Below, piece by piece: positions 1-64,000 of a DNA stretch of 64,000 nucleotides. Position numbers and translations under genes: made by a program. Under the pieces are notes generated by a model. That model was not told where the DNA came from. It did not search any database and saw nothing but the letters and a program-made list of their open reading frames with translations. The stretch is from Cystobasidiomycetes sp. EMM_F5. Lineage: Eukaryota. The stretch is taken from contig JBPGPT010000007.1 in NCBI GenBank assembly GCA_051047955.1, forward strand, positions 1 through 64,000. The letters are read 5' to 3'. Numbering within the stretch: the first letter of the stretch is position 1; every line of letters starts with the position of its first letter.

Positions 1-878
1 TAAGTTAGCGGTTAGCTGTTGTTTTCTTATCAATCCATCAATCCAAACTTTGAAGTTGTAGAAGCCATATATGCACACAGCTCCGATTGCTGTACAAATG
101 ACGGCCACTATCGCAGCACAATGGCGAGCGGCAGTGTAGGGAAACTTGCATACCAAGAATTGGAACTGATCTATGTACCAACAGTAATAAGACATTGTTG
201 CAGTACACATAAAGCTTCGGACCTGGCTTGTAGGGTCCAGGGTGCCAATTTCACCTCGTGGCACGAAATATGTATAACACGACTTCTTCCTATATCAACG
301 ACATTATCGAGTAGCGTAATATTTCCCCACTGCAGCGGCGGTAATCAAGCCAGCTATCTTATTCCTATCTAAACGTCCAGGTGCTTTGTCGACTGTCAAT
401 AAGCACCGGAAACTTCATCGATGGGCAGATATATGTCCGTCATGATGTAAGGGGTGGATCGATACGTTGGGGTTACTCGGAGCACCTCGGTGTCCATTTC
501 TAACGTCTGCAAGGATACTTTGTCCAAATCTAGAAAGGCCTCATCGTAGCTGCGCTAGTACCGAAGACCTGGCCTATCGCTGCGTCTATGGCAGTCGCTC
601 TGGACGGTCAATTTCTCACACGCTTGTGTCTATGCTGGTTGATGGTCTGTGATGACCGATGTCAATAGCTCTCAAAGTCAATAGTAAGCATAAAATTCTT
701 CGCCATTGCATGTGTGCAGCTTCTCGTAACGCTGTATGGATGCTGTATGGATGGCTCGCATGTCCCAAAAGTTTGACGTGAGCTGTCAAAAACGACGGAA
801 GGCTGTACTTTATACAACGACAACGGAACTGCTGATTGGCGAGTCAAGTCCGCTGCAAACTTTGTCCCATGCATGTCA

Positions 879-2716
879 TTAGAACATCTTCTTGTGGACT
901 TGAGACAAGATGCTCAGCTGGACCTTCGCCGCAACCGGGTGCGGGGAACTTACTAATATCGGAATCTTCGTTCCAGTCCTCGCTTGACACCCACATCTTC
1001 CTGAAAGTTGACAAACCGCTGAGGATACTTCCGCCTGTAGGTCCCGTTGAATGAGTCAGTCGACGCTCCTGGCACCCAAGAGGAATTCCATCTTCACCTA
1101 TCCACGTTGAGTATTTACGTTCTGGCGGGGCATATATCTTAATCTTTATGTCCTTCAGCGCAAGCTTCTTGACTTCCGACAGGAGACGATCGCCAAACCC
1201 TGGAACAAAAGTGAAACCGCATAAGTGCTGCTCCAATGTGCGGTCGAGACAATATCATACCTCTGCTCAGCGTGGTGCCTCCACTGAGTATGATGTTCGA
1301 GAAGAGACTTTTGCGAAGATCGAGATCCGTCTTGTTTATGGAATCAACCACGACCTGTTGCACCCCTACGCACTCTTGCCCAATAATTTCGGGGTTGAAT
1401 AGGATTTCAGGTGCCCTGAAGCGTTCGGTACCAAGCTAGACACTCTTTCAGCTGCATTCGACACGTTCGATGGTATGCCGCACCCTGAGCGCATTGCCGT
1501 CTGGCAATCTGTACTCTTCAGCACGAGTCCCGGCTTCCTTCTCCTCCTTTACTGGATTCAAGGCCACGTAGCATGCCTTCTCTTTGATTGCGCGCACGAT
1601 CTCTTTCTCCGCCGAGGTCTGCAAGTGGTAACCGGCCTTCCTCAGCAGGAGTTGTAGATGTTCCGTTACATCGCGTCCCGCAACGTCCACCCGGCGCACC
1701 GCATGCGGAACACTAAAACCTTCAAAAACTGGGACAGCGTGAGTAACGCCATCCCCGGAATCTAACACAATCCCGGTCGTTCGCCCAGACGCGTATCTAA
1801 TGTCGCAAGGCCTGCTTCAGAGAGGATAGACCGACAGGCGCAGAATGAGAGGTAATGTGCTTACAAGCTCAGCACAGCTTGTACGCTCATGAATAACGCT
1901 GGCACGTTGAATGTCTCGAAAAAGATTTGAGCTGCTTGTTCCCTATTGTGGGCTGGGTTCAGTGGGGCTTCCGTTAACAGCACAGGATGCTGCTTTTAAC
2001 ATAAGTACGATAGCTTCTCGAAAGCTATGCAAGCCCGCACACACTTCTTCGCTCAAGGTCCGCAGTTCTTCGGTGTAGACATAATTCCAGATGCGTTCCA
2101 TGTCGTCCCAGTCGGTGACAATGCCGTGTTCCATGGGGTATTTGATCTGCGAGGCAGCCATGAGGGCGCACAGGGCATCAGCGCAAAGCGTTTTGGCGTG
2201 CTGTGTAAACCTGGCGTAGCATTCTACCTTGAGCAAGCCACGAAGCTCTTGAGCTTTGCTTCCTATGAACAGATCGCCTTCTACCGCTCCTGCCATGACG
2301 CGGGGGTGCTTTGGGCGTCCGACGCTACAGCGACAGATGAATGGTAATTGATGAGCGAGGGAGACAGGGGTGTTTGAGTGTGTACGGGTTGCCTACAAGG
2401 ACGGAAAGAAGCATTTCGGACGATCCTGTCCTGCGAATCCGGCTTTGATTGTGCCAGATCCATTATCGAGGACGACTGGCTGGTTGAGACGGACTTCCTG
2501 GACGACGCGATGGCAATGCAAACCTCAGTCAGCCTTTCCGCAACCGTTTGAAGCGAAAACAGTAAACACGAACTGCCGGCTCGCTGTTAAGTATCGCGTA
2601 TATTGGCGACAACGCGTAGAGAGCCAGAGTCAGCAGAAAGGACGGAAACGACAAGGCAGGGTCAGCGTTAGTTTCAGACTGCTGTGACTGGGCATATTAT
2701 GTATCGCGTACGGCAT
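879..2716 (-). CDS. ARP1: Actin-related protein 1 (centractin, dynactin subunit), multi-exon
   Basis: Exons give [65 protein letters not shown] and [19 protein letters not shown]; spliced C-terminus EDSDIIHKKMF* (stop 879-881). The proposed start uses a 5-nt exon (2712-2716) and a 10-nt exon (2574-2583). Confidence 0.93.
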
Positions 2717-2854
2717 ATCATCAGTCTGCTTTTGCAGTTGTTTCGGCGTCAAGCTGGCTTGAATAATCTAACCAATGTTGACTTTAAGCCAACTGAGCTC
2801 AGACAGAAAAACGCAGAGCTGCGACGTCTTTATTACTCTCTGATTCATGACATT

Positions 2855-3617
2855 ATGGCCAGGCGTGCGCGATGGCCCGCCTTGCTGATCCTGGCGTTGA
2901 CGGCCTTGTTGCTGATGGCTGTATGTCAAAGCCGACCTAACAGGACGCATCCAGGCTGATACTTCAACTTATAACCCGCTAATCAATTCGAAAGCCTCTA
3001 CCTGCTCGCGGAGCCTTCTCGCTCTCCGGCAGTCCCGCTGGACGGTCGTCCATTTACTTTTGCAAATGCATATGCTTCTCAAACTACACCATTCTTCCGC
3101 TATACCGCCCAGCAGATCCCACAAAACCCTGTTTGAGCTGCACAAAGTGTGCTCGGCACATATACGCCATCTTAAACCGTGAATGCTAATTTCCGCCAAT
3201 GACAGACAGTTTTGTCTGGATCAGCAATTGCCAATCTGCAAGGACGCTAGCAAAGGGCAAGTCGACCCCGACACTGCCACTGGACAGGAGGGCGATGTGC
3301 AGACAAAGTGCTTCCGTGCGTCTGAATTGAGAAGGGAGCGCGGCTTGACTGTATCTGATGTACGGTGCACGATAGAGCGCGACTCTGCTCTCAGCTATAC
3401 AGTAGTAATCTTCTTTATACTCATCACCACCAGTTTGCTCATTGGAGCAGCCATCAAGGACCGCTTGCCGGAAAGTGCGTACCGTGGAGGGATTGCGTCA
3501 ATGTGGAATGTAAGCATGCACAATGGCGCATAGGCGAAACTGCGAGCTTACATGTCGGCGCAGCAACTTTGGCACGCTCGGCCTGGCCGCCGGAATCTTG
3601 CTGGGTTTGCGCGATAG
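2855..3617 (+). CDS. Small Cys-rich single-pass membrane protein of unknown function (~171 aa, 5 exons)
   Basis: Manual splice 2855-2920, 2995-3146, 3206-3315, 3376-3509, 3564-3617 keeps frame. It gives a signal peptide, CKCICFSNYT..PCLSCTKQFCLDQQLPICK..TKCFQRDS, then TM segment YTVVIFFILITTSLLIGAAI. Confidence 0.75.
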
Positions 3618-4085
3618 CCAGCGTTTCCCGCGCTGCATCCTTGAAATTCACGTTGACCACCTTGCTCTACCGTTGGCGATTGGTAGTTTAAAGTCGTCTT
3701 GGGCAGGCGATTGTGATCCTCTCTGCTCTGCCGAGACACGGCGTCTCTGCACCATCGCTACGCGAGGTCTTACTCAATAGACATCACATGCAGAAGACCG
3801 TGCAGCAAGTTGGCGCACGTAGGTTCAAGGCATCTACAGCCAACGGACATTCGTATACGCCTAATGCTCCATACCGCTGCAATGCATTGGTCGGAGACGG
3901 AGCCGTGCAACCTTGGCGGCGATTGCGTAAGGCAAGTGCGACATTGTCGCAACAAGCAGACCTGAGGCTCTCGTCAGAGTCGATATCTATGACTGTCGTT
4001 GTGATGCGATGCGATGCGCGTTGCGTCGTCCGAGACGTGCATTTACGTATTTTTGTATAAAGCATCAGCTTGGGCTCCGCTCGAC

Positions 4086-5015
4086 ATGGCTCCGGCGCCA
4101 AAACAGCGAACCGCAAAGCAGGCTGCGGCACGACGTCGAGCGATACGGGAACGGGTATCGCAGAATGGCCGCGATGACCGCCAAAAGCAGCGCCAACGAG
4201 TCCAGCCCGCCCACGCTGAGCGGATAGCCCGTTTTCATACGCTGGAAAAGCTGAAAGCCCGAGCTCGGGACGACGAGCAAGAGCTGCGGCGACTGGAGAG
4301 CGAGCAGGAGGCGCTCGGAGGGCTGGAAGGGTACCAGTCATCGAGCCTGAAGGGTCAGAATATCGGAGGGCAGAGCTCGAAATGGCTGGTCAATGCTCTG
4401 GAGGATATTCGCGGACGACGGGCGACAAGACTGCTCGACGTTGGAGCGATAGACGGGACAGCGTATCGCAAGTACTCGTCCTTCCAGTGCGACTCTATCG
4501 ACCTGCGACCCTCGCATCCCTCTGTCGTTCAAGCTGACTTTCTGACAATGGAAACGCCGTCAAATGGCAATCTCTACGACGTCGTGTGTCTCTCTTTGGT
4601 GCTCAACTTTGTCGGAAGCATCCAGTCGAGGAGTGAGTAGTGCTGTAGCGGTCACTCGGTTAGACGGCTGACCTCTTTGATTCAGCTGAAATGCTCAAAC
4701 GAGCCAGGTCATTTGTCAAGGACGACGGCTACCTCTACGTTGTTCTCCCACTCGCATGCGTCGAAAAGTGAGTCGCCGTCATCTTCCGTGAGCATCATAC
4801 GCCGACAACGCTTGCTGGCCAGCTCGCGATACCTCGACGTGCCCCGCTTGACTGGCATCCTCAAGTCACTCGGCTGGGCCGTGCGAGCACAGCACAACGC
4901 CAGTCTCCTCACCTACTGGCTAGTGCAAGTAAGCACCCCCGACGACGTCAAGTGGCCGCGCGTCGAAGTCCGTAAAGGCATCAAGCGCAACAACTTTGTC
5001 ATTCTCGTTAAATGA
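4086..5015 (+). CDS. BMT2: 25S rRNA adenine-N1 methyltransferase Bmt2-like
   Basis: LGGLEGYQSSSLKG..GGQSSKWLV, LLDVGA SAM-binding motif, IDLRP, QADFL, LSLVLNFV; C-terminal RNNFVILVK; 2 introns. Confidence 0.85.
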
Positions 5016-5207
5016 CGCAGGGATGTCTGGATTTCCAGCTTGCTTTTCGGGGTAGTCTCAGTACAGTCACTGTCGTTGTACACCACGGACACCATATCCC
5101 CAACAGTTTGTGCCATCTCTTGCCAGCTTCTGGCCAGTCCACCGCCTTTGACGTCGTCTGGCTTGTCTCTTGCCCAACCCACCCAACACCCGAAACCATT
5201 GCCAGCC

Positions 5208-6867
5208 ATGAAGGGCATCACAAAGGCCTTCCAGCGTGCCCCGCACATGCTGACGAGCCGCGTTGGAATGAGCAAAAAGAGCGAAGCCGACGCAATGACG
5301 GCCGGACTGGTGACGAGGTTTGCGACTCTGGAGGGGGCCATCAATACGTTTGTCAAGGACGCCGTCGCTTATCGGGACTCGGTCAACAGTGAGCTGGCTG
5401 GCTGGCGCAGCTTTCCCGTCGTCCGGGCTGACCGTGGACGCCGTCGTGTTTCTGGATATCCTATCCCACGGCAGACTTGCTCAGCTCTTCCACAAACTTT
5501 GCAGCCGCGTTCACTACACTCTTCTCTCCGATGGGATCCGAATCACTCTACGAGTTTGAATCCAAGTTTGTGCGTTTGCGTCCATGTTGCGGCACAAATG
5601 GCCGAACAGCTTGTAGCTCGGGCTGACTATCTGATGATTTCCGCCGCAGCCTCAAGCTAAGCAGACGATCCAGTTCGTGTCGACCTATGAAGCAGTCTTC
5701 ATGGAGCTCCGGGAGACTATTCGACCAGAGGTTGAGCTCATCGATAGCCGCATCCTCGCACCGGCAAAGGAGCTGCAGGAATATACCAAGAAGGCGAGAA
5801 AGGCCATCACCAAGCGAGAGCACAAGGTGTGTCCAAACGTCGATATGACATTCTATCACTAGCAAAGTGACGCATCTTTCGACGGCCGTGCACGCAGCTC
5901 GTAGATTATGACCGACACAGCAACACCTACCACAAGCTGCGCGAGAAGCAGAACAAGACGCTCAACGACGAAAAGAACATGTTTAAAGTAGAGCAAGACT
6001 ACGAGCAGGCGTCGTCAGAATACGAGCATTACAACCGGCTGCTTCAAGACGAGCTGCCCCGCTACTTTGCAGCAGCACAGGCATTCATTACGCCATTGTA
6101 CTCGTCATTTTACTACATGCAGGTGAGGGGATGAGTGTACTGTTTCGGCGTAGAGAGCTAACAATGATATTTGCTGCAGTGTGCGTGTTACAGAGAGAAT
6201 ACAAGACAAAACTGATCGATGCTCTTTTGCAGTAAACGTCTACTACTCGATGCTGGAAAAGCTGCAAGGGTTTGCGAGCGAGACTGGTATGAATGTGCAG
6301 GATGCTGGCGACATAGAAGCCATCTTTTACGAGAAGCAAGGAGATGCAGCGCAGAGGCTGAATGACCTGTCGGTGACCAAGAGGGGCATGAGCACGGCAC
6401 AGTTATTGTCAATTCAGCGCAACAACAGCGTAGGGAGTGGAGCAGGTGGCAGCAGCTATGGCAGGAGCAAGGCGGCGTCTCTCAGTTCCCCACCTGGCTC
6501 TGCTCGATTCACGCCGCCCATCAACCGCACGAGTTCGCACGGCAGTGCGCACAGCGGTGGTGCTGCATTCTCCCCTCCTCCATACTCTGCTGGAGGTAGT
6601 GGTGCTGCTGCACAATCGGCTGCGCCTGGTGCGAAGCGCGCACCTCCTCCTCCGCCTGCCCTCAAGCCGCGACCGTCGACTGGCCCACCTGCGGCCGTGT
6701 ACTGCACCGCGCTGTACGACTACACTGCGCAGTCTGCTGGCGACATCAGTTTCCGCACTGGAGACCGCATCGAGGTAGTCAAGAAGGGGGAAAACGGAGA
6801 CGAATGGTGGACTGGGCGCGTCAACGGGGCGACTGGCCTCTTTCCGTCCAACTATGTGCAGATGTAG
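5208..6867 (+). CDS. RVS167: Amphiphysin-like N-BAR + SH3 protein (Rvs167/Hob1 family)
   Basis: MKGITKAFQRAP N-terminus, KAITKREHKLVDYDRH BAR motif, Gly/Ser/Pro-rich linker, C-terminal SH3 ALYDYTAQSAGDISF..WWTG..GLFPSNYVQM. Confidence 0.85.
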
Positions 6868-7100
6868 GGACGAACGCTTGAAGCCGCGGTAGTGGATATG
6901 CACAATGACGAGTACAATTTGCTCAAAGGCGGTGTTTTGAGCTTGGCGTCTTGCTGAATCGGCGAACACTTGCATGAATCTGAACTGAAGAGTATGCTGC
7001 TTGCCTGAGACGACGAGGAGGACGAGCAGGATACTACCAGAGCCTTGCGGCTGGTTGTTGGCGGAAATTGAGGATATATTGGATTGGAGAATTGGCAAAC

Positions 7101-10100
7101 ATGGCCAGACGTCGAGCAGGATACCGGGAAACGGGAGGATTGGCGTGGAAAGTTTCGTGGATGGTCTCAATGGTACACATGGCCGGCATTATCGTCAGCG
7201 GTGAGCAGGATTAATAGACTGCGCTGGTCGCGAGGCTGGTCGCGAGATTTGGGCTGATTTGGTTTGAAATTGGGCTCAAACGACGACGACGACGACGATG
7301 ATACTCGCAGCCCACTCTTCTACTGACGGTCTCCCTCCACACTCCCGCTTACATCTCCCGAGAAACTTGCGATTTACGAGCATTCGTCGTCAACAGGGCG
7401 CGTTGGTGTCGCTGGACGGCGTAGAGGTGGGGCACTCACGACGTTCAGTACAGCCAGTGCCGTACGATGTGGTCTACGACTCGCTGCCGCGGTGGGACGA
7501 CAGCGTGCTCGTCCAATTCAGTATAGCCGATGGAGACGACGACGATATCAAAGTTAATGGACGCAACTCCCACGCTCAACTCGAGCGAATATCCATGCTC
7601 GTGCACCCCGTCGACAACTTCCTCCACCCAGACGCACGCATAGTGTACACGCAGACCGATCCAAATACCGGACAGTCGCTCGGCCAACAGACGGTCCCAA
7701 TAGCCAGACACGATGTTCTGGCGTACGAAGGGGTCGTGCTGCACGAGCATCAAGTACAGGGTAGACTGGCAGAAGCTAGGATTGGATGGATGAAGGCAGC
7801 TCGTCAATCAAGTGCGAACAGAGGATGGGCGAGGCTCGTGGTGTCGGAGGATGGTGATGAGCACGAGACTAGATGGATCGCTCAAGGGGTGTTCGCAGTA
7901 CACGGCGAGATGCATCACCTCAAGTCGCTGCATGCCTACGACAAGTCTCGTCGCATAGACGAACCTCACTTGTCCAAGCGACACCGGGAAGCACATCAAG
8001 GCATGGTCCTGTTGCGCGACAGAGACCTAGTTACAAGATCACCTACCGGGAAAGCTGAACATTGCGGTCACGACGAGCTCCACTACAATACGGACCCGAT
8101 GAATCCAGCATGGATAACGGCTAGCCAGCTTGCTTTTGACGACCGCTATGGACGCAAGTCCTCTTGGGTGGATAACGTGCTCGGCCTCGGAGACACTTAT
8201 GCACATCCTTCGTCATTCTCCGCTGCAGTTGCATCACACATGCACGGTGCCTTCGTTCGACGACAAAGTACTGGAGGCGATATTCAAAGCGGAGGGACAA
8301 CGGGCAATTTTGCGAGCTCTATCGGATCGACATCGGGTTGTCCTAAATCGTCGCGGGTTCTGTACATGGGCGTGGCTGCCGATTGCACATAGTAAGCGCG
8401 TTGCTTTTCAAACAGAACCGCTTGTCGCCAAGGTCCACAGCTGATGCTCTCCTCGCAGCCTGGCGCACTATGGTGGAAACGTCTCAAGAGCATCGACTCA
8501 GATACTGTCAAACATCAACTCGGTCTCGGCAATCTACCAATCCACCTTCAATGTCTCTATCGGTGTCATTGAATTGCAAATTCCAACGGGCGCCTGCCCA
8601 CGTACCAGCAACTCTAGTCTGCCCTGGAATGTAGGGTGTCAGGAGGGAGGCCCTCCAGGTGTGGATCTCAACTCGAGGCTATCGTTATTTTCCCAGTGGA
8701 GAGGCCAGCAGAGCGGTGATGCTGGTCTATGGCATCTTTTGACTAATTGCAGCACTGGCTCGGAAGTCGGGGTGGCCTACCTGAATGTTCTCTGTCGCGT
8801 CACCACATCGGGAAGCAACGGCGAATACACCTCTGGAACAGCAGTGACTGCAATTACCAGTCGGGAGTGGCAAGTGATGGCACATGAGATTGGTAGGCCA
8901 ATCGTCACTCATAATCCCGGGAGGCATCGACTGAAGGTCATCCGATCTAGGTCACAACTTTGGAGCTATCCATGACTGTACCAATGGCTGTTCTCTGTCT
9001 GGAAGCTGTTGTCCTTTGAGCACGAGTACTTGCAATGGTAGGGAGGGCAGTGTTGGCAAGAAGATTATGACTGATTGGTGCTACGTGTGCAGCCAACGAT
9101 GCGTACATCATGTCGCCTGTGTCTGAGCGCAGCACCACGACATTCTCCCCATGCTCGGTAGGGAATATATGTGTGTAACGGCATTAATACTTAGTTAACA
9201 ATAGTTGGCTGATGATCATCTCCAGGTACGGCTATCGGAACATCACTCAATACGACGTGTCTGTACACCCCTGGCGGTCGCACAGTCATTTCTCTCAACA
9301 AGTGCGGGAATGGTATTCTCGAACCCGGCGAGGAATGCGATCCAGGCGCAGGCCGCTCTTCAGCTTGCTGTGATTCATCAACATGCAAGCTGAGATCTGG
9401 AGCGCAGTGCGATCCGTCGAGCGCAGAGTGCTGTACCTCTTCGTGTCGCTTCGCCTCAAACTCGACCGTATGTCGACCTGCCGTATCCGCTACGTGTGAC
9501 ATCGCAGAAACATGCACAGGAACGAGCGGGGCCTGTCCTGACGATGTGACTAAGCCTGACGGACAGTCGTGCGGAAGTGACGGTTTGGCATGCGCAAGCG
9601 GATTCTGCACGAGCAAAGACTTGCAATGTCGCACGGCAGGTAGCAGTCTCAACATTACCAGCGCTTGTCCAAATGCTGGAGACACGTGGGTCCAGTCGAG
9701 TCTCGCGTTTGATAAGTGCGCTAAATGAACCTTGACCACAGCTCGTGCAGTGTCACTTGCGCTGATCCTCGAACTAATGGTGGATCTTGCATCATTCTCG
9801 ACTCGCAAAACTTCGTTTCCGGGACTCCGTGCGGTTATGGTGGCCGATGTAGAAACGGAGCATGCCAAAGCGGACCGTGGCAGGATGTCGTGTCGAGCTG
9901 GTACACCAACAACCTTCGGATATCGATTCCGGTGACTGTCGTTGGGGGTATCATCGTTCTTCTCCTCCTATACGGTCTTGCCCGCTGCCTATGGCGGTGC
10001 TGCGGCCGAGAGCACCGACGCAACCAGGCCGTTTCTTCACAGTACTATCAGGCTCCGCCGTTGCAGCAAGGTGCCGTACCGCCCGAGCGGATGTCTCAGA

Positions 10101-10186
10101 GCTACGCTGCTGGTGGTCCAAATTGGCAGCCGCAGCAACCCCACCCAGCCTTCCAAGGCGGTTCTAGCAATCCATACTATCGGTGA
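7101..10186 (+). CDS. ADAM-family metalloprotease (reprolysin + disintegrin + Cys-rich + TM)
   Basis: Prodomain with cysteine-switch-like HCGHD, MGVAADCTY, spliced zinc motif HEIGHNFGAIHD, Met-turn YIMSP, disintegrin CGNGILEPGEECDPG..CDIAETCTG, TM IPVTVVGGIIVLLLLYGL. Start codon approximate. Confidence 0.9.
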
Positions 10187-10641
10187 AGTGATTAGTGAAA
10201 GACATTGACAATTTGCAGTATCAAATCGTTCTCCAACGGCAAGCTCAAGCAATCCACTACGTCGGCCCAGAACAAGTCCAATTCTCTTCGCTGTCTGGCT
10301 CTCGCAACGGCATCTCCACACAAACGGACACTGTAACATGGCTATTTGACGTATTGATTTCGTTTCAACGCTGTTGTTGTGGAGTGGATGCACTGAATGC
10401 AATCGTTACATCAAGACGGAAGACTCTGTCGTTGCCATGCTCGTTCCCCATTATGATTAATTGTTGCCCATTTCGTTACGACGCCGGCTTGGTTTGTCTG
10501 ACTTACGCCAACTGAGCCTGGCTCAAAATACAACGACGACCAAAGACTGGCCCATTACCTGACTATGAACGAGTAAATGTACCCATTGCACTGAGAAATA
10601 GCTGGACTCTGGCAAGCTCCGCTGCTTCGAACGGCTCAAAC

Positions 10642-24606
<13,965 letters not shown>

Positions 24607-24822
24607 TTCACAGTCTGCCGTCATGTTGTTGTGACACGCTTGCCCTTCACGCAATGCTCATTCCAATTCTTGTTCGTCATGATCCACTTCATTTTGCTTC
24701 GCATGGACACAAGATACAGATACATTTCAATCTAACCTCCGCTAAAAGCTGCGGTCGCGTCGTCGAGCGTTATTATGAACCCGCATTTAACGTCTAACCA
24801 AGCGTACCTCCGTTGACGAACG

Positions 24823-27800
24823 TCAAGAACCTGCATCGACAACGCTCACTTTCGAGAATACATTTGCAGCGTGTTCAATCGTAAGCTCCACCACTCTGGC
24901 TTTGAGGTGCATCTGTGACCATTCTTGCGACGGATCGGGCGAGCGCATCAATGTTGCTGATCGATATTGACAATCACGTCAGCTAATGTCACACTCCGGG
25001 TACCGTGGTACATACGTCCGAATACAACGCCGAGATTGGCAGGAGTCATCCGATTGATGCTGCTTGCGCGGTGGATCCGATGCAAGTGTAGCATAAGCAA
25101 AGCCATTGTCGCCAGATGTTGCTCTGGTAGCCTGCGCATCAAATTTTCCAACTGTGCTAGCCTCTGGACAGGGTCTGTAATGCTCGGCACTGCGCAGAAG
25201 TCTTGATGAAACTCGAAGGTAAAGAGCGGGTTTGGTAATTGGCGAAAGTAATTTTTAAGCCTGCAATTCCGCAAGGGAAGCCCGTATGTTAGCGAGTATC
25301 GACATCACAGTGGAAGTAACTGACACGGAAGTCACAGCCGAGATGTCATTAAACTTCTCCTCGTCTTGCAAATCGAATGCTTCGCCACGGTCAAAACATG
25401 CAGTGATGAGTTTGGTTTGACCCATACCACCGGACTTGCGATATATGCCTTCATGATCCAGACCAAATGCCTCGACAGCATCTACGCATGCGCGCACGAC
25501 AAACGGAACCGAACGACTTTCAGTAAGGCACTGCGCGACCAGGTCGTTGCCAAACATGGAAAAAGCCGTGGGTTCTTGTGCGTCCTCTGAGATCGAGGCC
25601 TTGGGCGTGCCGGATGCCCCGACAGCAGAGCAATGCCCATGATATAATGGCAGGCACTTTGTGTGACAGTACACGCCACAAGTCTGACAGCGATGTTCTC
25701 CCATTCCCCACATCTTGTCCGTACAATGCTCACAGCGCACGGGTCGAAGGATAGAGATCGGCAAGAAATTATGATTGCGAGAGGGGGTTTTGTCCACAGT
25801 CTGCTGTCCGCGTATCGGAGCGGACGGCTTCGCAAGAATGGCTGGTGCAGCGCGTTCCAGGCCCTTCTTGCTGCCCCATTTGAATTTTCGAACCGCGGCA
25901 TGCGGTACAGCCGTACTGATCTTTTCGGCTGCTATGATTGTGGACGTATCTTCTATTGACTGTTGGGGAGTCATTGGCAAGGATTGCTTGCCGAAAAAAG
26001 GTTGCAGTGTTCTATCCCCGGCCGCATATGCAGACATGGAAGACAATGCCGATATTGGCAACGACATCGCCAATCCATCGTTGGCTCGCACCTGCGTCGC
26101 ATCAGGAAGTACGGATACGCTGCTTGGCGAAGCACTGACCGCTGAATACGCGCTCCTGCCCGACAAATCCTGTGCCTGCAAAAGTTCGGCCTTAATGGCC
26201 TCCACGCTTCTAGTCAGAGTATCGTGCTGCACGGTCAATTCCGCATTCATCTTATTAAGGGTTTCACCTTCCTGGGCGAGAAGGTTGCGTGTCGTCTTGA
26301 GTTCCCCCACTTCGCGTTGTAGGGCATCGCGCTCCTGCGTCAAGCTCTCAAGATCTGCTCGGTAATCCGCTTTCAAAGTCGATAGACGAGCATCGAGGAC
26401 TGCCGACAATCTTTCTGGTGCAGAGGATGCATCATCCCCGGTCCTGTATACAACCCAGTCAGGCGCAGCTCTTGCTTACGAGCAGGGTGCAACTCGCCTT
26501 GGAAAGCTAGCGAGTTCTTCCACCTCGGCTAGAGCAACGTCACGCTCAGCCTTGATTTGGGATAGCTGTTTCTCAATGCCAACCACGCTCGTGCGTAAAT
26601 CGTTGCTACGTATCTGTAGAATCTCTTGTTGCTTCTGTAATTCCTGCAGTTCCCCAATTGCGCCCAGTTTACCTGCTTGCTGCTTCATCTGCTCTTTGAG
26701 CAGGATCATCTGGTATTCGGCGGCCTTCCGAGCTTGCACCTCGCGATCATACTCCTCGCGGGCCATCGAAAACCCTTCAAAGGCTGATCTTGACGCTCGA
26801 CGAATGGCATTATAGTTTCTTTGCAAATCTTTCATTTGCTCTTTCGTTTGTTCCAGCTCTGCCAGCAGTGATTCCACCAAGTCCACATCAAGTGTCATAT
26901 CAGCGGCCGCGCTTGTAACGGGCGACGCTCCGACCGATATGCTGTCGCTCCGTGACCGACGCATGCTTTCCCTGACCTTCTCAACTGCCTCTTTTGTTCT
27001 TTTTTCTACGCTGAAGTCTGTGCCCTGGAAGCCGGTACGCACGTTCGTCGATTTGCGTCGCTTCAGGCTTCCAGCAGATTTGGTGTTCAGGCCAGACGCC
27101 ATTGGCGATGCCGATGTCGTTTCGACATCCTGTTGTGATTCCGCATAGTTTCGGCTGCTTTTTCGGATCGGAGAAGCGTGAAGAGCATGCGACGGAATGT
27201 TGCTCTTGTTAGCAGATGAACTAGTGACACGTACACGGCCTTCTTGGGTACTGTTGAGGCTGACGTTTACCAAGATTTGCTCCGGCGTAAAGATATCTCC
27301 CGGCGATCTATTGCTTGAGGGCGCAGCGGCGTCCACAGCCATGAGGTGCTGATTGCGTTCGTCAGTGTAAGGAAGACTGGTAGAAGCCAAAGCAAGACCT
27401 GTGCTGCTTCTCCTAAGGGCGCTGGGGTCGGCGACGGCATCAAGGAAGACCAGAATATCGGGATCGTTCAAATGGTCAGATTGACGATGTGGATCTACTT
27501 TACTGTTCACGGTAGGCGTAGATTTTGGTGACGATGGGGCACTCGATCGTTCCCCGCCTCCGCCTGACCGCGGTATTGCCAGTGGGACTGGGCTTGCAGG
27601 ATCTTGACGAGGAATTATGTGTAGAGGTTGCGTCCTGATGTCTGTGGCAACCTCATCGGCTAGATCGTATTCTGAACCTGACGATCCACTAGCCTGAGCC
27701 GAAGTCAACAAGCCTGGCGTTCGCGGAGCAGACTTGGCCGGTGAATGTGCCAGCGGAGACAGCGGACGCTGAGTATTGCATGTGCCGCGATCTGTGGGAT

Positions 27801-29470
27801 TAGACGAGAAGTCTGCATCCTCTGTCCCTAGCGCGAAGGTACCATTGATGGGTGGAGAAGGCGGAGGAAGATTACCGATACCGTAGAAGCCTGATCTACG
27901 GTTATTAGCCCTATTATTGGCGGTCGTCGGCTGTAGGTTGAGATTGATGCGCAGAGTACCCTCTGTCTCGGATGAGTATCCTTTCTTGTCGTCCTGCGAC
28001 TTGGACGCTAAGGGACCACTTGAGACGGATTCATCACCAGTTACATTGCCATGATGTACAACCATCGCGCTTCCAGACCCACCGCCAGCGGATTCGGTTG
28101 ATGCACCGGGTGCCGAATTGATGTGGGAGAATTGAAGCCGCGGGTTAGCTTGTCCACTCTTCGTTGGTAAAACTGGCAGCGTATCGAGCTTGTCACTGTC
28201 AAGAAGTCTGCCTGAGGCTGCAGCGAGCTTGCTATCGGCGGAAGTAGAACGTGTGATGTAGTCATGTTGACGCTGCGCACGAAGGCCGTCCGAGGAGGAG
28301 CGTGCGGTCAGAAGTGGCCGGACTGCAAGACTCGTCACATTCGGATCGGTCGACGCAGAAGGATATCTCCGGTGATGTTGAGAATCTGCGAGCGTCTGAC
28401 GTGACGAGTCCGGACTCGGCCCTTTGGCGGGCAGAGTCGGTGCGGTGTCTGGAATCTGGTTGCTTGCAGTCTCTACCCTCGGGTCATTCGCATCCTCGCC
28501 AGAGTTACTCATTGCACGCGGATGGCTCTCGTCTGCGTGTCTTTTTGTTGAAGATCCTGAAGGGGTGGTTATCGCCGTTGAAGAAGCAACGGGCGAATGA
28601 GTGAGTGGGCCGCGGTCATCACGGGTCTCCCTGTCACGTTCTCTGTCAGTTGCGCGCTCACGACGCCGATGCTCGTGAGCTGGACTATTGAGCGACGCGC
28701 TCGAATCGCCATTCGACCGCCCTGCTCTCTTTATCGACCGGTTTCGTTTGCTGTCGGCGTGCTTTCTCGACTTTGCTACGCGCTCATTGTGGCAGCCCAT
28801 GCAGTATATACCCCCTGCGGCTTTGGCAAACACGAGTTCTTCGATCTTTGTGGAGCAAGCTTTGCACTTGAAGCAGTCTGCGTGGTATGAATCGTTGCCG
28901 GTGACGATTGCCTCGTCCGAGATGGCCTGGCCGCATTGGGAGCATACGTAGGAGCAGTTTTCGCATCTGATGAGGACGTATCAATGTTGTGAGGTTGAAG
29001 CGAGCAAAGGGATCACAAGCCTAGCTTACACCGGAGTACCGTCTGCGAGGAGGAGGAGTATGGTATCCTGTTCCATCAGGCTCCGGCATTTCGCGCATCG
29101 GCTGAATACGATACGACGTTTGGTTAGTTTGGATGTTGTTGGGATTGCGTGGTGTCACTCACAAGCTGTTTATGTCGTTTGTGCGGGGATATTGTCCGGG
29201 TCGTGAATATCGCACGGCGACGCGGTAAAGACGAGCCGCAGAGTGATTAGCCGCGTCAGTAGGATATCCGGATGAGAAGCCATCGACGACATCAGCGCGC
29301 TCGTCGTCGTTGTCCACTCCAACCAGCCAAACTGACCACTCGACGTGCCATAGCCCGTCCCCGAAACTGACGACCACCCCGTCCGCCGTCTCGTCGAGTC
29401 TCCCCTTGCACCCGGAGCAGCTTATGGGGAGGGCGCTGTTCGTCGTCGTCGCCGTTTGCTGCGACTCCAT
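24823..29470 (-). CDS. RhoGAP with N-terminal LIM domains, coiled coil and C1 domain (Rga-type)
   Basis: LIM CSGCKG..GDGLWHVE and YCMGCHNE; C1 HNF..CEHC..CQTCGVYCHTKC; GAP GLDHEGIYRKSG, LKNYFRQLPNPL, NRMTPANLGVVFG. 3' end approximate. Confidence 0.88.
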
Positions 29471-30413
29471 TATTTATTGCTCAATCTTTTGATATTTCGA
29501 CGCGGAAACCTGGACTCGACAGCCCAGCCCGCGCAGAGTACGCCCAGCTAGCTCATAGTCGTCGTATTCCTCGTAATCCTCATATTCCTCATAATCCAGC
29601 CTTTTTTGGCCGGTTGTCGCGCTGGAAAGCCCAAGTGCTCGGGTTTCCCTTTTGCCAACCAGCTGCAAGTAACAATAATGAAGAATGGCTGAACAACGAT
29701 GACCACGATGAACGCTGAGATGGTGCTGAAAGATATCTGAAAGCACAGCCAGGCCCAGCTTGGACGGAAACGGCAGTAAACACGGAAAAGATTGGGCAAT
29801 TCGGGCAACAATGAGCGTAAGTGCGGTTCAGCCATGAAACATGCGTCGAGTATCCATATTGTCGCAAACGACGCGCTTCTCGCCGTCCCAAACTCGCCCA
29901 GTCTTGATTGGACCCTTCCACGCCAAATTACACGAAAACTACCCTCAGACGGCGTACAAACCCGTTAATGCCATAATAGACTCTCATCCATACCCTGTCT
30001 ACTCCCGCTGACGAACCATCTGTCCCGTTTTCTTTGCCGACCTCGCGAACCTCGTACTTCCCAAATTACCCGTCACCGACAATCTGCCAACATCTTTGCG
30101 ACATACGCACACGCTCGCATATCAATAACGCGTAAATGTATGTCATCTCGTTGCGTTTCAATGTCTGCAGTACAAATCCAGCTCAAACGGGCAGCACTCG
30201 CACTCAAACAACACCCTATCGACTTCCCCGGCGACAGGGCCAATCAATCTACGCCCCGTACGAGCACGCTCGTCGTCTAAATCAAATCCACACGGCAAGC
30301 TTCACTCTTCCAGCTATGGCGGGCAGAGCAAGTTTGATTCGCTCTTTGGCGGTTCCGCAAAGCCCGGGAGAGCGGGTTCCACGTCTGGCACCGCACAGCC
30401 CCACCATGCCGTC

Positions 30414-32131
30414 ATGACAGACGAGATACTCGACGAGGAGATGGATAGGCTCATCGATGAAGAGGACGCCAGACTAGCCGCCGAAGACAAGGACGATCAG
30501 CTGGGAGCAATAGGTCACGGAAGAAAAGAGATTCTCCGCTGCGAGCGGTGCCATAAAGTCTACCACCATCCGCAAAGTCTCATTAAACGTAGTTCAGCTT
30601 ATTTAGGTTCTTTCTGCTGTTGAGCTGAGATGGCACTGCTGCAGACCGATGGCAACACACGTCGCACTGGAGCTCAGCTTCACAATACGGCCTTTCAAAA
30701 CATCAAACCGTTCAAGCGCTCGAGGCAGCAGTCATTCTTGCCAACGCAGATACAGGCGCGTCCCACTTTCTTCCCGAAGACAAATCGCACTGGCCAGCAG
30801 CCGTTTCTCCGCCCACATCTGGACTGCTGGGTTCAGACCGAATGAACATCGAAGTGCTTCGTCGACGAGCAGCGTTGCAAGCGAGAAGAAAGAGCAATGA
30901 CCCTTCGCCAGGCAGTCAGTCTGCAGTTCCCTACTCGCAGTCTGTGCCGACAGGCCTTCACCCAAGCGGCGCACTCGCTGGCCATCAGCCAATGTCCAAT
31001 GGCAGCAGGCGGAGTCGAAGCAGGGGGAGAGGAAGTCGCAACGGCGCATCGGGCGAACAGGCAATTTCCGTCAGTCTTCGGTCTGTCCATGATGACGAGA
31101 ATGGATTTGAGCTTGATGAAGAGCTGGAAGCCCGCGAGCAAGCCTTGTCTTCCGGCGTCATCGAGATGCAGGAGGAGGAAGACAACGACGCTCTCGACAA
31201 CGATGACGATGACACAGAAGACGAGGACGATAGCCTCGGTGCAGACGTCAGACGAGTGGCTCAGTCATCGAATGGCGGCAGACGCCTTACTGTAAGAGAA
31301 GATAGTTCGATGGATCGCGCCGCTAGTGCTTTGGGCGAAATGCACCTTGCAGCATCGCCATTCAACCCTGTACCCAATAATACTGTTACAGACACCATGA
31401 CCGCTGCGCACAATCTCAGTCCAGGTGGCCGTCACCTAGCTCTACACGATCCTCACACAAGGGAGGTATCACAGGCTGGTATTCCCGGTGTCAAAGGCGA
31501 TCATCCAAGTTTTCCACCTCATATGGCTACCGCCAATACATTACTATCTGTATCCGCACCTGTTCTTGGTTTTTTTGAAGATTCTCATGCGGCCAATCCC
31601 AGTGCTCGCGCCCCGGTCGATGGCGGACTAGTAGTCAGCAGTCCATTATCTGGGCCGCAACTCAACATTCCACATACCGGTTCTGCACTTGCGGGACGCA
31701 ATGAACCTAGTCCTGCGTACTTTCAATTACCGCCCTCGATTGTTGCACCGGCACCCATTCCCGCAATCGCACCCATTAGTCTACGAAGTCCTGTGCTGTC
31801 AGCGCAGCTGTTGGGAGGCAATTCGCCTCGACTTCCATCGAGTCTTGGTCGGAGTGCACTCTCGTATCAGGGTACCAGAGGTTATTCGACCACGCCGCGT
31901 TCAATACCTTTTGGTCAAGCACCTATTGCAGGATCTTATCGCTCCACTTCAGCCAGTCAGTCGATTGGACAGGTCCTTCACGGAGTTTCGCCGTTGCCTC
32001 ATAGCCACCCTGAAAATTTGCGGCAAACGAAGGGCAATGTGCTGCATGAGCATAAGGATGGCGATGAAGATTCTGTCGCAGCTGGCAGCAGCGCCATGGA
32101 CGACGATGATCTGATGGACATGGACTTGTAA
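30414..32131 (+). CDS. Single C2H2 zinc-finger protein with long disordered tail (putative transcription factor); true start may lie upstream
   Basis: After removing intron 30589-30643: CERCHKVYHHPQSLIKHRWQHTSHW..LSKHQTVQALEAAVIL, continuing into ORF 30842-32131. Confidence 0.75.
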
Positions 32132-32555
32132 CACTTGTCACAACAACCAAACGAGCCTTAGTATACGTACGTGAATCAGTTTCAATTGCGTGGCTGGCAG
32201 CCGACCCGTAGCCATAGTAGCAGGCTTTCGAAGAGCTGTACGTCAGTATCACGTTGTCTGACTCTTACTCGGTCTACTTGTTGTGACTACAAAGGATCTG
32301 GCGACATGCTTTAATCCGTCTAAAAACGTTTTTATCAATTTGCGGAGATTACGTCTGGTTAGCGCAAACGATATAATGCAGCAAGTGCAGAGGCAAGGTT
32401 GACTCAGTATTAGCAACGGTGTGTCAGTCTGTAGACAGATGCAACTAGTTAAAGAGTAACGTATGTTCATTACGTGGTATGATTACAACAGCAACCGCTG
32501 CCCGTGCGGCATCAACACCTTATGCAACGCTAACGCCAACTCGGCGATTAGTACA

Positions 32556-34551
32556 CTACGCCTTGTCGGATACATCATCTGGGCTGGGGTTACGAGCATG
32601 CTCAAACAGGTTGTGGTCACCGGAGGGCTTGAGGTACTCTTTGGTAGCACCCGAAGCGTATTGGTCGTGCTCGCGCTGCACTTGAGCCATGACACGCTTG
32701 TGGGCCGTGATTGGCGCCTTGTCGTCGAAGAGAGCATCCATGAATTCCAGCGGGATACCTTTGGTCTCTGGCAGGAGGAATAGAACGTAGAAAATGGCCG
32801 CGACTTGCATGAAGCCGAAGAACAGGTAAACGCCGAATCCGGAGGCACCCATTTGAGCGAACATGGTAGGTGTGGAACGCGAGATGACAAAGTTCCACAG
32901 CCAGTTTGAGGCAGCAGCCGCTGTTGATGATACCAATCGCACAGCGCCTGGGAATGACTCAGAGTTGACGACCCATGGAGTACCGTTCCAGCCGATGGCG
33001 TAGAATGCAGTCCAAATGTAGAAGAATGCGACGGCAGCTTGTCCGGAAGGCGGGAGAGTGGTGGTTGGGTTGGCGGCAGGGTTTGTCTTGCCAAGGATAG
33101 CTCCGATGACCAACATGGCGACGGCACCACCGACTGAACCGACAACGAGGACTGCACGTCGACCATAACGATCTACCCACCAGAAACTGCATGAGTAGGA
33201 TTAGCGCCGGAATTAAAAATCTGTCAATTTGGCAAGACTTACGCCCAAAGTAAAGCACCGACGGATTTGATTACGCCGAATACACCAGTGGTCAAAAGAG
33301 TAGTATTTGTGCCAACAACGCCGATGGTGCGGAAGAAGGTGGGCGAATAGTAGTTGACAGCGTTGATACCGGTACCGTTCTGGAAAATGAAGAGCGACGT
33401 GGTGAGCAATAGACGGCGGGTCAATCTCCACGAGGTGAAGATGGCGCGGACTGGGGCCATGAAGCCAGCACCGACAGCAGCTACATCGTGCTCGACTTGG
33501 ATGGTAACGGCGTTGACTTCCTCAATGAGATAAGGGTGGTCGCCAGGCAGGTTTCTCAGGTAGCAGAGATTCTTGATGGCCTGTTCACGTCGTCCACGCT
33601 GAATGAGCCATCTCGGAGACTCCTTGACGACGATAGGAATGAGAATGGCGAAAAGACCGGATGGGATGAGTTGTACGGCGAACGGTGTGAACCACTGAGT
33701 AAAGCCCATCGGGAGATTGAGGGAGACACCATAATTTATCCAGAAACCGACGATACCGCCAATTTGCCATGCAATTTCGTACATGCCGATGAGCTGACCG
33801 CGGATTTGAGGGGGAGCAATTTCCGAGATGTACAGTGGGGCCATAGAAGACGCTTGACCGATACCGACACCTGCAATAGCACGACCGGCGAAAATAGGAC
33901 CGAGACCACGAGATCCGTTGGCAGCCAGCATGATTGCGCTACCAGCAAAGCAAATGATTGCAGCAATGAGCATGCCATACTTGCGGCCGAGGAAAAAGGC
34001 TATCGGGTACGCAGATAGCGCGCCAAAGAAAGCTCCTACGATGGATAGATGGGTCAGTCTTGATGTAATGGTTGCCCTAACGCACAAAGCCGCTTACCAG
34101 CTTGGTATACCGATACAATGTCTGTACGAAGCGGCGAGTCAGTAAAGGGTCTGGGATCAGCCGGTACTCCACTTGAAACTCACTTGCAGACAGTGTTGTG
34201 AAGTCGGCAGCAGGATACGAGGGAGGATTTAGACTTTAACGCGGAGAAATGGTCAGAAATGTGTGAATTACGTAAAAACCGCCGAAGAACTCACGAGAAT
34301 TCGTTCTTGAAACTTGGAAGGGCAAGGGATGTTCCAAAAAATGCGCTATCGTATCCTGCAACCAGCGAACGTCCTCAGTCAGCATTTCCGGCATTGTGCA
34401 TTTTTGCGGCAATTTGCGGAGAATCCAGCCACTCACCGATCATGATGGCGGCGCTCGCAGCGCAGATGCCCGCAGCGTAGAGACGGCCATTGTAGATCTG
34501 GTCGGGTGCAGAGTCGTGCTTGTCGGCCTTGATGTACTGGAGGATGCCCAT
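32556..34551 (-). CDS. qutD: Quinate permease (MFS sugar-porter family; qutD/qa-y-like)
   Basis: MGILQYIKAD..PDQIYNGRL, spliced MIGYDSAFFGTSLALPSFKNEF, ANIVSVYQAGAFFG, PLYISEIAPPQIRG, FQNGTGINAVNYYSPT, GWNGTPWVVNSE, PETKG; cluster context. Confidence 0.88.
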
Positions 34552-34886
34552 CTTGGGAGCGAGGAAGAAGATTCCTTTTGCAGGAAGATTGAGGGAGGAA
34601 GCTCTTTGAGGATTGCTTTGAGGAGGAAAGAAGAAGAAGAGGATCCCAGACTATTTGATTTCCTGCAAGTCAGCTTTTCTGGAGACAAGAGCCAAGCGGA
34701 GTTGCGTCCGGGCTCCTTCTTTTTCTTTTGCGAATGGGCTGATCTGCTGAGGCGGGACTCCCGAGGGCAGACTGGGGAGCGGATCAGTTCTTCCGGGCTG
34801 CGCTGATCTGTTGGCCCGAGCGAGATGACTGGGCTACCCTTGGCGGTGATGCCTGTCGGAAGTTAAATATCCGGGCCGCGCCCACC

Positions 34887-34896
34887 GCGGATAAAC
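34887..34896 (+). promoter_or_regulatory. Candidate quinate-activator site GCGGATAAAC upstream of the permease
   Basis: An identical 10-mer recurs at 36702-36711; contains a CGG triplet typical of Zn2Cys6 sites. Confidence 0.35.
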
Positions 34897-35176
34897 TGAA
34901 AATACTCACCTGTCATCCAGCGGGGCCAGTCGGGAAGGGAGCCGCTCGCGACGAACGAGGTGCGGGGATGAATGCAAGAGACGTGGAGAATCCATTACAC
35001 CGAGGCTGCGACATGCGGAGACGCTCAATGCGGGTGAGAGACAGACGAGAGACGAGTAGCTTACGTTATCGCTCAGGGCTACTTGAACATCAGAGTATCC
35101 TGCATCATCACCACCGCACACAGCATGCGTTTGTATGTTTAGGCCAACCTCTTACACTGTCTAACGCTCTCCGCAA

Positions 35177-36570
35177 TCAACTCTGTGGAGGAGCAGACCC
35201 GCTAGCCTTGTCCTTCTTGACCTGCTCGCTCACAATCCTCACAGTCTCGGACACGTTCAGATCCTCCTCCTTGCACTGCAACCACAACTTTTGCTGGTCA
35301 ATACCCTGGTAGATCATTGGCTTCTCGCCGGTGATGACGTGCCAGCCCTTTGCAGCGGCAATGTTGGAGATTTCGGTATCTGGGCTTGGGTGGTAGCACT
35401 GAAGGGCAATGCAGCGTCAAGTATCAGTAGGTAGCATTCACACAGAAGCACGTTCGACGCACCATTTCGATGATGCCGCCCTTTTCCTTCTTGTCGAGGA
35501 ATGCCTCAAACGTCGCTCGTGCAGCCTTTTCCTGCGGGGTCGATGGCGGAAAGTCGGGAATGCATGATACACTGTCACACGTAACGACATCAGTTGCGCC
35601 CTTCATCCACCCTCTATCAGCCTTACATGAGTGATGGAGTGGGCAAGCTGGCAGCTTCTTCGGGTGTTTTGATGTGAACACACTCGGGATCGAAATCCAA
35701 CGTGGCATTTTGTTTGAATGAAGCGACCATTGTGCTAACTTCGTCGTCGTCGCGGTTGACGACATAGATAGGCGAGCATTTGAAGTAGACTGCGAGGGCG
35801 TATACAGCAGATCTGGTAGATGATGTGCAGTCATGATGTTTAGTCGGGCATGATCGAAGCACTGCGACAGACTGACACACCTTGATGCACCTCCCCCACC
35901 AACAATCATTCCCGGTCTAGACTTGTCCCCAGGCTTTCCTGTCGCAAAGCCTGCATGAACGAATGCCTCTCGGATACCGGTACAGCTGGAGGAGCGCGTG
36001 CATCAGACAGCGAGCTCAAAGAAGTTTTGCAGTACAATCCATCATACGTACTCTGTATTGTGGCCGAGCAGTTTGCGAGAACCGTCTGGCTGGGGAATCC
36101 AGGCGATGGTGTTGCATGCACCGATAGCTCTTCCTTCTGGGGTCAAATCGTCGCACTCGCTGACGATACGGACTTTGTATGGCCTGTGTGGCAGCAAAAC
36201 AGTGTCAGCTCTGTGCGCAACTAGTCGATTTGCGATTATGCGACCGACATTGTCACCGCCGAACCCGCAAAGTCGGGCTGCTTGGTAGCTTCGAGGATAT
36301 CCTCAAATCGCTGTGTTTCCATCTTTGTGTACGTTCTGCATTACCATAGACGTGCTTTAGTGTGCATGCCCAAGCAATGCCTCCCATCCCTCACCTCGGT
36401 ACTCCGGCTAGCTTGTACATGGTATTGTGGAGAAACGGCGAGTCTGGACGATATCGAGTCGGTCAATCATTCTCAGAGTGCTATACCTTGCACTCACACG
36501 TCCCATGCAGCGGGTAGCCATAGAGATACGTCTTGCCGGGCACGGTCTTGTAGTGCTCGGAAATTGTCAT
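35177..36570 (-). CDS. qutB: Quinate/shikimate 5-dehydrogenase (qutB/qa-3-like), multi-exon
   Basis: Spliced motifs YLYGYPL..SPFLHN, AGSAVTMPYK, IGACNTI, GHNTDCTGI, IVGGGGASRSAVYAL, IYVVNRD, GWHVITGEKPMIYQG; stop at 35177-35179. Confidence 0.9.
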
Positions 36571-36701
36571 TTCGAAGACGGGCGGGAGTGTACGGTGAGC
36601 GAGGATTAATGTAGCCTTGTGCGATGCTTTGTTGACGTTGTTTCGTTGTGAAAAGCTCGAAAGCCAGGCTTTGAAAGAAAATAAAGCGTCACGGCTAGCC
36701 A

Positions 36702-36732
36702 GCGGATAAACCCCCGGTCGCCGGGCTATAAA
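36702..36732 (+). promoter_or_regulatory. Candidate activator site (GCGGATAAAC, CGG-N8-CCG) plus TATAAA in the divergent qutB/qutE promoter
   Basis: GCGGATAAACCCCCG at 36702-36716; TATAAA at 36727-36732, about 77 nt before the qutE ATG. Confidence 0.4.
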
Positions 36733-36808
36733 TGCAGAAATAAGCAACGATTTGGATGGCTTCTGACGGACAACGCACTGATTTACTACTACTGAGCACT
36801 AACACGTC

Positions 36809-37672
36809 ATGTCTTTTACTACCGTGCGGTGGAATAGCTGACCGAAAGAGCGAGCCAGACTGACGCTTTCAAACGATACCAGGATGACCAGGGTGTGACC
36901 AGAGTCAAGAACATCGACCCGGACGACGGTGGAAAGCTCCCGCAGGAGAAGGATACCTTCTTACTGCTGTCCGGACCAAACCAGTGGGCTGAAAACGGGT
37001 CTAGCCGTTCATCCGCTCGCTGACGATGAATCACAGCAACCTATTCGGCCACAGAGATCCCAAGCACTATGGAACGACTACAATGGCTGAGATTGAGCAG
37101 CGCGTAACAGAACTCGGAAAAGAGCTGGGCGTAAAGGTGTAAGGGAGCTTCGGATTGAACGGTGTCGACGTCATCTAATATCCTCCGACTTTATACAGCG
37201 TCTGCGCACAAACCAACCACGAGGGCGTCTTCATTGACCTCATCCACTACGCTCGTCGCTACGGCGGAGTAGTCATGAAGTAGGCGTACACTTCAACAAT
37301 GGGTTCTCTAGCTGACAACGTTGACTTTTTCAGCCCCGGTGCTTTCTGCCACGATTCGTGAGGCCGATGACTAGTCACGGATAACAGAAAACACGCTGAC
37401 TCTGCACTATCTCAGATACGCGGTCCGTGATGCCATCGGTGGAGTCGACGTTCCCGTCTTCGAGATTCACATTTCCAACATTGAAGCACGCGAAGAATGG
37501 CGCGTGTCCAAAACGGCAGCGGTATGCTCGAGCGGAGTCCTCATGGGAGCTGGTGTATTCGGCTACGAGGTGCGAAAGAGATGGCTTCACAGTCGAACCA
37601 TGACTGACACCCGGACGCGCGTAGCTCGCTCTCCGTGCTGCAGTCCACAAAGCCAAGCAGCAGAAAGCGTGA
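36809..37672 (+). CDS. qutE: Catabolic type II 3-dehydroquinate dehydratase (qutE/qa-2-like), 7 exons; absent from the ORF track
   Basis: Spliced: LLLSGPNHNLFGHRDPKHYGTTT..QTNHEGVFIDLIH..MNPGAFCHDSYAVRDAI..VFEIHISNIEAREEWR..GAGVFGYELALRAA. Confidence 0.9.
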
Positions 37673-37816
37673 GTAAGTCTCCTTGTAGACCATCGTGTAG
37701 CTCTAGACGCATAGCACATTGCAATCTCCAGCTGCGACTACATTGTCCCGTCTGCTCAGGATTGCCGATACTTTCCGCCATTGCCATTGATATCTTGCTC
37801 CAACCTGCACCATACA

Positions 37817-39351
37817 ATGCACGACTACGCCGGAGTGGATCTTTTGCAGGCTCATGACTTTTGCGTCTCCATCGTGCTGCGAGCTGGGAGCTACCTCCGG
37901 GCGCAGGCTGCTGCAAGATCAGGCCTCACGGACAGCACGGCCGCCGAGCTGACGGCTACCGTAAAGATGTCGTCTGTGGATCTCGTAACGGAAGCTGACA
38001 TGGAAGTCAGTCTTAAGAGAGAATATGATTCCCAGCAGAGCTCCGGCGGTCCTGACTGTGCTTTGGGTTGTTCATCCAGTGCGAACGGATGATATCAGAG
38101 GCTATAGCTGAGAAATACCCCGACCACAAGTACGAGCAAGAGGCCTAGGAAGACATCTGTTATACTAATGCATCCGTGTGACTAGGATCATCGGCGAGGA
38201 AAGCTATTCTGCTGGCCAGGAGAAGCGTTTCCTTTTGGACGATGTACGTATTCTACGATCTGTTTGTGAAATGTCGCTTAATGTTGACACATGCGTTGTG
38301 TTAGGCTCCTACGTGGATAGTCGACCCTCTCGAGTAAGCCTGAGAAGCCACGTTCGAATTTGTTACAACATCCGACTGATTATACTTTCGCACCTCAGCG
38401 GCACAGTCAATTACCTGCATTTATTTCCGCAATTCTGCATATCAGTCGCACTCGTCATAAAGTGAGTATTATGTCCGATTCCAGCCTGTGCTAGCTAACG
38501 TTATATACAGTAAAATACCCGTTGTCGGCGGGATATATGCGCCCTTTGCATCTGGAGTCTCTAAGCATCCGCTTGACTCGCAAAACGGCACACTGTACTC
38601 CGCTGCGCACGGTCTAGGCTCCTTCCTCACACCTGTCGACCCGACAAGCTTTCCTAGCCTGACGCGGGCATCTCCCCGCCAATCTAGTTCCTGCTCGCCC
38701 ACACCTTACTCCGCTTCATTGCCGCTGCTTAAGCCAGTCGCACCATTCAGTGAAGAAGCACCTAAAGGATGCTTATTCGCTGCGGAATGGGGCAAAGACC
38801 GGAAAGATAAACCTAACGGTAATCTAACGAAAAAGGTAAATTCGATGTGGAACATGGCGTGCGAGATCGGAGGACGGCAAGGGAAGGGTGGTAAGGCGCT
38901 ACTAGCCCTGTTTTGGTGCTCTACAGCCCTGACATTGCGATTTAGGGATGGTCCACGGAGTCCGGTCAATGGGGTCGGCCGCGCTCGACATGGCATACGT
39001 TGCAACAGGCGCAGTCGATATCTTCTGGGAAGCAGGGTGTTGGGAGTGGGATATTTGGTATTTATGCGTTTCTGCGTCGTTCTGACGGTCGTAGCATGCT
39101 CACATTTTATTCTGAAAAGTGCGGGGTCCTGTATTTTGCAAGAAGCCGGCGGATTCGTATATTCAGCCCACCCACCTCTGGAAGACAGTGCAGACAAGCC
39201 TCTACCTGGTGCAGATCTAGGCAGTCGTCTCTATCTTGCCATCAGACCTTGTTCTGGGACGCCTGAAGAAACTCCGCGGCAGATGCAGGACCGCGTCGCA
39301 CGGGAAGTATGGAAGCGAGTGGAAGCGATGGACTACCAGAGGCCTACGTGA
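37817..39351 (+). CDS. qutG: Inositol monophosphatase-family protein (qutG/qa-x-like)
   Basis: KMSSVDLVTEADMEV, IIGEES, spliced TWIVDPLDGTVNYLH, GMVHGVRSMGSAALDMAYVATGAVDIFWEAGCWEWD; lies inside the quinate cluster. Confidence 0.87.
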
Positions 39352-39601
39352 TGCTTTGGAGGCGAAGAGCGCGCAAGTTGCTGCTGCTTGAGCCGTCTCC
39401 ACTCGAAATACCGAAACTGTCCGCTCTCCGGAAGAAAGATATTCGGCGGGCCGAGAGTTGGTTCGGGGCAATTCAAACGCGCAAAGAGAGTCGCAGCGTC
39501 GACGTTGTATGGATAGCATACATGCCAGCAATGACGATGGAGAGCGTTAAATAGGTTGAAAGAACTTTGGCATTCCCGTTGCCGCGGTGGGCCCATCAAA
39601 G

Positions 39602-41917
39602 ATGGCCATCGAGGACCCGCGCAATGGGAACGATAACGCGGGCGCGTCGATACTGCTCATTGGATTCAGAGGCGTAGGAAAGAGCACGCTCGCTCTCATC
39701 GTCGCAACGTATCTCGGCAGACCCTTCATCGACTGCGACAGAGCCCTGTCTAAGCACGCCGGATGTACCCCAAACGAGTACATCGACAGACACTCCTGGG
39801 AAGGCTTTCGGTGCGTAGAAGGTATCCGGATAGTGTCCAAGAGCTAATGTATCGTGCTCTTTGGGCCGGCAGCGACCTCGAGACTGAAATCCTGCGAAAG
39901 ATCCTCGAACAATGCTCCCAAGGCTTCGTTATCGCCTGCGGGGGTGGTGTGGTCGAGCGAGAAGAGAACCGCAACATGCTCAAAGAGTATGGCAGACGCG
40001 GTGGACCCGTTATACACCTCACCCGCGAAAAAGAAAACGTCATTAGCTACCTTATCAACGAAAAGACCCGCCCGCAGTGGGGAGAAGAGATTCGGTCAGG
40101 TGAGTCGCTGTGCATGCTCTCGCATCGACAGCGGACTGACTCTATCGCTTCCCCTGCCAGTCTGGAGCAAGCGATTCCCTCTGTACGAAGAATGCTGTAC
40201 ACATACATACTACTCCCTCACCGCCAAGCGAGACGTGCACGAACCGTCCCTGGTCCTCAAGGATGTTGAGCGAGACTTTACTCGTTTTGTGCGCCGTGTC
40301 TTGAGCTCAACACCCGAACCCTTGCCAGACAACCGTCGGCGTTCGTACGTTATCTCGCTCGCAAATTTGGATCCCAAGACGTTGACCCGCAAACTGCTGG
40401 AAAATGCGACGCATGGGGTAGACGCCATCGAATTACGCGTTGACACTCTCAAGGCTAAAACCGCCCTTGGATCGCCATTCAACTCCCCCTTTGGCACTCC
40501 CAATCTTAATCCAGGATTCCACGATGTCAGCTATGTAGCCTTTGCAGTCGCACAGATTCGCAATCTCTCGCCTCTGCCCATCATCTACACCGTCAGGACC
40601 ATCCGACAAAACGGCAGCTATGTCCTTGATGAATCGTCTCGACAATCTTACATCACGCTGCTAATCTCGGCAATCAAGATGGGTGTAGAATACATCGACC
40701 TGGAAATAGATCTAGGCCCTGAACTCATTACGGAAATAATGCAACATCGGTCACACACGACTCGGGTGATCCTTTCACACGTCGACTATTCTCACAGGCT
40801 CCAGTGGCAACAGGCAGAGGTCCTCCAGCTGTACGAACACGCAGTCAGTCTTGGCGCCGATATCGTAAAGCTGTCTCTGTACGCAGCGACGCCAGCTGAC
40901 AATCAAAAGCTAGCCGATTTCATACACCATGTTGAGCGGAGTGGGGGGGACGATGAGTCATCTCCGAGAGTACCTGTTATTGCCCTGAATACAGGGAAAG
41001 CGGGAGAAGCCTCCGCTCGGTTCAATCATCTCTTTACTCCGGTATCTCACCCATCTTTAAGGAGTCTAAACTCGCTGGGTATCCTGCATTTCCCAGCTTT
41101 GCAGAGATCGCTGCTGAACAGTGGAGCGGAGGCTTTGAAGTACGTGGCCATCGCTCGCAATGGGAGTGGCCGCATGCATCGGAGACAAGTATGGCTTCGG
41201 GCAGTTGATATGTTGGGCCTTCCCGTGGAAATCACAGACGAGGACGACGCTGTCGACCGCGAACAGTTATCAGCAGCATTGCTAGATGCGAAGGTTCACG
41301 ACAAACTGGACTCGATCGGCCTTTCTTCTCCCTCCGCGATATGGACTGGACATATCGATACGGCCTTTAGGGATCCTCATACTAATACCCTTACCTATCA
41401 CAACATCCGCTCCGTGGCCATGGCGGCCTTCATTCAGACACGGCTTGCGCCGATTAATGCAATCACTGAAGTCACTACGGCAATACTGATTGGTGCCAAA
41501 GATGCATACGGAAAAGAAACTGCATTCGCCTTGCTGGAATCAGGCGTGCGACATGTCGTTTGCGTGGATAGCGATACATCAATGCCGGAGGATGGCCGGA
41601 TTGTTCACCTAACAACGCCCGAACAGCTCTCAAGTAGACAGTACCCAACTCTGGTCCTCACGTTCACTGATCCTACAAAGACTGTGATACCTGTGACTTC
41701 GTTACTCTCGTCTCCAACTGGCGGAACAATTTTGACTTTAGGGGATGCTGCCTCAAGCGTAGGCTGGAAAGAGTGCCTTCAAAGCAATGGTCTGAGTCAT
41801 GCATGGGTGCATTCGAATCATCACGATATTGAGATGGCCACTATCAGAGAGCAATTCCAGCTCATTACTGGATACCGGCTACCTGAAGCCGCATTGAAGG
41901 ACACCGTGATAGATTGA
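39602..41917 (+). CDS. qutR: AROM-derived quinate repressor (shikimate-kinase-like + type I DHQase-like + degenerate shikimate-DH-like), ~730 aa, 3 exons
   Basis: ASILLIGFRGVGKSTLA, VIACGGGVVE, GVDAIELRVD, PIIYTVRT, EYIDLE, GADIVKL, FTPVSHPSL; no DHQ-synthase or EPSPS domains. Exons 39602-39810, 39873-40099, 40161-41917. Confidence 0.8.
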
Positions 41918-42012
41918 TGGGTGGATGGATTGGCTAAACAGGGAAAATGGCAGCGTAGCGGGATTGCGGGAAGTCAAGGGGACCGCCGACTAGTGGTGTT
42001 GTTGTACTTGTG

Positions 42013-45000
42013 TCAATTTGTCCTCCATAGATCTCCATCTCCCTTCGTCCATCTGTCCAGCATACCGGTAAAGCCTGAAAGCTCGTTCGGGGAAGAAGCG
42101 CGACTGAATCGGGGCATGTCAATAGAGCCAAGTGCTGCGATAACGTCTGTTTGCGCCCAGCTTGCTGCATCAAAAGCCTTCTGATTATCCAATTTTCCAT
42201 TCTCAAAGAGGCTACTCAGTGCCTGGTGCGGCAGAGAATAACTTTCAGGCAACCCAATACTCTGGGCAGATGGCTGCGCTACTGTTGTGAAGTGGCCAAT
42301 AGCTTGACCCGCCTGACTGCGAGGATGGTCATGGGCAGACTGAGCAGAAACCGGCGGTAGTACACCATTCGTGTAGTGGTCCAGCGATGCCCAATCCATC
42401 TGGAGCGCAGATGAAGTTGAAAACAGGTCGTCCGGCAGGCTGCTCGCATATGTCATGCTTGCAGCCGAAGTGAAAGGAACAACAGAAGATTGAGCGGCAT
42501 GGCCGTTGATGGCGGTTCCGTGCTTGCCAGGGCTGCTCCTCAGACTCATGCAATGCTGGACCCGCTGAGAGGGCAGCGAAGCGAGCAGCTTCTCCATCAT
42601 GTTGGGAAAGATGTGCTGCAGTTGAAGCATTGCAGTAATGTCGGAAGGTTCTTCCATGACAAGATCCGAACTCAGCGTTGCTATCGTGAAACAGAGCAGC
42701 GATGTCGCTATAGTCGATCGGTAGAAGGTGTGGACACGCCTTCGAGCCTCCAAGAACCGTTGAGCAGTACGTATGTCTTCTCGTACAGCGTTCACTGACA
42801 AATCACCAATACTGATTCTGCATAGAGACAGCTCTTTCAGTTTCCACGTCACCTTCTGTGGTGAAACAGACGTACAGCTCTCTCTGGATGACAAGGCGCC
42901 AGTGCAAGTGAGAGAGGTGGACATCGACCCGATGTTGTGGCTGTGCACCGATTGATTCGTCTTCTGGCGTAAGCTCTGGTAGTTGCGCTCTCAGAACTTC
43001 CAGATCGTCCCAGCATCCCCTGAGCGAGTCGACTTCTGCTCGCGTACGCTCGACGGCATTCGCGATGGTCAAGATCTTTTGTGCAATCTTTGCAAGCGAC
43101 ACGGACTGATTGAAAATGGAGTATATGCGTGAGGGTACAGGAGGTCGGTGCTGTGCCAAAGAAGCCACGGACGGAGTAGGCTGCGAAGTGTTGTACATGT
43201 TTTCGAGATCGTCTGGCATTTCGCGTTTCCAGAAATCCCATTCGTCGTATCCGCTCGAAGGCAAATCGAGGACCGCAGTAATACCAGGACACAGTGGCCA
43301 TCGTCCAAGCTGAGAAGCTAGTGCAGTGTCTAGGACGACTATAGAATACCACGTCAGCAGGCGGGTGGTCTGTTCGCCTTCAACATTGGTAGTGCTTGTT
43401 GGCGGTACATGCAAACCAAGGTGGAGAGCTAGCCCTATCGTTTGAGCTACGGGGATGCGTTGAGAGACACAAGCAGTAAGCTAAGGCGATGCACGGTCCA
43501 GTGTGACGGCACTCACCGAGTCCTACCCACGCCAATGTAAGTTGACCTTCACCCCAATCTGCCAAGCTGAGCAGGAGCATAGCTTGCACGGTATGCAAGG
43601 ATGAATTGTGCAATTCTTCGAGTATGCGCGACCGAGCATGTTGACGCAGTTTGCTGGCCTGAGCGTGCAGGTCGACTATGGGTGAAGGGGCCATATAAGG
43701 CGTTGCGATTGCAAAAATTGCATATAGTAACGCCCATGGAAGTGTAACATCCTTGGCAATGTGCGGATTGCACGACCACTGCATGATATCGAGCCGAGAG
43801 CACATGGGCAAGTATGGGTGAACAATGTTGAGGTAGGCTTCGAAGAGTTTGTTGCGCTGCAAGTCAGACGGAAGGTCCGGCAGATCCAGAGCATGTAGTG
43901 CAGCGTCTCTCGATACAGCATGGAGCACGGGTGGAGTCTTGCCTAGATCGACAAAGCCTGATGTTGCTCCAAAAATGCGAGCATTGCGGCCACTTTTACC
44001 CGGTTCCCAGATTATTCGGTAGGGCAACCTTGAACTGCTGTTTGCAGATGGCGAGTCAAGATCGCTATTGTATGTAGCAAGTGGATCGGCCAGGAAAGAG
44101 ATGTCGCCCATCGATCGACTCTTGTTGTGCATTGGAAGGCCTTGAGTGTGGTTCCGGCTAAAGCCGTTGAGAGGGGCATGAAGCGAAGTTGATGGCAGCT
44201 GGATCGTGTAGGAAGAGGTGGAAGAGGGGCCAGCAGTGCTTAGCATCTGCAGAGCTGTGGCAGGCGTGAAGGGAGAAGGAGGTGTTTGCTCGCTCGACCC
44301 GGTCATCTGATCCAGTGTGAGGGCGAGTGGAGGCTGTTGCGAGGCATTGAGATGGCTAAGAACTGGTATACTGTGACCTGCAAAGAGATTACTGCTGTTG
44401 TCGGCTGTGCTGTGCGGTATGAGCCAGGATGTCGATGCTGATGACCCCGCGTGCTGCCGTTCGAGCTCGTCTTTCGGCATGGGCGGAGGGGATATATCGC
44501 CTCCGTTCTCGCCGTCTCCGTCATTCTGGTCTTCGTCAAAGTATCTCCCCACGGCGGAAGCTCGAAAGATGGAGTGCTTTACGGTCGCAGAGGAATGGCT
44601 GTTGGCAGAGTCTTCGAGCAACGCGTCGAGCGAGGGGGGAAGATGGGGCTGGAGCAGTCCGGGAACTGCACTTGGGTCATACTTTTGAATCCCGAGCAGC
44701 ATCTCGCTGATCCCTTCCAGACCTGGCAGGACTCGGTACAGGTCGTGGAGATGGGTCGACAGCCGCTGCACTTTGGCCTGTACGTTCTTTCCGGGAACGG
44801 GACCTCTTCTTCGCGGGACAGTCCAGCCGCACTCTGAGCCCTTTGCTGCGCAAGGTGCGCAAACTGGCTCTTTGCCGTCGCATTTGACCCTTCGTTTCCG
44901 GCAGGTCTGGTTGGAACACCAAGGGAGGTCAGCGTCAATATCAGTGTCAGTGTCAGTGTCAGCATCAGTCTTCGTCGTCGTCCATTGCTACAATCTCACA

Positions 45001-45053
45001 TTGCAAGACTGGGTCACCCTCCGCTTCTTGCTGGCCCGGTCATCGTCGGCCAT
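42013..45053 (-). CDS. Zn(II)2Cys6 transcription factor with fungal TF middle-homology region; putative quinate activator (qutA/qa-1F role)
   Basis: Spliced KKRRVTQSCN|TCRKRRVKCDGKEPVCAPCAAKGSECGW; YLNIVHPYLP, SSLHTVQAMLLLS, TWYSIVVLDTALASQLGR. Activator role inferred from position only. Confidence 0.85.
44928..44970 (-). repeat. Tandem CTGACA-type hexamers inside intron 1 of the Zn2Cys6 gene
   Basis: Plus strand tcagtgtcagtgtcagtgtcagcatcagtc, plus gtcagc at 44928. Confidence 0.6.
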
Positions 45054-45538
45054 TATTGCGACCGATATTGCTGCCTTTTCGAATATAAAAGGCAGCTTTT
45101 ACTCCATCACTGCATGGTCATTGTCATCGCTGCTGCATAGTCAGGCTCATTTGCACTTGGTCTCCATTTCAAGTTGGCTATTTACAAAGCTGGCCGGAAA
45201 AGAAAGAAGCAAGAAAGAAGACTATTCATTTCCGAATAACCTATTGAAAAGCTTTGACCAGGTCATATCGCAGGTAGATATCCTCGTCAAAGTTGCTGAA
45301 GCCATCGTCCAAGCTGCGGTATGCTCCTCCAGACTCCTCGGATATCCGTCAGCAAGATCATCCGCCGTCGCGAAAACATTTAGGGCTATGGAAAAATAGG
45401 TCAAAGATGGGAGAGATTATTGGAGATGCAAAGGAATGTGAGGAGCTTCGAGCACTGCGACTGGGACAGAGTCAGCTCTACTGACAGTGCAAACACAGAT
45501 CCAGTCTCCGTAGAAGCCGCCGAGCTCGACGCACCATC

Positions 45539-46739
45539 ATGCCCAGGTCATCCAGATATGCTATCGCAACCCTATCCCTCGGGAGCTGCGAGATTCACTC
45601 GCTTGAAAGCAAGCTCGTTGCCGCCAGCAACGCAGGCTTTCGTCGCCTAGAGCTATTCGTCGCAGATTTCGAAAAGTACGTCAGCCTCTACCTCCAGGAG
45701 AAGGGCCTGTCGTCATCTGTCGAGTCGCGACTGTCAGCAACGAGGAACCTGCGCGCAATAGCAAAGAACCTCGACATTACCTTCAACTGCTTGCAACCGT
45801 TGCGCGACGTGGAAGGAAACGTCGACCCGGTAAAGCGAGCTAAAAAGGTTGAAGAAGTCAGGCAGTACTTTGCGATATGCAACATTCTCGACATCGACCT
45901 CATCCTATGCTGCTCCAGCAACGATCCAGAGTCGGATGGAAGGGTGTCAGTCATCTCGCGAGACCTCGTAGAATACGCAGACATGGCCAAGCAATGGCAG
46001 GCGCAGAACGGAGGGGCCTTGATTCGCATTGGGTATGAAGGGTGAGTCCACGAATGTCAACATACGCTTGGGTGCTGTCGTCTAATACCCTCAAACAAGA
46101 TTGTCGTGGGGAACGCACGTCAACACCTGGTCGCAAGCATGGGCATGCGTAAACCACGAACCTCGTCCAAATCTGGGCCTCATTGTAGACTCGTTCAACT
46201 CGCTTGGGAGAGAATATGCCGATCCTTATAATGCTCCCACTGGCCTGCAGCGTTCCCCCGCCGCATCCATTGTGTTCCTCCGCCAACACCTCAATCAGCT
46301 CATCTCGACAGTACCCGGCAACAAAATCTTCCTCTTCCAGGTTGCCGATGCATGCATGCCACCCGCTCACCTATCACGCCCACCACCGCCCGAGTCTGGT
46401 ACTCCGCGACTGCTGCCCTGGTCGAGGAACTGCAGACTGTTTCCACTTGAAGTTGAGCGAGGCGCATACCTCCCTGTCACGGCGTATGCGAGGGCAGTAT
46501 TGGCGACGGGGTACCAAGGAGATCTCAGTCTAGAAGTCTTCAACGCTTCCCTGCACGAGGCAAACAAAGACGTCCCTATGCAACACGCAACTCGCGCATA
46601 CTCTGCGTTGGAACGGCTGGACCGTGCGCTCGATGAGCAAGTCGACGAATCCAAGACGGAGCGGCCTGACTCGCCGCGCAGAGTACGAGGGAGTCCGAGA
46701 GTAGCTTTGGTTCCGCTGCAGCCAGCGTCTGCGATGTGA
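45539..46739 (+). CDS. qutC: 3-dehydroshikimate dehydratase (qutC/qa-4-like; xylose-isomerase/AP-endonuclease-2 TIM barrel)
   Basis: YAIATLSLG, AASNAGFRRLELF, CLQPLRDVEG, spliced IGYEGLSWGTHVNTW, NLGLIVDSFN, KIFLFQVADA, WSRNCRLFPLE, SLEVFN; one intron. Confidence 0.9.
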
Positions 46740-46982
46740 ATGAGCGAGTCTCCACAATTTTCACGTTTTTAGCAGCATTATCAGTACATCCCATGTAGCC
46801 ATTCCAACGCCGAGCAAAGCACAGCCTGCGAATGTACGTTAGTAGATGTTGTAGGATCAGCGCAAGCATGTTAGAATGGCATAACAGCTTCCAGGTTATA
46901 TATCGAAGTCAGGTTCAGCTGTTTCGACGACGACGACGGGTTTATGCGCGCTGGCTCGCTCCAACGCACCGCGCGGACATTC

Positions 46983-48805
<1,823 letters not shown>

Positions 48806-48962
48806 GACAACTTAATAAATCGTACCAGCGTGTAGCGTAGCTCGTTCTCAAGCTCAAATATTGCCATATCCCCGCTTTTTGACTGTTGTTTTGAGCGTTT
48901 CCAAGTTGAACACCAACCAAAACTGAGCATTGCCGTCTTTACCGTCACCACCACCAAACACT

Positions 48963-50419
48963 ATGGGCGAGTCACGCAGCGAGCTCATCGCCTGGCTCAA
49001 TGAACTGCTCCAGCCCAGTCCGAGCATCACCAAAATCGAGTGGGCCGGTGTCTTTCGCAAACGTCGAAAAAGAACAAAGTCCAACAACCTGACCATTGCC
49101 AACTCTTTCTCCAATCTAATTGACAATGTCCGCCTAACCTGCCAGGTCACTCGGCTCTGGCGCGTCGTTTTGCGCCGTTCTCGATAGCATATACGGTGCT
49201 CAATAGCCCCAGCAAAAGGCGTCAATCAAGGCCAAGTGCTGAGTACTTATATGCATCTTCTAGGCGACGTCCCGTTACATAGGGTCAAGTTCCAGGCCAA
49301 CAGCGAAGTGAGCGCCGTTGCCAGGTTAGCTCGCTTGATTCAAGGTCTGAACAATACAATCTCTGCGCTCGTCTATGGGGTACTCGGGATACTCTATCGA
49401 CGCGTAAAGTATCAGTGAGTTCCTCAGACGGACGTGCCGTCACGCTATCTGAGAAGCATTTACTCTAACAATGACGCTTGAATCAGATATGTAGCCAACT
49501 TCAAGGCAAGTGACATGAACGATCAACGATTCGACACTTATCGATATACTCGCTCCAGGTACTCCAAGACACATTCAAAGCGCATAAAATCGACAAAATG
49601 ATTCCCGTCGAAAGGCTCGTAAAGTGCAAAATGCAGTCAGCCAATGCAATAACGCGTCATAATGTCCTAGATGGCACCGTACTGATACATCTGTGTCATT
49701 GCTACCAGAGATAATCTGGAATTCTGCCAATGGATCAAGCGGTTCTGGGACGCCAATACGCCGGGGATAGAGTATGACGCGGTTGGTCGGAGAGGCGGGC
49801 AAGCGAGTGGGGCGTGAGTGAAAAAATACGGTCAGTCATGTTGGCGTGCATTGATGTGCCTGTCTCTACAGCCGCGGCCAAACACCTACAGCATCATCAT
49901 CTGCTGCTGCCCGCACGACTGCTTCGCGTACTGCAGTCCGCACGAGTGCTGCCTCTTCCAATGATCGCCCGCCAAGTACCTCTACCAGTGCAACGCGCCG
50001 TCCGCTGGCTGGATCAGCGGGCGCTGTGCCGGCTGGACGAATAGGGTATGCGGCAGCGAGGCCTTCTGCCGGGTCTGCCAACCAGGAAGCCATCAATGCG
50101 CTGACTGAGCAAATGTCCGAGATGCGCGTGTCTGTCGAGGCGCTAGAGAAGGAGCGAGACTTTTACTTTGGCAAGTTGCGGGATATAGAGGTGATTATTG
50201 CCGAGCGGCTCGAGGACGGGTCGAGCGAGTCTACGGCGGACACGGACATCCTGAAGCGGATACAGGGCATCTTGTATCAAACGGAGGTGCGTCTGTGCAT
50301 CATCACACGAGTGTAGTGATACTCTACTGACTGTCTGCCTCCAGGAGGGCTTTGAGGTCCCAGACTTGGACGGGGAGGTTGCGGAGAACGGGCTGCTGGA
50401 CGAGGAGGAGACCTTTTAG
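48963..50419 (+). CDS. BIM1: EB1-family microtubule plus-end binding protein
   Basis: MGESRSELIAWLNELL, CKMQDNLEFCQWIKRFWD, LEKERDFYFGKLRDIE, C-terminal DEEETF*. Confidence 0.93.
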
Positions 50420-50597
50420 GCGGTGTAGAGTAGACCATTGCGGTTGTCGTCGTTGGAGTTTCAGTTCTTTTCAACCCATGTCTCCACTTTTAAAAGTTGC
50501 CAGGGCTGTCTCGATGTTTCCAGCACTTGCCATGAAGCAATGTTTTAAATGAAAAGCAGGTTTGCTCTGCTCTTTTCATTACAATCAAACAGTAATA

Positions 50598-53500
50598 ATG
50601 GCCTCCGGATACAAGTTTACAGAGGGTGGGAGGGTTTATTACTGATTGATTAATACAAAGCTGATTGTATCCATTGTATTCAACGTCCAGCCGCTCAAAA
50701 GGTCCTCGAAGCTGCAAGAGACCTCGCAAGAGAAAACAGCAATTCGAGCATAGTCCCAGCGCATATCGCAGCCGCGTTGCTCGACGAAGGCAGCGGAGAC
50801 CCAACAAAAGCTTCGTCTTCGTCGTCTGGCAGCGCTGGCTTGTTTGTTAACGTCCTGCAAAAGGCAGGCGCAACCGTCGAAACGATACGGCGAAACGTCA
50901 GCCGCGTCGTAGTCAGGCTCCCAGCTCAGGATCCTCCCCCCGACGATATTTCCTTCTCTGGCCCCACACTGCGTATCCTCCAGGCCGCTCAGAAGGCGTC
51001 AAAGGAAGGCGGAGATTCGTTTATCGGCACCATCCACCTCATCGTACCCGTGTGCAAGGACAGCTCCATCGCCCCATTCATCAAAGAGGCAGGAACGTCA
51101 GACGCTTCCATCCAAGAAGCGGTCAATGCCGTAAAGTCGGGCAAAAAGGTAGACTCGGCCTCGGCGGAAGAGTCATTCGAAGCGCTGTCAAAGTATGCCG
51201 TCGACCTCACTGCCCTGGCCGCAGAGGGCAAGCTAGACCCAGTCATTGCAAGAGACGACGAGATACGTCGATGTATACGGATCCTGTCTCGCCGGAGCAA
51301 GAACAATCCGGTCTTGATTGGAGAGCCGGGAGTGGGAAAGAGCGCAGTTGCAGAAGGACTGGCACAGCGAATCGTCGCACGGGATGTGCCGGTCAACCTC
51401 CTCGGCAAGCTATACTCCCTAGATATGGGCGCACTCATGGCTGGCGCTTCTTACAAAGGTGCGTAGTGCGTTTTTGTCAGAGCATATATCGCTGATATTC
51501 TAAACTCTGAACAGGTCAATACGAAGAACGGATAAAGAGCGTCATTGACGAGTGCGAGAAATCGGATAATGTAATTCTTTTCATCGGTATGTACGAGTAC
51601 ATTTGAGTATGGCATACAAAGCTGATTATTTCCTTACAGACGAGATGCACTTGTTAGTTGCAGGGAAAGGCGACGGGTCTGGAGGGATGGATGCTGCCAA
51701 CCTGCTCAAGCCCAGTCTCGCTCGCGGTCGAATCAGATGCATCGGTGCCACTACACTTGGCGAATACCGCAAGTACATCGAAAAGGACCCAGCCTTAGCG
51801 AGACGTTTTCAGGAAGTACAGATTGCGGAGCCAACCGTTCCCGCCGCACTTAGCATTCTTCGAGGAATCCGCGAGCGATACGAGCTGCATCATGGTGTTA
51901 CAATCTCGGATGCTGCACTGGTACAGGCAGTCGTCCTTGCACATCGCTATCTCACATCTCGCCGACTGCCAGACAGCGCCATTGATCTCGTAGACGAAGC
52001 CTGCGCGGCCGTGCGCGTTGCTCGAGATTCGCAACCCGAAATCATCGACAAGCTTGAACGAGAACGAACACAGCTTCAGATTGAACTGCACGCGCTGGAA
52101 AGAGAAAAGGAGAGATCGAAAGGTCAGGATGAAGCGGCAAATGATCGACTCGCCCAGGCGCAGGCTAGCTTGCACAGGATTGACGACGAGCTAGCTCCAC
52201 TCAAAGCGCAGTACGAGGCGACAAAGTATCAGCAAGACGAGATTCAAGCAGTCAAGAAGAAGCTGGACGAGATGCAAAACAAGATCGAAGCGGCCATGCG
52301 TATAAACGATATCGCTACCGCCAGTGACATTCGTCATTATGCGATACCCGACTTGACTGCGAGGCTCGAAAAGCTTGAAAAGGAGAAGAAGCAGCGTGAC
52401 ACATCGTCTACCCTCGGTGACGATGAAGTCACGCCAGACGCTATCGCTGAGATTGTTTCTCGCTGGACCGGCATTCCCGCTTCGGCACTAAAGCAGACGG
52501 AGAAGGAGAAGCTCCTGCGACTGGAAAGTCGCCTGGCGAAAGAAGTAGTCGGCCAGCCCGAAGCTCTGAAAGCCATAGCCAACGCCATACGTCTGTCGAG
52601 ATCCGGTTTGGCAGACGAGACTAAACCCATAGCCTCCTTCCTCTTCGTTGGACCCTCGGGTACAGGCAAGACCGCAACTTGCAAAGAGCTTGCCCGACAA
52701 CTGTTCAACGATCCCGACTGTATCTGCCGAATTGATGGCAGCGAATGTAAGTAGCACGATTGTGATACATGATCAGGTGCGAGTACTGATATAACTCTGC
52801 AGACAGCGAAAAGCATAGCATCTCCCGTCTGATTGGTGCTCCTCCTGGATACGTTGGTAAGCAAGAATGATCCTCGCGTTGTGGCGCTCGCTAATGACAT
52901 TCTCGTTGAATAAGGCCACGATGAGGCTGGACAATTGACCGAGTTTGTGGTAAGCGGACTAGCATATGCATTTGCATCTGCAGTTTGAGAAAGCTGATGA
53001 CGTATTTACCTTTACTGTTATAGCGGAGAAAGTACGTACATCTTAGCCAAGGTTACGGAAACGCATGATCTGATTCCTCCCCTTCACAGACCATATTCTA
53101 TTGTCGTCGTGGACGAGATCGAAAAGGCGGCGAGGGAGTTTGTCCTCCTTTTCCTGCAAGTGCTGGACGATGGGCGACTCACCGACAGCCAAGGTCGCGT
53201 TGTCAGCTTCCGACAGTGCATCATCATTATGACGAGTAACCTCGGATCTCAGTACCTCAATGCCCTACCCCCCGACTCGAAGATTACGCCCGAAGCGTCC
53301 GAGGGTGTGCACAATTCCATCCGTGCGCACTTTCCTCCAGAGTTCATCAACCGCATCAGTTCCATCATCATCTTCAACCCGCTCGGACGCAAGCAGGTGA
53401 CTTCGATTGTCAATGTCCGCTTGGCCGAGGTGCAGAAGCGACTGGCAAAGAATGGTAAGAATATCAAGCTGGAGGTGGACGATCAGGCCAAGAGCTGGCT

Positions 53501-53825
53501 AGCGGACATTGGCTACCAGCCTGCCTATGGAGCGCGCCCGCTGAACCGCGCCATTACCAATGAGCTCCTGAATCCGCTGTCGAGGTTGATTATCCAAGAT
53601 CAGATTCGTGATGGGGAGACTGCAAGGGTGACTGCCGACACGAGGGCTAACAGACTCGTCATTATACCCAACCACGAGCCTTCTGTTTCGATGGATGAGA
53701 ACGGCATGGATGTGGACGATGTCATCGATGAAGACGATGTCAGAATAGTGCGTGCTCATGATCACCGCTTCTTCGCTGTGCAAACACCAGCTGACTGTTC
53801 ACATTACCAGGAAGAGCTCGATTAG
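50598..53825 (+). CDS. HSP104: Cytosolic AAA+ disaggregase Hsp104/ClpB
   Basis: N-domain, [14 protein letters not shown], Walker A GEPGVGKS, second [26 protein letters not shown]-terminal EELD*. Confidence 0.95.
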
Positions 53826-54109
53826 ACGTGGAAAGAGAAAGCTGGATGGGGTTGACGGGGTTGAATCTGGAGTAGGTCGCAAGGCGATCAAGACGTGATT
53901 TGGGGGGATGTAACTGCTTTGAATAGCATACCGGGACTGATGTGTACCATCAGAAGATACGTGTTGTCGCTGGAGACGCAATACTTGGGTTGATTATCTC
54001 CGCTATTGCCTGTTTGCCTTCTCAGCTTGTGACCAACCGCAACGGCTCACTTGCGAGCGGCGGCGAGGCTGCGGGGACAGTATATATACGTACGACTAGT
54101 ACTTTAATA

Positions 54110-54584
54110 ATGACGCGTGAGGGGACTTCATTATGAACGATGAGCCCTATGACGCCCAAACCTGACGGGGGTGTATATCCAACTTATAATGGAACAAAAG
54201 GAGGGAATCAGCGCGAAAATGATAGGGAGAGAGCAGCCAAAAAGGTGAGGGGAAGAAATGATACATCTGTTGAGGAATTGCTGATATTGATACGATTCGC
54301 AGGCTGGGAAACCAAAGAATACCGAATCCAATACCGCGTTTATAAAGCGCAAGGAAAACGACGCAGAGTGGGCTGATTGTTCATTTCTTATTGAGATGGA
54401 CGAGCTGATGAATAATATATCCAGAATCATGCGCCAGAAGCAGCTGGTGCGGTCTTGTTTCGAATTACTTGCAATAAAACACTGCTAATACATACAAATA
54501 ACACAGGCAGCCGAACAGAAAAAGGCCGCAGCTGCTACAAATGGAGGGACAACTGCAACTGCGCAGTCCAAGGGCAAGACGTAA
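54110..54584 (+). CDS. Small EDRK-rich factor (SERF/4F5 family), 5 short exons
   Basis: Spliced MTRGNQRENDRERAAKKAGKPKNTESNTAFIKRKENDAEIMRQKQLAAEQKKAAAATNGGTTATAQSKGKT*; all introns GT-AG. Confidence 0.85.
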
Positions 54585-54813
54585 AGGCGAGGAGCATTTG
54601 GATATCCTATACTTCAATCTCAAGAATGGCCGTATTGCTCGGCAACCGTCTGTAGGAAACGCACAGGAATAAGCACACATCATGTTGTCGCTCTATAGAT
54701 TACAACAGAGGCAGTCGCAGTGTAATAAGATATCGTTTCGACGTCCTTTATTGACTGCAATGAATTTCAAATTTGAACCATTGCCAGGCTTGTCGCAGTC
54801 CAATTAGACCAAA

Positions 54814-56078
54814 ATGACTCAACTCGACTCTGGCCATGACACTGCTGCCTCCAATGTGCTGCCATCCATGTCGCGGCATCCCTCCGTCGCTGCCGCTGTC
54901 CGGGCTGTTGGATTGACGAGCTCACCGCGAAGTCGAAACGTCGTTAGAATTGGAACCCGGGGCTCAGCGCTGGCAATCGTGCAGGCCACCGCCGTCAAGG
55001 AAGGGCTGGAGAGGGCGATGGAGGGGTCGGGGATCTCGTTTGAGCTCGCCCCGATGAGCGTAGCGGGCGACAGAAACAAGGTGGAGCCGCTGTATCTGAT
55101 GGGCGGAAAGGCGCTCTGGACGAAGGATCTCGAGGTCGCATTGGTCGCGGATATAGTCGACTGTATCGTACATTCCCTCAAAGACGTCCCCACTTCCCTC
55201 CCCGACGGCTGCGAACTGGCGGCAGTCACGAAACGAGAGGATCCCAGAGATGCCTTTGTCGCAAAAGCCGGGAGCAGGTATACTTCGCTGGGCGACTTGC
55301 CGGCTGGGAGTTGTGTTGGGAGTTCGAGTGTGCGGAGAGTCGCGCAGATGCGGAGAGCTTACCCACATTTGACGTTTAAAGATTGCAGAGGAAACATGTA
55401 GGGTCTGGCATACAACGCTCTATACTCATGCTAACGATATACCACAGCGACACTCGTCTAAACAAGCTCGACGCACCGGACGGACCCTTTGACGCGCTCA
55501 TTCTCGCTTCTGCGGGGCTGCTACGGACAAATCAAGGACATCGCATTACTGCCTCGCTCTCTTCGCCGACGATGCTGCACGCTGTTGGGCAGGGAGCTAT
55601 TGGAATTGAGATTAGGAGTAGTGACGACAGGATGAGGGGGATGCTTGCGAGATTAAACGACGTCGAGACGGAGTGGAGAACGGCTGCTGAACGGACAATG
55701 CTGAGGGTGCTGGAGGGAGGGTGTTCTGTGCCGGTGGGAGTGGAGACGGAGTTGGAGAGGGAGACGGGGAACACAGGGAGCAGCACACTGACTCTCAAGG
55801 CGGTCATTGCGTCTCTCGACGGGCAGACGTGCATCCAGCACACCATTTCACGGCCAGTCTCATCGCGAGACGAGGCCGAGCAGGTCGGGACAGACATGGC
55901 TGCCCACCTCATCGACAGAGGGGGCCAGGCTATCCTCGAGGAGCTCGGGAGGATAGTCGAGAGCAAGAATGTGAGCGGGGTCAACGACGCCGTGGCCATG
56001 CAGAAGAAGCAAGCTGCTGCTCCGTCGCATTCAACGCTAGCGGGAGGGCGACTGCGGGAACAGGTAACGATAGCATAA
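54814..56078 (+). CDS. HEM3: Porphobilinogen deaminase (hydroxymethylbilane synthase)
   Basis: [62 protein letters not shown]; one intron. Start may be 54868. Confidence 0.95.
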
Positions 56079-56719
56079 GCTAGAGCAGTGGATGCTGTCT
56101 GAAGACGCTCAGCCCACCTTTTCCACATCGTCTGTACAGTTTGATTGCCCGTTCCATTGCCCTGCCCGCGATTTCCCGATTGGCAGCCATCCAACAGGAC
56201 GATACAGGGTGAGGCTGGAGGATTCAGCGATACGACAGCGAGCACGCAGCTGACGAGCACGTCGACCTCACCATCGCACTCTGCGACGCCGATAGACCCA
56301 GTGCCCGCTTTTCCCGATTTGAAATACCTCAATTTTGAGATTACTCGAAACGGATATCTTATGGTGAGTTTGTGGTTTATGGGAGTGTTGATGGATGATT
56401 ACTGAGTTGCAATGGCGTTTATTATCAGCACAAGACCGGAAGAACCTGTGCGTCGTTTTCCGGGAGCTCGAGGTCTTCGTTGAGAGTGGCAGGCTGACTT
56501 TTGATTTCGATATTGTATTCACTGATGTGTCGACGATTGATCAATACTGGTCACTCTTTACATCCCGCTGATGCTGTGGATACCGCTATTTGATGATTTC
56601 CGTCCCTCGCCGTCTCCAGTCTCCGTCGTATCCTGCATTTTCGCAACCCATTACTACCCAAACCCGCTCAGTCTCTGAACGGACTTGATTAGCAAAGCAA
56701 TCCAAGCATATCAATCAAC

Positions 56720-58735
56720 ATGGTCTCTGCACCCGTCACCAACGGCCACAGTGCCAATGGACACGCCAACGGACATAGCAACGGACATGCCAATGGCCAT
56801 GCCGCAAATGCAAATGGTCACAGCAACGGTCACGCTGCGCCATCGGTAGACCCTACCGCGGCAGTACGCCCTGCCGAGCCCATCAAGGTACACTCGGACA
56901 AGGTCACGTACACTGACGAGCACATCACGTCAAAGTACGAGTACACGACCACCTCGGTCAAGCTCAACGATGGCAGATACGAAGTCACTCCAAACACCTC
57001 TACCTACGAGTTCCGCACTGAGCGCAAGGTGCCCAAGCTCGGTGTCATGTTGGTCGGATGGGGCGGAAATAATGGCTCGACCCTGACTGCCACCATTCTG
57101 GCAAACAAGCACAACATTACCTGGAACACCAAGGATGGTCTCCACACGCCAAACTACATTGGATCGCTCCTTCGAGCTTCCACTGTCCGTCTTGGTGTCA
57201 ATGCCGAGACGGGTGCAGATGTCAATGTACCCTTTTCGGACCTCGTTCCGATGGTCCACCCCAACGACATTGTTCTCGGAGGATGGGATATTTCATCCTT
57301 TACCCTCGACCGTGCCATGTCGCGCGCTCAGGTACTCGAGTACGATCTGCAGCGCCAGCTTGCCCCGTACATGTCTGAGCTCAAGCCGCTCCCGTCCATC
57401 TACTATCCGAGCTGGATCAACGCCAACCAGACTGCCCGAGCAGACAATCTCCTTCCCAACGGAGACCAGAGCAACGATAAGCAAGCTCATCTCGATGCCA
57501 TTCGTGGACACATTCGCGACTTTAAGACCGATAATGGTCTCGACAAGGTGATTGTCCTGTGGACTGCCAATACCGAGCGATACGCCGATATCGTCCCAGG
57601 TGTCAATGACACTGCCGAGAATATCCTCAAGTCGATCGAGAGTTCCGAAGAGGAGATTGCACCTTCGACCCTGTTTGCTGTTGCGTCCATTCTCGAGGGC
57701 GTGCCGTACATTAATGGCGCACCGCAAAACACCTTTGTACCGGGTGTCATTGAGCTCGCAGAGCAGCACCGTGCATTCATTGCAGGTGACGATTTCCGTA
57801 CTGGCCAGACTCGTCTCAAGGCATGCCTCGCAGAGATGCTCATCAATGCTGGTCTCAAGCCGCTTGCCGTCGTCAGCTACAACCATCTCGGCAACAACGA
57901 TGGCGTGAGTGGGAGAGTGTAGCACGATGAGCGTATAGCGCGCTGATGTTTATACGTGTGAAGAAAAACTTGAGCGGACAAGCACAGTTCCGATCCAAGG
58001 AGATTTCCAAGGCTTCGGTCATGTGGGTCATTACGCATGAAACCATGTCAGAATATGCTGATAAGTCTGTCTACGTAATTAGCGACGACATGGTGCACAA
58101 CAACCACCTCCTGTACCCACGCGGCAAGGATGGTCAGCCGCAGGGTCAGCCCGACCACACGGTCGTCATCAAGTATGTCCCTGCCGTAGGTGACGACAAG
58201 AGAGCGTGAGTGCTGCGAAAGAGTCCATTACAGCAGCGCGATAGATGCTGATGTTGTGATATGAACAGTCTCGACGAGTACTATTCGGAGATTGTCAGTT
58301 TACATGTTTAGTAGGGTCGAGAAGGATGCTGACATGCTACTTCTTTTCAGATGATGGGCGGTAAGAGCACCATTAGCATCTTCAATGTCTGCGAGGACTC
58401 TTTGCTCGCTTCACCAATCATTCTTGATCTGGTTCTGCTTGCCGAGTTTCTTGGCCGAGTCACCTACCGCGATGCTTCGTCGGGAGAAGACTTCCAGGCC
58501 ATGTACTCCATCCTGTCGCTTCTCAGTCTGATGCTCAAGGTGGGCCGGTGCAGAGCTGAACAGAATCGAGAACGTGTCTGACTGTGTTTTATGACAGGCC
58601 CCACTCGTCAAGCCAGGCACTCCAGTTGTCAATGGCTGGTCCCGCCAACGCTCTGCTCTGGAAAACTTCCTCCGAGCCTGCATCGGCATGGCTCCTGAGC
58701 ACTCGATGGAGCTCGACACCAAGATGGTGTGGTAG
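56720..58735 (+). CDS. INO1: myo-inositol-1-phosphate synthase
   Basis: [55 protein letters not shown]; multi-exon 3' half. Confidence 0.95.
56741..56833 (+). repeat. Coding Asn-Gly-His tandem repeat at the INO1 N-terminus
   Basis: [31 protein letters not shown] (7 NGH units). Confidence 0.85.
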
Positions 58736-58994
58736 AGGATGAATGACCGTTTAGACTGTTTGGAATGAGCTTTTTACTGCGTTGAACTTGGTGCTAGCTA
58801 GCTAGACGCTATCTCTACATCGTACACACCACCGTTGTCTGCCATCTGCAATGCCATCCTCTATACCTGCAATCTTTTGCTTCTCCTTTGCGACTCTTTG
58901 CCATTTTTCCCCTCGATCAGCCTTCCCGGACTCCAACTCGGGAGACCCTTTTCGACAACTCTGCCAATTGAACAGCAATATCTCTGAGCAAACC

Positions 58995-59682
58995 ATGGCG
59001 AAACTAGCGAAACCGGGCAAGGTGGTAGTGGTGAGCGGGCATGGACGGGTGCTTGGTGGAGAAGGAAAGAATGGCCAGCTCACTGCCTTCTTTTTTCCGC
59101 TCATTTATCGCAATTAATTATCAACGACGACGACGACGACGAATAACAATGAATATTATTATTACGACTATCCTATCGATGGGACATCAGATCCTATCCG
59201 GTCGCATGGCCGGGCGAAAGGCCGTCATCATCAAGCAAAGCGACGAGGGTACAAAAGAGAGGCCGTACCCGCACGCTATCGTAGCAGGCGTAGACCGGTA
59301 CCCGCGCAAGGTGACGAAGCGTATGGGAGCCAAGAAGGTGTCCAAGAGGTCGAAAGTGAAGCCGTTTGTCAAGGTTGGGGAGGGGAACTACGCAGAAAGA
59401 CGGGGGGAAGTGCTGACGGTTTATTTTACCCAGTCCATCAACTACAACCACATCATGCCCACACGGTATGCGCTCGAGCTGGATGCGCTCAAGGGAGCCC
59501 TCTCGGCCGACACGATGAAGGAGTCGTCGCAGAGGGAGGACGCCATGAAGAATATCAAAAAGGTGTTTGAGCAAAAGTACCAGGCCGGGCAAAACAAGTG
59601 GTTCTTTACGCCGCTAAGAGTGGGTGGTGTGTATGATGTGGATTTGGATGTCGTTCTGACGTTTCATCTCCTCCAGTTTTGA
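58995..59682 (+). CDS. RPL27: 60S ribosomal protein L27 (eL27), 4 exons
   Basis: MAKLAKPGKVVV|ILSGRMAGRKAVI..YPHAIVAGVDRYPRKV..KVKPFVK|SINYNHIMPTRY..NKWFFTPLR|F*. Confidence 0.95.
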
Positions 59683-59908
59683 ATGGCCGTTGGTTGCTGT
59701 TGCTCGTCGTACCTTGCTTTCACATCGAGTTGTACACTGTCGTAGCAGTTTCTGCGCAATGCATCTTATTCCGTGATGACGTTGATGGACCATGCTGACT
59801 GATGTTGCCTTTGCCTGCCGTTGAGAGTGTTGCAGACCATTTCCATGTCCAACTTTGCCCTTCTCTTCTCTTTCTTTCTCTTACTGACTACTGACTTATA
59901 AACAAAAC

Positions 59909-62900
59909 ATGCCACGGAGCCCGTCTCCGGATGCGAGTCGCTACAAGCGAGCGAGGCTGGACGAGGGAAGCGGGAGCAGTTTGAGGGGAGCAAGTGGAGC
60001 TGCGTCGTCGTTGTCGTCGTCTGGAGTGAACGGACGATACGATGACCGGAGGAGCAGGGGGGAGAGGGAGCGGGACAGGGAAAGGGAAAGAGAACGAGAA
60101 CGAGAACGCGACAAGGACAAGGACACTCGCCGTCGACGGTCATCGCGAGAGCGGGAGAGCGGGAGTCATGCTGAGGGTAGTCGGCGGCACGAGAGGGAGC
60201 GGGAGAGGGACAGAGAGAGGGACAGAGAGCGAGAGAGAGACGGCAGACGATACTCGGAGCATCGACACTCTTCAGAGCGAACGAGAACGGCCAGTCCAAG
60301 TCATGTTGGAGAGTCGCGGCAGAATGGTCATTCAACAACAACGACGACGACGACGACGAGCACTCTCAAGCAGACTACACCGACAGCCACGTCGACCAGC
60401 AGCAATTCCAAACCAAACGGCGTATCATTGTCGGAAACGGCAGAAGAAGAAAAGTTGCGATTGAAACGAGAACGGCTCGAAGCTTGGAAGGCAAAGAAGG
60501 CGGCGGAGGCTGGCAGTAAACGTGAGTGGGCAGTGGTATAATGCTGGTGCATGTCTGCAGTTTGGCTGATTTTGACTGCGTTTTCGATGGACAAAGCTCC
60601 AATACCATCAACTTCAGCAGCCGCACCTGTACCACTACCAGCATCCACATCATCCAAACCATCCGCTTCGTCCAAACCATCATCCTCAATCGCAACTGCC
60701 GCCCGTCTGGGTCTCCCCATCGCAGCTGGACTGCCGAGCAAACCCGTACTTCCAGCTGCGTCTTCGCCATTGTCAACTACTACAGGGACATCCACCATAC
60801 TCCGCTCAGCTCCAGTCGGACTGCCCAAGAAACCTTCCTTTAATGCTTTCGGGAAATCAGTCGCCAAAGGAAGGGCAACCGCTGCCGGGATGATGGGCAT
60901 GATGGACGACGATGAGGGTAAAAAGGCGGAACTGTACAAGCCAGAACAGGGTGGTGTCATCGAAGGTGGTCTGGAGCCTGATAAACCGACCGCCGAGCAG
61001 CTCGAACAGATTCGAAAGCAAGATGACCTCTTGGCGGAAAGCAATGCTGCCGCAAAAGCAGCTGCAGAGGCAGACGATAACGCACAGGCAGATGGTATGG
61101 ATGTCGACAACGATCCAACCAGGATGCGCATCAATGAAGAGCAAGACGAAGACGACGAATTGGCAGATGGTGGTCCTTCTGTAAAAGCCGCTCCGCTCAC
61201 AGTCGCACAGCGCGAAGCTGAGCGCGAGGAGCGGGAAGCGGCAGAGATTCAAGCACGGCAGACGGCATCCATGGATGTCGACGGCGAGGATGAAGAGGTC
61301 GATCCGCTCGATGCCTTCATGGCAAGCGTCGAAAAGGAGAAGAAGCAAGTCGATCGCGATGATGCCAAACGTGGAGGTCCCGTGAAAGTGAACGGCAACA
61401 CCAACGGCGACAGTACAGCTACGCAGGACGCCAAAGGAAAAGGCAAAGCGAAAGCGACAGGTCTCGTAGACGCTTTTGCCGACGATTCCGACTCTGGACC
61501 TGAACTGCCCGACCTCGATGACTACGACAAGACCAGCTTACGTGCAGAAGACATCATGGCCCTTGCGCAAAAGAAGCTCAAGAAGCGTGATTTGGTCGCG
61601 GTAGATCACAACAAGGTCAAGTACGAACCATTCCGGAGAGCATTCTACCATCCACCACCAGAGATTGCGGAAATGTCAGAGGAAGATGCAGAAGCCCTTC
61701 GCGTCGAGCTGGACAACATCAAGATACGAGGTGTCGATTGTCCAAAGCCCATAACAAAATGGTCGCACTGCGGGCTGCCTTCAGTGTGGTAAGTCTGGCA
61801 TGCCATATTGGATGCCTTCATGCCTAATCTATTTTCTTTCTCGCAGTCTGGACGTTATAAGGTCACTAGGGTACCCTAAACCGACCTCCATTCAGTCGCA
61901 AGCCATACCTGCAATCATGTCGGGCCGAGATATGATTGGTGTAGCGAAGACAGGATCCGGCAAGACGTTGGCATTCCTCCTCCCTCTCTTGCGGCATGTC
62001 AAAGACCAGCGACCATTGGATGCTTTAGAAGGCCCCATAGCAATGGTCATGACACCCACGCGAGAGCTGGCTACGCAGATCGCCCGAGAAGTCAAGCCAT
62101 TTCTAAAATCGCTCAATCTTCGCGTTACTGCCGCGTATGGAGGCTCACCTCTCAAGGACAACATTGCAGACATGAAACGTGGTGCCGAAGTCATTGTATG
62201 CACACCTGGGCGAATGATTGAATTACTCATAACAAACAGCGGACGCATCATCAATTTGAGACGGATCACTTACCTAGTCCTCGACGAAGCAGACCGCATG
62301 TTTGATATGGGTTTTGAGCCGCAAGTCATGAAGATTCTCGGCCAGATACGACCAGATCGCCAGACGGTGTTGTTTTCTGCTACCTTTCCGAGATCGATGG
62401 AAGCCCTCGCCAAGAAAGTCCTGCGCAAGCCTCTGGAGATTACCGTCGGCGGACGCAGTGTTGTCGCAGCTGAGATCGAGCAGGTCATCGAAGTGAGGGA
62501 CGAGAGCACCAAGTTCAACAGACTTCTAGAGCTCTTAGGCCGAACATACAATGATGATCCGGACACCCGGACATTAGTCTTCGTACATCGTCAAGATTCG
62601 GCCGATAACCTACTACGCGATCTTTTGGGTAAGAACTACGCCTGCATGTCGTTGCACGGGGGCAAAGATCAGGTCGATAGAGATGCTGTCATCCAAGATT
62701 TCAAAAAGGGCATTGTTCCCATCGTCATCGCTACTTCTGTCGCTGCCCGCGGACTCGATGTCAAACTGCTCAAGCTCGTCGTAAACTACGATTGTCCCAA
62801 CCACATGGAGGACTATGTGCATCGAGCTGGTCGTACTGGTCGCGCTGGCAATAAAGGCACTTGTGTGACATTCATTACGCCCGACCAAGACAAGTATGCT

Positions 62901-63885
62901 GTTGATCTACAAAAGGCTTTGGAAGCGTCAAATGCTCCGGTTCCTGACGACTTGAAGAAATTGGCAGACAGTGCGTTGACAACCTGCTTGAAACCTTATC
63001 GTTATGGTATGCTAAACTGTTACATTGTGTGGCCGACTAGGTTTCATCGACAAGATCAAGTCTGGCAAGGCAACCGCTGCCTCATCTGGATTTGGAGGCA
63101 AAGGGCTGGAGAAGCTTGATCAAGAGCGCAATGCGAAGGAGAAGGCACAACGTAGTGCATACGGCGAGGAAGAGACAAACAAAGAAGCTGAAGGCGAGGA
63201 TGAGGACGGCAAGACTGCTGCCGACGGCAAGACTGCTGATGGCGCATCTGCCCGTCCTGCCAACTTGCCGCCCGATATGCCCGACTTTGTTGTCGAGGTT
63301 CGAAGTGGACCAGCTCCACCTGACGGTGGTAGACGTATTCCAACCATCAAGCTCAATGATGCAAATGCTGCTGCCCTTGCTGCCGCGGAGGCTGCGGCGA
63401 AAGCTGCTGGGATTGATGCCTCGGGTATCAGTAAAGCTCAAAGCGTTATTGCCAGGCTCACAGCTAGTATCCAAGCCAAGAAGCAGCAGCAATTCGGCAG
63501 CGCTCCAGGCAACGCTGCTGGTGCTGCGGTCGATGCTGAGATGGATGCTGCACGTCGTCACGACCCGGATGCAACCGACTTTCACGCCATCGTTCCCATC
63601 AACGAACAGATTCAGAAAGCAAGGTGGAAGATCACGAATAAGGAGACTATGGCAAGACTCATTGAGGAGACGGGAGCCAGCGTCACAAACAAAGGCGTAT
63701 TCTACGATAAAGGCAAGGAACCTGGTCCAGACGATCCTCCAAAGCTTCATCTTCTCGTCGAGAGCAATTCATATCAGGCTGTCGACCATGCTGTGCGCAT
63801 GATCAAGCAGGTTCTCATCGATGCTACAATTTCGGCGCTAGAAGCAGACGCCAACCGGCCGCAGACTGGGAGATACACTGTATGA
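59909..63885 (+). CDS. PRP5: Pre-mRNA-processing DEAD-box helicase Prp5/DDX46
   Basis: RE/RD-rich N-terminus, DPLDAFM motif, [30 protein letters not shown]-terminal KH-like region ending GRYTV*. Confidence 0.95.
60058..60241 (+). repeat. Purine-rich coding repeats (RE/RD dipeptides) in PRP5
   Basis: GAACGA and GAGAGG-type repeats encoding [21 protein letters not shown]. Confidence 0.8.
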
Positions 63886-64000
63886 TAACAGAACGTCCAG
63901 TTTTCTCTACAAAAATCTGCGTGCATTGGCAACCACCTGATTGTTGCGCATCATTCGCTGATTGCCTACGGAGCTCGCGCCTTACATTCCTGATTTTTGC

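Follow-up and report, generated by a model that had tools for sequence, protein, structure and literature searches.

A probable quinate/shikimate catabolic gene cluster of the qa/qut kind in a Pucciniomycotina basidiomycete

The window analysed here, a single stretch of 64,000 nucleotides, carries seven adjoining genes between positions 32556 and 46739, in which all seven qa/qut-type protein families are represented according to Pfam, NCBIfam and spliced gene models. For each of the seven, family evidence and models agree with the adjacency and strands proposed by a first-pass annotation of this DNA, and the outer limits of our own models coincide with the coordinates given there. The genes, and the two divergent intergenic regions that the gene models suggest as shared promoters, are the following:

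34551..32556, minus strand: permease of the MFS sugar-porter family, qa-y/QutD-like by position; 6 exons, 557 aa
36570..35177, minus strand: shikimate/quinate dehydrogenase-family enzyme, qa-3/QutB-like; 8 exons, 320 aa
36571..36808: divergent region between the dehydrogenase and dehydroquinase genes, presumed shared promoter
36809..37672, plus strand: type II 3-dehydroquinase, qa-2/QutE-like; 7 exons, 174 aa
37817..39351, plus strand: inositol-monophosphatase-like (IMPase-like) protein, qa-x/QutG-like; 8 exons, 356 aa
39602..41917, plus strand: AROM-derived repressor-like protein; 3 exons, 730 aa
45053..41934, minus strand: Zn2Cys6 transcription factor, presumed activator; 5 exons, 940 aa
45054..45538: divergent region between the Zn2Cys6 factor and dehydratase genes, presumed shared promoter
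45539..46739, plus strand: 3-dehydroshikimate dehydratase, qa-4/QutC-like; 3 exons, 362 aa

All seven models are open from ATG to stop and together contain 33 GT..AG introns of 49-128 nt; several exon borders derive from sequence models alone, notably at the factor's final exon, at the IMPase-like gene's 128-nt intron and at the repressor start. Because the gaps between the models measure 16-625 bp, there is no space for a further gene within the cluster. The neighbours on either side are housekeeping genes (HECT E3 ligase, RhoGAP/LIM, EB1, ClpB/HSP104, porphobilinogen deaminase, inositol-3-phosphate synthase and DEAD-box helicase), so that the earlier description of the flanks as unrelated holds.

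Pfam was run on stop-to-stop ORF pieces, 11 of 26 of which matched; six genes are covered by Pfam, NCBIfam or solved-structure matches, the seventh falls just under the cut-off, and catalytic-type motifs are legible in three models, those of the dehydrogenase, the dehydroquinase and the IMPase-like protein. Two pieces of the permease match Sugar_tr (2e-64 and 6.2e-37, profile positions 48-305 and 306-452) and the sugar porter model TIGR00879 (7.8e-59 and 2.7e-34), its intron at 33187-33242 having been located by frame-joining. In the dehydrogenase, Shikimate_dh_N remains under the cut-off (5.5e-05), the NCBIfam aroE and Shik-DH-AROM models match two exons, and the spliced model, which contains TMPYK, GHNTD and GGGGASR, aligns (1.2e-44) with those parts of AROM-like proteins that correspond to shikimate dehydrogenase. 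The dehydroquinase matches DHquinase_II (4.3e-13 and 6.2e-06), aroQ (1.3e-15) and 40 solved type II dehydroquinases (best 2e-12); its exon joins were derived from frames and include a 24-nt microexon at 37334-37357. Neighbouring pieces of the IMPase-like gene match Inositol_P at consecutive profile positions (9.2e-06, at 25.8 bits below the cut-off of 27, and 9.3e-04), and its model contains WIVDPLDGTVNY; the closest Atlas cluster, to be taken as a lead only, is 'Inositol-1-monophosphatase family' (score 0.94), and a similar gene in a metagenome cluster is 37% identical over 198 aa. Both pieces of the dehydratase match AP_endonuc_2 and, at consecutive profile positions, the NCBIfam 3-dehydroshikimate dehydratase QuiC (1.2e-09 and 7.8e-19), and solved chain 5hmq, which we take to be Pseudomonas putida QuiC1, is matched at 7.1e-14. 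Residues 5-327 of the spliced dehydratase model align end to end with full-length relatives.

The two putative regulators lie inside the cluster, between the IMPase-like and dehydratase genes, in a tail-to-tail arrangement, their stops separated by 16 to about 95 bp. The factor matches Zn_clus (6e-07) and, on two pieces, Fungal_trans; its N-terminus and first intron were read from frames, an intron at 44907-44999 interrupts the zinc cluster, and the last exon (41934-41989) is uncertain, with an alternative stop at 42013. The repressor-like protein consists of shikimate kinase-like, type I dehydroquinase-like and degenerate shikimate dehydrogenase-like parts (SKI 9.9e-11, DHquinase_I 3.2e-41, with NCBIfam aroD also matched), and the best solved-structure match (5.5e-28) is to pentafunctional AROM, in its C-terminal part. 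A valine occupies the position of the catalytic histidine in the dehydroquinase part, and the protein is probably non-catalytic. Across the five intergenic regions no significantly shared motif was detected (among 33,280 dyads, the best reached an uncorrected p of 5e-05), and the Neurospora Qa-1F activator site had no match in the cluster and three in the window, against 4.47 expected.

We consider it likely, with a probability of about 0.8, that this locus is a working cluster of the qa/qut kind converting quinate and shikimate to protocatechuate, chromosomal in a Pucciniomycotina fungus that is also present in a phyllosphere sample; we infer the substrate, the co-regulation and the binding of repressor to activator. 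Judged by protein family, the MFS permease would import quinate, although the family alone gives no substrate; an NAD-type dehydrogenase would convert quinate to 3-dehydroquinate and shikimate to 3-dehydroshikimate; the type II dehydroquinase would yield 3-dehydroshikimate; and the TIM-barrel dehydratase would produce protocatechuate, which would then enter a beta-ketoadipate route encoded elsewhere. The IMPase-like protein would share the role of qa-x/QutG. If the pair behaves like QutA/QutR, GaaR/GaaX and TanR/TanX, the cluster genes would be activated by the Zn2Cys6 factor, which the AROM-like protein would restrain until a pathway compound is bound. Such activator-repressor logic is described in the accessible parts of PMC10512348 and PMC12610400, the former presenting four activator/AROM-like repressor modules in A. 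niger, one each for quinate, galacturonate and tannate/gallate and a fourth whose substrate is unknown.

The host is a Pucciniomycotina basidiomycete. Among the best 120 matches of the flanking inositol-3-phosphate synthase, the organism names given read as basidiomycete (Mixia was checked, and one named row came without an organism), the best named being Mixia (68%) and Microbotryomycetes sp. JL221 (69%). In the corresponding tree the window and seven unnamed environmental sequences stand beside Mixia (support 96) on the Pucciniomycotina side, separate from Agaricomycotina (99) and Ustilaginomycotina (92); matches and placement thus bear out the basidiomycete host previously suspected. Cluster and flanking ORFs are similar in coding GC (0.542 against 0.536), GC3 (0.580 against 0.536) and codon frequencies (r 0.84), with an intron density of 3.2 per kb of coding sequence, and read-length contigs from a phyllosphere (plant-surface) metagenome run match the cluster, four of ten records at 99% identity or more. 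This flank-like composition, together with a repressor clade whose six named members all belong to Pucciniomycotina, suggests that the cluster has long been resident in that lineage. In Atractiella, the dehydratase gene lies on a contig of 87,187 bp and the repressor-like genes on contigs of 140,263 and 15,033 bp; the genes are thus not clustered throughout the subphylum.

An exhaustive search recovered 556 relatives of the repressor-like protein, with no named GaaX or TanX sequence among the matches that entered the trees. The window's protein falls in a clade of 17 of the 98 rows (support 100), whose named members are Leucosporidium, Meredithblackwellia, Phenoliferia, Rhodotorula araucariae and two near-identical Atractiella rows. 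This clade stands apart from the one holding the ascomycete 'Quinate repressor protein', which groups with AROM instead (93; the split reached 97 in the set used for the AU test). Joining both clades is rejected, at a cost of 27.7 log-likelihood units (p-AU 0.0102; LG+G4, 27 rows, with the tested group defined after inspection of the tree). Motif decay has run in opposite directions: the shikimate-kinase GGG motif is present in all nine covering rows of the window's clade, none of 15 of the ascomycete type and 11/11 of AROM, whereas the dehydrogenase NTD motif is found in 0/16, 15/16 and 11/11, respectively. What is new here is this Pucciniomycotina repressor clade, separate from the ascomycete one and with the reverse motif loss. 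As kinase-like motifs were kept while dehydrogenase motifs were lost, the kinase-like part might, at a guess, be the ligand sensor. Since the protein lies outside the named ascomycete quinate-repressor clade, the regulatory analogy is drawn from architecture and position only.

These results bear on a history that we regard as unlikely, in which the cluster descended vertically from a single one already present in the shared ancestor of Ascomycota and Basidiomycota, and its regulators are strict orthologues of Qa-1S/QutR and Qa-1F/QutA. It would account for the same seven families lying side by side, and for the three neighbour pairs common to this locus and Neurospora (dehydroquinase/IMPase-like, dehydrogenase/permease and repressor/activator). 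In the part of PMC11381361 available, quinic acid catabolism also ranks in the top four reference clusters by distribution score (TMD). The separate repressor clades, the penalty for uniting them and their opposite motif decay nevertheless argue against it, as do the lack of a Neurospora-type activator site within the cluster and the tail-to-tail regulators, where qutA and qutR have a potential bidirectional promoter in A. niger (PMC10512348, accessible part).

Another history, which we hold to be improbable, is an ancient transfer of the cluster from an ascomycete, in whole or in part but including at least the dehydratase gene, with introns and host composition acquired since. In a dehydratase tree of 35 rows and 234 columns, 16 unnamed sequences of 59-74% identity group with the window's (99), and this clade is sister (95) to one containing Aspergillus nanangensis and A. 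saccharolyticus, with Atractiella outside; the full-length model is 42% identical to A. nanangensis and 41% to Atractiella. The closest large Atlas clusters of the dehydratase and IMPase-like pieces are Ascomycota-dominated, although they serve as leads only, and in a preprint (10.1101/184242) by far the greater part of the clusters came from Pezizomycotina. The tree, however, contains several long branches and samples only 34 proteins (119-380 aa) sharing 5-residue words with a 217-aa piece, so that basidiomycete relatives may be missing; within that sample it does not fit simple vertical descent. Transfer is also at odds with the Pucciniomycotina identity of every named relative in the clade of the repressor, with the flank-like composition and codon use, and with the 33 short introns. 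Of the three origins offered by the first-pass annotation, none can be singled out, the repressor pointing to long Pucciniomycotina residence and the dehydratase to an Aspergillus-containing sister clade; given the latter placement, the cluster may have been inherited from an ancient ancestor, transferred long ago or assembled independently.

It is more doubtful still that the Zn2Cys6/AROM-like pair serves another substrate, or the whole cluster a non-quinate hydroaromatic compound. The substrate range of the four A. niger modules, the position of the repressor outside the named quinate-repressor clade and the lack of a common promoter motif would allow this, but the pair is embedded in the cluster, the factor and dehydratase genes have a 485-bp divergent region in common, and the retained shikimate-kinase-type substrate motifs fit a shikimate-pathway ligand. 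An assembly chimera or contaminant joining ascomycete DNA to a basidiomycete contig, considered only because such clusters are best known from ascomycetes, is extremely improbable: we found no evidence for it, GC is even (0.518-0.540 in cluster bins, 0.493-0.561 overall), codon use and intron style are flank-like, relatives of the repressor come from basidiomycetes, a single contig of 137,599 bp is on record for the window's proteins, and the independent metagenome run carries pieces at 99-100% identity.

Basidiomycetous yeasts commonly grow on quinate. Our literature search, itself incomplete, found no description of an intact quinate cluster in Basidiomycota, in line with the earlier remark that no characterised example was known in the lineage. 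Read as a quinate/shikimate cluster, the locus has the same seven families as the Neurospora crassa qa cluster (qa-y, qa-3, qa-2, qa-x, qa-1S, qa-1F, qa-4), spans about 14 kb compared with 17 kb, and codes for dehydrogenase, dehydroquinase and dehydratase of 320, 174 and 362 aa, compared with 321, 173 and 359. The host phylum and gene order differ, and 33 introns are present here. The proposed match to qa is thus upheld for gene content at the level of protein families but not for orthology and layout, given a 730-aa repressor in a separate clade with kinase-like motifs kept and dehydrogenase motifs lost, tail-to-tail regulators and no Qa-1F site match in the cluster. The logic of an activator and an enzyme-derived repressor is common to both, as far as the available parts of PMC12610400 and PMC3114802 describe it.

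The qut cluster of Aspergillus nidulans and A. niger has the same functions, and its repressor is likewise homologous to the last three AROM domains, with adjacent activator and repressor genes (PMC10512348, accessible part); no qutH-like eighth gene was seen in the window's cluster, and the clade with Aspergillus varians P0267 and the 'Quinate repressor protein' of Recurvomyces is distinct from that of the window's repressor. GaaR/GaaX, TanR/TanX and NRRL3_07604/07605 of A. niger pair the same kind of Zn2Cys6 activator with an AROM-like, presumably non-catalytic repressor (same source and part), the first two controlling galacturonate or tannate/gallate genes, and none of them lying among quinate enzyme genes. 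Sequence databases already contain AROM-derived SK-DHQase-SDH proteins from many basidiomycetes, and five uncharacterised ones in the window repressor's clade (Leucosporidium creatinivorum ORY56199.1, Meredithblackwellia eburnea KAM0753959.1, Phenoliferia psychrophenolica KAL8279413.1, Rhodotorula araucariae GAA6053999.1 and Atractiella rhizophila KAH8927754.1) have its motif pattern, at an identity of only 25-29% over the alignment. With the bacterial qui/qsu clusters the locus has in common a dehydratase matching the N-terminal TIM-barrel part of QuiC and 5hmq, but here the enzyme is without the HPPD-like C-terminal domain, and it is accompanied by eukaryotic gene structure and fungal-type regulators.

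Seven adjacent genes, running from a permease to a dehydratase, occupy positions 32556 to 46739 of the window. The first-pass annotation had proposed here a complete quinate cluster with its regulator pair, and the observation was borne out, with all seven families present and adjacent and the outer coordinates unchanged.

Genes of the cluster, with window coordinates, strand, predicted product, length of the modelled protein and profile matches
34551..32556, minus strand: permease of the sugar-porter-family MFS, 557 aa; Sugar_tr 2e-64 and 6.2e-37 (Pfam), TIGR00879
36570..35177, minus strand: shikimate/quinate dehydrogenase family, 320 aa, 8 exons; pieces matched in Pfam and NCBIfam
36809..37672, plus strand: type II 3-dehydroquinase, 174 aa, 7 exons; DHquinase_II (Pfam), aroQ 1.3e-15 (NCBIfam)
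37817..39351, plus strand: IMPase-like protein (qa-x/QutG-like), 356 aa
39602..41917, plus strand: repressor-like protein, 730 aa; SKI and DHquinase_I domains (Pfam)
45053..41934, minus strand: Zn2Cys6 transcription factor, 940 aa; Zn_clus and Fungal_trans (Pfam)
45539..46739, plus strand: 3-dehydroshikimate dehydratase, xylose-isomerase-like TIM barrel, 362 aa; AP_endonuc_2 (Pfam)

A first scan gave Pfam matches in 11 of 26 stop-to-stop ORF pieces, and gene models were built with a splice-aware dynamic programme trained on the long ORFs of the window, together with frame-joining of ORF pieces and three-frame reading. Since this programme predicted too many introns when the intron penalty was low and missed small 5' exons when it was high, the final models combine its predictions with frame-read joins; some borders are drawn from the model alone, namely those at the factor's last exon, at the 128-nt intron in the IMPase-like gene and at the start of the repressor-like gene. 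All seven models are open from ATG to stop and together contain 33 GT..AG introns, which are 49-128 nt long and number 3.2 per kb of coding sequence. The intergenic gaps measure 16-625 bp, which leaves no room for other genes within the cluster, and unrelated housekeeping genes lie on both flanks. The two ORFs immediately to the left (30129-32128) matched no Pfam family, one of them containing a C2H2-like CxxC...HxxxH stretch. Further away, a very large TOM1/HUWE1-type HECT E3 ligase gene of about 13 kb (11131-24121; DUF908, DUF913, UBA, UBM and HECT) has few exons, in contrast to the many small exons of the cluster enzyme genes, and ORFs with a Disintegrin domain (7268-10183; 7.7e-18) probably belong to an ADAM-type metalloprotease gene, a kind uncommon in fungi.

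At the level of protein families there is good support for the predicted function of these genes as a quinate cluster. The spliced dehydrogenase model has readable K and NTD motifs and aligns, at 1.2e-44, with the dehydrogenase parts of AROM-like proteins; a 192-aa piece of it retrieved nothing in the solved-structure search. In the same search a dehydroquinase piece matched 40 solved type II enzymes, and a dehydratase piece matched chain 5hmq, which we take to be Pseudomonas QuiC1, at 7.1e-14. Two dehydratase pieces also match consecutive parts of the NCBIfam QuiC model (1.2e-09 and 7.8e-19), and residues 5-327 of the full model align with full-length relatives. The dehydroquinase gene includes a 24-nt microexon (37334-37357), whose product, NPGAFCHD, belongs to the conserved substrate-binding loop. 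The weakest family call is that of the IMPase-like protein: Inositol_P scored 25.8 bits against a cut-off of 27, with a second piece at 9.3e-04 covering adjoining profile positions, and no match at E<=0.01 appeared in the solved-structure search (296-aa piece) or in NCBIfam. Its model carries a DPLDGT-type motif, and the nearest Atlas cluster, at a score of 0.94, provides a family-level lead. The repressor-like ORF most resembles the C-terminal part of pentafunctional AROM (5.5e-28, solved-structure search), and the six-cysteine motif of the factor is interrupted by an intron. The permease, for which quinate is a putative substrate, is encoded next to the enzyme genes, as a cluster of the qa (Neurospora crassa) or qut (Aspergillus) type requires, and the gene for the Zn2Cys6 activator adjoins that for the AROM-derived repressor.

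The host had been proposed to be a basidiomycete, and a flanking gene confirms this placement. An inositol-3-phosphate synthase ORF (56720-57919) retrieved 7,609 relatives; among the best 120, all organism names shown read as basidiomycete, with one named row lacking an organism, a reading that is our own except for Mixia, whose taxonomy was checked. The best named matches were Microbotryomycetes sp. JL221 (69%) and Mixia osmundae (68%), and the top match overall was an unnamed sequence (72%). In a tree of 50 rows hand-picked from those 120 (the window, 37 named and 12 unnamed), the window groups with seven unnamed sequences (support 97) adjoining Mixia (96), on a side that holds all 20 Pucciniomycotina rows, separate from Agaricomycotina (99) and Ustilaginomycotina (92). 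This single-gene tree and the Pucciniomycotina relatives of the repressor-like protein agree, and together they place the host in Pucciniomycotina, with no named close relative among the synthase matches. One sequencing run was listed for the window (share 0.06), and no RNA run. A phyllosphere metagenome run (X1), compared with positions 32000-47500, yielded 151-nt read-length contigs on the cluster, four of ten records matching at >=99% and three of the eight listed records without any difference, which indicates that the organism or a very close strain was present in this plant-surface sample from one study.

The cluster is not set apart from its surroundings by coding GC, GC3 or codon use, as compared with ten flanking ORFs. 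GC content in 2-kb bins is even (0.493-0.561 across the window, 0.518-0.540 across the cluster), coding GC is 0.542 in the cluster against 0.536 in the flanking ORFs, GC3 is 0.580 against 0.536 (flank range 0.47-0.64), and codon frequencies correlate at r 0.84. Sixteen unnamed sequences related to the dehydratase piece (59-74% identity) group with it in a single clade (support 99); as these are about as close as the unnamed synthase relatives, a group of related fungi carries the dehydratase gene too. We lean towards long residence of the cluster, with a lineage-specific regulator.

A word-based search with the 689-aa ORF of that regulator returned three relatives only, and hence an exhaustive HMMER search was carried out, which identified 556. 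For 19 of these the E value was 1e-30 or lower, and the five nearest (35-42% identity) are unnamed sequences. Of 153 proteins, 98 were retained and 55 dropped, the requirement being 470 or more residues counted from the position that aligns with query residue 100. FastTree placed the repressor-like protein of the window in a 17-row clade (support 100) whose named members are, by taxonomy lookup, Pucciniomycotina in six cases out of six: Leucosporidium creatinivorum (ORY56199.1), Meredithblackwellia eburnea (KAM0753959.1), Phenoliferia psychrophenolica (KAL8279413.1), Rhodotorula araucariae (GAA6053999.1, JCM3770_002411) and two near-identical proteins of Atractiella rhizophila, one of them KAH8927754.1. 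Full-length AROM proteins and fragments, Kwoniella AROM included, form another clade, a Collybiopsis protein marks a small Agaricales group, and three further clades include Acaromyces, a second Meredithblackwellia protein, Tilletia and Aspergillus pseudoustus. A separate 16-row ascomycete-type clade holds proteins of Aspergillus varians (P0267) and Recurvomyces mirabilis (P0241); because the set is without Neurospora or A. nidulans reference sequences, its identity as quinate repressors rests on one UniRef name, 'Quinate repressor protein', borne by one member of the 90% cluster of P0241.

The same groups were recovered by IQ-TREE under a site-mixture model with 46 chosen representatives, where the window's clade again received a support of 100 and the ascomycete-type clade joined the Agaricales group and AROM at 93. 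In an AU test on 27 rows, holding the window's clade, the ascomycete-type clade and the Agaricales group together was 27.7 log-likelihood units worse (p-AU 0.0102), under a model, LG+G4, that is simpler and more prone to long-branch effects, and for a group that was named after the tree had been seen.

Motif conservation in these proteins was assessed at the catalytic residues known from shikimate kinase, type I dehydroquinase and shikimate dehydrogenase.

Motifs kept in AROM proteins, in the window's clade (the window's own protein included) and in the ascomycete-type clade
Kinase GGG: AROM 11/11; window's clade 9/9 covering rows; ascomycete-type clade 0/15 covering rows
Dehydrogenase NTD: AROM 11/11; window's clade 0/16; ascomycete-type clade 15/16
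Dehydrogenase GAGG nucleotide loop: AROM 11/11; window's clade 0/16; ascomycete-type clade 15/16
Dehydroquinase histidine: AROM 11/11; window's clade 3/16; ascomycete-type clade 6/16
Dehydroquinase Schiff-base lysine: AROM 11/11; window's clade 9/16, arginine in 7; ascomycete-type clade 1/16, arginine in 14

Judging from these counts, both repressor lineages look non-catalytic for the dehydroquinase step, with decay in different domains. The ascomycete-type pattern, in which the kinase GGG is lost and the dehydrogenase NTD and GAGG are kept, was not found in the window's protein, where Walker A, D-x-D and GGG are intact, the lysine is kept, valine stands at the histidine position, NIR replaces NTD, the nucleotide loop is disrupted and GAKDAYG is present. 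These motif patterns agree in direction with the repressor trees. A biosynthetic pentafunctional AROM, with five domains and about 1,500-1,600 aa, is ruled out as the identity of a 730-aa protein that has the last three domains only and has changed its histidine to valine and NTD to NIR, whereas all AROM rows keep these residues. Given the separate and fully supported clade, the AU result and the motif pattern, the protein cannot be assigned to QutR/Qa-1S as an orthologue. Its sequence marks it as AROM-derived, and both its architecture and its position are repressor-like. Further SK-DHQase-SDH clades occur in basidiomycetes of all three subphyla (with P0203, P0170, P0184 and P0143 of the repressor set), each with a motif-loss pattern of its own; one of them, for example, has SWRD at the histidine motif and keeps the lysine. 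These observations suggest that several unstudied AROM-derived regulator families exist outside Ascomycota.

Some results do not fit a simple story of the cluster as a whole. The dehydratase tree (35 rows, 234 columns) was drawn from a biased sample, namely only 34 proteins of 119-380 aa sharing 5-residue words with a 217-aa piece, and has several long branches; in it the sister (support 95) of the window's clade is one that contains Aspergillus nanangensis and A. saccharolyticus, with the protein from Atractiella placed outside this grouping. The full dehydratase model is 42% identical to A. nanangensis and 41% to Atractiella. In Atractiella, moreover, the dehydratase and repressor-like proteins are encoded on different contigs. 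A metagenome scan with the repressor alignment identified 80 loci that were compared by tblastn with 17 ORF pieces of the window. The repressor-like match stood alone in 35 of them, and in 41 a dehydrogenase match lay on the same strand, some 1.1 kb further downstream; we read the latter as mostly AROM-type genes. Only four loci resembled a quinate cluster: one near-identical pair (L058 and L060, 1-11050) with permease, IMPase-like, dehydratase and repressor-like matches, and another (L053 and L054, 4397-10882) with permease, dehydratase and repressor-like matches. All four are distant (29-32% identity to the window's repressor-like protein) and have few introns, and synteny in close relatives was not found among the 80 loci.

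Different evolutionary scenarios might account for this picture: the cluster may have been inherited from ancient times and have diverged deeply, some of its genes may have arrived by an old transfer, or it may have been assembled independently around a repressor lineage of basidiomycetes. A bolder reading, put forward tentatively and with a probability of roughly three in ten, is that an old AROM-derived repressor lineage of Pucciniomycotina's own was either recruited to a quinate cluster independently of QutR/Qa-1S or split from it before the phyla diverged, and that it would sense its ligand through a shikimate-kinase-like rather than a dehydrogenase-like domain, one still competent to bind substrate and perhaps catalytically active. 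If such a lineage with kinase-like sensing were real, the quinate switch of an activator and an enzyme-derived repressor would have arisen, or been rebuilt, at least twice in fungi.

The layout of the cluster provides two divergent regions in which regulatory sites could be sought, one of 485 bp common to the factor and dehydratase genes and one of 238 bp common to the dehydrogenase and dehydroquinase genes. The 16-bp symmetric Qa-1F activator site of Neurospora, GGRTAARYRYTTATCC, had no match with up to three mismatches in 32556-46739, and three in the window against 4.47 expected. Among the five intergenic regions, 8-mers present in at least three could not be lengthened into one shared motif, palindromes of 4 or 5 bases never occurred in three of them, and three-base dyads gave no significantly shared motif, the best of 33,280 being CGC-N3-CCG (p 5e-05, uncorrected). 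The 9-mer CGCTCTCCG (minus-strand reading CGGAGAGCG) occurs three times in or beside the intergenic regions of the cluster, at 35165, 37627 and 39422, and its 8-base core has six occurrences across the window; the 9-mer is a candidate site, although its significance does not survive correction for the number of words tried. As neither a shared motif nor a Neurospora-type site was found in the cluster, we infer from the clustering of the seven genes, and from how modules of this kind are known to operate, that they would be co-regulated.

The qa and qut clusters are textbook cases of eukaryotic gene clustering, in which an activator is restrained by a repressor that evolved from an enzyme, and the QF/QS expression system used in animals derives from them. 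Assimilation of quinic acid is common in basidiomycetous yeasts and has long been used in their taxonomy, and the cluster supplies candidate genes for this trait. A literature search whose scope stopped short of Asch, Ziegler and Min 2021 (on quinate-gene evolution across fungi), Niu et al. 2017 and supplementary tables returned no description of an intact qa/qut cluster or of its regulator pair in Basidiomycota, and all the functional work on the cluster that it found is ascomycete. The genome papers on a smut (PMC4466345) and on Rhodotorula (PMC9027234) go no further than naming 'quinate permease' genes. A preprint surveying 556 genomes counts 31 described quinate-dehydrogenase clusters among those it recovered and places the vast majority of its whole cluster set in Pezizomycotina (10.1101/184242), and in the CLOCI study quinic acid catabolism has one of the four highest distribution scores (TMD) of the reference clusters (PMC11381361); basidiomycete quinate clusters may figure in the per-genome tables of both.

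What is new here is that the regulator of the cluster falls in a distinct branch of AROM-derived proteins, that of Pucciniomycotina, with a reversed pattern of domain decay. An intact and intron-rich cluster in an early-branching basidiomycete group, with another repressor branch and the opposite decay, offers a natural comparison that bears on the age of the cluster, on single versus repeated invention of the switch and on which repressor domain senses the metabolite, and possibly a second, orthogonal repressor/activator pair for synthetic biology. The layout of the regulator pair differs as well: A. niger is described as having four AROM-derived repressor modules, and its qutA and qutR genes as sharing a potential bidirectional promoter (PMC10512348), whereas in the window the repressor-like and factor genes lie tail-to-tail, with 16 bp between their modelled stops, or about 95 bp if the alternative stop of the factor is used.

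Follow-up and report, generated by a model that had tools for sequence, protein, structure and literature searches.

Textbooks use the qa/qut quinate cluster as a model of how eukaryotic genes are clustered and regulated, and its enzymes are commonly regarded as having been inherited together. In Neurospora crassa and Aspergillus nidulans, qa-2/QutE catalyzes the dehydroquinase step of the pathway, and its gene is accompanied in the cluster by those for an activator, a repressor, a permease, a dehydrogenase and a dehydratase. Type II dehydroquinases, which are characterized by a dodecameric assembly and heat-stable activity, have also been studied as antibiotic targets. According to the available part of PMC6011038, Arg19, Tyr24 and Asp88' are essential in the M. 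tuberculosis enzyme, and Pro11/Asn12, Asn75, His81, His101, Ser103 and Arg112 act in substrate binding or proton transfer.

We analyzed 64,000 nucleotides of DNA from the yeast-like basidiomycete Cystobasidiomycetes sp. EMM_F5 (contig JBPGPT010000007.1, positions 1 to 64,000; hereafter the window), in which positions 36809-37672 of the plus strand hold a seven-exon type II 3-dehydroquinase gene. The gene belongs to the same enzyme family as ascomycete qa-2/QutE and would serve the same pathway step, but the ascomycete proteins read GPNLNLLGTREPxIYG and QSNHEG and lack the N-terminal extension seen here. We consider it probable that the gene encodes a functional catabolic enzyme of a qa/qut-type cluster which is not a QutE but is of actinobacterial-type origin, and in which a His/Phe lid arose independently.

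The surroundings of the gene are those of a fungal quinate cluster of the qa/qut type: activator-like, repressor-like, permease-like and dehydratase-like genes and an Inositol_P gene all lie within 15 kb. Exons of an MFS sugar-type transporter (qa-y-like) lie on the minus strand at 32483..34093, where PF00083 matched 33239-34093 (E 2e-64); a Pfam search of the frame at 32483-33172 gave no match. Between the transporter and the dehydroquinase, and divergently transcribed from the latter, is a possible quinate/shikimate dehydrogenase gene (qa-3-like; minus strand, approximately 35424..36570), with a weak Shikimate_dh_N match on 36042-36302 (E 5.5e-5, 23.8 bits against a cut-off of 27) and tblastn matches on 36063-36227 to bacterial shikimate-dehydrogenase-like open reading frames (E 0.001-0.2). 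This assignment is tentative because these tblastn matches are weak and the 192-aa frame at 35424-36002(-) matched nothing in Pfam or the PDB. Downstream on the plus strand are an inositol-monophosphatase-family gene (qa-x-like; 38169..39351; PF00459, E 9.2e-6 and 9.3e-4, both under the cut-off) and a 689-aa open reading frame with a type I dehydroquinase-like domain, as in the qa-1S/QutR repressor (39848..41917; PF01487, E 3.2e-41). They are followed by a Zn2Cys6 transcription factor gene resembling the qa-1F/QutA activator (42803..44987, minus strand; PF00172 and PF04082) and a two-exon gene for a xylose-isomerase-like TIM barrel, as in the qa-4 dehydroshikimate dehydratase (45485..46739, plus strand; PF01261, E 5.5e-5 and 1.4e-6, each exon alone being under the cut-off). 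The N. crassa activator site, GGATAANNNNTTATCC, had no match in the window at up to 2 mismatches, where 1.14 matches would be expected by chance.

Removal of six introns leaves a 525-nt open reading frame that is translated into 174 residues. Exon 1 (36809..36823) contains the start codon and encodes residues 1-5 (MSFTT). It is separated by intron 1 (36824..36882; 59 nt, GT..AG) from exon 2 (36883..36983), which codes for what is left of the N-terminal extension (up to about 36951), then for the first strand of the core and the beginning of the lid. Intron 2 (36984..37036; 53 nt, GT..AG) lies inside the lid motif: exon 2 contributes G36, P37, N38 and two bases of H39, while exon 3 (37037..37138) contributes the lid remainder from H39 to G51, including Arg45 and Tyr50, with the lid coding end at 37073, and then a helix. 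After intron 3 (37139..37198; 60 nt, GT..AG) comes exon 4 (37199..37279), running from VCAQTNHEG to GGVVM. Intron 4 (37280..37333; 54 nt) precedes the short exon 5 (37334..37357; NPGAFCHD, with Asn100 and His106), and intron 5 (37358..37415; 58 nt) precedes exon 6 (37416..37569), which carries Asp113, Glu124, His126, Ser128, Arg133 and Arg137 and is 78% identical to a Cystobasidium minutum protein. Intron 6 (37570..37624; 55 nt, GT..AG) is followed by exon 7 (37625..37672), encoding LALRAAVHKAKQQKA and then the stop.

All six introns are GT..AG introns of 53-60 nt, each with a CTRAY branch-like site. Introns 2-5 were spliced exactly as modelled in contigs of a public run (X1; share 0.08), whose kind was guessed as RNA and whose contigs, 95-99% alike to the window, were used for splice joints and not for expression level. 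These contigs cover exons 2, 3 and 4, and the joints are 36983>37037 (101 letters on the shorter side), 37138>37199, 37279>37334 (only 24 letters on the shorter side) and 37357>37416; intron 5 was retained in one other contig of the run (37328-37445). At intron 1, an 11-letter loose contig end before 36883, CTTTTACTACC, equals 36813-36823 and fits the modelled junction. Intron 6 lies outside the contig cover and was placed by homology across the junction to P0002, a 170-aa full-length relative encoded on a 948-nt contig that shares 82% identity with the window protein over residues 1-168. The six introns of the original prediction hold, and the one that it wanted confirmed by RNA-seq, 36984-37036, is removed at exactly the expected joint in a run guessed as RNA, creating GPNHNLFGHRDPKHYG.

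The spliced protein has the marks of its family. PF01220 matched three of the four exon frames tested, with 52.2 bits for exon 6 and 26.4 bits for exon 3 (cut-off, 23.3) and E 0.025 for its positions 45-70 against exon 4. When P0002 was searched against the PDB, 39 type II dehydroquinase sequences matched with E values down to 2.3e-35, headed by 1gqo (124.9 bits) and 6cv6 (119.7 bits), while Candida albicans 3kip ranked 34th (95.2 bits). The fold was compared on the same relative, which is 82% identical to the window protein: its AF2 model (pLDDT 91.5) superposed on solved type II dehydroquinases in Foldseek with TM scores (target) of 0.87-0.94 and an rmsd of 1.2-1.7 A over 139-147 columns. 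In an alignment of 44 sequences (A1), R43, Y48, N98, H104, D111, E122, H124 and R131 of P0002 are invariant and S126 and R135 nearly so; window numbering is that of P0002 plus 2. Every essential or substrate-binding residue named for the M. tuberculosis and Helicobacter pylori enzymes in the available part of PMC6011038 is present in the window protein at the same spacing, namely the essential lid Arg45 and Tyr50 with Asp113 from the neighbouring subunit, and the substrate-binding and proton-transfer set Pro37/Asn38, Asn100, His106, His126, Ser128 and Arg137. The same source shows that the H. pylori enzyme, like the window protein, has an Asp after the lid Arg. The retention of the catalytic Arg, Tyr and His, which had been expected from the DNA, is therefore borne out by the spliced protein. 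The M. tuberculosis and H. pylori enzymes are biosynthetic bacterial ones, whereas that of the window is probably catabolic.

The unusual part is the lid. Residues 36-54 read GPNHNLFGHRDPKHYGTTT, and CAQTNHEG and a C-terminal LALRAA are also present, just as the original prediction had described motif and coordinates. The lid thus reads N-H-N-L-F-G (His39, Phe42) against the consensus N-L-N-L-L-G, the two changes being Leu to His at the position equivalent to M. tuberculosis residue 13 and Leu to Phe at that equivalent to residue 16. The motif is not a splicing artefact, because five full-length relatives carry it and a single exon of the metagenome contig L082 encodes both the N-terminal extension and GPNHNLFGERDPKQ, with the lid GPNHNLFG; moreover, the splicing observed in the window yields NHNLFG and does not restore LNLLG. 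GPNLNLLGxREPxxYG is found in each of the 24 named rows from ascomycetes and Mycena, as had been stated for qa-2/QutE. In a biased sample of 399 domain rows, 268 read PNLNLLG, 64 have His at the first variant place and 72 have Phe at the second. The LNLLG lid is a majority motif and not a defining feature of type II dehydroquinases.

The NHNMFG variant in proteobacterial AroQ to which the original prediction had pointed is real. Relatives of an NHNMFG-type query are encoded at no fewer than 579 genome loci; the best 80 of them are mostly from Betaproteobacteria, and a solved structure deposited as a type II dehydroquinase, 6cv6 from Burkholderia phymatum STM815, reads NHNMFG. In a scan of co-directional adjacent frames in these GC-rich genomes, the loci often adjoined shikimate/quinate-dehydrogenase-like, GFO/IDH/MocA, TRAP-transporter or dehydroshikimate-dehydratase-like genes. 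In this subgroup, as in the window protein, the two variant lid places hold His and Phe, and RDP, QYGT and QTN are present, but the subgroup has Val/Ile before the Asn, NAGAWTHYS instead of NPGAFCHDS and HMSN instead of HISN, and it lacks the N-terminal extension that marks the clade of the window protein.

The closest bacterial sequences were found elsewhere. In a search with P0002, the top matches after other Pucciniomycotina were from Nocardiopsis (about 57% identity, 180 bits), and ascomycetes were absent among the best 120 of 1815 matches. The AroQ of Nocardiopsis (e.g. P0014 of N. alkaliphila) shares with the window protein RDPxQYGTTTL, VVCAQ[ST]N, VVMNPGA and the HISN..AREEFR block. It differs in being about 151 aa long, without N-terminal extension and without introns, and in having the canonical lid GPNLNLLG where the window has NHNLFG. 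A metagenome scan with P0014 detected relatives at no more than 62% identity, which formed a separate bacterial group in the third of the maximum-likelihood (ML) trees described below.

Trees were built from the best matches to two queries. Twelve rows that lacked a domain match of 120 or more positions were dropped beforehand (P0001, P0003, P0004, P0005, P0017, P0181, P0224, P0233, P0234, P0244, P0263 and P0265), and the near-duplicate P0009 and the faulty public gene models P0041 and P0046 were left out of the ML trees. FastTree with 399 rows joined the fungal clade containing the window protein to Nocardiopsis (SH 95). In ML tree 1, with 93 of the 399 rows (30 of them drawn at random from a pool of 96), the fungal clade (99/90) was sister to Nocardiopsis (95/87), and the canonical fungal QutE clade (97/93) stood elsewhere, adjoining Thauera-like Betaproteobacteria. 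The same placement was obtained in ML tree 2, from which 16 lid columns and 5 long rows were removed (98/89), and in ML tree 3, to which 12 further bacteria closest to Nocardiopsis and 6 named NHNMFG-type rows were added while 22 rows were thinned out (99/82). The alignment had only 134-150 columns. The next rows out from the fungal clade plus Nocardiopsis were P0130 and P0148 (Kitasatospora).

The fungal clade comprises Cystobasidio-, Microbotryo- and Atractiellomycetes and one Agaricales row, and at least 10 named genomes of fungi contain an orthologue. This spread over several Pucciniomycotina classes fits the earlier view that any transfer would be old. The sampling is biased, with only 2 Agaricomycotina rows and none from Ustilaginomycotina or early-diverging fungi; the gene may be distributed more widely among basidiomycetes, or a second, canonical copy may exist in these genomes.

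Could the gene nevertheless descend vertically from an ancestral fungal qa-2/QutE, its tree position being an artefact of long branches or composition after fast divergence in Pucciniomycotina? Its position corresponds to that of qa-2 in a similar cluster, gene clusters in fungi are as a rule passed on intact, and some rows of the clade do have long end branches in ML tree 1 (P0128, 0.87; P0248, 1.13). However, the end branch of the window row is short (0.12), the placement was unchanged without long rows, and the identity of the window protein to Nocardiopsis (55-60%) exceeds that to certain rows of the clade to which it belongs (46% for P0128). The low rank of the C. albicans structure against 1gqo points the same way. 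The clade of the window protein and that of qa-2/QutE, represented by ascomycete rows named 'Catabolic 3-dehydroquinase', were separate in all trees, and under a site-heterogeneous model the AU test rejected a single fungal clade (dlnL 90.6, p 3.7e-59), which makes vertical descent very improbable and supports the separate bacterial-type origin for which the original prediction had proposed a tree and a topology test. Contamination with bacterial DNA, or a chimeric assembly, would fit the bacterial identity of the top non-fungal matches, but its probability is close to nil. The gene has six introns of spliceosomal type, four of whose joints were recovered in an independent run; it lies between fungal genes that contain introns, among them one with Zn2Cys6 and Fungal_trans domains, and has orthologues in the fungal genomes counted above. 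The introns with observed splice joints refute bacterial contamination.

The more serious question is from which bacteria, and in which direction, the gene moved. The fungal clade might share its origin with the betaproteobacterial NHNMFG-type AroQ, so that the donor was a proteobacterium or a relative of one and the His/Phe lid was inherited rather than convergent. The lids are close (fungal G[PV]NHNLFGKRDxxQYGTTTL against bacterial G[VI]NHNMFGKRDPKQYGTITL), QTN and catabolic contexts are common to both groups, and both fall in one weakly supported part of the tree (29/83 in ML tree 1, 63/60 in ML tree 3). A proteobacterial-type donor is conceivable because a clade that unites the fungal and NHNMFG groups to the exclusion of Nocardiopsis survives the AU tests (p 0.126, and 0.0596 without lid columns). 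We nevertheless regard such an origin as unlikely, since each of the three ML trees and FastTree placed Nocardiopsis, with LNLLG, as sister to the fungal clade, the NHNMFG subgroup was not sister to the fungal clade in the best trees, and forcing the two groups together costs 16.9-27.9 lnL units. In the rest of the protein, the fungal rows are similar to Nocardiopsis (VVCAQTN, VVMNPGA, HISNVYAREEFRHxSVTA, GYxAGCG). On a tree built without lid columns, the minimum number of changes is 3 for the His state and 2 for the Phe state, and the basal rows of the bacterial NHNMFG group read LNMFG; therefore, His arose inside that group. Because the trees do not favour the NHNMFG group as the closest kin, the His/Phe lid looks convergent between the fungal clade and the betaproteobacterial subgroup. 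The opposite direction, with an anciently fungal clade and Nocardiopsis as recipient from a fungus, seems less probable still. The Nocardiopsis rows are tight and shallow, come from a single genus and have short branches beside a deep fungal clade, a pattern typical of a recipient. They stand outside and not within the fungal clade, however, lack its N-terminal extension and have the canonical lid, and the next rows out are again bacterial (P0148 of Kitasatospora and metagenome rows). Even with the reverse direction, the fungal clade would still stand apart from ascomycete QutE. Since Nocardiopsis is sister and not ancestral to the fungal clade, the direction is argued from the outgroups alone; we infer both direction and age of the transfer.

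We therefore return to an actinobacterial-type origin as the preferred reading. Most likely, a bacterial aroQ was taken up by an early ancestor within the Pucciniomycotina; the nearest relatives of this gene would be actinobacterial, in Nocardiopsis and then Kitasatospora. Introns, and an extension of about 25 aa at the N-terminus, would have been added afterwards. The lid changes would have arisen within the fungal clade, independently of the catabolic AroQ subgroup of Betaproteobacteria. Judged by these sequences, the lid motif is a poor guide to the donor, its canonical form being kept in the sister Nocardiopsis. The bacterial descent that the original prediction had considered possible stands as far as bacterial kinship goes, but the proteobacterial group sharing the lid does not appear to be the closest kin.

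The product would be a functional catabolic type II 3-dehydroquinate dehydratase, the middle enzyme on the way from quinate through 3-dehydroquinate and 3-dehydroshikimate to protocatechuate. By analogy with the mechanism given in the available part of PMC6011038, it probably follows the usual type II enolate route, in which the closing lid would cover the substrate. Tyr50, held in place by Arg45, would lose its proton to Asp113 of the adjacent subunit and take that of C2; His126 with Asn100 would handle the C1 hydroxyl, and His106, Arg137 and Ser128 would bind the substrate (after the same part of PMC6011038). We infer this activity, and any functional meaning of the lid and of the extension, from sequence comparison.

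A real gene, apparently of foreign ancestry, seems to have replaced one enzyme inside a conserved fungal cluster. A bacterial-type dehydroquinase would serve there together with fungal regulators, and in that sense the cluster would be the mosaic that a separate origin had been expected to make of it. In Pucciniomycotina, the role that qa-2 has in ascomycetes falls to a dehydroquinase whose ancestry is different and apparently actinobacterial; therefore, the cluster was assembled or repaired piecewise and not copied whole. Richards et al. (2006) may bear on transfers of shikimate genes in fungi. A full-text literature search, to whose coverage subscription journals mostly do not belong, found no paper on the origin or on the lid variant, which is weak evidence that both are unpublished; the available parts of 10.1101/184242 and PMC4314829 do not deal with Pucciniomycotina dehydroquinases.

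The two lineages that appear to have swapped two conserved leucines independently for His and Phe offer a natural experiment on the lid that covers the substrate. The N-terminal extension, predicted as about 30 aa and found to be about 25-28 aa and conserved throughout the clade, is modelled as a beta-hairpin. Only tentatively, and with less likelihood than its converse, can these features be combined into one reading, in which the His/Phe lid is a repeated catabolic adaptation, the hairpin alters dodecamer assembly or regulation, and the enzyme was swapped. If so, the His/Phe lid would adapt its own dynamics or the affinity for the substrate to a degradative function and would have arisen separately in the Pucciniomycotina clade of actinobacterial ancestry and in the operon-borne betaproteobacterial subgroup, and the locus would document a conserved eukaryotic catabolic cluster with fungal regulators in which one enzyme was exchanged for a bacterial homologue. 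The subclade of the window protein departs from the family at several near-invariant positions (W136 for Phe, NIEARE and CHDS), and because of these differences an altered activity is conceivable.

The dehydroquinase gene at 36809-37672 on the forward strand is real, and so is the unusual motif in its lid, the loop that covers the substrate. When 36500-38000 was spliced by hand, we obtained seven exons (36809-36823, 36883-36983, 37037-37138, 37199-37279, 37334-37357, 37416-37569 and 37625-37672) and a coding sequence of 525 nt for 174 amino acids; each of the six introns is 53-60 nt long, GT..AG, and contains a CTRAY branch-like site. Of four exon frames tested, three matched Pfam PF01220 (dehydroquinase class II); the score of exon 6 was 52.2 bits, where the cut-off is 23.3. 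The protein reads, in order, TFLLLSGPNHNLFGHRDPKHYGTTT, VVCAQTNHEG, NPGAFCHDSYAVRDA, FEIHISNIEAREEWR and GYELALRAAVHKAKQQKA, and all the sequence elements named in the original prediction were found in their places. Because the lid His codon straddles intron 2 (36984-37036), the NHNLFG motif hinges on this splice. Contigs of the public run X1 (95-99% alike), whose RNA nature is only a guess, join 36983 to 37037, 37138 to 37199, 37279 to 37334 and 37357 to 37416, all over GT..AG introns, and an 11-letter loose end preceding 36883 equals the final bases of exon 1. One X1 contig (37328-37445) retains intron 5; it differs at three bases and has a single inserted base, so unspliced transcripts, DNA or another allele or strain must be represented in the run. 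Intron 6 lies outside the X1 coverage and is supported by alignment to P0002, a close full-length relative (170 amino acids, 948-nt contig) that shares 82% identity with the window protein across residues 1-168 and has the lid GPNHNLFGKRDPKHYG. The same lid occurs in NCBI-named proteins of Cystobasidium, Phenoliferia and Microbotryum intermedium, the Sporobolomyces lid is GVNHNLFG, and metagenome contig L082, with introns at other places, encodes the N-terminal extension and GPNHNLFGERDPKQ inside one unbroken exon. The X1 joints, the full-length relatives and this single exon all uphold the predicted splice.

The sample in which we placed the lid is a biased one, as its 399 domain rows were collected from the best matches to two queries and from a single representative search; PNLNLLG is found in 268 of them, His at the fourth place in 64 and Phe at the seventh in 72. 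Without exception, the 24 named rows from ascomycetes and Mycena have GPNLNLLGxREPxxYG. From Pro/Asn through Arg to Tyr, the lid residues are spaced as in the M. tuberculosis enzyme (Pro11, Asn12, Arg19 and Tyr24 in the numbering of PMC6011038), which puts His39 and Phe42 at the positions of its residues 13 and 16. An Asp follows the lid Arg, as in the H. pylori form. Exons 5 and 6 encode NPGAFCHDS in place of ..[TA]H[TY]S, and also NIEAREE, departures from near-invariant positions that P0002 and the Cystobasidium protein have as well; Trp replaces the near-invariant Phe of REEFR in the window protein alone.

Across 44 aligned sequences the columns of the lid Arg and Tyr are invariant, as are further Asn, His, Asp, Glu, His and Arg columns, residues that PMC6011038 describes as essential or substrate-binding; the window protein retains them all. 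When the AlphaFold2 model of P0002 (mean pLDDT 91.5) was superposed on solved structures of type II dehydroquinases, TM (target) was 0.87-0.94. We favour the reading that the gene encodes a working catabolic dehydroquinase, presumably acting through the standard enolate mechanism. Two gathered proteins, P0125 (315 aa) and P0126 (307 aa), carry two type II dehydroquinase domains in tandem. The first ~28 residues had no counterpart among the bacterial rows or any PDB match (139-147 of 170 columns aligned) and are conserved, around a GV[TS]R[IVL]xKxDP motif, throughout the clade of the window protein and its mostly Pucciniomycotina relatives (hereafter the fungal clade). Two short strands are predicted there in P0002 (residues 2-5 and 11-15, pLDDT >90), a lead and not a result because the extension is present in just ~8 of the 44 aligned sequences.

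A separate bacterial descent, as originally proposed, is supported by both searches and trees. Beyond other Pucciniomycotina, the best matches to P0002 were Nocardiopsis AroQ proteins (~57% identity, ~180 bits), scoring equal to some fungal members, and no ascomycete was among the best 120 of 1815 matches. An exhaustive phmmer run against 1.84 billion representatives yielded 6951 matches, 37 at E<=1e-30, and contributed just four further rows of this fungal kind, from Atractiella, Meredithblackwellia, Flagelloscypha and an unnamed source. The canonical-type query P0151 retrieved named ascomycete 'catabolic 3-dehydroquinase', Mycena vulgaris QutE and Thauera AroQ at ~66-74% identity. Nocardiopsis paired with the fungal clade in all trees, built on a short alignment: FastTree on 399 rows (fungal clade SH 94, with Nocardiopsis SH 95); IQ-TREE LG+C20 PMSF on 93 rows and 150 columns (99/90, 95/87); LG+C20 PMSF without 16 lid columns and five long rows (88 rows; 98/80, 98/89); and LG+C20 PMSF with 12 metagenome bacteria nearest Nocardiopsis and six named NHNMFG rows (89 rows; 100/98, 99/82). 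Kitasatospora was among the next rows outside this pair. The canonical fungal clade of ascomycete qa-2/QutE enzymes (97/93) took a different place in the 93-row tree, beside Thauera rows (84/63), and forcing all fungal rows into one clade cost 90.6 lnL (p-AU 3.7e-59).

The original prediction had named a proteobacterial NHNMFG variant, and such a group does exist: when a single genome of each prokaryote species was scanned with P0061, at least 579 loci proved to encode a relative, the best 80 being mainly Betaproteobacteria (Paraburkholderia, Caballeronia, Burkholderia, Variovorax, Polaromonas, Rhodocyclaceae) with a few Firmicutes and one Azotobacter. PDB 6cv6 (Burkholderia phymatum), with the lid NHNMFG, belongs to it. 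The trees make this group the less likely closest kin of the fungal clade: holding the two together cost 16.9 lnL (p 0.126), or 27.9 lnL (p 0.0596) without the lid columns, both short of rejection. An actinobacterial nearest relative is thus favoured over a proteobacterial one. We read the likeness of the lids as probable convergence, because the basal rows of the bacterial group have LNMFG and, in the lid-free tree, the His state requires at least three changes and the Phe state at least two. We infer transfer from bacterium to fungus, because the outgroups are bacterial and Nocardiopsis is not nested in the fungi and keeps the common lid and length. Atractiella branches outside the Cystobasidium-like and Microbotryomycetes rows and the inner branching roughly follows taxonomy, which, with the six introns and the extension, fits a single old acquisition followed by vertical descent.

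The NHNMFG group itself looks catabolic as well, as its neighbour genes suggest. In a hand count of 145 co-directional frames at the best 80 loci (the two longest omitted), a Shikimate_dh_N gene immediately adjoined aroQ at 28 loci, and neighbours included a GFO/IDH/MocA oxidoreductase at 16, a DctP TRAP-transporter protein at 14 and AP_endonuc_2 at five, two with a glyoxalase-type tail; L003 has GFO/IDH/MocA and MFS neighbours and L054 AP_endonuc_2. Across the loci L001-L080, the NHNMFG-type aroQ genes often stand in operon-like arrays with such shikimate/quinate-dehydrogenase-like, oxidoreductase and TRAP-transporter genes, where Tct transporters and dehydroshikimate-dehydratase-like genes are also present.

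Around the dehydroquinase gene lie a gene for a sugar-type MFS transporter (E 2e-64), one of the inositol-monophosphatase family, a 689-aa ORF whose product has a type I dehydroquinase-like domain (E 3e-41), genes for a Zn2Cys6 factor and for a TIM-barrel protein of xylose-isomerase-like type, and a divergently transcribed upstream gene with a weak shikimate-dehydrogenase-like signal (E 5.5e-5, under the cut-off). These correspond to the gene set of the qa cluster in N. crassa and the qut cluster in A. nidulans: permease, qa-x, repressor, activator, dehydroshikimate dehydratase and quinate dehydrogenase. A foreign dehydroquinase, the one cluster gene traced, beside regulators with fungal-specific domains would make the cluster a mosaic. 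A literature search, largely outside subscription journals, returned nothing on the Pucciniomycotina-type clade. The enzyme and cluster are of known kinds. Unrelated neighbours are a LIM/C1/RhoGAP-domain gene (25255-28980, reverse strand) and a ClpB/Hsp104-type AAA+ chaperone gene (Clp_N, AAA_lid_9, AAA_2; 50654-52754, forward strand).

The canonical ascomycete enzymes (P0322-P0392, P0366, P0389) are close to betaproteobacterial AroQ, the named rows and two Thauera rows being each ~66-74% identical to one shared query and Thauera adjoining their clade (84/63), so that both fungal lineages of type II dehydroquinase may be bacterial in origin. The Mycena vulgaris QutE (P0392, Agaricales) is nested among the ascomycete rows, together with Polytolypa and Aspergillus (96/93, 93-row tree), hinting at an ascomycete-to-Agaricales transfer. 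P0248 (Flagelloscypha sp., Agaricales) is alone in representing Agaricomycotina in the Pucciniomycotina-type clade; its branch is very long (1.13), its lid is without the usual Arg...Tyr-Gly spacing, and a copy in decay, an error in the gene model or transfer between fungi might each account for it. Five public gene models of this clade (P0001, P0039, P0041, P0046 and P0005) are apparently mis-spliced: the C. minutum and M. saponariae models miss the QTNxEG exon, that of R. toruloides misses half of the lid, that of Rhodosporidiobolus has an insert within it, and in P0005 the last dehydroquinase exon is fused to a Zn2Cys6 factor.
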